Shown here: positions 1-24,000 of the stretch, piece by piece
Position numbering within the stretch: the first letter of the stretch is position 1
Layout: every line of letters begins with the position of its first letter
Assembly (NCBI RefSeq): GCF_008086615.1
Contig: NZ_RXYB01000012.1
Coordinates: 30,075-54,074 of the forward strand
Direction: 5' to 3'
Length of the DNA: 24,000 bases
Source: Acetobacterium tundrae
GTDB taxonomy: Bacteria > Bacillota > Clostridia > Eubacteriales > Eubacteriaceae
Notes under the pieces: model-generated
Databases searched by the model: none
Told to the model about the DNA's origin: nothing
What the model saw: the letters and a program-made list of their open reading frames with translations, nothing else
Translations under genes and position numbers: made by a program

Positions 1-579
1 ACCATTGTCAATCGAAAAAAAATTCTTGAATCCGCCCAACAATTGTTTAATACCAAAGGTTATTATAATACCAATACCAAAGAAATTGCCAAACTGGCCG
101 GTGTTTCAACCGGCAGTTTCTATAATTATTTTCCGGATAAACTGAGTATTTTTCAGGAGATCATGATCATTTTCCTTAGTCGAAGTTATTTGGATTTATG
201 TGAACTGGCAAGAAAACTTGATCAACAACCACAAATTGCCAAAGCAACGATCTTAAGCTTTGTCCAAAATGGAATGGATCATGCATATGAAGATGTGGTT
301 ATGTTTCAGGATTTTGACAGTATTGTCATGGCGAATCCGAAATTAAACGATATTCAAGGCGAATTTTACGACAAAATCTTGAACGAAATTTATACCTTCT
401 GCAAAGAAAGCCCATATGTAAAACAGCGGACCGAAAATCCCCTGGTGATGTCTCGAATGGCTTATTTTCTGGTTCAGGGTACTTCCGCATTTGTCGCAAA
501 ATTACCGGAAGATATTGATAAAAGTGAATATCAAGAACAATTGGTAGAAATTGTCTATTGGTATTTATTTGGCAGCTGA
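1..579 (+). CDS. TetR/AcrR-family transcriptional regulator (5' end outside window)
   Basis: Frame 1 is open from base 1 (TIVNRKKILESAQQLFNTKGYYNTNTKEIAKLAGVSTGSFYNYF), which is a typical TetR N-terminal HTH. The TTG at 43 in the ORF track is internal. Stop TGA at 577-579. Confidence 0.85.
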   Translation, partial: TIVNRKKILESAQQLFNTKGYYNTNTKEIAKLAGVSTGSFYNYFPDKLSIFQEIMIIFLSRSYLDLCELARKLDQQPQIAKATILSFVQNGMDHAYEDVVMFQDFDSIVMANPKLNDIQGEFYDKILNEIYTFCKESPYVKQRTENPLVMSRMAYFLVQGTSAFVAKLPEDIDKSEYQEQLVEIVYWYLFGS

Positions 580-703
580 AATTGATTGAAGTTGGCTGAG
601 TGCAGAAGTAAGCCATTTATTTTATAATGATCTTTATTATCAGTGATCAGAAAAACGGTGAATTACCTACTACGCTGTTTGAATCCCTACTTCAAATCCG
701 GTC

Positions 704-1213
704 ATGGCAGTCAATAGAGAGCTTAAAGTGATCTATATGAATGAGTCGGAGAAAAAACTTCTGAAGAAATCTGCGGACAACATTATCGGCAGCGTTGAAT
801 TTATCATGGATATCACCGAATGCGTTTTATATGAGAATCGGCTCAAAGAACAGAGTCATACCATCCGGGAAATGTCAACTCCGACGATTAAACTATGGGA
901 AGGCGTCCTGGTTCTGCCGGTTGTCGGTGTAGTCGACTCCCTGCGGGCCCAGCATATGATGGAAAGCATGCTGAATGAAATTGCGGAAACCTATTCAAAA
1001 GTGATTATTTTGGATATCCACGGTGTTGCGGCGGTGGATATGGCCGTTGCAAACCGTCTGATTAAAATTGCCAAAGCAACCAAACTCATGGGCTGTGAAT
1101 GCATGGTCAGGAATATCCCCGGCAGTCGATCAGACTATCATACAGTTGGGCACATCGAGCGTACTAAGAATTATGTGCGAATTCTTGCCGAAAAGTTGAG
1201 TACCTATGAATAA
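704..1213 (+). pseudogene. Chimeric pseudogene: rsbR-like PAS-STAS remnant fused to a fragment of the HD-GYP response-regulator gene
   Basis: The protein matches residues of the 6733-7530 product but lacks the first ~24 codons and has no RBS. It has a 180-bp in-frame PAS deletion (NIIG|SVEFIMD) and a 2-bp deletion near 1104 that shifts frame. It then reads HIERTKNYVRILAEKLSTYE, identical to 11814-11873. The Thr of VDTAVA is replaced (VDMAVA). Confidence 0.8.
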
Positions 1214-1265
1214 TAGTCTGTAAAAAACGATGCCACGCGATCTTTATCAAATTTCATGAATAAAG

Positions 1266-1294
1266 ATGCAAAAACAATCGCATTGTAGTATAAT
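1266..1294 (+). promoter_or_regulatory. Candidate sigma-A promoter (copy 1) for the leader and phosphatase gene
   Basis: Perfect -10 TATAAT at 1289-1294. Weak -35 ATGCAA at 1266-1271 with a 17-nt spacer. The same arrangement is conserved at 12588-12616. Confidence 0.5.
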
Positions 1295-1299
1295 ACAAA

Positions 1300-1445
1300 T
1301 CAAGCGAAACGGAAAGTCATCAGGGATGCTTCGTTAGTCATCTTATCAGTCAGTAGTTGAGGACAGGCAGTTAAAAACATCCCCGTGTCATTTGTATAAC
1401 CAACTGAAAAGTGTGTGAACTATTAAAAATTCAAGATAAAAATTT
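1300..1445 (+). promoter_or_regulatory. Conserved ~150-nt 5' leader, unclassified (copy 1)
   Basis: About 88% identical to 12617-12757. Predicted stem 1303-1311/1327-1335 (AGCGAAACG/TGCTTCGTT) is invariant between copies, while the enclosed loop varies. AGTCA motifs recur. Confidence 0.4.
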
Positions 1446-1457
1446 GGAGGGATGGTA

Positions 1458-2390
1458 ATGGAAAAAGATAGGAAAGTTATTCTTTTGGGGTTATGTGTAA
1501 CTGCTTTAGTTTGTATCTTTGCAATGGCAGGATGTGGCGTTAACACCAGCGAAAAAGGAGCCGGCAATGCACAGATAAAAAATACAGTAACCCAGGAAAG
1601 TCAGACAATCGGATTAACAGGGGTTGATAACGCTCGTCAATTGGGGGAATATGTAACAACTGACGGAAAAAAAATTAAAGATGGCATTTTACTAAGAACA
1701 GGAAAATTATCTGGTGCTACCAACGAAGATATTACCACATTAACTGGAAAATATCACCTTACGGAAATCATTGATTTACGGTCAACAGCAGAAATTGAAG
1801 CAGCTCTAGATCCGGTTATTGATGGGGTCACTGAGGAGAATGTTCGAATTGCTGATGAGACCAGTCCTGCATATTTAACTGCGATGTCAGTTGTGCGTAC
1901 TGATGATCCAGTAGGTGATGCGATCACAGAGGTTGAAAATGGAACAATAAGCGATACGTTGTATTCATACATTGTTACGAGTACTTATGGGCAACAGGCA
2001 TATCACGAATTCTTTGAAAAATTACTTGCACATGAAAATGGAGCAATTCTGTTTCACTGTTCTGCAGGCAAGGATCGTACTGGTCTAGCAGCCGTTTTAC
2101 TACTCTCGGCTCTTGGTGTAGACCGAGAGACAATTATGGAAGATTTTGCATTAACAAATGATTTTTATGCTGATAATATTGATTATATGGTCAGTGAAAC
2201 AAAAAAAAGAACAGATGACGCTAAAATAATTGAAGGCGTTTATGCCGTGGTTGGTGCAAATTCAAGCTATATGGAAAAAATGTTTGATGCGATCAATGAA
2301 AAATATGGATCGATGGATAACTTCTTAAAAGAAGCAATTGGACTAACTGATAAAGATGTGACAAAGTTGAGAGATATGTATCTTGAATAA
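1458..2390 (+). CDS. Lipoprotein tyrosine-protein phosphatase (Y_phosphatase3-like, CX5R)
   Basis: GGAGGG at 1446-1451 lies 6 nt before ATG 1458; ATG 1452 is too close to it. Signal peptide with lipobox FAMAG|C. Active-site loop HCSAGKDRTG. Confidence 0.8.
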   Translation: MEKDRKVILLGLCVTALVCIFAMAGCGVNTSEKGAGNAQIKNTVTQESQTIGLTGVDNARQLGEYVTTDGKKIKDGILLRTGKLSGATNEDITTLTGKYHLTEIIDLRSTAEIEAALDPVIDGVTEENVRIADETSPAYLTAMSVVRTDDPVGDAITEVENGTISDTLYSYIVTSTYGQQAYHEFFEKLLAHENGAILFHCSAGKDRTGLAAVLLLSALGVDRETIMEDFALTNDFYADNIDYMVSETKKRTDDAKIIEGVYAVVGANSSYMEKMFDAINEKYGSMDNFLKEAIGLTDKDVTKLRDMYLE

Positions 2391-2466
2391 TGGTTGCTTA
2401 TTATGGGACTGAAAGACCAGGCTCAATTCATATGATGCAGAGACTTTCAGAAAAAAGGAGATAATT

Positions 2467-2637
2467 TTGAAAATTGTTTGTTTTGGCGACAGTTTGACTT
2501 TTGGATATAATGTAGCCCACAAAGATAAATGGCATGTCCTCGCAGAAAAGAAGACCGGGATCCGAATGCAAAACAGCGAAATTAACGGGGATACCACTGA
2601 TGGGATGCGATTTTATTTGCGGGTTTCTGTTACCTGA
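2467..2637 (+). pseudogene. 5' stub of SGNH/GDSL hydrolase gene (paralogue of 12866-13438)
   Basis: AAAGGAG followed by TTG 2467, then KIVCFGDSLTFGYN. Homology to 12866-13007 ends at 2608, and the frame terminates at TGA 2635-2637 after 56 codons. Confidence 0.8.
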
Positions 2638-2669
2638 CCTATCTGTATTTTGATCAAAATAAATTAGAG

Positions 2670-3401
2670 TTGCCAATAGGGTTTGAGCTCCGTCACTCAT
2701 TCAGAGGTATAGCAGGGGTGACTGAAGAAATTGAAGAAAAGTTCGGATTCATCGCGGAGTCTCAGGATCGGATTGTACTGGCTTTTCGTGGATCGGATTC
2801 GACTCTGAATCTGGATTCTGATCTCGATCTTTTTCAGACTCCATTACCCTATGTGGAAAATGTCGGCAACAGCCATAGAGGAATTACCCGGGTTTATCAG
2901 TCGATGTGCGAAGAGTTGATCGAGATTGTACGGAAACTGCCTGAAGACAAAAGACTCTATCTAACCAGCCATAGTCTGGGAGGAGATCTTGCCATAATGA
3001 CAGCACTGGACTTTGCAGTCAATATACCAAATAAAGATCTCGTTGTTTACACTTATGCTGCTGGTAGACCTGGTGCTCCGGATTTTGTGAATGATTACAA
3101 CACTTATGTTAAAAACAGCTATCGGATTTTTAATGTGCATGATTTTATTCCAACCCTGCCTGCATTTGAATATCCGCCGCCCTTTACGGAAAAGGGGTTA
3201 TTTTATGAACACGTTGATTTTTCGGTGCCGATTAGTTTTCAGATGAATAACCTGTTCTTAAATCACCGGATAAACTGTTATTTTCAGAAGTTGGGTGAGT
3301 TGGATATCGATTATATGAACACTTTGCGTAAAAAGAACCCGAATTTTTGTCCTGAGGCCATTAATTTGCAGGAATTGGCAATATCAATGGCAAATAATTA
3401 A
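2670..3401 (+). CDS. Class-3 lipase family protein, probably 5'-truncated
   Basis: AFRGSDS, nucleophile elbow SHSLGG and NVHDFIPTLP are Lipase_3 hallmarks. The frame is open back to 2601 (WDAILFAGFCYLTYLYFDQNKLELPIGFEL), but the only start is TTG 2670 with no RBS. The 5' end abuts the duplication junction at 2608. Confidence 0.6.
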   Translation: MPIGFELRHSFRGIAGVTEEIEEKFGFIAESQDRIVLAFRGSDSTLNLDSDLDLFQTPLPYVENVGNSHRGITRVYQSMCEELIEIVRKLPEDKRLYLTSHSLGGDLAIMTALDFAVNIPNKDLVVYTYAAGRPGAPDFVNDYNTYVKNSYRIFNVHDFIPTLPAFEYPPPFTEKGLFYEHVDFSVPISFQMNNLFLNHRINCYFQKLGELDIDYMNTLRKKNPNFCPEAINLQELAISMANN

Positions 3402-3450
3402 GGATTGAGGACATGAATCTAACATTCAAAATTATTTGGTGGATATCGCA

Positions 3451-3549
3451 ATGGAGAGAAAATATAAGTTTGCCTGGGATTTGTTGGGTGACATAGAAGA
3501 AGGATGTCCCCATATGGGTAACACAACTCGGGTTGAATATTTGAAATAA
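3451..3549 (+). pseudogene. 32-codon stub resembling the N-terminus of a V4R (4-vinyl reductase) domain protein
   Basis: MERKYKFAWDLLGDIEEGCPHMGNTTRVEYLK* resembles the F-x-W-x-L-L-G-D-I...G-R-P-x-L-G...V-x-V-Y-R start of V4R proteins, recalled from memory and not searched. It stops prematurely. Confidence 0.3.
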
Positions 3550-3568
3550 TTTAAGTAATTGCAAAAAA

Positions 3569-3592
3569 GCGTACTATTGACAGTACGTTTTT
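3569..3592. terminator. Rho-independent terminator
   Basis: Stem CGTACT (3570-3575) / AGTACG (3582-3587), 6-nt loop, then TTTTT. An A-run precedes the hairpin. Confidence 0.55.
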
Positions 3593-3605
3593 ATTATGAT
3601 AAATT
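3577..3605 (+). promoter_or_regulatory. Sigma-A promoter for the MarR-led gene cluster
   Basis: -35 TTGACA at 3577-3582, 17-nt spacer containing an extended-10 TG at 3597-3598, -10 TAAATT at 3600-3605. It overlaps the preceding hairpin. Confidence 0.55.
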
Positions 3606-3666
3606 AGTTAATGATATTTAATTAAAAATTGTTAACTAATTTAGAAACGGTAATTGGAGGTTAGTT

Positions 3667-4104
3667 ATGGAAGCGAAATTTGCTGCGCTTGTAAATTTAT
3701 TATGGGAAGAATGTATACGAAATCTTAATGCTACACTAACTGAGGAGGAAGCAGAAAAATTTTCTAATAATGACTATTACCATTTGCTAGTAATCCATTC
3801 ATTACAGAGACCGAATTTCTCCCAAATAGCAGAAAAATTATCTTTGACTAAACCAGCGGTTTCTGCAATTATAAGAAAAATGATTAATATGAAACTAGTT
3901 GAAAAAATGCAATCGGCAGAGGATAAAAGAATTTTTTATGTTGAACTCACCGCAAAGGGAAGCTCCATTTTGCAGGGAGATAAAGCTGTTTATAAATGGG
4001 TTACAGATACCATTAAAAGTATTGCTTCCAATGAAAAAGAAGTTATAATTGTTGAGCAGATTATTTCTTCTTTGGTAGAAAAATTGGAGAAAAAGAACAT
4101 ATGA
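3667..4104 (+). CDS. MarR-family transcriptional regulator
   Basis: GGAGG RBS. Winged-HTH segment NFSQIAEKLSLTKPAVSAIIRKMINMKLVEKMQSAEDKRIFYVELTAKG. Confidence 0.85.
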   Translation: MEAKFAALVNLLWEECIRNLNATLTEEEAEKFSNNDYYHLLVIHSLQRPNFSQIAEKLSLTKPAVSAIIRKMINMKLVEKMQSAEDKRIFYVELTAKGSSILQGDKAVYKWVTDTIKSIASNEKEVIIVEQIISSLVEKLEKKNI

Positions 4105-4135
4105 AATATATGAAAACGAAAGAAGGAAAAGTAAG

Positions 4136-4882
4136 ATGATTTTTTATTTTAGCGGAACCGGAAATTCTAAACATGTTGCTAATAAAATTGCGAAAGGAAC
4201 AGGTGAAAGGCTAGTCGATATTTCTGAAAGCATCATTGAGAAAAATGAGACATATGAAGTCGAAAAGAATGAAAAAATTGGATTCGTTTTTCCTGTTTAT
4301 TGGTATTGTATGCCAAAAATAGTTGAGAAGTTTATAGTACAGCTAAAATTATCAGGATATCGGAAGCAATATGTTTATGCAATAACAACATATGGGATAG
4401 CTGCGGGAAATGTGATGGACAGATTAATCCAAACCTTAAGAAATAAGCAAGTGCAATTAAATGGAATATTCGGCGTACAGATGATTGACAATTATGTGGT
4501 GGGATATAATATTATTAATATAGATAAACAAAGCACTATTTTGAAAAAGGCTGAGGTGGAAATAGATAAAATTATGTTGATGATCGAGTATCGAGAAAAT
4601 ATTGAATATATAAAAAAGGGAAGTATCCGGTTTGTTACTCCAATTACTGGATATGGCTATAGAAAAGCCAATCATATTAAGAAGTTTTTTGTTACACAAA
4701 AATGTAATGGTTGTAAACAGTGTGAAAGTAGTTGTCCATGCAATACAATACATATGATGGATGGAAAACCTATGTGGTTAGGGGAATGTACATTCTGTCT
4801 AAAATGTATTAATGGATGCAAACAATCAGCAATTCAGTATGGTAAATTCACTGAGAAGAGAGATAGATATCAGTATAAATGA
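4136..4882 (+). CDS. Flavodoxin-like / 2x[4Fe-4S] ferredoxin fusion (EFR1-type)
   Basis: N-terminal MIFYFSGTGNSKHVA is a flavodoxin-like phosphate-binding loop. C-terminal Cys clusters are CNGCKQCESSCP and CTFCLKCINGC. Confidence 0.75.
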   Translation: MIFYFSGTGNSKHVANKIAKGTGERLVDISESIIEKNETYEVEKNEKIGFVFPVYWYCMPKIVEKFIVQLKLSGYRKQYVYAITTYGIAAGNVMDRLIQTLRNKQVQLNGIFGVQMIDNYVVGYNIINIDKQSTILKKAEVEIDKIMLMIEYRENIEYIKKGSIRFVTPITGYGYRKANHIKKFFVTQKCNGCKQCESSCPCNTIHMMDGKPMWLGECTFCLKCINGCKQSAIQYGKFTEKRDRYQYK

Positions 4883-4894
4883 AAAAGGAATATT

Positions 4895-5728
4895 ATGTTT
4901 AAAAACGAATTGGTCAGCAAAGCCATCGATTATATTGTAGAAAATTTAAATGAGGAAATCTCCATTGAAGATGTAGCAGCTTATTGTCATCTTTCCAAGT
5001 ATTATTTTTGCAGAGTTTTCAAGTCAGAAACAGGTGAAAGCATTTATGGGCTTATCAAACGTTTGAAAATGGAACAAAGCGCCATCGAAATGAAGCTGTT
5101 AAAAGATAAATCCATTACCGATATCGGCGTTACCTACGGATACAGTTCATCGAATTACAGTTCAGCATTTAAGAAGCACCATCATGTTTCACCTGCGGCA
5201 TTTCGAAAAAATGTGAATATGAACAGTGCCCCCCATCCTTTTATTCTGGAAAAGAAGGCGACGTTTCAATCATTTGATGAATATAACCAACAGATTCAAA
5301 TAAAGGATTTGGATAATTTTAAGGTCATCTATGAACGGTATCTGGGAAATTACCTTGATCTGGGAAAAAACTGGTCTGAATTCACCGAAAAATATCAGAA
5401 TTATTTCAGAGAAGAGACCCTTTTGATTGAACGGTTCTTTGATGATCCTTCCATCACAAATGTTGGGCAATGTTTATATGACATCTGTATGACGGTCGAC
5501 ACAACCTGTCCCCTTGAAAATGTTATGACGATTCAGGGCGGAAAATTTGCCGTTTACAGCTTTGATGGGTTGATACCGGATATTTTTGAAGCTTTTCAAG
5601 GCGTATTTAATATCTGGATGCCAAACAGTGGTTATGAAATGGACGAAAGATATGGACTTGATATTTATCGCAAAATTGACAGAGATAAGCAGCATGTTGT
5701 TATGGATTTATGCATACCAGTTAAATAG
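4895..5728 (+). CDS. AraC-family regulator with GyrI-like effector-binding domain
   Basis: Two HTH units (IEDVAAYCHLSKYYFCRVFK, ITDIGVTYGYSSSNYSSAFKKHHHVSPAAFRK). The C-terminal half is GyrI-like (GGKFAVYSFDG, PNSGYEMDERYGLDIY). Confidence 0.85.
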   Translation: MFKNELVSKAIDYIVENLNEEISIEDVAAYCHLSKYYFCRVFKSETGESIYGLIKRLKMEQSAIEMKLLKDKSITDIGVTYGYSSSNYSSAFKKHHHVSPAAFRKNVNMNSAPHPFILEKKATFQSFDEYNQQIQIKDLDNFKVIYERYLGNYLDLGKNWSEFTEKYQNYFREETLLIERFFDDPSITNVGQCLYDICMTVDTTCPLENVMTIQGGKFAVYSFDGLIPDIFEAFQGVFNIWMPNSGYEMDERYGLDIYRKIDRDKQHVVMDLCIPVK

Positions 5729-5902
5729 AGCAAGAATTCAGAAGTATAAAATCAGACTTTTTTATATAATCAGAACAGTCATCAAGACTGTGTTCGATTT
5801 AATAGAAGTCTGTTTTATGCTTTTTTGCAATTAAAAGGTGCATAAACGAATTTTTATTAACAACAGTCGATCACAATAAAGTGAAAAAATGGAGGATTAA
5901 AA

Positions 5903-6451
5903 ATGTTCGATATCAGAAAAATTCAGGAGCAGGTTATTTATAAGGCGGTTAAAGATGGGAGCAATGAAGAAACGGCAAGAGAAATCGTATATGGATCGGA
6001 TGAACAAGGGAAACCGGAAGATAATCCGACATGGGTAAAATCGACAATGAAGCGACTGGAAAACCAATTTGATCAATCAATCGTTCATCAGATTAGAAGG
6101 AACTGTCAGTGTGGGTACGGAATGGATGAGAAATTGGCACTTGTTAAAGAGCTGGTAGACATATCTTCGAGCATAGAAGAATTTGGCAATCAGGACAAAG
6201 CAAAAGCTGCGGGACTGTTTTGTAATAATGGGGAACTCTATCTCCAGTTTCATTTTTGCCCATGCCCGATGCTTGAAGGGGTTGATCGACTGGAGACAGA
6301 TACCTGGTGTCAATGCACGACTGGTTACAGTAAAGTTCTTTTCGAAAAAGCGTTTATGTGTCAAGTTGAGGTGGAGTTGTTAAAAAGCATAAAAATGGGT
6401 GATGATAAATGTCTAATGAAAATCATCCCAGAAAATAATATTTGGAAATAA
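5903..6451 (+). CDS. Cys-rich hypothetical protein (possible metal or cofactor binding)
   Basis: GGAGG RBS. Motifs CQCGYG, FCPCP, WCQCTTGY and DDKC. Family not recognised with confidence. Confidence 0.6.
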   Translation: MFDIRKIQEQVIYKAVKDGSNEETAREIVYGSDEQGKPEDNPTWVKSTMKRLENQFDQSIVHQIRRNCQCGYGMDEKLALVKELVDISSSIEEFGNQDKAKAAGLFCNNGELYLQFHFCPCPMLEGVDRLETDTWCQCTTGYSKVLFEKAFMCQVEVELLKSIKMGDDKCLMKIIPENNIWK

Positions 6452-6610
6452 ACGTGGCATAGGAATGTTTAGATCTGGAAACATTGATTTGGTTATATTC
6501 TTTATTATCAGTGATCAAAAAACGATGAAATAACACTTCGCCGTTTGAATCCCGGCTCCAATGCCATGTTTTCTCTTGTTTTCACTACCTTGCTCAAAAT
6601 AAGGTTTAAT

Positions 6611-6639
6611 TTGATTGCTTTTGGGTATTAAGCAATTAT
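6611..6639 (+). promoter_or_regulatory. Weak candidate promoter for the rsbRST-HK-RR operon
   Basis: TTGATT at 6611-6616, 17-nt spacer, AATTAT at 6634-6639. Several alternatives exist in this AT-rich gap. Confidence 0.25.
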
Positions 6640-6732
6640 ATAGTTCATACTTGATGAGAGCGGATAACTGGAAGAATAAATATTTTAGAAACAATAACAA
6701 TTTTCAATAGCTGATAATAAAAGGAGGATATT

Positions 6733-7530
6733 ATGAAAAAGATGTATCAGGAAGCAGATGATCAACTGAAATCTCAGATTCTTGACCAAATTCCAACTCC
6801 AGTCATGGCAGTTAACAGAGAGCTTAAAGTGATCTATATGAATGAAGCGGGAAAAAAACTCCTAAAGAAATCTGCGGACAATATTATTGGTTTAGCCTGT
6901 AAGGATTTAATTGCGACTGAGCAGTGTGGTACTGAACAGTGTGGTATGCTGAAAGCTATCAGTGACGGCAAATCTTTTAGCGGTCGTACTGAAATCAATA
7001 CTGGAGAGAACAGGATCCAGGTTGAATATTCGGTTGTACCTTTGCAGGATGACAGCGGTGAAATTATCGGTGGCGTTGAATTTATCATGGATATCACCGA
7101 ACGTGTTTTATATGAGAATCGGCTTAAAGAACAGAGCCATACCATCCGCGAAATGTCAACACCGACGATTAAACTCTGGGAAGGCGTTCTGGTTCTGCCA
7201 GTTGTTGGTGTGGTCGACTCCCTGCGAGCCCAGCATATGATGGAAAGCATGTTGAATAAAATTGCGGAAACTTATTCAAAAGTGATTATTCTGGATATCC
7301 ACGGTGTTGCGGCGGTGGATACGGCCGTTGCCAATCATCTGATTAAAATCACTAAGGCAACCAAACTCATGGGCTGCGAATGCATCTTGTCAGGAATATC
7401 TCCGGCAGTCGCTCAGACGATCATACAGTTGGGAATTGATATGGCAGCTATCAATACCCAGGCAACACTCAGTGACGCTCTTTCAGAAGCGTTCATTATC
7501 CTGAGTCTGGAAGTTATTACAAAAGAATAA
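6733..7530 (+). CDS. rsbR: RsbR-like stressosome sensor (N-terminal PAS, C-terminal STAS)
   Basis: AAAGGAGG RBS. PAS region PTPVMAVNRELKVIYMNEAGKKLL...GGVEFIMDITER. STAS region STPTIKLWEGVLVLPVVGVVDSLRAQ...DIHGVAAVDTAVANHLIK. By my by-eye alignment, Ser/Thr sit at the positions of B. subtilis RsbRA T171/T205. Confidence 0.85.
   Translation: MKKMYQEADDQLKSQILDQIPTPVMAVNRELKVIYMNEAGKKLLKKSADNIIGLACKDLIATEQCGTEQCGMLKAISDGKSFSGRTEINTGENRIQVEYSVVPLQDDSGEIIGGVEFIMDITERVLYENRLKEQSHTIREMSTPTIKLWEGVLVLPVVGVVDSLRAQHMMESMLNKIAETYSKVIILDIHGVAAVDTAVANHLIKITKATKLMGCECILSGISPAVAQTIIQLGIDMAAINTQATLSDALSEAFIILSLEVITKE
6916..6945 (+). repeat. 15-bp tandem duplication inside the PAS domain (TEQCG x2)
   Basis: ACTGAGCAGTGTGGT / ACTGAACAGTGTGGT, with one synonymous difference. 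Confidence 0.9.
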
Positions 7531-7545
7531 TAAAGAGATAGGATT

Positions 7546-7923
7546 GTGAAGCACATGACTATAGAAGGTTATAACATATCCATAACGGTAATCGATAACA
7601 ATTTCATTGTGGTACTTCCGGAAGAAATGAACAATGTGACTATCGGAAAAATAGAAAGTATGGTGACGGAGAAAGCCTACCAAAACGAAATTAATGGTGC
7701 CATCCTTAATTTTTCGATGGTTTCTGTCATGGACACTTATACCTATCGTGCTTTTGAACGTATAACTGATGTTTTTTCACTGATGGGGATTCATACTGTA
7801 TGGGTCGGTTTGCGCCCAGGGGTTGTTTCAGGACTGATGGATTTAGATATTGCCGTCAATTTGAAAATAAAAATGGCGTTGAATCTTGAACTTGGTTTAG
7901 TATTGATTGATCGTGACAGATAA
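7546..7923 (+). CDS. rsbS: RsbS-like single-domain STAS protein
   Basis: 125 aa. ...NGAILNFSMVSVMDTYTYRAFERITDVFSLMGIHTVWVGLRPGVV... aligns by eye with B. subtilis RsbS, with Thr at the Ser59 position. The start is uncertain (GTG 7546 or ATG 7555). Confidence 0.8.
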   Translation: MKHMTIEGYNISITVIDNNFIVVLPEEMNNVTIGKIESMVTEKAYQNEINGAILNFSMVSVMDTYTYRAFERITDVFSLMGIHTVWVGLRPGVVSGLMDLDIAVNLKIKMALNLELGLVLIDRDR

Positions 7924-8396
7924 TGAACCGAAGTAATGATCCGTTTGAAATAGAAGCCGATGCAAAGAATAAGATCATCGAAACAAAAAAATTAGACCTG
8001 ATTTTGAGTCACGATAATGAGAACGTTGTGTTTTCAGTTCGTCAAATTGCAAACAAAGCAGGATTCAGTTTGATTGATGAAGTCCTGATCGCTGTGGCAG
8101 CATCTGAGTTAGCCACGAATATTCTGCGTTATGCTGGAAAGGGATCGATCAAAATAAATATTATCTGCGATGTCGTCAGCGGAATTACTGGCATTGAGCT
8201 TCTGGCAAATGATGCTGGACCGGGAATTAAAGACATTGAACTGGCTCTGCAGGAAAATTACAGCACACAGGTCAACAGTTTGGGGCAGGGTCTCCCCAGT
8301 GTAATTAAAATTATGGATGAATTCCATATCAAATCTGAATCGGGAAAAGGAACTCGTATTCTCACCCGAAAATGGCTAAAAAACGAAGAAAATTAA
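7923..8396 (+). CDS. rsbT: RsbT-like GHKL serine/threonine kinase (switch protein)
   Basis: The start overlaps the rsbS stop (TAATG). N-box ELATNILRYA, G1 NDAGPGI, G2 GQGLPSV, 157 aa. Confidence 0.85.
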   Translation: MNRSNDPFEIEADAKNKIIETKKLDLILSHDNENVVFSVRQIANKAGFSLIDEVLIAVAASELATNILRYAGKGSIKINIICDVVSGITGIELLANDAGPGIKDIELALQENYSTQVNSLGQGLPSVIKIMDEFHIKSESGKGTRILTRKWLKNEEN

Positions 8397-8532
8397 GTGC
8401 ATAATTGAAATGGAAACATCGCTGAGGATGCCGATATAATTGCAGAAGGTATTCTTTATTAACCGAAAAAAATAATATGCTCCCTCTATTCAGATGGAAT
8501 AGATAATATATGGACAAAATGGAGGTTGTGTA

Positions 8533-11289
8533 ATGATTGAACTGGGCCAAATTAAAGTTGACTCCAATAATTCCATGATTGAGGCTAGAAAAAAAGCACG
8601 CTCAATTGCTTTGAAACTGGGCTGTTCAGAAGTGACTGCCACTCGGATTGAAGCGGCAGTGTCAGAAACAATCAGACAGCTTCTTGACAGTATGATGACG
8701 ATTGATTTTGCCGTTTCAGTTAAAGAATCTGTTGGGGAAATTCCAATCAGAAATGGTATCAATATCATTTTTGACAATTTTGATTATCCGCTCAATCCGG
8801 ATTTTAAAGCGCAGCATTTTGAAAATTTTGTTTCTTCTGAAACGGTAAATGGAAAATATACATTCACAATCTTTTTACCTTTTATCACGATCGATCCGGA
8901 TTTTAGCTATTCTCTGGTCGAAGAATTGAAGAGCGAAATTGAATCGCCTTCCAAAGAGGAACTGCTAAAAGAAATTGAGTGCAAAAACATCGAGCTCGCA
9001 AATAGCAGGCAGTTTATGGAATCGGTGCTGGAAAATCTACAGGCTGCCGTTTATGCAAAAGATTTAAATGGCAACTACACCTATATCAACCGGCACTGGG
9101 AAGAAGCAACAGGTCACAAACGGGATGAATGTATTGGCCGAACCGCAAAAGAAGTTTTTTCGTCAGACGGAGAGGCGTATGACCAAAACGATCAGGATGT
9201 CATTAAGTTACAGGAAAACCAGGTAACCGAGGAATATTCCATAAAGGACAAGCAGAAACGGACCTACCAATCAACCAAGGTGCCAATGAAACAAAACGGA
9301 GATATTGTTGGGATATGCAGTATTTCCACGGATATCACGCAAAGAAAAAAAATGGAGGAGGAATTATTTGAAGCCAAAATTCTTGCTGAAGAAGCGGCGG
9401 AATCTAAATCTTATTTTCTGGCCAATATGAGTCATGAGATACGCACACCGATGAATGCCATATTGGGAATGAGCTATCTCATCCAGAAAACCGATCTGTC
9501 GATAAAACAGCAGGACTATGTTAATAAAATACAGCAGTCAGGACAGCACCTGCTGGGTATTATCAATGATATTTTGGACTTTTCAAAAATTGAAGCTGGC
9601 AAACTAAATATCGAATCCATTGATTTTAAACTCTATGAAGTGCTGGATAACCTCTCCAATTGCAACAGCGAGAAATGCCTTGCCAAAAATCTGGAGCTAG
9701 TGTTTGATGTTGATCCGGATGTACCTAATGAATTATGCGGTGATCCGCTGAGAATCGGACAAATCCTGATTAACTATGTAAACAATGCAATTAAATTTAC
9801 TGATCGGGGAAGAATTACGGTTAGAATTAGAAAAGATAAAGAATTTTCAGATGGATTTCAGCTTAAATTTGAAGTTCAGGATACCGGAATCGGTTTGAAA
9901 GAAGAGCAGCAGTCAAAACTCTTCCAATCATTTCAGCAGGCTGATATATCCACAACCCGGAAATATGGCGGAACAGGTCTTGGCCTTGCCATTTCCAGGA
10001 AATTGGCAACTTTAATGGGTGGTGAAGTTGGTGTGAAATCCGAATTTGGAAAAGGCAGCATTTTCTGGTTTACCACCCATTTTAATGTCACCGAAAAAGT
10101 TTTGAAATCCAATGTTCCCTATCCTAGCTCTGACAATCCCTGGGTTATGTATGAAACCGAACTTGGAATTCCTAAAAAAAGCTGTAAGCTTGAACCGGAA
10201 AAAAGAAGTCTGGATTCTGTCACGGGTCAAAAGAATCTGCAGGACCTTTGCAATGCGAAAATTCTGCTGGTGGAAGATAATGAACTCAATCAGGAAGTTG
10301 CCGTTGAAATCCTCAGGGATGTGGGATTACAGGTTGATATAGCCGCCAATGGCGAAATTGCAGTTGCAATGGTTGATCAAAAAAAATATGATCTGGTGCT
10401 GATGGATATGCAGATGCCAGTTTTAGATGGGCTTGAAGCCACAAGACAAATCCGTTCCAACAATCGGTTCAGGAATCTGCCAATTGTAGCGATGACTGCC
10501 AATGCAATGGCCGGTGATCGGGAACAATGTCTTGCCGCCGGAATGAATGATCATTTACCGAAACCGATTGTACCTGGAGATCTTTTCAAAATGTTGGTTC
10601 GATGGATACCGTCATTCAATCATACTCCGTATTTATTTGAACGCCGTATCGATATTGTCCATGAGGATCCATTGGATCAGGAGGACATTAGAATAAGCGG
10701 GCTGGATATCGAACTGGGTCTTGGTCACGTCCTGGGAAAGAAAAAATCCTACAAGAATCTCCTACGAAAATTTGCTTCAGGTCAAAAAAACGTAATAGAT
10801 GATATTCGAAAATCAATCAATAATGGAGATTTTAACACGGCGGAACGGCTTGTACATACACTGAAGGGTGTTACTGCCAATATTGGAGCGATGGAAATAA
10901 ATAAAAATGCCGAAATCCTAGAAACAGCTATCAGAGAAGAACCTGCCAGTGAAGCATTAAAAACGTTAATTCAAAATATTGATCTGCCATTAAAAAATTT
11001 GATTACTGCTCTAAAAAAACAATTGCCTGAGAAAGAGAACGCCATTAAGGTTAACTTTTCCGTAACCTCAAACTTGGCCCTGATTTCTTTTCTGGAAGAA
11101 CTCATGCAGTATATTCGGGTCCGAAAGCCAAAAAGATGTTCAGAAGTAATTGAATCCCACTATGAAATTTGCTGGCCGGATGAACTCAAAGACGAAGCAT
11201 CTGATCTCTATCAATTTATTTCAAAATATCAATTTAAGGAAGCTGCTGAAAAGGTGGAGTCCTTATTAATCAGATTAAGTGAGGTTTGA
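8533..11289 (+). CDS. Hybrid sensor histidine kinase: novel N-domain, coiled coil, PAS, HisKA, HATPase_c, REC, HPt
   Basis: GGAGG lies 7 nt upstream. H-box [14 protein letters not shown]-box [11 protein letters not shown]1 DTGIGL, G2 [13 protein letters not shown] segment ILLVEDN...[13 protein letters not shown]...KP. HPt motif [12 protein letters not shown]. Confidence 0.9.
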
Positions 11290-11291
11290 TT

Positions 11292-12407
11292 ATGAAAGTA
11301 TTATCGGAATGTACTGTTTTAATTGTGGATGATACGGAAATCAATATCGATATTCTGGTCGAAGCTCTGGGTGATGATTATGAACTGTCTGTGGCCATGG
11401 ATGGGGAATCCACTCTCGAAATTGTAAAAATGGAACGGCCGGATTTAATTTTGCTGGATATCATGATGCCGGGAATGAGCGGATATGAGGTGTGTAAAAA
11501 ACTTAAAACAAATGCTGCAACATCCGATATACCGATCATTTTCTTGACTGCCATGACAGATATCGAAAGCAAAAGAAGAGGATTTGAAGCAGGTGCAGTC
11601 GATTACATCACCAAACCGTTTGAAATACTCGAGGTGAAGGCGCGTGTACAGACCCATCTGTTCATCACGATGGCAAGGAATGAACTGGCCATGCAGAACG
11701 AGATCCTTGAAAAACGGGTTGCTGAACGAACCAGGGAATTATGTCTGACTCAGGAAATTACCATAGAAGCCCTAGCTTCGCTTGCTGAGTATCGGGATCC
11801 TGATACAGGCGGGCACATCGAGCGTACTAAGAATTATGTGCGAATTCTTGCCGAAAAGTTGAGTACCTATGAAAAATATAAAACGATTCTGAATGACGAA
11901 GTCATTCAGATTTTTTACAAATCGGCACCGCTTCATGATATCGGTAAAATTGGAATACGAGATGATATCCTCCTTAAGCCGGGAAAGCTGACACATGATG
12001 AATTTGAAGAGATGAAACGGCATACTGTTATCGGTTACGAGGCACTCCGCATTGCAGCGTTAAAACTAGGCGAAAATTCATTTCTTAAACATGCCATGGA
12101 ATTTGCAAAATACCATCAGGAAAAATGGGATGGTTCTGGTTATCCCGATGGTCTCTCAGGGTATGACATTCCCCTTGCCGGTAGAATCATGGCGATTGCG
12201 GATGTCTATGATGCGCTCATCAGTAAAAGAGTCTACAAACCGCCTTTTACACATAAAAAAGCAGTCGAAATTATCAAGGAAGGCAGAGACAGTCATTTTG
12301 AGCCATTAATGGTAGATGCATTTCAAGAAGTACAAGAATTGTTTCGGCAAATCGCGATTAAATATGCAGATTATCCTGAGGAATTAATAGCCTTGAATGA
12401 AAAATAG
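11292..12407 (+). CDS. Response regulator with HD-GYP domain (RpfG-type c-di-GMP phosphodiesterase)
   Basis: GAGG lies 7 nt before ATG 11292; TTG 11286 overlaps the HK stop. REC segment VLIVDD...LILLDIMMPGMSG...KP. HD-GYP motifs HDIGK and HQEKWDGSGYP. Confidence 0.9.
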   Translation: MKVLSECTVLIVDDTEINIDILVEALGDDYELSVAMDGESTLEIVKMERPDLILLDIMMPGMSGYEVCKKLKTNAATSDIPIIFLTAMTDIESKRRGFEAGAVDYITKPFEILEVKARVQTHLFITMARNELAMQNEILEKRVAERTRELCLTQEITIEALASLAEYRDPDTGGHIERTKNYVRILAEKLSTYEKYKTILNDEVIQIFYKSAPLHDIGKIGIRDDILLKPGKLTHDEFEEMKRHTVIGYEALRIAALKLGENSFLKHAMEFAKYHQEKWDGSGYPDGLSGYDIPLAGRIMAIADVYDALISKRVYKPPFTHKKAVEIIKEGRDSHFEPLMVDAFQEVQELFRQIAIKYADYPEELIALNEK

Positions 12408-12502
12408 TCTGTGAAAAACGATACTACGCGACCTTTAGCAAATTTTATAAGTATTTCATCCGTGCTGTACCCCGGAATTTCTCTATAAACACTAAACAGG
12501 GA

Positions 12503-12541
12503 TGGCAACATATAATATTATATGTTGCCAATTTTTGTGTT
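12503..12541 (+). terminator. Rho-independent terminator of the signalling operon
   Basis: Perfect 28-bp palindrome TGGCAACATATAAT|ATTATATGTTGCCA at 12503-12530, followed by ATTTTTGTGTTT. Absent from copy 1. Confidence 0.8.
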
Positions 12542-12587
12542 TGTAATAGAAAATATATTTATTTGAGATCAAAATATATGCATAAAG

Positions 12588-12616
12588 ATGTAAAAATGAT
12601 CGCAATGTAGTATAAT
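12588..12616 (+). promoter_or_regulatory. Candidate sigma-A promoter (copy 2)
   Basis: -10 TATAAT at 12611-12616, -35 ATGTAA at 12588-12593, 17-nt spacer. Conserved with 1266-1294. Confidence 0.5.
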
Positions 12617-12857
12617 AAAAATCAAGCGAAACGGGTAGTCATCAAGGATGCTTCGTTGGTCATATTATCAGTCAGTAGTTGAGGACGGGTAGTCAAAAGT
12701 CTCTCCGTTTCATTTTTATAACCAAATGAAGCGTGAGCGAACTATTAAAAATCAAGAAGAGAGCTGTATCTTGAATAATGGTTGCTTATTCAGGGACTGA
12801 CAGACCAGACCAGACCAGGCTCAATTTATATGATGCAGAGACTTTCAGAAAAAAAGG
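12617..12857 (+). promoter_or_regulatory. Conserved 5' leader, unclassified (copy 2), now directly upstream of the SGNH hydrolase gene
   Basis: Predicted stem 12625-12633/12649-12657. Exact 11-nt direct repeat ACGGGTAGTCA at 12631-12641 and 12685-12695. AGTCA/GGTCA motifs at 12637, 12658, 12670 and 12691. Confidence 0.4.
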
Positions 12858-12865
12858 AGATAATT

Positions 12866-13438
12866 TTGAAAATTGTTTGTTTTGGCGACAGTTTGACTTT
12901 TGGATATAATGTAGCCCACAAAGAAAAATGGCATGTGATTGTAGAAAAGAAGACCGGGATCCAAATGCAAAACAGCGGAATTAACGGGGATACCACTGAT
13001 GGGATGCTTGCCCGTATCCAACAACAGGTGTTTGCGGCAAAACCCGATGGGGTTATCCTGATGGGCGGTTATAACGATATTTTCTTCAACCATTCCTGGC
13101 AGAGTGCCGCCCAAAACATGAAAATCATGGTTGAGCGGTGCCGAGGACAAAACCTGCTGGTAGTTGTGGCGATTCCGCCTCCGATTCTGCTGCCGGTGGC
13201 ATTCAAAGACGGTGGCGAAGCCATCGATTTTAAAAAATCTGCGGTGATGGTCGAAGCGTATTGCCAGTGGCTAAGGGATTTTACCGCAACTGCGCAATTA
13301 CCTATCTTGGATTTCCGAAGCGCCATCGACTGGACTGATCAAGATCTGTATCTCGACGGGATTCATCAAAGCCCGGCCGGCCATCAACGGATGGCTGGCC
13401 GACTGATTGAGTTTATGGGAAAACAGTCTTGGTTATGA
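12866..13438 (+). CDS. SGNH/GDSL-family hydrolase
   Basis: AAAGGAG lies 7 nt before TTG 12866; the ORF-track start at 12782 is unlikely. Blocks I GDSLTFG, II SGINGDTT, III GGYND and V DGIHQ. Confidence 0.8.
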   Translation: MKIVCFGDSLTFGYNVAHKEKWHVIVEKKTGIQMQNSGINGDTTDGMLARIQQQVFAAKPDGVILMGGYNDIFFNHSWQSAAQNMKIMVERCRGQNLLVVVAIPPPILLPVAFKDGGEAIDFKKSAVMVEAYCQWLRDFTATAQLPILDFRSAIDWTDQDLYLDGIHQSPAGHQRMAGRLIEFMGKQSWL

Positions 13439-13748
13439 ATATTTTACTAAATCATTTAATTCTTTAGCTTTTTTTGCTGCATCCATCTTTGCGTAAACAT
13501 AAAAAGCAATCGTGTGTAATGTGATTGATAGAATCACCATGCCTGGAATCCATGGTGCAATTAAATAAAACATTTCTGGAGAAAATAGCCAAACGGCTGT
13601 TAAGCCTCCCACAATATTCAAAATTGAAGAAATTAGAATATTGGTGATTGGTTTTTAATGTAAGGTAGTTCCACAAACCGCTGTAAATCACACCAAATAA
13701 AAATGCGAAAATAGCGGAAATTCCAATTAAGTTCCAACGATAACTCAA
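13433..13748 (-). pseudogene. Small 3-TM membrane protein split by a 1-nt frameshift in an A5 run
   Basis: The two overlapping minus-strand ORFs join if one A is removed from the run at 13652-13656. This gives ...GVIYSGLWNYLTLK|PITNILISSILNIVGGLTAVWLF... (~105 aa). Confidence 0.45.
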
Positions 13749-13773
13749 GGCAAGGGTTTGTCCGGAGGTGAAT

Positions 13774-14235
13774 ATGTCAACAAAAGTAAAAATTAAGATT
13801 CAGGATGATACGTTATTAAGAGAAATAATTGATACTGTATATGAAGAGTCCGATCAAATTATTTTAGCACGCTGGTCATTGGAGATGGCAAAACATATTT
13901 TAGAGCTGGTGAATATATCTTATGAAAATAACGATATTATTTTAGGTGGTTTTGATACAAATGTACGGTGGCAGAATGGGAAAGCCAGAATGCATGATGT
14001 GCGTCAGGCGGGTTTTAGAATTCACCAACTGGCAAGAAACAGTATGAATGAAATTGAAAAAACTGCATTGAGAGTTGTAGGACAGGCTGTCGGAAGCGGT
14101 CATATGCGAGAGCATGCAATGGTAGCAAGTGATTATTCTGTAAAAGTAATAAACCTTATCAAATCAGATTCTATGGAAGCTGTTTCAAAAGAAAGACAGT
14201 GGCAATTGAATAAACTGATGGAATGTAAAGGATGA
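13774..14235 (+). CDS. Hypothetical protein, possibly Imm5-like putative immunity protein family
   Basis: GGAGG lies 5 nt before ATG 13774. The helical pattern ARWSLEMAKHILELV...VRWQNGKARMHDVRQAGFRIHQLAR...GQAVGSGHMREHAMVASDYSVKVI resembles that family from memory. Confidence 0.6.
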   Translation: MSTKVKIKIQDDTLLREIIDTVYEESDQIILARWSLEMAKHILELVNISYENNDIILGGFDTNVRWQNGKARMHDVRQAGFRIHQLARNSMNEIEKTALRVVGQAVGSGHMREHAMVASDYSVKVINLIKSDSMEAVSKERQWQLNKLMECKG

Positions 14236-14367
14236 TCTCAACGATTCCAGCATGAGTAAACTCTTTCAATGGATAATGATCAGTGGGACTGTAAAAGATA
14301 AATAACAGAAATTGTTTTTACTGATTTGTGAGGAAGATTAAAATTTTATAGAAAAAAGAAAGGTCAA

Positions 14368-14457
14368 ATGATGAAAAAAGTATATCTTTATTTATTTGAT
14401 ACCATGGCGGATTGGGAATCTGATTACCGCGATCGGAGTAGCTCCGATGGAATTTAA
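14368..14457 (+). pseudogene. 29-codon stub resembling the N-terminus of a DJ-1/PfpI (class I glutamine amidotransferase-like) protein
   Basis: MMKKVYLYLFDTMADWESDY... is followed by a premature stop. Recognised by motif only. Confidence 0.3.
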
Positions 14458-14636
14458 CGTACACATGCTAACGGTTTTAGTTGTGTTTTCGTCGCAAACT
14501 CGGTAATCTAGAAATCTGTAGTCTGTAGAAAGGGAAAACCATCAGATACTGCCCGGCCACAAACAGATATTTGAAAACAATCTACAATATGGAGACTTAA
14601 GCAAAAAAAAGATTATAAAAGTGAGGAGAAGTGATA

Positions 14637-15263
14637 ATGAAAGAAAATGAATTAAAACTTTATACACAGCTCATGAAAACGAGGTTTATGGAAGATTCTG
14701 GGGTGATATTTCAAATCAACGGTTTGGAACGTGCCGGATTGCTTGTTGATTTGCAGTTTGAGGGACAGATTCAAGCATTTGATCGACAAAATGCAGTAAA
14801 GGTGCTAAATGGCGGCAAAGGATTATTGATTGGTTATTCAACCGAAGAATTACCTGAAGAAAAGCTGTTTAAAATATTTCAGCAATCGTCTCAGAAATTG
14901 TTGGAAACTGCCAAAGAAGATGAGCTTTTGTGGCTTCAAAATAAGGCCATTCAGGAAGCTGAAATTATTCCTCAAAATTGGCATCTGAAATATTACGATA
15001 GGGATGTCTATCATCTGTTGACCATCGCAATTGACAAGTCTCTGCAAGGGACCGGCGCTTTCAGAGAATTAATCATGCCTGTCATTCAGGCGTGTGATAA
15101 TAAAAAGCTACCTATTGTATTGGAAACCTTCAATCCTGAGAATGTTCCGCTCTACGAGCACTTCGGATTTAAACTAATGGAATCACATTCTTCTGAAGTG
15201 ATTAATTTAACCTGCTTTTGCATGATGCGATGGAGACAGGAAGATAACACAATAAGTGATTGA
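14637..15263 (+). CDS. GNAT-family N-acetyltransferase
   Basis: GAGGAG lies 8 nt before ATG 14637. Acetyl-CoA motif A LTIAIDKSLQGTGAFRELI, and C-terminal NVPLYEHFGFKL. Confidence 0.75.
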   Translation: MKENELKLYTQLMKTRFMEDSGVIFQINGLERAGLLVDLQFEGQIQAFDRQNAVKVLNGGKGLLIGYSTEELPEEKLFKIFQQSSQKLLETAKEDELLWLQNKAIQEAEIIPQNWHLKYYDRDVYHLLTIAIDKSLQGTGAFRELIMPVIQACDNKKLPIVLETFNPENVPLYEHFGFKLMESHSSEVINLTCFCMMRWRQEDNTISD

Positions 15264-15342
15264 ATCGATATTTACGGCAGAAAAGTCTGAGTAAAAGCAG
15301 AAAAACCGGATGTGTTTTATTCATCATAATAGGGGTAAAAAT

Positions 15343-15987
15343 ATGCAAATAATAAAAAATGTTTATCAACTTGAATGTTCTAAGCATGGTCATGTATTTT
15401 TGATTAAATCTGATGAAAGTATTTTGATTGACACCGGCATGCCAGGGCTGACAAAAAAGATTATTTCGGAAATTGAGAGTCTTGATGTGCCAATTCAAAC
15501 GATTAAAAAAATTCTTTTGACACACCATGATGTGGATCACATCGGTAATGCTAAAAAATTACAGGAGGTTACTCAAGCTGAGCTTTGGGCTTCTAAAGAG
15601 GATATTCCATATATTGTCGGTGCCCAAAATCGTCCGGGAATCAAGCGAATCATTCAAGTTGTTGTTCAGCCTCAAAAGCCTGCTGTTTTTGATTATTATA
15701 AAGAAAATCAACATTTTGGAGAAATTAAAGTAATTCATGCGCCGGGACATACTCCTGGCCATTCTATTTTCCAATATCGGAATGTACTGTTTACTGGTGA
15801 TTTATTTGAGGTGTTAAATGGGAATTTTCGACTTTTACCACAATTTATGAACTGGAATCACGAAGAAGTAAAAAAATCCATAGCACTTATAAAAGATTTG
15901 AAGTTCGATTGGATTTGTCCCTCTCATGGAGAGCCGATTCAAAGAGGAATCGTGTTTGAGGAATTCCTAAAAGTAATAAAATATTAG
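15343..15987 (+). CDS. MBL-fold metallo-hydrolase
   Basis: ATG 15343 follows AGGGG. Metal motif THHDVDHIGN (HxHxDH), plus HAPGHTPGH and PSHG. Confidence 0.85.
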   Translation: MQIIKNVYQLECSKHGHVFLIKSDESILIDTGMPGLTKKIISEIESLDVPIQTIKKILLTHHDVDHIGNAKKLQEVTQAELWASKEDIPYIVGAQNRPGIKRIIQVVVQPQKPAVFDYYKENQHFGEIKVIHAPGHTPGHSIFQYRNVLFTGDLFEVLNGNFRLLPQFMNWNHEEVKKSIALIKDLKFDWICPSHGEPIQRGIVFEEFLKVIKY

Positions 15988-16119
15988 GATCCTATGACTT
16001 AAAATAATACAATGATCATCAGCCCCTGACGGAAGAGAGTGTCTTTGCGAAAGCGATTGAATTTTAAACTGTCTGTGAATGAAATGCTAAGGCTTCAGTT
16101 AGAGAGAAAGAGAGATGAA

Positions 16120-16611
16120 ATGAAAAATAATTTGAATGCAAATAAATCCAGAGAAAAAATGTTTGCAATCTTTTATGCAGTATTGTTGTTTGCCATACCG
16201 ATTATTGTGATTACCATTTTGCCATGGGCAAAGCATATGGTGGAAATATATGGGTTAAAAGCACCAGTAGGTTTTGATGAAACATACTTATATGAGGATC
16301 TCATAAAGTATGTTTCATCCACTGTGACAGGCCTGATCGCTGGCTTTGGACTGATTTTTATAGGAATAAATGTTAAAAACTGTGCCAGCAGACTAGCTTT
16401 CTGGGGTTGCTTGGCAGGGCTTACTTATGTCCTTTTGGCGGGAATGAGTTATCTGATTTATTTTGATAGCGGTTTGGTGTTTTTGCAACCATTATTAGTT
16501 CTTGTAAGATATTCAGGGACGTTGGGTAGCTATACGATGGCTTTAATTGTCGGTATCTATTTACCATTGCTTTATCAAATCATCCGGCAGAGAAATAAAT
16601 GGAAATATTGA
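16120..16611 (+). CDS. Hypothetical multi-pass membrane protein
   Basis: Four or five hydrophobic helices. The start is uncertain: ATG 16120 after a purine-rich AAAGAGAG, or in-frame alternatives at GTG 16039 and ATG 16084. Confidence 0.6.
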   Translation: MKNNLNANKSREKMFAIFYAVLLFAIPIIVITILPWAKHMVEIYGLKAPVGFDETYLYEDLIKYVSSTVTGLIAGFGLIFIGINVKNCASRLAFWGCLAGLTYVLLAGMSYLIYFDSGLVFLQPLLVLVRYSGTLGSYTMALIVGIYLPLLYQIIRQRNKWKY

Positions 16612-16765
16612 TCTGACTGCTTTTAAATAATTTAACTTTATGGGGTAATAATATGAAAACAGTACAATATGCTTATCAACTTGATTTTTCCAGGCGCAAA
16701 TTGAAAACAACGATTGTACCAAAAAAATAGATAAGCAAATATGAACAAATATGAAAGGAAACATC

Positions 16766-17710
16766 ATGAATAAAGCATATAAAACAAAAATCGAAACATT
16801 GGTTGACAGTATTTCAGAGAGTTATAAAAAAGAGTCCTATATTGCTCCCCATGATTGCGGATTTTTACCAAATCGAAATGCAATTATTGATACCACCAAA
16901 GCATTGCGACAATTAGTTTTCCCCAGCTATTTTGGAAAAACAAATTTTCGCAGAGAAATTCAGGACTATCACATTGGAGATTTGTTAATTTGTATCATCG
17001 AAAGTTTGATGAAACAGATTACTTTGGCGTTGAAACATCAGGCAGCCGAAATAGAAAATTTTAGTGAAGAGCATTATCACAAGGAAGCGGAAAGAATCTG
17101 TTATGAATTTATAAGCAAGATCCCCCAAATCAGAGAGTTCCTGGCAACCGATGTTATTGCAGCTTTTGATGGGGATCCGGCAGCAAAGAGCAGAGATGAA
17201 ATTATTTTTTGTTATCCTGGTGTTTTTGCCATCAGCGTTCATCGGTTGGCGCATGAATTGTATGACCTTTCGGTTCCACTGATTCCAAGGATCATGAGCG
17301 AATATGCCCATAACATTACCGGAATTGATATTCACCCAGGCGCCACCATCGGGAAATACTTCTTCATCGATCATGGTACCGGCGTGGTTGTCGGAGAAAC
17401 TGCCATCATTGGCGAACATGTGAAAATTTATCAGGGGGTAACATTAGGCGCTTTATCCACTAGAGGCGGTCAAAAGCTCAGAGGCGTGAGACGACATCCC
17501 TGTCTGGAAGATGAGGTAACCGTTTATTCAGGAGCTTCAATTTTAGGCGGCGATACAATTGTTGGAAAAGGTGCTGTCATTGGCAGTAATGTGTTTATTA
17601 CAAAATCAGTGCCAGAAGGAACCAAGGTAAGCATCAAAACACCAGAGCTGCATTTCTCAGGTCATGAGATAACGGAAATTACAATGGAATCCTTTGACTG
17701 GGTGATATAA
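16766..17710 (+). CDS. epsC: Serine O-acetyltransferase, long EpsC-type
   Basis: AAAGGA lies 6 nt before ATG 16766. DPAAKSRDEIIFCYPG, hexapeptide repeats DIHPGATIGKYFFIDHGTGVVVGETAIIGEHVKIYQGVTLGA, and an extended N-terminal domain. Confidence 0.8.
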   Translation: MNKAYKTKIETLVDSISESYKKESYIAPHDCGFLPNRNAIIDTTKALRQLVFPSYFGKTNFRREIQDYHIGDLLICIIESLMKQITLALKHQAAEIENFSEEHYHKEAERICYEFISKIPQIREFLATDVIAAFDGDPAAKSRDEIIFCYPGVFAISVHRLAHELYDLSVPLIPRIMSEYAHNITGIDIHPGATIGKYFFIDHGTGVVVGETAIIGEHVKIYQGVTLGALSTRGGQKLRGVRRHPCLEDEVTVYSGASILGGDTIVGKGAVIGSNVFITKSVPEGTKVSIKTPELHFSGHEITEITMESFDWVI

Positions 17711-17727
17711 ATGGAATTATTGTATCG

Positions 17728-17808
17728 GTGATCACATTGGGATATGGTACCCAGGAACCTAAAATGCCAACCAGAAAAGCAGCAGCGGATATTGTGAAGT
17801 TTTTCTAG
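17728..17808 (+). repeat. 81-bp direct repeat R1 (3' end of a small ORF), partner of 19909-19989
   Basis: 71/81 identical by hand count. Encodes VITLGYGTQEPKMPTRKAAADIVKFF*, against VIALEYGTPEPKMPKRKAAEDIVKFF* in R2. Confidence 0.8.
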
Positions 17809-17853
17809 GATATCAGTCAGCGAAAAAGTCGAGTGCATGACAGGAGGATGAGA

Positions 17854-19242
17854 ATGAAAAGAATATTTACACTGTTTTTGATTGTCAGTTTGATATTTAT
17901 GTCTACGCCCATCGCATGGGCAGCGGAAACTGCCCATGAGCCCATCACACAAGAATTGGTTCTCATGGTGGAGCATAACCCTGAGCTGAAAACGCTGTTG
18001 ATTAAATCGATTGAACAAGCCAAAGCGGTGAATCCGGATAAGAACAGCAATCCGGTGCAGTCTTTGGATGAATTTTATGACTTTGTTGACTGGGCAGATC
18101 ATGCCTTGCCCTGGAGCATCTTGCCCAATGTTGAAAGTACGTATCCTGGTCTCTATGATCAGATCGATCAAAGCTTGGATTATTTTTATTTCATTACTGA
18201 TCAGCCTTTGGAAGAGCTGGAAGGTATGGAATTTTACAATAATTCATTGCAATACTACGAACCCTATCGATCCTGGATGATTAAATTCACTAAACAATGG
18301 GGAGAATACCTGAGCACTTCCGAATCCTGGAATGAAGCATATTATCAGACTGCCTATAATAATCAGGATTTTGGATTGCAGAATGGGTGGTATGAAGATC
18401 CATCCAATTGGCACAGCTTTAATGATTTTTTCAGTCGCTTTCTCATTTCGACTGCAGCTCGACCAATTGCCTCCCCAGACGACAATTCGGTTGTTGCCGC
18501 TCCAGCTGATTCATTACCACAGGGTGTGTGGCAGATCGACGGTGACTCGCGGGTAGTTGGGGATGGCGTAAGAATAAAATCTCTGACTTTTGATTCAATA
18601 TCCGCTCTCCTTGGTGAAGGAACCAGCTATGGTGATGCATTCGCTGGCGGAATATTGACACACACCTTCCTTAATGTCCAGGATTATCATCGTTTCCACT
18701 TTCCGGTTAGTGGAACAATATTAGAGGTAAGAACCATTTATCAGGATGACGCAGTTGGCGGCATTACCTATTGGGACAAGGAAGCAAACCGATATGTGCT
18801 CAATGCGGAAGATTATGGCTGGCAGGCAGTAGAAACACGGGGCTGTGTAATTATGAAGACTGAAGATTATGGTCTGGTGGCTTTGATGCCGGTTGGTATG
18901 TCACAGGTTTCCGCAGTTATGTTTGAGGATAACATAAAGCCGGGTATCGTTGTGAAAAAAGGCGATATGCTCGGATATTTCCTGTTCGGTGGATCGGATT
19001 ATGTGATGATTTTCCAGAATATTGCTGGTTTTGAAATGACGGCCCCCAAAAATGCCGATAGTGAAGGATACACGCACTTGTTAATGGGCGAATCTTATGG
19101 TATATTGACAGGCATTCCTACAGTGGTTGCCGATTCAAAAAGTAATACAGTTTGGGATGGCACAATGGCAATTATTTTAACGATTGTGCTGGTTGGAGGC
19201 GTTGCATTCGCAGTAAGGAAAGGTAAAAACGATAATAGATAA
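17854..19242 (+). CDS. Exported, C-terminally anchored phosphatidylserine-decarboxylase-family (pyruvoyl-type) protein
   Basis: AGGAGG lies 6 nt before ATG 17854. Signal peptide ...STPIAWA|AE. PSD core QDYHRFHFPVSG...GDMLGYFLFGGSDYVMIF, where GS is the self-cleavage motif. C-terminal TM helix AIILTIVLVGGVAFAV followed by RKGK. Confidence 0.75.
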   Translation: MKRIFTLFLIVSLIFMSTPIAWAAETAHEPITQELVLMVEHNPELKTLLIKSIEQAKAVNPDKNSNPVQSLDEFYDFVDWADHALPWSILPNVESTYPGLYDQIDQSLDYFYFITDQPLEELEGMEFYNNSLQYYEPYRSWMIKFTKQWGEYLSTSESWNEAYYQTAYNNQDFGLQNGWYEDPSNWHSFNDFFSRFLISTAARPIASPDDNSVVAAPADSLPQGVWQIDGDSRVVGDGVRIKSLTFDSISALLGEGTSYGDAFAGGILTHTFLNVQDYHRFHFPVSGTILEVRTIYQDDAVGGITYWDKEANRYVLNAEDYGWQAVETRGCVIMKTEDYGLVALMPVGMSQVSAVMFEDNIKPGIVVKKGDMLGYFLFGGSDYVMIFQNIAGFEMTAPKNADSEGYTHLLMGESYGILTGIPTVVADSKSNTVWDGTMAIILTIVLVGGVAFAVRKGKNDNR

Positions 19243-19348
19243 ATAACAGGAATTTATTTTGGCGTTTGAAGATGATTGAAAAATTTGCTTTTAATATTTA
19301 AAAGCTGTAAAATAATACATATAGATGCATTAAAGAAGGGAATATATA

Positions 19349-19792
19349 ATGAAAAAAATACTTGTACCGGTCGATGGTTCTGAAATTTCATTAAAAGGAG
19401 CCGACAAAGCTATTGAATTGGCAAAAAAATTTGGGAGTGAAGTGACTTTTCTTTCCGTCATTGAAATAAAACCACTATTTTACGGGGCTGGAGCAATTCC
19501 GACAAATTCATTGGAGTTGATGAAGCAAATTGAAGACAATCAGTCAGAAGAATTTGAAAAACTGTTGGATTCTCTTTTGGAAAAATATAAAAGCTCGGGG
19601 CTGGTTCTTAAGAAAAAAGTCATAGCCGGCGCTGTGGATGCGAAAATTGACGAGTTTGCCAAAGAAGAAAATTTTGATTTGATCGTCATGGGAAAAAGGG
19701 GAATGAGTGCTGCAAAGCGTTTCTTTGTTGGTTCAAATACCAGAAAAATTATTGAAATTGCACCTTGCTCTGTTTTAGTTGTAAAAGATTAA
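19349..19792 (+). CDS. Universal stress protein (UspA family)
   Basis: MKKILVPVDGSE...DLIVMGKRGMS...VGSNTRKIIEIAPCSVLVV. Confidence 0.85.
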   Translation: MKKILVPVDGSEISLKGADKAIELAKKFGSEVTFLSVIEIKPLFYGAGAIPTNSLELMKQIEDNQSEEFEKLLDSLLEKYKSSGLVLKKKVIAGAVDAKIDEFAKEENFDLIVMGKRGMSAAKRFFVGSNTRKIIEIAPCSVLVVKD

Positions 19793-19848
19793 TCACACCA
19801 TTTAATCTAATAAAAAGCGGTGCAAATCAACTGAAAGCGGTATAATGA

Positions 19849-19989
19849 ATGAATAAAAACCATATTCAGGAAATGCTGTCCATCAGCGATGATGAGATGA
19901 TTAAGTCAGTGATCGCCTTGGAATATGGCACCCCGGAACCTAAAATGCCAAAAAGAAAAGCAGCAGAGGATATTGTCAAATTTTTCTAG
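19849..19989 (+). CDS. 46-aa hypothetical small protein (full-length version of the R1/R2 repeat ORF)
   Basis: MNKNHIQEMLSISDDEMIKSVIALEYGTPEPKMPKRKAAEDIVKFF*. No clear RBS, but a strong terminator follows at 20049-20088. Confidence 0.35.
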   Translation: MNKNHIQEMLSISDDEMIKSVIALEYGTPEPKMPKRKAAEDIVKFF

Positions 19990-20048
19990 CATCCCGGGGA
20001 TGGGGCGAAATTCCACCCATACGTTACATCAGTCACTTATTATTTAAA

Positions 20049-20088
20049 TAAAAGCATCTTGTTAATTAGCGAGATGCTTTTATTTTTT
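20049..20088. terminator. Bidirectional rho-independent terminator
   Basis: 9-bp stem AAAGCATCT (20051-20059) / AGATGCTTT (20072-20080), T-run downstream and A/T-run upstream. It serves the convergent + small ORF and the - strand hydrolase. Confidence 0.75.
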
Positions 20089-20125
20089 AATAAATAACTT
20101 TCGGCAAGCTGATGGGATGATGGAT

Positions 20126-21121
20126 TTATTCCGATGGGTTAGTTTTAATCGAATTTAAAAATTGACTGACATCGTTGCTCATCGTTTCATAATTTGTCCA
20201 GTGCAAATAATGATGCCCTTCAAGCATGACGATCTTGCTGTTTCCCAATCCCGCCAGAGCCATTTCATAAAAGCTCTGGGTCGTTTTTCCATCCTCTCTG
20301 GGGGTGGTACCTTCTTTTGCGAAAATCAGCACGGGTAGATCTTTGGCAAATTTCATCGTTGATGTTTTTTCAATATTCTTTTCAATTTCGTTTCCTTCGG
20401 CAACAACGTTTTTATTATAAGCCTTCCATGCTGATAGTGCTTTTGTGGTTTTTAAATTTTCATCAGAATAGATATGGGTCGTATCAATAGGCAGGAATCC
20501 ATCAGGCATCATCAGGACAAGGAGTCTGGCGATACCGGTGGGTACCAAAGCACTCAAATAAGATGGCATTGACGGGATACTTTCCCCAAAATAGGCACTC
20601 ATTTCCGGCAGGGTACAGTCGATTCCAACGATTGCTTTAACTTCTTCCGGATAGGTATTGGCATAATACATGGCATAAATTCCGGAAATTGAATGAGGCA
20701 TTAATACATAAGGGCCTTTAATACCAGCAACGCTTAATGCAGTTCGCAACTCTTCAGTGATATTTTCGACCGTCCGTTCATCATCGGTCAAGTCGCTCCA
20801 TCCATAACCAAAGGGTTCAACCACCACGACTTTGTTTGTTTTAGCCAATTCGTCAATCAACGGTTGAAAGTCCAGAACAGGAGCGGTTGTTCCAAGGCCA
20901 GGGGTTAAGACAATTGTATTTTCTCCTTCACCCTGGGTATAGACATGCATTTGTTGGCCGGATACAGTGACCATTTCTCCAGGCGCAGGATAAATAGATT
21001 TTTCATAGGCAGTTAAAACCTGACTGATGATTACCCACAGTATCGTTAGCAGTATAATTCCAGCAATAAACGCTAAAAATACGTTTAAAACTTTATGTGT
21101 TCTTTTAGTGCTTTTTTTCAT
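20126..21121 (-). CDS. Membrane-anchored alpha/beta-fold hydrolase
   Basis: N-terminal TM helix VFLAFIAGIILLTILWVII. Nucleophile elbow MPHSISG. GGAGAAAGAGAG RBS. It is the only real minus-strand gene of size in the window. Confidence 0.8.
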   Translation of the reverse strand: MKKSTKRTHKVLNVFLAFIAGIILLTILWVIISQVLTAYEKSIYPAPGEMVTVSGQQMHVYTQGEGENTIVLTPGLGTTAPVLDFQPLIDELAKTNKVVVVEPFGYGWSDLTDDERTVENITEELRTALSVAGIKGPYVLMPHSISGIYAMYYANTYPEEVKAIVGIDCTLPEMSAYFGESIPSMPSYLSALVPTGIARLLVLMMPDGFLPIDTTHIYSDENLKTTKALSAWKAYNKNVVAEGNEIEKNIEKTSTMKFAKDLPVLIFAKEGTTPREDGKTTQSFYEMALAGLGNSKIVMLEGHHYLHWTNYETMSNDVSQFLNSIKTNPSE

Positions 21122-21436
21122 TTTTTCTCTCTTTCTCCATTTTGTTAGTAGTATGAAGTCGCGCGCGGGTTTCGCTGTGAATTCACTTTCTTATTCATTA
21201 TAGTTTTAGAAAGATAATGAAGCCATCGATCGGGCTTACAAGAACGGCAGTATCCTTACATTTCTGTAAGATCAGGGTTATTGACTATAAAAGATAAATA
21301 ACAGGAATTATTTCTGGCGGTTGAAGGTGATATTTAAAATAGAACTAATATTATTTTCTTTTGAATAGATTGTATGTAAAAAAAGGCATCATAATAATAA
21401 AATATATAAAATATCCCGTTTTAATCAAAATATTGA

Positions 21437-21465
21437 TTGACATTGAATTCGTAAAATAATACAAT
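21437..21465 (+). promoter_or_regulatory. Near-consensus sigma-A promoter
   Basis: -35 TTGACA at 21437-21442, exact 17-nt spacer, -10 TACAAT at 21460-21465. Confidence 0.7.
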
Positions 21466-21527
21466 TAAATAAATTTAATCGGTTGAGCATTATTATTGAT
21501 TAAATGCATTTAATCAATAATAATGCT
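21464..21527. promoter_or_regulatory. Tandem ATTAAAT-nn-ATTTAAT inverted repeats, the second embedded in a perfect 42-bp palindrome
   Basis: Site 1 is 21464-21479 and overlaps the -10/TSS. Site 2 is 21499-21514 at the centre of AGCATTATTATTGATTAAATG|CATTTAATCAATAATAATGCT (21486-21527). Confidence 0.6.
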
Positions 21528-21776
21528 AGGTGAACGTTGTGATTATTTCAAAATGACTTACTTTTTTAAAAGCAACGAAGTAGGTTTGATTGATATGCAA
21601 ACGATTGCTGTTGCTGACCCTTGACACAAGAAACATAATGTTGCTTGTGATCTGCTGAGACAAAAAAATCAGAGGAACCCAGAGCCGCAATGCAAAATTG
21701 TTCTGGGCTGCACAATTAAAGAGTAAAGTAAAATTACAAATTAAATATTTAGTTGAAAGCTGGAGGCAAAAAAATA

Positions 21777-22859
21777 ATGAATAAAATTCCGTTTGATTCC
21801 AAAGAACTGCAGGTTGTCGGGGAAATACCAAATTTTTTTGGTACCACAGATCCAATTTTTGATTCTCCTGTAACGATGAAAGAAAATTATTTACGAACCA
21901 TGCAAAAAGAGCCGGTTTGGCAAAGTTTGGGAAATGAGTCCGCTTTATTCTGTCCTGCTGTTTTGCCGGATAACATTGCCAGAGCCTTTGTTTTCGAAGC
22001 GAATATGATGGCACCTCAGGATGGCAACGATATGTTCGGTATTCCCTGGGAATATGTTCCAGATGCTCAGGGTTCAATGGTCAGACCCGGAAATCATGTT
22101 TTAGAAGATGCCAATGACTGGAAAAGCATAATCAAATTTCCGGATATTGACAGCTGGGACTGGGAAGGCAGCGCAAAAGCCAATAATGGAACTTTTTTAA
22201 ATGGTGAGGCCTTCGTTCTTGCCTGGCTGATTAACGGCTTTTGGTTTGAGCGGCTGATTTCGTTTATGGGATTTGAGGGCGCCGCAGAAGCACTGATCGA
22301 TGAAGATCAAACCGATGCGGTAAAAGCAATTTTTGAAGCAACAACCGATTTGGCTTGTCGCCTTGTGGATAAATTCGTCGAATACTTTGATCATATCGAT
22401 GGGTTTACCGTACATGATGACTGGGGCTCTCAACGGTCTCCGTTTTTCTCTGAGGCGATTGCTCAGGAAATGATTGTTCCTTATATGAGAAAACTCACAG
22501 ACCACATCCATTCAAAAGGACTCTGGGCAGATCTTCACAGCTGCGGCCACATTGAGTCCCGAATTCAGTGTATTCTTGATGCCGGATGGGATTCATGGAG
22601 TCCTCAAGACATGAACGATACTGTGAATCTTTTTGAAAACTATGGTGATAAAATTTGCTTTGGTATGATTCCTGAAGTCTTTGATCCAACAATAACCAAT
22701 GATGATGAACAGCGGCTTATTGCACGAAAATTTGCCGAAAAAGTCTGTGTTCCCGGAAAATCGTCATTTATCAGCGTTTATGCTGTGTTGGGCGGAATCA
22801 TGACACCGGTATTTCGGGAAGAATTGTACAAACAATCGAGAATTTTATACAGTCATTAA
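21777..22859 (+). CDS. Uroporphyrinogen-decarboxylase-family methyltransferase (corrinoid-dependent O-demethylase MT-I / MtaA-like)
   Basis: GGAGG at 21762-21766, ATG 21777. URO-D-like fold signature with Zn motif LHSCGH. The N-terminal region is typical of substrate:corrinoid methyltransferases. Confidence 0.65.
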   Translation: MNKIPFDSKELQVVGEIPNFFGTTDPIFDSPVTMKENYLRTMQKEPVWQSLGNESALFCPAVLPDNIARAFVFEANMMAPQDGNDMFGIPWEYVPDAQGSMVRPGNHVLEDANDWKSIIKFPDIDSWDWEGSAKANNGTFLNGEAFVLAWLINGFWFERLISFMGFEGAAEALIDEDQTDAVKAIFEATTDLACRLVDKFVEYFDHIDGFTVHDDWGSQRSPFFSEAIAQEMIVPYMRKLTDHIHSKGLWADLHSCGHIESRIQCILDAGWDSWSPQDMNDTVNLFENYGDKICFGMIPEVFDPTITNDDEQRLIARKFAEKVCVPGKSSFISVYAVLGGIMTPVFREELYKQSRILYSH

Positions 22860-22870
22860 TAGCAACGTCA

Positions 22871-22917
22871 AAAAATCAGTACCTAGCTAATTTATATTAG
22901 CTAGGTACTGATTTTTG
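22871..22917. terminator. Strong bidirectional rho-independent terminator
   Basis: Perfect 16-bp stem ATCAGTACCTAGCTAA / TTAGCTAGGTACTGAT, 6-nt loop, flanked by A5 and T5. Confidence 0.85.
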
Positions 22918-23077
22918 GTTAAATAACTAGCGGCAAGATGACGGTAAGAATTAAACCAATGGCTGTCCCAAGTCCATTATTAAAAAAAATCGACCAAACC
23001 CTTCAGAGACTTGAGTTGATATTATATTTCTAATGGTCGATCTTAACGTGATTAATCTTTTATTTACAGCAATAAAA

Positions 23078-23086
23078 TGATACAAT
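23078..23086 (+). promoter_or_regulatory. Extended -10 element (TGaTACAAT)
   Basis: TG at 23078-23079 and TACAAT at 23081-23086. No good -35. Confidence 0.35.
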
Positions 23087-23162
23087 ATGTCCATTCGAAA
23101 CGACTGTCTGGCGAGCCGGGCACATAAATTAATGATCAGTATAAAAAACGTGGAGGAAAAAA

Positions 23163-24000
23163 ATGAAATCGACTGAGAATGCTTCCTTAGAATTAAAACT
23201 GCTGAAAAGTATTTTATGGGTCTATATTATTCTCTGTATCATCATTGCCGGGCTGAATTTTGGCTATGTCAGCCGGGCGACACCCGCGGTTGCGGCATTT
23301 ATTACTTGGCTTTGGGGTTTTTATGAAAACTGGGTCAAGACCATATTTATTGTAATCGGCAGTTTCCTCACCTTGCGAATTATTGGTTCATCCCAACGAA
23401 CGGCAATGCGCAAGCGGAATCTGATTGGGCTTATTTTAATGGCCTTGGTCGTCCATATTTTGGGGCCACTCCTCTTAAACAACAATGAATTGTATTTTTT
23501 TGCCATGCCTTTGCCCTGGAGCACCATCCCCTTACAACTTTTAGATACGGGGTCGGCCTTTTACCTGAAATATCTGCCGATTTTTGGACTCACCGGTATT
23601 TCATTGGCATTAACCGTTTATTTAATCATTACCATCGTCGTTTTTGCTGGTACGCTTCTTTTCGGTCGCCGATGGCAATGCTCGATGCTATGTTTGTTTA
23701 ATGGTTTTGCGGCAGAGGTTTTTGATCCGGTGATTCCCCTGATTGGAAAAAAGAAAAAAGTTAAAGCCAAAGGTCTAAAAATCTTTTCGTTCCTACGATG
23801 GATTTTTTTTGCCTTGGCCTTGTGCTTCACCTTTTATTGGATATTAATCCTCCTGGGAATGCCAATGGTTTACAGTGATGTGATTGCAAAAATTGAAAAC
23901 TATAAATATCTGACGACTGAACTGCTGATGGCCATGTTTTTCTGGATTGCGTTTGTTGGACGGGGATATTGTTACTACTGCCCGCTGGGAACGGTCCTTG
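23163..24000 (+). CDS. Integral-membrane 4Fe-4S-binding protein (polyferredoxin / NapH-YccM-like), 3' end outside window
   Basis: GGAGG lies 6 nt before ATG 23163. Multiple TM helices. Repeated GRRWQCSMLC and GRGYCYYCPLG motifs. It has no stop in the window, so it is missing from the ORF track. Confidence 0.7.
   Translation, partial: MKSTENASLELKLLKSILWVYIILCIIIAGLNFGYVSRATPAVAAFITWLWGFYENWVKTIFIVIGSFLTLRIIGSSQRTAMRKRNLIGLILMALVVHILGPLLLNNNELYFFAMPLPWSTIPLQLLDTGSAFYLKYLPIFGLTGISLALTVYLIITIVVFAGTLLFGRRWQCSMLCLFNGFAAEVFDPVIPLIGKKKKVKAKGLKIFSFLRWIFFALALCFTFYWILILLGMPMVYSDVIAKIENYKYLTTELLMAMFFWIAFVGRGYCYYCPLGTVL

Follow-up and report, generated by a model that had tools for sequence, protein, structure and literature searches.

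A multiply deleted, dead copy of a stressosome operon in Acetobacterium tundrae and the state of the locus in related lineages

The two copies and their surroundings

The stretch of 24,000 nt from Acetobacterium tundrae analysed here (the window) carries an intact stress-signalling (stressosome) operon, copy B, which with its upstream region occupies positions 6482–12448 and in which open reading frames and Pfam matches identify rsbR, rsbS, rsbT, a hybrid histidine kinase (HK) and a REC/HD-GYP response regulator (RR). Further species of the genus have it as well, conserved as one operon. A terminator hairpin (12503–12530; a 12-bp stem and then a run of T) is present after copy B only, and is followed by a leader, a deletion scar at 12757/12758 and the 5' part of an SGNH gene (12568–13007, delimited by BLASTN). 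The intact SGNH/GDSL hydrolase gene (12866–13438, 190 aa; Pfam) encodes a protein with 90.5% amino acid identity to its counterpart in A. paludosum and 92.6% to that in a lineage represented by metagenome contigs L037 and L041 (lineage L). All these features, and those of copy A below, are on the (+) strand. Pfam upheld the gene names proposed in a first-pass annotation made from the sequence alone, both for the operon (PAS-STAS RsbR, STAS RsbS, RsbT-like kinase, hybrid HK and REC-HD-GYP RR) and for its surroundings (Y_phosphatase3, GDSL/SGNH, Lipase_3, MarR and AraC). No mobile-element genes that might have caused the rearrangements were found within the window.

Copy A (614–2608) is a real, multiply deleted and dead copy of this operon; copy B sits 6 kb downstream of it. 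BLASTN of the window against itself and a repeat search revealed seven same-strand, collinear blocks between copy A and copy B (6482–13007), with identities of 80–96% and a best E-value of 4e-149, which confirmed the collinearity and significant similarity asserted earlier. The first block (614–695, matching 6482–6561; 80% over 82 nt, E 6e-14) is the non-coding start of the duplicated unit, upstream of rsbR, and ends at the first deletion junction, J1. Two rsbR fragments follow: 693–789 (88% to 6794–6890, E 1e-29), corresponding to codons 21–53 of the intact gene and to part of the PAS domain, which ends at J2; and 782–1150 (91% to 7063–7433, E 4e-149, with a single 2-nt gap), corresponding to codons 111–234, that is, the end of the PAS and most of the STAS domain, the latter recognised by Pfam on the ORF. 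The gap is a frameshifting 2-nt deletion near 1100–1104. The RR gene is represented by codons 173–198 with the HD-GYP motif 'GHIERTKNYVRILAEKL' (1140–1215, 96% to 11803–11878) and by its last three codons, stop and downstream spacer (1206–1257, 87% to 12397–12448), after which the terminator is absent. Next comes a promoter/leader copy (1246–1436, 85% to 12568–12757) with a putative promoter at 1284–1297, the counterpart of which precedes the SGNH gene in copy B; a search of the whole window against Rfam matched no family in this common leader. The last block (2370–2608, 90% to 12758–13007, E 2e-96) includes an SGNH/GDSL hydrolase stub running from the start codon to codon 47 (2467–2608, 96% to 12850–13007; translation LKIVCFGDS...), the ORF of which reaches a TGA at 2635–2637.

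Between the last two blocks, copy A alone carries an intact gene of the Y_phosphatase3 family (1452–2390; CX5R, lipoprotein-like signal; PF13350, E 5e-64). The earlier proposal that the intact copy had itself lost about 930 bp, with a scar near 12757, was borne out: copy B is without 934 nt (1437–2369 of copy A, the phosphatase gene) and, at the scar 12757/12758, retains the last ~20 nt of the phosphatase ORF (codons ...LYLE and the stop). This remnant is truly part of the phosphatase gene, because in the alignment its stop coincides with that of the orthologues in genomes G011 and G002. Since copy B keeps the end of the phosphatase ORF, and copy A keeps fragments of rsbR, RR and SGNH, the loss is reciprocal, and with losses on both sides neither copy can descend from the other as it now stands, which had also been claimed. 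The deletion in copy B has identical boundaries in A. paludosum and a microhomology of only ≤2 nt. The phosphatase gene has no DNA match in the A. paludosum genome and is frameshifted in lineage L, and its orthologues in G011, G002 and several metagenome contigs lie in unrelated contexts. The undeleted arrangement RR–leader–phosphatase–SGNH did not turn up in metagenome contigs or in any of the 26 further species of the genus that were searched. We consider it highly probable that copy A is a decayed second copy, and that the two copies suffered reciprocal loss by deletion.

The dead patch extends beyond copy A to 3537. The SGNH stub joins, at the 6-nt microhomology GGATGC, a class-3 lipase copy (Lip3, 2603–3401; Pfam Lipase_3) that is truncated at the 5' end and lacks the first 19 codons, RBS and promoter. 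Its full-length paralogue is located on contig C12 (2108–2980, minus strand; 91% over 793 nt, dS 0.23, dN/dS 0.26). Then follows a stub of a V4R gene (3419–3537), which comprises 32 nt of upstream sequence and the first 29 codons, with 106 of 119 positions (89%) identical to the full gene; the latter matches at window coordinates -4701 to -4583, 8.1 kb upstream of the stub and 4.6 kb before the window start. The same V4R stub is present in A. paludosum. The Lip3 and V4R fragments have unlinked counterparts and similar divergence, and one segmental duplication does not explain both. Positions 580–3565 are thus a graveyard of dead gene pieces with copy A as its core, and annotation calls of a 158- or 169-aa 'STAS protein', a 56-aa SGNH protein and a 263-aa lipase in this region denote debris.

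The locus in related lineages and the origin of copy A

In A. paludosum nearly all of copy A is deleted. The order there is TetR, a 184-nt SGNH stub, Lip3 from codon 176, and then 10.6 kb collinear with A. tundrae at 92.9% identity. The SGNH stub of A. paludosum reaches 49 nt past that of A. tundrae, and the Lip3 fragment of A. tundrae reaches 590 nt further in the 5' direction; each being longer on one side, the two states each need their own deletion from a fuller ancestor.

In lineage L the same fossil runs straight into a full SGNH gene and its downstream flank, and the site has no intact operon, a state seen in two independent assemblies (JGI and ENA) that are 99.6% alike. Inside the SGNH 5' repeat, A-like sequence gives way to B-like sequence between the equivalents of 2413 and 2536, and the arrangement fits a crossover between copies A and B in this repeat. 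The joining of the fossil would have removed the intact operon from that site. The first-pass annotation had suggested that the direct repeats could mediate excision or amplification of the block between them (2609–6498). That the flanking repeats can recombine is supported by this natural variant; the extent was different, ~10.4 kb including the intact operon being lost rather than 2609–6498 only. It should be noted that in lineage L a MarR-DUF6144 block lies upstream of MFS-TetR, an order that a single crossover between A and B cannot yield, and that there is a non-homologous join, in which the M end plus 23 nt is followed by a 115-nt filler and then by MFS. Neither this filler nor the 60-nt filler of A. 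paludosum had a homologue among the sequences of this comparison. The operon neighbourhood differs in other species, where only AraC-DUF6144 and MFS-TetR are linked, 7–14 kb apart and in either order. A tentative extension, less likely than not, is that in lineage L the fossil replaced the functional operon via the SGNH repeat, perhaps by exchange with a sister lineage, in which case the whole signalling system may have been lost there; in this reading the patch itself may be DNA of a sister species and not an in-genome duplicate.

The differences between copies A and B are mostly synonymous (dS 0.22–0.42, dN/dS 0.06–0.11), and the A branch carries approximately 7 nonsynonymous and 12 synonymous changes (binomial P 1.5e-4 against neutrality). 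It follows that during most of this divergence copy A was a working copy, and the deletions probably came late. Copy A shares 90.8% identity with copy B of its own genome and 93.9% with copy B of A. paludosum, and the two B copies share 95.4%. In the phylogenetic tree, copy A falls inside the clade of A. tundrae and A. paludosum with 100% support, other species having one operon each; within this clade it is grouped weakly with copy B of A. paludosum (61%) and not outside both B copies. There is thus no sign that the two copies of A. tundrae coalesce with each other before coalescing with the orthologues of the nearest species, and as copy A is no closer to its own B than to that of A. paludosum, a duplication within the genome would have to be older than the species split. 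Of the segmental duplication proposed in the first-pass annotation, the second copy is real; a single in-genome event is unproven, the A–B distance being about that between the B copies of two species, and import is a live alternative.

The informative sites along the locus form a mosaic: 13 consecutive sites in rsbR join copy A with copy B of A. paludosum, and in the SGNH 5' part 16 of 22 sites join copy A with copy B of A. tundrae. A simple clock of duplication followed by divergence does not fit these sites without gene conversion or imports. The run of 60 identical nucleotides out of 60 (1151–1210) was rejected as proof of gene conversion, since 0.2–0.6 such runs are expected at 90–92% identity over ~1.1 kb; the mosaic sites, unlike this run alone, do suggest exchange.

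Another possible explanation, which we regard as distinctly the less likely one, is that copy A is a xenologue: a contiguous piece of the chromosome of a sister lineage, with the donor gene order operon, leader, phosphatase, SGNH, Lip3 and V4R, would have been inserted beside TetR through recombination, either homology-facilitated or illegitimate, and then whittled down by deletions. The A–B dS is similar to that between the B copies of the two species (0.25), and the low dN/dS indicates that copy A was working while diverging; it is grouped, if weakly, with the B copy of the other species; and three fragments with unlinked resident homologues (the B locus, Lip3 on C12 and V4R) lie adjacent to one another with similar divergence. 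Moreover, identity between lineages varies along the region in a strong mosaic (92% to 98%), so that recombination among them is frequent here. However, neither the metagenome matches nor 26 further species of the genus contained a contiguous donor arrangement, old paralogues that both stayed functional fit the same data, and a remnant occupies the identical site in A. paludosum, so that any import must predate the species split. We lean slightly towards duplication within the genome as the origin of copy A.

The deletions and the chimeric ORF

Junction registers show that 235, 180, 4380, 528 and 131 nt are missing from copy A relative to copy B (J1–J5), in agreement to within a few bases with the five deletions listed in the first-pass annotation, and exact matches of 4–10 nt exist at every junction, where that annotation had placed short microhomologies. 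J1, with 5 nt of exact microhomology, removed the rsbR 5' end; J2 (5 nt, or 9 nt with one mismatch) is an in-frame loss at ATTATYGG; J3 (6 nt, or 11 nt with two mismatches) occurred at ATACAGnnGGG and J4 (10 nt) at ATGAAAAATA; J5 (4 nt) took the terminator hairpin, the counterpart of 12503–12530. Random pairs of breakpoints in the same DNA have a mean microhomology of 0.73 nt, with a probability of 0.007 for ≥5 nt, and the breakpoints of copy A thus show short identity beyond chance, as is characteristic of microhomology-mediated (illegitimate) deletion. As a result, rsbR codons 1–20, 54–113 and 235–265, the whole of rsbS, rsbT and HK, RR codons 1–172 and 199–370 and the promoter/RBS region are gone, in addition to the 2-nt frameshift. 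Having neither rsbS nor rsbT, a gutted PAS and a truncated STAS domain, copy A does not encode a functional stressosome.

We propose the following history. The ancestral locus would have comprised rsbR-rsbS-rsbT-HK-RR, a terminator, a leader, the tyrosine phosphatase gene and the SGNH hydrolase gene, and both copies would have been present before A. tundrae and A. paludosum split. Purifying selection, suggested by the mostly synonymous differences, would have acted on both through most of their divergence, and the redundancy would then have been resolved by loss. Copy B lost the phosphatase gene only, in one 934-nt deletion common to both species, and copy A was probably gutted by RecA-independent, microhomology-mediated deletions of the replication-slippage or end-joining type. 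On the branch leading to A. tundrae and lineage L, five deletions and the 2-nt frameshift would have produced a chimeric ORF of 169 codons, and in A. paludosum one larger deletion would have left of copy A no more than the 184-nt SGNH remnant. Those direct repeats that survive are still substrates for homologous recombination, and in lineage L a crossover between A and B in the SGNH 5' repeat would have fused the fossil to a full SGNH gene and its flank.

The five deletions might instead have arisen at once, by a single replication-based template switching with serial forward microhomology jumps (FoSTeS/MMBIR-like), given that the junctions are all forward and collinear with 4–10 nt of microhomology and that A. 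tundrae and lineage L have all five. No intermediate form of the fossil ORF was found among 395 homologues in a collection of 5.8 billion proteins, and with no form carrying only some of the deletions, sequential decay is an assumption. However, the fossil occurs in two lineages only, so the missing intermediates weigh little, and the independent deletions at the locus (the large deletion in A. paludosum and two different SGNH|Lip3 junctions) demonstrate that a stepwise process operates. Small indels of 2, 1 and 10 nt in the copy A patch are also typical of gradual decay, and we consider a one-step origin improbable.

The chimeric ORF (704–1213), defined by translation and frame bookkeeping, consists of ~128 aa of RsbR, 14 out-of-frame residues and 21 aa of the RR HD motif. 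It is most likely a pseudogene product that was never made into a useful protein. That it works as a STAS-only protein, such as a decoy subunit modulating the stressosome of copy B, we consider very improbable, even though the reading frame is open in A. tundrae and both assemblies of lineage L, 76 of 106 STAS profile positions are kept and each of the three coding deletions has a length divisible by three. No Shine-Dalgarno or promoter motif was seen for the ORF, because the rsbR 5' region went with the first deletion; in place of the STAS C-terminus there are the out-of-frame and HD-motif residues; and the whole ORF is deleted in A. paludosum. Three of the five changes since A. tundrae and lineage L split are nonsynonymous and two synonymous, which is consistent with neutrality, though at few sites; for the earlier divergence dN/dS is 0.06–0.17. 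Exact protein look-up of the 169-aa sequence gave no match. Multiples of three were rejected as a signal of selection: within rsbR and RR, 50–62% of repeated 5–7-mers have a 3n spacing, and sizes of deletions in coding DNA tend to be multiples of three because microhomologies are codon-periodic, according to PMC6054270. They are therefore expected (chance ~0.1 given this periodicity) and provide no evidence for selection on the fused ORF.

Misassembly of the draft genome, which is in 66 contigs, is a practically impossible source of the repeat structure, as the copies are just 80–96% identical and interrupted, and independent contigs cover the same fossil junctions (L033, 1714 nt, 99.4% over 1166–2875; L037 and L041, 98% over 1–2608), with the M–B junction reproduced in L042 and synteny in A. 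paludosum.

Comparison with known systems

The case illustrates, cleanly and in nature, the disposal of a redundant multigene locus by bacteria through large, microhomology-bounded deletions, with different pieces lost from the two copies and, in one lineage, the fossil standing where the working operon would be. The region is thereby marked as a hotspot of recombination in psychrotolerant Acetobacterium, and deletion mechanisms can be studied on it; biology of a new kind is not revealed.

Copy B has the gene order and domains of the Vibrio-type stressosome–phosphorelay operon (RsbR-S-T(-X) with hybrid HK and HD-GYP RR), whereas copy A consists of fragments of the first and last genes and cannot form such a system. 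As in reciprocal loss under duplication–degeneration, each copy is without different members and the ancestral set exists only in the pair. In contrast to that model, nothing indicates that copy A has become indispensable by keeping the phosphatase; the gene is frameshifted in lineage L and missing from A. paludosum, which looks like ongoing loss and not like a stable partition of function. Repeat-mediated rearrangements include homology-facilitated illegitimate recombination and direct-repeat deletion, a RecA-dependent crossover between diverged repeats. Lineage L similarly has a homologous join in the 90–96% identical SGNH repeat together with one non-homologous join, although, unlike established cases of repeat recombination, its event is deduced from the comparison of assemblies.

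The closest parallel is the decay of bacterial pseudogenes under deletional bias, reportedly described by Mira, Ochman and Moran in 2001. This bias is also treated by Kuo and Ochman (2010; PMC2916853) and Danneels et al. (2018; PMC6054270). As in these descriptions, a redundant copy was lost piecemeal through microhomology-flanked deletions, and the codon periodicity described in PMC6054270 is also found in the locus. The deletions here are 131–4380 nt in size, in comparison with the indels of ≤15 nt analysed in that study, and, unlike in the pseudogene papers, a whole five-gene operon was hit and the sister copy lost a different gene. The locus is nevertheless a case of ordinary bacterial gene decay, seen at three stages in three related lineages.

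The decayed copy and the working operon

A BLASTN self-comparison of positions 1-3000 against the rest of the window, together with a repeat search, resolved the decayed copy of the locus (copy A, core 614-2608) and the working operon with its SGNH hydrolase gene (copy B, 6482-13438) into seven blocks, all on the same strand and strictly collinear: 614-695 with 6482-6561 (80% identity), 693-789 with 6794-6890 (88%), 782-1150 with 7063-7433 (91%, E = 4e-149), 1140-1215 with 11803-11878 (96%), 1206-1257 with 12397-12448 (87%), 1246-1436 with 12568-12757 (85%) and 2370-2608 with 12758-13007 (90%, E = 2e-96). The blocks drawn in the first-pass annotation were thus borne out nearly base for base; the feature is real, and the interpretation given there is supported. 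Beyond the window, the sole match to 600-2700 in the whole 3.56-Mb genome was a lipase paralogue on contig C12.

Pfam profile searches identified copy B as encoding a PAS-STAS RsbR (6733-7530), a STAS RsbS, an RsbT-like kinase, a 918-aa hybrid histidine kinase with REC and Hpt domains and a REC-HD-GYP response regulator (RR, 11286-12407), followed, after a terminator and a leader, by a GDSL/SGNH hydrolase with its true start at a TTG (12866). Copy A retains codons 21-53 and 111-234 of rsbR and codons 173-198 of the RR gene with its last three codons and stop; the 5' region of rsbR was taken by the first deletion, and the frame shifts at a 2-nt deletion near 1100-1104. In the resulting ORF (704-1213) approximately 128 aa of RsbR are followed by 14 residues read out of frame and by 21 from the HD motif of the RR, and no ribosome-binding site lies ahead of either candidate ATG. 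An intact Y_phosphatase3 gene of 312 aa (1452-2390, Pfam E = 5e-64) lies between a copy of the leader (1246-1436) and a 47-codon SGNH stub (2467-2608).

Copy B is devoid of the phosphatase gene and keeps only its last ~20 nt right after the leader (AGAGAGCTGTATCTTGAATAA, ...ELYLE-stop). Phosphatase orthologues of two other species align up to the same stop, so these nucleotides belong to that gene, and the difference is therefore a deletion in B and not an insertion in A. The first-pass annotation had already read, from the sequence alone, a loss of the gene from the intact copy and concluded that neither copy derives from the other; as the two copies now stand, neither could have given rise to the other. 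The deletion in B has microhomology of no more than 2 nt, and its boundaries are identical in the nearest species, Acetobacterium paludosum.

The phosphatase gene appears to be undergoing loss across the clade: it is intact in the window, absent from A. paludosum and, in a third related lineage (lineage L, metagenome contigs L037 and L041), broken in two at codons 72-76 or nearby by a frameshift (L037, 10001-10938; L041, 8993-9924), the lesion being identical in two independent assemblies. Another Acetobacterium species (L024, G041:C64) carries a second, independent fossil of the same family beside a lipase, a 47-codon fragment (10714-10962, minus strand, 80% DNA identity) 1.8 kb upstream of a full-length class-3 lipase gene, with a NADase_transloc/TPR protein encoded between. 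The spacer from the phosphatase scar to the SGNH start in copy B (12758-12866, compared with 2370-2466 in A) also contains a 10-nt expansion (CAGACCAGAC, within a short GACCA-type repeat), which is absent from copy A and lineage L and present in a 5-nt version in the B copy of A. paludosum.

Deletion junctions in copy A

When copy A was aligned, junction by junction, with the B sequence on either side, the stretches missing from it came to 235, 180, 4380, 528 and 131 nt, in agreement with the five internal losses, including that of the operon terminator, proposed in the first-pass annotation; the terminator hairpin (12503-12530) was removed by the fifth deletion. In the same order, the breakpoints share exact microhomologies of 5 nt (TCCAA), 5 nt (nine with one mismatch, ATTATYGGY), 6 nt (11 with two mismatches, ATACAGnnGGG), 10 nt (ATGAAAAATA) and 4 nt. 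Among 200,000 random breakpoint pairs drawn from the same DNA, mean microhomology was 0.73 nt and P(≥5) = 0.007, so that the microhomology earlier noticed at every junction (4-10 nt exact) well exceeds the random mean. The mechanism proposed for these losses, which the anatomy of the junctions fits, is deletion between short direct repeats without RecA, through either replication slippage or microhomology-mediated end joining; such a pattern has been reported for bacterial pseudogenes (PMC6054270; PMC2916853).

All three coding deletions (180, 4380 and 528 nt) are multiples of three, and the 4380-nt deletion fuses two genes lying in different frames. These lengths were rejected as a sign of selection on the fused ORF: 50-62% of repeated 5-7-mers within rsbR and the RR gene are at 3n spacing, as microhomologies have been found to be genome-wide (PMC6054270), and the joint chance of three such deletions is approximately 0.1.

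A single step of template switching might possibly have produced all five deletions, and no intermediate form was found among 395 homologues of the fossil ORF. However, independent stepwise deletions occurred at the same locus in A. paludosum and at the SGNH-lipase junction, which makes gradual, stepwise decay of copy A the simpler reading.

Flanking debris and related lineages

At 2603-2608 the SGNH stub is joined out of frame, through a 6-nt microhomology (GGATGC), to a class-3 lipase gene (2603-3401) deprived of its first 19 codons, ribosome-binding site and promoter. The full-length paralogue on C12 (2108-2980, L025) shares 91% DNA identity with this remnant over 793 nt (dS 0.23, dN/dS 0.26); it is itself unusually close to its A. 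paludosum orthologue (dS 0.023) relative to neighbouring loci. After the lipase stop there is a 119-nt V4R stub (3419-3537; 32 nt upstream and 29 codons), which shares 89% identity with the 5' end of a V4R gene further upstream, with the counterpart at window positions -4701 to -4583, 8.1 kb upstream of the stub and 4.6 kb before the window start. As these remnants adjoin copy A, everything between the TetR gene (ending at 579) and the MarR promoter (3565) is debris, the phosphatase gene excepted. The joint of lipase 3' and V4R 5' ends resembles one that tandem duplication of a V4R-to-lipase unit would create, although the full-length lipase is located on a different contig.

A. paludosum, the nearest species in the compared set, aligns collinearly with the window on the upstream side (94.5%) and over 3193-13764 (92.9%). 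All that lies between its TetR gene and the lipase remnant is a 184-nt SGNH stub (codons 3-63) and 60 nt of filler without a match. This stub is 49 nt longer at the 3' side than that of A. tundrae, and the lipase remnant of A. tundrae is 590 nt longer at the 5' side than that of A. paludosum; since each outreaches the other, separate deletions took place from a fuller ancestor already carrying copy A here.

The two assemblies of lineage L (L037, JGI; L041, ENA, a 35-kb k141 contig) are 99.6% identical. Their order is HK-ABC-FtsX, the MarR-flavodoxin-AraC-DUF6144 block, MFS-TetR, the fossil, the frameshifted phosphatase gene, a full-length SGNH gene and the downstream flank, with neither lipase stub nor intact operon at the site. 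The fossil (98% identity) carries the 2-nt frameshift as well as every one of the five deletions. A five-way alignment shows lineage L to resemble A up to the equivalent of ~2413 and B from ~2536, a switch that a crossover between A and B in the 90-96% identical SGNH repeat would yield. Recombination between the direct repeats, envisaged in the first-pass annotation as excising or amplifying the block at 2609-6498, is thus supported by the switch, but not in its extent: ~10.4 kb, including the working operon, is gone.

Crossover alone cannot derive this arrangement from the A. tundrae type, because the MarR-DUF6144 block of lineage L is upstream of MFS-TetR. The block ends with 23 nt matching the first bases of the B upstream region (6482-6504, homologous to 614-636), and the following 115 nt have no homologue in any of the sequences compared. 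These features suggest an origin of lineage L from a genome with a DUF6144-B junction, in which a MFS-TetR-fossil-phosphatase piece would have replaced the operon, joined non-homologously at one end and within SGNH at the other. L042, a contig of 2.3 kb assembled from a sister sample in ENA, has the DUF6144-rsbR junction of A. tundrae type, so both arrangements exist in nature. In clusters of 90% protein identity, RsbR has no members from lineage L and SGNH has both assemblies, weak evidence that this lineage has no close intact operon copy elsewhere. In more distant species AraC-DUF6144 and MFS-TetR are 7-14 kb apart, in either order. The AraC/GyrI-like and DUF6144 pair (4895-6451) has a second copy at C33:268235-269748 (82-85% DNA identity); its conservation extends throughout the genus, where an MFS-TetR pair is usually found within 7-14 kb.

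Age, origin and surroundings of copy A

Over the in-frame part of rsbR (381 nt, Nei-Gojobori), copy A differs from the B copy of A. tundrae by dS 0.42 and dN 0.024 (dN/dS 0.06) and from that of A. paludosum by dS 0.22 and dN 0.024 (0.11); the two B copies differ by dS 0.25 and dN 0. The A branch bears ~7 nonsynonymous and ~12 synonymous changes, ~78% nonsynonymous being expected under neutrality (binomial P = 1.5e-4). As divergence was mostly synonymous, copy A was selected and working for most of it, and the deletions are comparatively recent. Three of the seven nonsynonymous changes are private to A. tundrae, lineage L still having the B residue; since the split of these two, ORF 704-1213 has acquired 3 nonsynonymous and 2 synonymous changes.

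A maximum-likelihood tree placed A inside the clade of A. tundrae and A. paludosum (100%) and with the B copy of the latter at only 61%, the branching order in the clade being weakly supported; other Acetobacterium species have a single operon each, in unrelated neighbourhoods. Thirteen consecutive informative sites in rsbR join A with the B copy of A. paludosum, 16 of 22 in the 5' part of SGNH join it with that of A. tundrae, and in one case a short polymorphic motif is swapped between the A and B copies of the two species. This mosaic points to probable gene conversion or inter-lineage exchange at the locus. The dS between the lipase remnant and its resident paralogue (0.23) is similar to the A-B values. 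An old in-genome duplication with long co-existence is a possible origin; addition of the homologous region of a sister lineage is also possible, and is given approximately half the weight.

The downstream flank (13439-24000), compared with L020 and L037, differs greatly among the three lineages, with numerous indels and no transposase or integrase seen. Its genes encode Imm5-like immunity, GNAT, metallo-beta-lactamase-fold, hexapeptide transferase, PS decarboxylase and Usp proteins; in lineage L a fragment of 34 codons is all that is left of the Imm5 gene, and there is a LytTR gene. A family of 58-nt intergenic repeats (14287-14344, 19228-19285, 21283-21340 and, weakly, 526-583; 64-72% identical, core GATAAATAACAGRAATT) is located ahead of several downstream genes and might serve them as a common operator or promoter element.

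The decay of copy A is not a new mechanism; it is an instance of the well-known process in which deletions dispose of a redundant copy, in this case reciprocally and together with repeat-mediated recombination. The value of the locus lies in an unusually complete comparative series, with three lineages at three stages.

Follow-up and report, generated by a model that had tools for sequence, protein, structure and literature searches.

The five co-oriented genes at positions 6733-12407 of the analyzed stretch of Acetobacterium tundrae DNA (24 kb, hereinafter the window) are, by gene order and protein similarity, a stressosome locus of the Vibrio type, and the architecture is not new. Previously unremarked is a degenerate RsbT-like pseudokinase domain that opens the hybrid histidine kinase (HK) encoded downstream of rsbRST. 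We consider it likely that the stressosome acts through this domain on a phosphorelay running from HK to an HD-GYP response regulator (RR), rsbX having been deleted in the clade.

Organization of the locus

According to the ORF list and Pfam, the gene order is rsbR-rsbS-rsbT-HK-RR, with roles predicted from similarity:

6733..7530, + strand: rsbR, co-antagonist with PAS_4 and STAS matches (PAS 6781-7107, STAS 7177-7479)
7555..7923, + strand: rsbS, single-STAS antagonist, phospho-acceptor Thr61 at 7735-7737
7923..8396, + strand: rsbT, GHKL Ser/Thr switch kinase (HATPase_c_2)
8397..8532, no strand: rsbT-HK spacer of 136 nt, the site of rsbX (~590 nt) in relatives
8533..11289, + strand: HK, hybrid ("unorthodox") histidine kinase of 918 aa (Pfam and alignment with relatives)
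11292..12407, + strand: RR, REC-HD-GYP response regulator of 371 aa (Pfam, PDB matches)
12503..12540, + strand: terminator-like hairpin with a T-run, 12-bp stem, 96 nt past the RR stop (consensus scan)

The ORF positions given in the sequence-only reading of this DNA agree with the ORF list, and its domain assignments agree with the Pfam search of the five proteins, where every match is above the curated cut-off. Its description of the genes as tightly packed holds for two junctions: rsbS and rsbT overlap by 1 nt in TAATG (7921-7925, read from the sequence), and the HK stop codon TGA (11287-11289) is separated by 2 nt from the RR start codon ATG at 11292; it does not hold for rsbT and HK, with the 136-nt gap between them. 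The start of rsbS is either ATG at 7555 (the public gene call) or the alternative GTG at 7546. The hairpin at 12503-12540 is the probable end of the operon, and the consensus scan revealed no terminator-like site between rsbT and HK. The spacer, ~85% conserved with A. paludosum, contains a promoter-like, sigma-70-like site at 8411-8440 (a consensus match only), so HK and RR might have their own promoter; it has no significant RNA structure (z -0.24).

A remnant of a second operon copy lies upstream:

614..1215, + strand: "ghost" of a second operon copy, a blastn mosaic with 80-96% identity

The ghost combines four operon segments (6482-6561, 6794-6890, 7063-7433 and 11803-11878), and the product of its ORF 704-1213 is an RsbR' that lacks PAS, is cut short at the C-terminus and runs into a fragment of RR; Thr is replaced by Met in its second phospho-site. 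The ghost is absent from A. paludosum, and the operon of that species resembles it slightly more (94%) than the resident A. tundrae operon does (91%).

Stressosome core proteins

RsbR matches PAS_4 (2.9e-17) and STAS (4.3e-16), both above the curated cut-offs, and its best PDB match is RsbR of the V. vulnificus stressosome (7o0i_B, E 2.5e-47), with Listeria and Bacillus at 1e-26. Residues Ser163 (7219-7221) and Thr197 (7321-7323) correspond in the alignment to both acceptor Thr of Listeria and Bacillus RsbR and to the Ser/Thr of V. vulnificus RsbR. Three Cys (C56, C65, C70) are invariant in the family, conservation of the Cys and phospho-sites having been checked in nine relatives. RsbS matches STAS (2.5e-8, above the curated cut-off), and its best PDB matches are RsbS of B. 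subtilis (6jhk, 6.6e-9), V. vulnificus (7o0i_a) and Listeria (6qcm), and Moorella MtS (2vy9, also 3ztb). Its Thr61 aligns to Ser59 of B. subtilis RsbS (6jhk), Thr being found there in 8 of 9 relatives.

RsbT matches HATPase_c_2 (5.3e-8, above the curated cut-off) and, in PDB, SpoIIAB. It has 97 homologues, many carrying the JGI name RsbT, and its E62/N66 (N-box), D97xG99xG101 and G121xG123 are invariant columns in 25 homologues. The profile searches thus place the products of 7546-8396 in the RsbS and RsbT families, as had been read from the sequence; the alignment to solved RsbR and RsbS and the invariant motif columns likewise bear out the retained phospho-acceptors and the intact N, G1 and G2 boxes of RsbT. 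RsbR and RsbS thus bear the hallmarks of a stressosome core, and RsbT, as a GHKL Ser/Thr kinase, is intact. A large pseudo-icosahedral RsbR/RsbS assembly sequestering RsbT is putative, given the STAS similarity to chains of solved stressosomes (7o0i, 6qcm, 7b0u).

Hybrid kinase and response regulator

The domains of the two output proteins and their relay or catalytic residues are as follows:

8533..8886, + strand: HK N-terminal domain, residues 1-118, degenerate RsbT/RsbW-like GHKL fold
9013-9348, + strand: HK PAS (PAS_4)
9406-9600, + strand: HK HisKA, His301 at 9433-9435
9739-10077, + strand: HK HATPase_c, N418, D450xGxG, G480xGxG
about 10090-10260, + strand: HK relic of the deleted first REC (REC1), by alignment with relatives
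10261-10596, + strand: HK REC, Asp625 at 10405-10407
10759-11013, + strand: HK Hpt, His775 at 10855-10857
11316-11648, + strand: RR REC, Asp56 at 11457-11459
11775-12305, + strand: RR HD-GYP, His215-Asp216, H275-Q276-E, G283-Y-P

The Pfam matches of HK (PAS_4; HisKA, 7e-22; HATPase_c, 1.5e-27; Response_reg, 3.8e-28; Hpt, 4e-10) are all above the curated cut-offs. The order HisKA-HATPase-REC-Hpt stands as first read, while the PAS domain and the N-terminal domain of ~118 aa had been overlooked. The H-box His, the N, G1 and G2 boxes, the receiver Asp and the Hpt His are all present in a single polypeptide; judging from these motifs, HK is a cytoplasmic hybrid kinase with all relay residues (His301, Asp625, His775). 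The kinases of close relatives carry two RECs, while the Acetobacterium one has a single REC, REC1 being deleted according to the alignment; REC1 is also lost in the relative P0102 (882 aa, read as a protein alone). HK belongs with unorthodox hybrid kinases such as BarA, ArcB and TorS; it is not a BarA orthologue, since its score, 462, is below the BarA equivalog cut-off of 890.

RR matches Response_reg (2e-28) and HD_5 (3e-27) above the curated cut-offs, while its score of 155 is below the NCBIfam NosR-family cut-off of 400. Its PDB matches include PA4781 (4r8z, 1.1e-52) and PmGH (4mcw, 4.3e-40). RR shares the REC + HD-GYP architecture and the HD and GYP motifs with RpfG, PA4781 (4R8Z) and PmGH (4MCW), and seven of the eight PmGH-type metal-ligand positions are conserved. 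It differs from them in having HQE for HHE (H277 replaced by Gln276, a variant of the second His common to five relatives) and Asp at the position of the PmGH ligand Glu185. Some HD-GYP proteins act on cGAMP (5z7c is among the PDB matches of RR), and some are inactive. The motifs present make RR a predicted HD-GYP c-di-GMP phosphodiesterase.

The N-terminal domain of the kinase

Residues 1-152 of HK have no Pfam match even at E <= 10. A four-helix RsbT receiver of the RsbU_N type (PF08673), as in RsbU, MtG and some proteobacterial HKs, was considered and rejected, as there is no Pfam match and the predicted fold is alpha/beta, GHKL-like, and no helical bundle. Alignment of the N-domain with 25 RsbT homologues (hhalign) yields a probability of 94.9% (E 4.6e-8), and the N-domain HMM cross-matches genuine RsbT at 1e-8 to 1e-11. 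For the AF2 model (pLDDT 84), the top 15 Foldseek matches in PDB are UsfX, SpoIIAB and RsbW, with TM 0.55-0.78 and modest E (1e-3 to 1e-2). Hence, the domain shares the fold of RsbW, SpoIIAB and M. tuberculosis UsfX, which are STAS-binding GHKL proteins, and shows profile homology to RsbT. Unlike RsbW, SpoIIAB and UsfX, it is fused to a histidine kinase, has Gln49 in place of the N-box Asn and has lost the G1/G2/ATP-lid region by deletion, and there is no sigma factor in the locus. With the N-box Asn, G1 and G2 gone, it is a pseudokinase and no member of the family in the catalytic sense. Its helix rich in Ser and Arg is invariant (S14, R19, K21, R38, S44, R48).

In distant kinases, an intact RsbT-like domain occupies the same position, and the N-domain forms grade continuously from catalytically intact into degenerate ones. 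The N-domain comes after RsbRST(X) in every locus with a readable neighborhood, including the loci with globin-type RsbR; in particular, P0105 and P0109, found via the HK N-domain only, are both encoded directly after R-S-T-X. In the metagenome census described below, an N-terminal pseudo-GHKL or RsbT-like domain opens the next kinase in most, not all, loci with sufficient flank. In our view, it is most likely this domain that connects HK physically to the stressosome, into which it probably plugs the kinase.

Conservation of the locus and loss of RsbX

The order R-S-T(-X)-HK is observed in more than 10 independent lineages, and a REC-HD-GYP gene is next wherever the contig reaches. In seven relatives (46-74% RsbT identity), R-S-T-X is followed by a protein opening with the HK-type N-domain, which is a hybrid kinase in six cases (then REC-HD-GYP where the contig reaches) and a class-III cyclase in one. 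The same N-domain kinase is encoded in metagenomic loci (L045, L053, L055) whose RsbR has a Protoglobin sensor, as in V. vulnificus. This conserved synteny strongly supports the initial proposal that RsbRST feeds HK and RR.

The proposed absence of RsbX, RsbU, RsbV, RsbW and a sigma factor is confirmed within the window: none of the remaining ORFs matched PP2C, RsbU/V/W or sigma-factor families in Pfam, and three RsbX proteins used as tblastn queries gave only matches with E > 0.3. No PP2C was found in 16 kb of A. paludosum, and neither tblastn nor blastn-short found an rsbX remnant in the 136-nt spacer. In all nine related loci from protein look-ups, an RsbX of ~195 aa (SpoIIE/PP2C) is encoded between rsbT and the output gene, and in a metagenome census of 80 RsbT loci, scored with custom HMMs, nearly all loci with enough flank have RsbX next after RsbT (or RsbT-RsbT2). 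A. tundrae, A. paludosum and one metagenomic lineage form an RsbX-less clade (95/100) nested among RsbX-bearing loci. RsbX was lost independently in two further lineages, one of which retains an rsbX stump; in L023, an independent loss left the operon otherwise complete. Judging from this pattern, the absence of RsbX in A. tundrae is a derived, lineage-specific deletion at the rsbT-HK spacer and not a primitive state.

Purifying selection still acts on all five genes: dN/dS between A. tundrae and A. paludosum is 0.04 for rsbR, 0.25 for rsbS, 0.30 for rsbT, 0.20 for HK and 0.09 for RR, with dS of 0.23-0.46. For rsbS, rsbT and HK, the ratios are about twice those in the RsbX-bearing sister pair L005/L009 (0.25-0.30 vs 0.12-0.13). 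HK and RR both carry lesions in L017/L018, the sister metagenomic lineage without rsbX; with RsbX gone, the pathway may therefore be under relaxation.

Proposed mechanism and alternative explanations

We infer the following coupling mechanism and RsbX-free reset. Redox state, O2 or a metal, sensed by the PAS domain of RsbR, would let RsbT phosphorylate RsbS Thr61 and RsbR Ser163/Thr197. This would alter what the stressosome holds, with the N-terminal pseudokinase domain of HK serving as the coupling handle, which may dock on the STAS domains of RsbS/RsbR like RsbT or pair with released RsbT. The change would pass via the coiled-coil/PAS linker to control HK autophosphorylation, and phosphate would be routed from His301 to Asp625, His775 and RR Asp56, activating HD-GYP in phosphorylated RR and lowering c-di-GMP. 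Reset without RsbX could be provided by an unlinked phosphatase, by protein turnover or dilution, or by the bifunctional kinase/phosphatase activity of the relay. The PAS domain of HK could also sense independently, a point against this main reading.

If HK-RR were an independent two-component system merely lying beside rsbRST, with the HK PAS as the sole input, this would agree with the promoter-like match in the 136-nt gap and with the PAS_4 domain itself. Such independence is very improbable, as the adjacency is kept in more than 10 lineages, in Firmicutes-like and GC-rich genomes and with globin-, PAS-, Fe-hydrogenase-like- and RsbRD_N-type RsbR sensors; moreover, in L017 and L023 the stop codon of rsbT touches or overlaps the start of HK, the HK of L006 has no PAS but keeps the N-domain, and the constant position of the N-domain noted above points the same way. 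A functional link could also be enzymatic. Phosphorylation of the output protein by RsbT has been proposed for VvD1 (Heinz et al. 2022) and for MtG in Moorella; here released RsbT would phosphorylate Ser/Thr of HK, the N-domain being merely a dimerization or substrate module. RsbT is catalytically intact by its motifs, the invariant Ser/Arg-rich helix of the N-domain fits this explanation, and a transient kinase-substrate contact would explain why RsbT-VvD1 binding was not detected by two-hybrid in V. vulnificus (PMC9237108). Still, we find it improbable: the N-domain itself is an intact RsbT-like kinase in distant relatives, so a paralogue sharing the STAS docking sites fits better than a substrate, and its closest structural matches are GHKL proteins crystallized with STAS partners. 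The negative two-hybrid result argues against a stable RsbT/N-domain complex, not against STAS docking.

The pathway might instead be a decaying relic, locked by the rsbX deletion as RsbS~P and RsbR~P accumulate, non-functional or pseudogenizing, with frames intact owing to the recency of the loss. The L017/L018 lesions (an internal HK deletion removing the G2 box and REC, a nonsense codon in RR and, in L018, CGA to TGA at HK codon 7) are in line with decay, as are the loss of REC1 from the Acetobacterium HK, the elevated dN/dS and the decayed operon copy 5.5 kb upstream. We consider decay unlikely, however, since the five ORFs are intact in two species at dN/dS 0.04-0.30, the dS of 0.23-0.46 being divergence enough for neutral genes to show lesions, and all catalytic and phospho-acceptor residues are retained. 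Moreover, REC1 is also lost in P0102 and HK is frameshifted in the RsbX-bearing L009/L010, so such lesions are not specific to RsbX loss, and L023 remains otherwise complete after its independent loss of RsbX.

Comparison with known systems

The architecture had been called at best poorly characterized, which is not the case: it is of the type of the V. vulnificus locus, RsbRSTX with the sensor kinase VvD1 and VvD2, predicted to degrade c-di-GMP, known from comparative genomics since 2005 and later from genetics (PMC9237108, PMC10014275). There, RSTX is co-transcribed in time with VvD1 and VvD2, and mutants in D1 and in RSTX have common motility/fleQ phenotypes, in line with breakdown of c-di-GMP (PMC9237108, PMC10014275). 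Both loci have R-S-T followed by a sensor kinase and a predicted c-di-GMP-degrading regulator, similar RsbR STAS (best PDB match 7O0I) with the same Ser/Thr phospho-site pattern, and no sigma-B, RsbU, RsbV or RsbW; HK and RR are likened to VvD1 and VvD2 by the literature description and the globin-type metagenomic loci. The A. tundrae locus differs in the Cys-rich PAS (PAS_4) in place of the heme globin sensor on RsbR, the absence of RsbX, the single REC of HK (two in close relatives) and the host, an anaerobic Firmicute.

With the RsbRST-RsbU-RsbVW-SigB-RsbX system of B. subtilis and Listeria, it shares the STAS core with conserved phospho-acceptors, the RsbT GHKL kinase and the R-S-T order, while it has no RsbU_N receiver, PP2C, partner-switch pair, sigma factor or RsbX, and its signal is predicted to leave through a phosphorelay that ends at an HD-GYP enzyme. 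The Moorella thermoacetica MtR-MtS-MtT-MtX-MtG system, as far as described in the citing papers (Quin et al. 2012, cited in PMC4976288 and PMC12143880), is also a stressosome of an anaerobic acetogenic Firmicute with c-di-GMP control. According to the same descriptions, it includes MtX, unlike the A. tundrae locus, and acts directly on a GGDEF cyclase (synthesis) with RsbU_N, while in A. tundrae a four-step phosphorelay to HD-GYP (degradation) would be reached via the RsbT-like pseudokinase domain.

Implications

Signal output of stressosomes outside Bacillus and Listeria is an acknowledged gap, and no RsbU_N has been found in most downstream proteins, VvD1 included (Heinz et al. 2022). The conserved N-domain is a concrete candidate for the coupling element of stressosome output proteins. 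Tentatively, we suggest as a possibility that an RsbT-derived pseudokinase domain is the missing receiver linking Vibrio-type stressosomes, including that of VvD1, to kinases and cyclases. It would replace RsbU_N and take up the RsbT-type docking sites of the RsbS/RsbR STAS core, the output enzyme itself thus being sequestered by the stressosome. If true, the recurrent loss of RsbX (three lineages) would show that such wiring runs without a dedicated reset phosphatase. The RsbX-less clade, with its two cultured Acetobacterium species, and the two independent losses are natural experiments on stressosome reset without the feedback phosphatase. With regard to acetogens, the operon points to control of c-di-GMP turnover by a Cys-rich PAS sensor.

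Operon structure and conserved residues

The five genes of the operon lie where the sequence-only reading had placed them, and its domain assignments, including those to the RsbS and RsbT families, are confirmed, as all five proteins exceed the curated Pfam thresholds.

Features of the operon (window coordinates; domains according to Pfam)
6733-7530, + strand: rsbR, PAS and STAS domains
7555-7923 (alternative GTG start at 7546), + strand: rsbS, STAS domain
7923-8396, + strand: rsbT, HATPase_c_2 domain
8533-11289, + strand: hybrid kinase (HK), 918 aa, PAS-HisKA-HATPase_c-REC-Hpt
11292-12407, + strand: REC-HD-GYP regulator (RR), 371 aa, REC-HD_5
12503-12530: terminator-like hairpin 3' of the operon (none inside it)

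The tight packing described earlier holds for the TAATG overlap of rsbS and rsbT and for the 2-nt HK/RR junction, but not for the rsbT-HK junction, which contains a 136-nt spacer. The proposed phospho-acceptors are indeed retained according to solved structures, with Thr61 of RsbS at the Ser59 position, and Ser163 and Thr197 of RsbR at both acceptor positions; the structures matching RsbS are those of RsbS from B. subtilis, V. vulnificus and Listeria, and also Moorella MtS. The RsbT boxes are likewise intact (E62, N66, DxGxG and GxG), being invariant across 25 homologues. The relay residues His301, Asp625 and His775 are present in HK, as are Asp56, His215-Asp216 and GYP in RR. The HD-GYP domain of RR carries HQE in place of HHE, which could be taken for an inactivating lesion; this was rejected, since five relatives have the same variant. 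Also in agreement with the earlier reading, no RsbX (PP2C feedback phosphatase), other PP2C, RsbU/V/W or sigma factor was found anywhere within the 24-kb window.

The kinases of the relatives have the order HisKA-HATPase-REC-REC-Hpt, and the alignment shows that HK lacks the first of these two REC domains; residues 520-576 (window about 10090-10260) are a relic of the deleted domain, with the C-terminal part alone still alignable. The PAS domain of RsbR contains Cys residues in positions 56, 65 and 70 (window 6898-6942; C-x8-C-x4-C), invariant in all aligned PAS-type relatives, which suggests a possible metal, Fe-S or thiol-redox sensor in this strict anaerobe. The gene for a universal stress protein (Usp, Pfam 1.2e-31) lies 7 kb downstream of the operon (19349-19792). 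The long non-coding stretch at 12600-12780, before a GDSL-lipase gene, looks partly self-complementary; as Rfam gave no match at gathering thresholds in the whole window, the structured-looking part at about 12620-12730 is not a known riboswitch.

N-terminal domain of the hybrid kinase

HK residues 1 to about 118 (the N-domain) match no Pfam family even at E <= 10; among the families without a match is RsbU_N, known as the RsbT receiver. Word-indexed protein searches with this domain yielded nothing at first and then two fragments only, while the exhaustive search found it solely at the very N-terminus (residue 1) of long signalling proteins, that is, hybrid kinases and one PAS-cyclase. Two of these proteins were looked up independently, and both are encoded directly after RsbR-S-T-X.

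Profile-profile comparison of 13 N-domains with 25 RsbT homologues covers the whole domain (probability 94.9%, E 4.6e-8), and true RsbT proteins are cross-matched by the N-domain HMM (1e-8 to 1e-11). The search of PDB sequences with the N-domain profile gave no match. The AF2 model from the single sequence has pLDDT 41.6, so that the one from a 12-sequence alignment was used instead (pLDDT 84, pTM 0.77); its best 15 Foldseek matches in the PDB are UsfX, SpoIIAB and RsbW (TM 0.55-0.78), all of them GHKL proteins of the anti-sigma type with crystal structures that include STAS partners. In distant loci with the order R-S-T-T2-X-HK, the kinase N-domain still has the N, G1 and G2 boxes and is matched by the RsbT HMM at 1e-20 to 1e-34. 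In the A. tundrae group the Asn is replaced (Gln49 in A. tundrae) and the ATP-lid/G1/G2 segment is missing, and hence the N-domain, RsbT-like by the profiles and the model, is a pseudokinase domain.

The same domain is fused to PAS and a class-III adenylate/guanylate cyclase, with no histidine kinase, in the metagenome locus L013 (8005-10104) and in the homologous protein P0099, and thus appears to be a portable input module. The papers covered by our literature search contain no description of the N-domain, and Heinz et al. state explicitly that they detected no receiver domain in the V. vulnificus sensor kinase VvD1 (PMC9237108).

Gene order in relatives and loss of rsbX

Around seven RsbT homologues (P0013, P0018, P0019, P0012, P0004, P0029, P0065; 46-74% identity) the gene order is the same in all cases: PAS-STAS RsbR, RsbS, RsbT and a SpoIIE/PP2C RsbX of about 195 aa. 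The expected kinase and HD-GYP partners were also found: the next gene encodes a hybrid kinase of 906-1034 aa in six contigs, followed by a REC-HD-GYP protein of 366-373 aa wherever the contig extends that far, while in the remaining one (Maridesulfovibrio) RsbX is followed by a PAS-PAS class-III cyclase instead. The contig scan with a single RsbT as the query produced two loci only. A census of metagenomes with purpose-built HMMs covered 80 loci. In essentially all of those with enough flank, RsbX follows RsbT or an RsbT-RsbT2 pair.

Some census loci differ in other respects. Two tandem RsbT paralogues precede RsbX in distant loci (L031, L034, L039, L048, L062, L064, L070, L071, L092 and others), and the N-domain of the kinase adds a third RsbT-like domain there, its motifs intact. 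In L021 (3698-5449) the RsbR sensor consists of two 4Fe-4S ferredoxin motifs and a Fe-only-hydrogenase-like domain (Fe_hyd_lg_C 6.7e-32), joined to the same strongly conserved STAS and followed by RsbS-T-X, an N-domain kinase and REC-HD-GYP.

The five genes recur in A. paludosum, where RsbT is 85% identical and rsbX is likewise missing. In the tree from concatenated RsbR, RsbS and RsbT these two species and the metagenomic L017 form one clade (95/100), nested among RsbX-bearing lineages; therefore rsbX was deleted once, in their common ancestor. No rsbX remnant was detected by tblastn and blastn-short in the 136-nt spacer, the whole window or A. paludosum, and the RNA fold of the spacer is not significant. 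There are two more independent losses. In the GC-rich L023 the stop codon of rsbT lies right next to the HK start, while the rsbT-kinase spacer of L033 (2122-2374) retains an rsbX stump of about 30 codons, FECGDAGVIKEFEGKIFFALIDVLGHGGKY, with the ECGD...LGHG motif and then a stop, and thus L033 is a loss caught in progress.

Candidate substitutes for RsbX, namely STAS and Y_phosphatase3 genes, are located upstream of the operon.

Upstream features (window coordinates)
614-1215 (ORF 704-1213): decayed second operon copy with internal deletions; four segments 80-96% identical to operon positions 6482-6561, 6794-6890, 7063-7433 and 11803-11878
704-3401: insertion specific to A. tundrae relative to A. 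paludosum
1452-2390: Y_phosphatase3 protein (Pfam 5e-64), inside the insertion
2670-3401: class-3 lipase, inside the insertion, along with the STAS ORF

The decayed copy encodes a C-terminally truncated RsbR without PAS, in which Met replaces the Thr of the second phospho-site and to which a short piece of RR is fused; identity of the copy is slightly higher with the A. paludosum operon (94%) than with the resident one (91%). Both genes were rejected as substitutes, being missing in A. paludosum, and the STAS ORF being a truncated mosaic of the operon. In particular, Y_phosphatase3 is unlikely to replace RsbX, as it is not conserved with the operon.

Selection and decay

Comparison of A. tundrae with A. 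paludosum (dS 0.23-0.46) yields dN/dS of 0.04 for rsbR, 0.25 for rsbS, 0.30 for rsbT, 0.20 for HK and 0.09 for RR, so that all five genes are under purifying selection. In the RsbX-bearing pair L005/L009 the values are 0.13 (rsbS), 0.12 (rsbT) and 0.125 (HK); the roughly twice higher values of these genes in the Acetobacterium pair are a suggestive difference, though a noisy one.

The sister lineage L017/L018, which also lacks RsbX, has intact rsbR, rsbS and rsbT and lesions in the output genes (L017 1778-4974; L018 3917-3960): an internal deletion in HK of L017 removes the G2 box and REC, RR of L017 has a nonsense codon (Tyr to stop), and HK codon 7 of L018 is changed from CGA to TGA stop. 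These lesions could be a result of the RsbX loss, but this explanation is weakened by RsbX-bearing L009 (8190-8210) and L010 (3595-3615), where HK is split inside HisKA by the loss of 1 nt from a T-run, and decay thus is not specific to the RsbX loss. The L009/L010 change is identical in two samples and may be either a true frameshift or a sequencing error in the homopolymer.

Comparison with known systems and possible mechanism

The STAS domain of RsbR has much greater sequence similarity to the V. vulnificus stressosome structure (7O0I, E 2.5e-47) than to RsbR of Listeria and Bacillus (about 1e-26). The V. vulnificus locus consists of rsbR-S-T-X followed by the sensor kinase VvD1 and VvD2, and HisKA/REC/HPT/HDc output modules are on record in comparative surveys (PMC9237108). 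Hence the path from the stressosome via a phosphorelay to c-di-GMP degradation, which the sequence-only reading considered at best poorly characterised, has an already described architecture, characterised genetically, not biochemically. The V. vulnificus system is related and works alike, VvD1 and VvD2 being likened by description, not by sequence; unlike that locus type, the A. tundrae operon has neither the globin sensor nor RsbX. Loci with Protoglobin-sensor RsbR (the V. vulnificus type) carry the same N-domain kinase. The operon also differs from the Bacillus-type pathway by the lack of RsbU_N, RsbV/W and sigma-B, and from the Moorella type by the lack of GGDEF.

The overall stressosome-to-c-di-GMP picture is probable for this operon. 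The PAS domain of RsbR with its three cysteines may sense the redox state, O2 or metal, and the STAS acceptors would be phosphorylated by RsbT. The RsbT-like domain of HK might then compete for, or occupy, those sites of the core that serve for docking on STAS, or else pair with released RsbT; we prefer docking on STAS as the coupling step. The resulting change would be passed on to HisKA, the phosphate would move from His301 via Asp625 and His775 to Asp56 of RR, and c-di-GMP would be degraded by the HD-GYP domain. Reset without RsbX would require an unlinked phosphatase, dilution, or the phosphatase activity of the relay itself. Beyond the known operon type, what is new here is that the lack of RsbX is derived, and that an RsbT-like pseudokinase domain has been recognised as a putative receiver; both merit follow-up.

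Follow-up and report, generated by a model that had tools for sequence, protein, structure and literature searches.

By profile comparison and structure modeling, residues 1 to ~135 of a hybrid histidine kinase of Acetobacterium tundrae (8533–8940) are a degenerate GHKL serine-kinase domain of RsbT descent, referred to here as the pseudo-RsbT domain. This domain probably links the stressosome to its output, and the best overall explanation, to which we assign a probability of about 0.5, is that it couples the stressosome physically to the kinase, most likely as a "split RsbT". The window, which is the whole stretch of 24,000 nucleotides that was analyzed, carries the hybrid kinase ORF at 8533–11289 (+ strand). 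The genes for RsbR (sensor plus STAS), RsbS (STAS), and RsbT (kinase) are adjacent and co-oriented in the window, and the features of the region are as follows.

6733–7530, + strand: RsbR-type co-antagonist, PAS sensor plus STAS (Pfam PAS_4 2.9e-17, STAS 4.3e-16), syntenic in loci L001–L008.
7546–7923, + strand: RsbS-type STAS antagonist (Pfam STAS 2.5e-8), upstream of RsbT in L001–L007.
7923–8396, + strand: cognate RsbT, an active-looking GHKL Ser/Thr kinase (Pfam HATPase_c_2 5.3e-8; alignment).
8397–8532, + strand: 136-bp spacer in the rsbX position, with a promoter-like site at 8411–8440 (promoter scan) and GGAGG at 8521–8525, ahead of the kinase ORF.
8533–8892, + strand: pseudo-RsbT core, residues 1–120 (profile comparison, AlphaFold model, Foldseek, alignment).
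8908–9012, + strand: C-terminal helix (residues 126–137) and conserved signalling linker (DSSP of the model; conservation).
9013–9348, + strand: PAS domain, residues 161–272 (Pfam PAS_4 5.4e-18).
9406–10077, + strand: HisKA (292–356) and HATPase_c (403–515), the kinase catalytic core (Pfam 7.4e-22 and 1.5e-27).
10261–11013, + strand: receiver (577–688) and Hpt (743–827) of the hybrid kinase (Pfam 3.8e-28 and 4e-10).
11286–12407, + strand: response regulator with an HD-GYP-type (HD_5) output (Pfam Response_reg 2.1e-28, HD_5 3e-27), overlapping the kinase stop codon.

The same gene order was followed through related loci. The RsbS query from the window had no match in L008, yet an RsbS ORF lies there at 4539–5018, and every other locus with enough upstream sequence also had an RsbS homologue there. 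The HD-GYP response regulator was syntenic in L001–L006; its L007 counterpart is encoded by the other strand and lies upstream of rsbR, and the sequence of L008 stops before the corresponding position. The rsbX gene of the relatives (PP2C, ~195 aa) was present in L002–L008 and in all more distant loci and was absent from the window, A. paludosum (L001), and L009. Acetobacterium woodii has the R-S-T-X arrangement. A search of the entire A. tundrae genome (99.99% complete) gave no RsbX homologue; four other SpoIIE-family PP2Cs are encoded elsewhere in it.

The fold of the N-terminal domain was assigned by several methods. The hhalign comparison of the N-domain with RsbT gave a probability of 93% and an E-value of 3.4e-7, with columns 6–112 matching 25–153. 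The AlphaFold2 model (pLDDT 80.8, pTM 0.75) showed the order β1-α1-α2-β2-β3-β4-β5-α, and the best 16 Foldseek matches in the PDB were all SpoIIAB, RsbW, or UsfX (probability 1.00, TM 0.45–0.73). In the core, β1 (MIELGQIKV) is followed by α1 with R19/K21/R23 and α2 with R38/S44/E45/R48, then by β2, β3, a short loop in place of G1, the lid, and G2, and finally β4-β5. The first-pass annotation, made from the sequence alone, had quoted the start of the protein correctly, had noted an RsbW/RsbT-type GHKL resemblance, and had proposed two checks, namely comparing profiles with profiles and running Foldseek on an AlphaFold model. Both were run and both place the domain in the GHKL fold, and together with the HMM results described below they carry the resemblance well beyond chance. 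The extent of ~150 aa given in that annotation was refined, since the globular part covers ~120 residues and is followed by the helix at 126–137 and the conserved linker.

Within the GHKL fold, the nearest active relatives of the domain are the canonical RsbT proteins. The domain HMM picked up genuine RsbT genes in Bacillota (E 3e-7 to 1e-5) and in Desulfobacterota (E 3e-12 to 6e-9), and in the other 400 Bacillota genomes all six of its matches were RsbT genes in R-S-T-X-RsbU_N operons. Canonical RsbT scored 31–49 bits, compared with 0–17 bits for the operons' own RsbT and 0–11 bits for the other HATPase_c_2 kinases of the genome. RsbW/SpoIIAB was rejected as the closest relative because the HMM found only RsbT in the Bacillota genomes and the other HATPase_c_2 kinases reached at most 11 bits. 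The domain and RsbT (B. subtilis and Moorella types; HATPase_c_2) share the order β1-α1-α2-β2-β3-β4-β5, the operon, and the motifs A-R19-x-x-x-R23, G-F, R38-I/L-A/E-T, S44-E45-x-x-R48, and (M/F)-D-x-F. Unlike RsbT, the domain forms the N terminus of a fusion with an effector, precedes a coiled-coil linker, and falls below the Pfam threshold. Pfam and NCBIfam scans of residues 1–152 and of 12 homologues returned only noise; HATPase_c_2 did not match the N-domain of the window protein even at E ≤ 10, and weak precomputed PF13581 matches were seen in a few family members. PDB sequences searched with HMMs from two alignments yielded no significant match, and a match to the YycG CA domain (E 0.49) was dismissed as weak and not taken as evidence.

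The domain is not an RsbU-N docking domain, as the first-pass annotation had already suspected. Against bona fide RsbU_N sequences, verified by PF08673 at E 1.3e-19, the hhalign probability was 0.09%, and RsbU-N identity was rejected. No RsbU_N (PF08673) match was obtained in the N-domain by Pfam, the AlphaFold model has five strands and no four-helix bundle, and no RsbU-N structure appeared among its Foldseek matches. RsbU-N (PF08673; RsbU, Moorella MtG) resembles the domain in its operon slot directly after rsbS-rsbT-rsbX, in its N-terminal placement before a coiled-coil linker, and in its PP2C, GGDEF, or kinase outputs, whereas the folds, a helical bundle and an α/β GHKL fold, are unrelated. 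The pseudo-RsbT domain plus its coiled-coil linker is a modular N-terminal input unit at the place that RsbU-N takes in other stressosome operons.

The catalytic elements of the kinase have been lost. In the window protein, the segment AVSETIRQ places Gln49 at the position of the N-box Asn of the kinases, and IIFDNFDYP occupies the place of their DxGxG strand. Among 136 family representatives, I, S, or L prevailed at position 49, Asn was never the predominant residue there, and the residues of G1 varied; the N-box Asn was found in none of 14 aligned pseudo-domains, compared with 16 of 16 cognate RsbTs. The cognate RsbT of the window retains an N box (ATNILRYA), G1 (DAGPGI), and G2 (SLGQGLP). 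The ATP lid and G2 stretch is a 14-residue loop in the domain vs 34 residues in this RsbT, and the MAFFT alignment showed a 21-column gap at the G1/lid/G2 region, with ~20 residues deleted. The loss of the catalytic Asn and of the DxGxG box, both read from the single sequence in the first-pass annotation, therefore holds family-wide. Because the N-box Asn, G1, the ATP lid, and G2 are gone, the domain is predicted to be unable to bind or hydrolyze ATP. The N-box residues S44, E45, and R48 are kept, as would be expected if the domain were still an active, unusual nucleotide-binding kinase; however, we regard that reading as extremely improbable, given the family-wide absence of the Mg-binding Asn, the missing G1, lid, and G2, and the absence of any HATPase_c_2 match in the N-domain even at E ≤ 1.

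A reciprocal pattern was observed in the arginines of the α1/α2 face. R19, R38, and R48 were present in 6 of 6 canonical RsbTs, and the pseudo-domain keeps R19 in 132/136, R38 in 125/136, and R48 in 108/136 representatives. Compared with these, none of 19 cognate RsbTs had Arg at position 19 or 38, and all 19 had the catalytic Asn. The cognate substitutions were R19 to V/I/A/T and R38 to L/M/Q, and the window's own RsbT has Val, Leu, and Thr in place of R19, R38, and R48. The reciprocal loss, which speaks for direct docking on the stressosome, may represent a single historical event and not repeated selection, because the cognate RsbTs form one clade in the kinase tree. R19, R23, and N24 of B. 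subtilis RsbT take part in partner binding, according to Hardwick 2007 (cited in PMC12143880).

The association of the domain with stressosome genes was consistent. The family comprises 337 clusters, in which the domain always starts at residue 1, the extreme N terminus, and is fused to histidine kinase, cyclase, PP2C, or GGDEF/EAL outputs. The rsbS-rsbT(-rsbX) genes were immediately upstream of the domain gene in 21 of 21 distinct full-length loci examined, drawn from Bacillota, Desulfobacterota, Marinobacter, unclassified MAGs, and metagenome contigs. The named homologues listed came from Halioglobus, Marinobacter, Desulfobacterales, Myxococcota, Caldithrix, WOR-3, Atribacteria, and Binatia. 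The linker motif of the family, S-[RK]-x-E-L...K-N-x-E-L, is also kept with non-kinase outputs, and the spacing from the linker to the H box was 31, 38, 45, or 52 residues, that is, quantized in heptads.

Fusions of less degenerate RsbT-like domains were found at the same operon position. In L041 an intact RsbT-like domain is fused to a kinase (HATPase_c_2 54.8 bits), and in L038 a half-decayed one is (33.6 bits); RsbT-like::PP2C fusions adjoin kinase fusions of these two types. Because the intact and half-decayed forms occupy the same operon position with PP2C fusions alongside, this arrangement suggests that RsbT-like domains serve as docking handles for the stressosome. The Desulfobacterota RsbT-like::HK and RsbT-like::PP2C fusions (L036–L045) resemble the pseudo-RsbT domain in lying at the N terminus of an effector, in a post-stressosome gene, and before a similar linker; in contrast to the domain, their N, G1, and G2 boxes are wholly (L041) or partially (L038) preserved, and their HATPase_c_2 scores reach the threshold. 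The tree places the intact fused domains on the pseudo-domain side of a branch (SH-aLRT 88), and the pseudo clade had a support of 100. The kinase tree is unrooted, as long branches defeated rooting with the genome's other small kinases, so the order of events can only be inferred.

The split-RsbT explanation would work as follows. Free RsbT would retain catalysis and act as a kinase only, and the partner-switching face with its many arginines (R19, R23, R38, and R48), an ancestral feature, would be kept by the fused pseudo-RsbT. The RsbT R19/R23 face is reportedly also the one that binds the stressosome, a role that PMC11821858 does not mention. As long as the STAS domains of RsbS/RsbR are unphosphorylated, the pseudo-RsbT domains of the kinase dimer would be docked on them, keeping the kinase inactive. 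A signal at the RsbR PAS domain would lead to STAS phosphorylation by RsbT, which would free the pseudo-RsbT domains to pair with each other; the DHp domain would receive this change via the linker, with its heptad register, and the PAS domain, and a His-Asp-His-Asp relay would then start, reach the HD-GYP regulator, and alter c-di-GMP. The effector, whether a histidine kinase, a cyclase, a PP2C, or a GGDEF enzyme, would itself be a partner-switching component. That the two jobs of RsbT are divided between paralogues in such operons lacking sigB, with the effector itself stressosome-bound and no diffusible messenger, is a tentative proposal to which we give slightly less than even odds. The split RsbT also has points against it. 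The ATP lid is said to contribute to the STAS interface in SpoIIAB–SpoIIAA complexes, and with the lid deleted in the domain, canonical kinase–substrate docking may be impossible. In addition, the absence of RsbX from the window's lineage leaves no evident reset of the switch.

The domain could instead be a receptor for RsbT, analogous to RsbU-N. In that case the domain and its linker would be bound by RsbT set free from the stressosome, perhaps through pairing of the two GHKL domains into a pseudo-homodimer; binding would order the coiled coil and switch the kinase on, in the way that RsbT activates RsbU. SpoIIAB and RsbW are homodimers, and a paralogue would on that ground be a natural dimer partner. 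The α1/α2 surface of cognate RsbT is systematically altered, as expected after a change of output partner, and the RsbU_N proteins share the operon position, the N-terminal placement, the coiled-coil linker, and the output spectrum (PMC12143880). A further point is that the subtree of the pseudo-domain is congruent with that of cognate RsbT, although co-inheritance within one operon explains this equally well. Such a receptor presupposes an interaction that arose anew; the intact RsbT::kinase fusions (L041), in contrast, point to stressosome binding as the ancestral role. An interaction between VvRsbT and VvD1 was not detected by Heinz et al. 2022 (PMC9237108), which would count against a receptor if applicable; this result may not apply, being transferable to pseudo-RsbT kinases only if VvD1 carries the domain, and no Vibrio was among the named homologues listed. 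We consider a receptor role rather unlikely. Of the two functions suggested in the first-pass annotation, STAS binding in competition with RsbT or heterodimer formation with RsbT, the comparative evidence leans to STAS binding, favoring direct docking on the stressosome over docking of RsbT. Still less probable is a domain without direct stressosome contact, serving as a dimerization or scaffold module or as a transient RsbT substrate (e.g., at S44 or linker S140). Conservation of S44 in 128/136 and of the linker Ser/Thr in 121/136 representatives fits the substrate version, and the heptad-quantized linkers show that the dimer state of the domain matters. However, S44 belongs to the inherited N-box SE motif, invariant in active RsbTs, and needs no new role, and a mere dimerizer would leave unexplained both the strict rsbS-T-X synteny (21/21 distinct loci) and the retention of RsbT-specific surface arginines.

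The loci lacking sigB in V. vulnificus and V. brasiliensis (rsbRSTX plus the D1 kinase and D2; PMC9237108, PMC4976288) are comparable with the window in connecting a stressosome module with a two-component kinase and c-di-GMP enzymes in place of sigma-B. They differ in that the RsbR sensor is a PAS domain in the window and a globin in Vibrio, and the window is without rsbX. The Vibrio downstream kinase is without an RsbU_N domain according to the authors, as are most downstream proteins (Heinz et al. 2022, PMC9237108), and transient phosphorylation by RsbT was proposed for the Vibrio downstream kinases in the same study. An acknowledged gap concerns how two-component or second-messenger enzymes receive the signal of stressosomes that have neither RsbU nor sigma-B. 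No description of the pseudo-RsbT domain was found in the literature searched. Because the domain is N-terminal on outputs, is syntenic with rsbS-T-X across phyla, and divides key residues reciprocally with RsbT, this RsbT-derived pseudokinase is a concrete candidate for the missing link between the stressosome and its output. It also provides a bacterial case in which a GHKL pseudokinase serves as a signalling adaptor, and an entry for the family in Pfam/InterPro would allow several hundred protein clusters to be annotated better.

The stressosome locus in the window comprised five co-oriented genes, and its hybrid kinase was 89% identical to that of Acetobacterium paludosum over the N-terminal domain.

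6733-7530, + strand: RsbR (PAS and STAS, by Pfam)
7546-7923, + strand: RsbS
7923-8396, + strand: RsbT
8533-11289, + strand: hybrid histidine kinase, 918 aa
11286-12407, + strand: receiver-HD-GYP regulator

A GGAGG lies 7 bases 5' of the hybrid kinase start codon. From residue 161 onwards, Pfam assigned PAS, HisKA, HATPase_c, REC, and Hpt domains, and residues 1-152 had no Pfam match, even at E<=1. The residues quoted for this region in the first-pass annotation were found at their given coordinates. The RsbT of the window carries an additional N-terminal extension of ~20 residues (MNRSNDPFEIEADAKNKIIETKK, 7923-8000), which also occurs in other Acetobacterium RsbTs encoded with such kinases and is absent from canonical RsbTs.

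Alignments of the N-domain were built from 12 close homologues and 20 loci of genome and metagenome collections. In a profile-profile comparison, the N-domain alignment matched the RsbT alignment with 93% probability (E 3.4e-7) over 107 columns covering the whole kinase fold. An AlphaFold2 model from a 14-sequence alignment (pLDDT 80.8, pTM 0.75) had the order b1-a1-a2-b2-b3-b4-b5-a, and its best 16 Foldseek matches in the PDB were all SpoIIAB, RsbW, or UsfX (probability 1.00, TM 0.45-0.73), followed at much lower probability by histidine-kinase CA domains. These results bore out the first-pass proposal of a degenerate RsbW/RsbT-type GHKL domain that is not RsbU-N; hhalign gave 0.09% against verified RsbU_N sequences (PF08673, E 1.3e-19), and an RsbU_N identity was rejected. 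In three metagenome loci (L017-L019), the match was limited to residues 7-51 (40-42% identity), and these proteins proved to be true HATPase_c_2 serine kinases in which the N, G1, and G2 boxes are all intact. An L019 protein of 423 aa (L019:506-1774) ends in an intact RsbT-like kinase that is preceded by ~280 uncharacterised residues.

The catalytic features were compared in an alignment that set the N-domains against 28 free RsbTs, drawn from three operon types, and against three RsbT-like domains of fusion proteins (L037 left out). The N-domains aligned with RsbT without gaps from b1 to b3, had a 21-column gap that takes in the G1 box and the first part of the ATP lid, carried a short unrelated loop at the G2 position, and came back into register in the (M/F)-D-x-F motif and the b4-b5 hairpin. 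Across the deleted region, the window protein has 14 residues versus 34 in its own RsbT. The N-box Asn, replaced by Gln49 in the window, was found in 0 of 14 aligned domains, and the position was variable across 136 family representatives. With the N-box Asn, G1, lid, and G2 lost, the N-domain is, as judged from its sequence, a pseudokinase.

This pseudo-RsbT domain descends from RsbT. When 400 other Bacillota genomes were searched with the domain profile (E<=1e-5), the sole matches were six RsbT genes. With a local domain HMM, canonical RsbTs (those of R-S-T-X-RsbU_N operons) scored 31-49 bits, the operons' own RsbTs 0-17 bits, and the host genome's other HATPase_c_2 kinases 0-11 bits. A second operon type in Desulfobacterota, R-S-T-[RsbT-like::PP2C]-[RsbT-like::kinase], encodes three RsbT-like domains per operon (L036-L045; genomes G434, G441, G645, G698, G736, G757, and G784). 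Its kinase-fused domain is intact in L041 (ARN, DHGPGI, GLGMGL; HATPase_c_2 54.8 bits); that of L038 (ARD, KSKGIGI; 33.6 bits) is half-decayed. In a maximum-likelihood tree whose root is unreliable, the pseudo-domains and the cognate RsbTs, which are encoded in the same operons, each formed a clade of their own (SH-aLRT 100 and 97, respectively), and an 88% branch put the fused forms on the same side as the pseudo-domains.

An exhaustive profile search returned 337 clusters at E<=1e-3, of which 128 remained at E<=1e-10, and the domain began at residue 1 in nearly all members. It is modular: the 75 full-length representatives included 67 histidine kinases (of these, 36 carry receivers and 23 carry Hpt), four class III cyclases, and one each of SpoIIE (PP2C), GGDEF, and HD_5 (HD-GYP-type) outputs, and Marinobacter versions carry GGDEF-EAL. 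Positions M1, L4, G5, R19, K21, R38, S44, E45, R48, F96, and D97 were invariant family-wide. The linker motif S-[RK]-x-E-L...K-N-x-E-L was retained independent of output type; where the linker enters the DHp helix directly (P0013-P0161), S-[RK]-x-E-L lay 31, 38, 45, or 52 residues from the H box, and these one-heptad steps argue for a putative continuous signalling coiled coil. One metagenomic protein (P0014, 552 aa) has two tandem pseudo-RsbT domains ahead of a HisKA/HATPase_c core; the profile search matched two stretches, the second copy beginning near residue 131.

Synteny was strict: rsbS-rsbT lay directly upstream of the pseudo-RsbT gene in 21 of 21 distinct full-length loci (L001-L008, L009, L010, L011, L013, L014, L031-L035, and L056-L058, the last including Marinobacter fonticola and a Desulfobacterales contig; L016 and L028-L030, repeats of L008, L006, and L007, were left out). 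All but three also had rsbX between rsbT and the kinase gene, the pseudo-domain protein starting only a few bases from the rsbX stop. Since an RsbU_N protein fills this slot after rsbX in Moorella-type Bacillota operons, the pseudo-RsbT domain is the positional equivalent of RsbU_N. The exceptions were the window and A. paludosum (L001), with a 136-bp spacer (window 8397-8532) containing a promoter-like site (TGGAAA-18-TATAAT, 8411-8440), and L009, where no more than three bases separate the kinase gene from the rsbT stop, so that rsbX is missing there as well. A search of the rest of the host genome (99.99% complete) for an RsbX homologue found none, although four other SpoIIE-family phosphatases are encoded there. 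One MAG (L057:5290-7778) has a longer phosphorelay than the window: after its pseudo-RsbT kinase come a single receiver, then a receiver-Hpt protein, then a receiver-kinase.

Cognate RsbTs and pseudo-domains have lost residues reciprocally. Residue numbers in the pseudo-domain match those of B. subtilis RsbT.

Residues at four positions (B. subtilis RsbT numbering), in the order canonical RsbT; RsbT of three-kinase operons; fused intact or half-decayed domains; pseudo-domain; cognate RsbT
19: R 6/6; R 6/6; R 3/3; R 132/136; Arg 0/19 (V/I/A/T/M)
38: R 6/6; K 6/6; R 3/3; R 125/136; Arg 0/19 (L/M/Q)
48: R 6/6; R 6/6; R 3/3; R 108/136; R 5/19
49 (catalytic): N 6/6; N 6/6; N 2/3; never predominantly N (136); N 19/19

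Such a distribution resembles subfunctionalisation, one paralogue having kept catalysis and the other the switch surface, and it may record a single event, because the cognate RsbTs form one clade. As cited in PMC12143880, Hardwick 2007 implicated RsbT residues R19, R23, and N24 in RsbU binding.

Full-text literature searches combining RsbT-like with histidine kinase, or stressosome with pseudokinase, found no description of such a domain, and the link from stressosome to output was explicitly left open by Heinz 2022 (PMC9237108). The main alternative, which we regard as less likely, casts the pseudo-RsbT domain as a receptor for RsbT, in analogy to RsbU_N, and would account for the changed surface of cognate RsbT. 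We favour, with a probability of about 0.5, a model in which the stressosome binds the pseudo-RsbT domain itself as its partner. The favoured model would explain why the pseudo-domain kept its arginines. The RsbT face that binds RsbU reportedly also binds the stressosome. In SpoIIAB, the ATP lid forms part of the STAS interface, and deletion of the lid from the pseudo-RsbT domain therefore counts against canonical docking on STAS. In Vibrio vulnificus, an interaction between VvRsbT and the downstream kinase VvD1 was reported to be lacking (Heinz 2022, PMC9237108), which is consistent with the favoured model if VvD1 is of the pseudo-RsbT type. The model of a stressosome-bound partner is the shortest evolutionary route from intact RsbT::kinase fusions. 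In this model, phosphorylation of RsbS/RsbR by RsbT would free the pseudo-RsbT domains, which would then dimerise and relay the change along the coiled coil.
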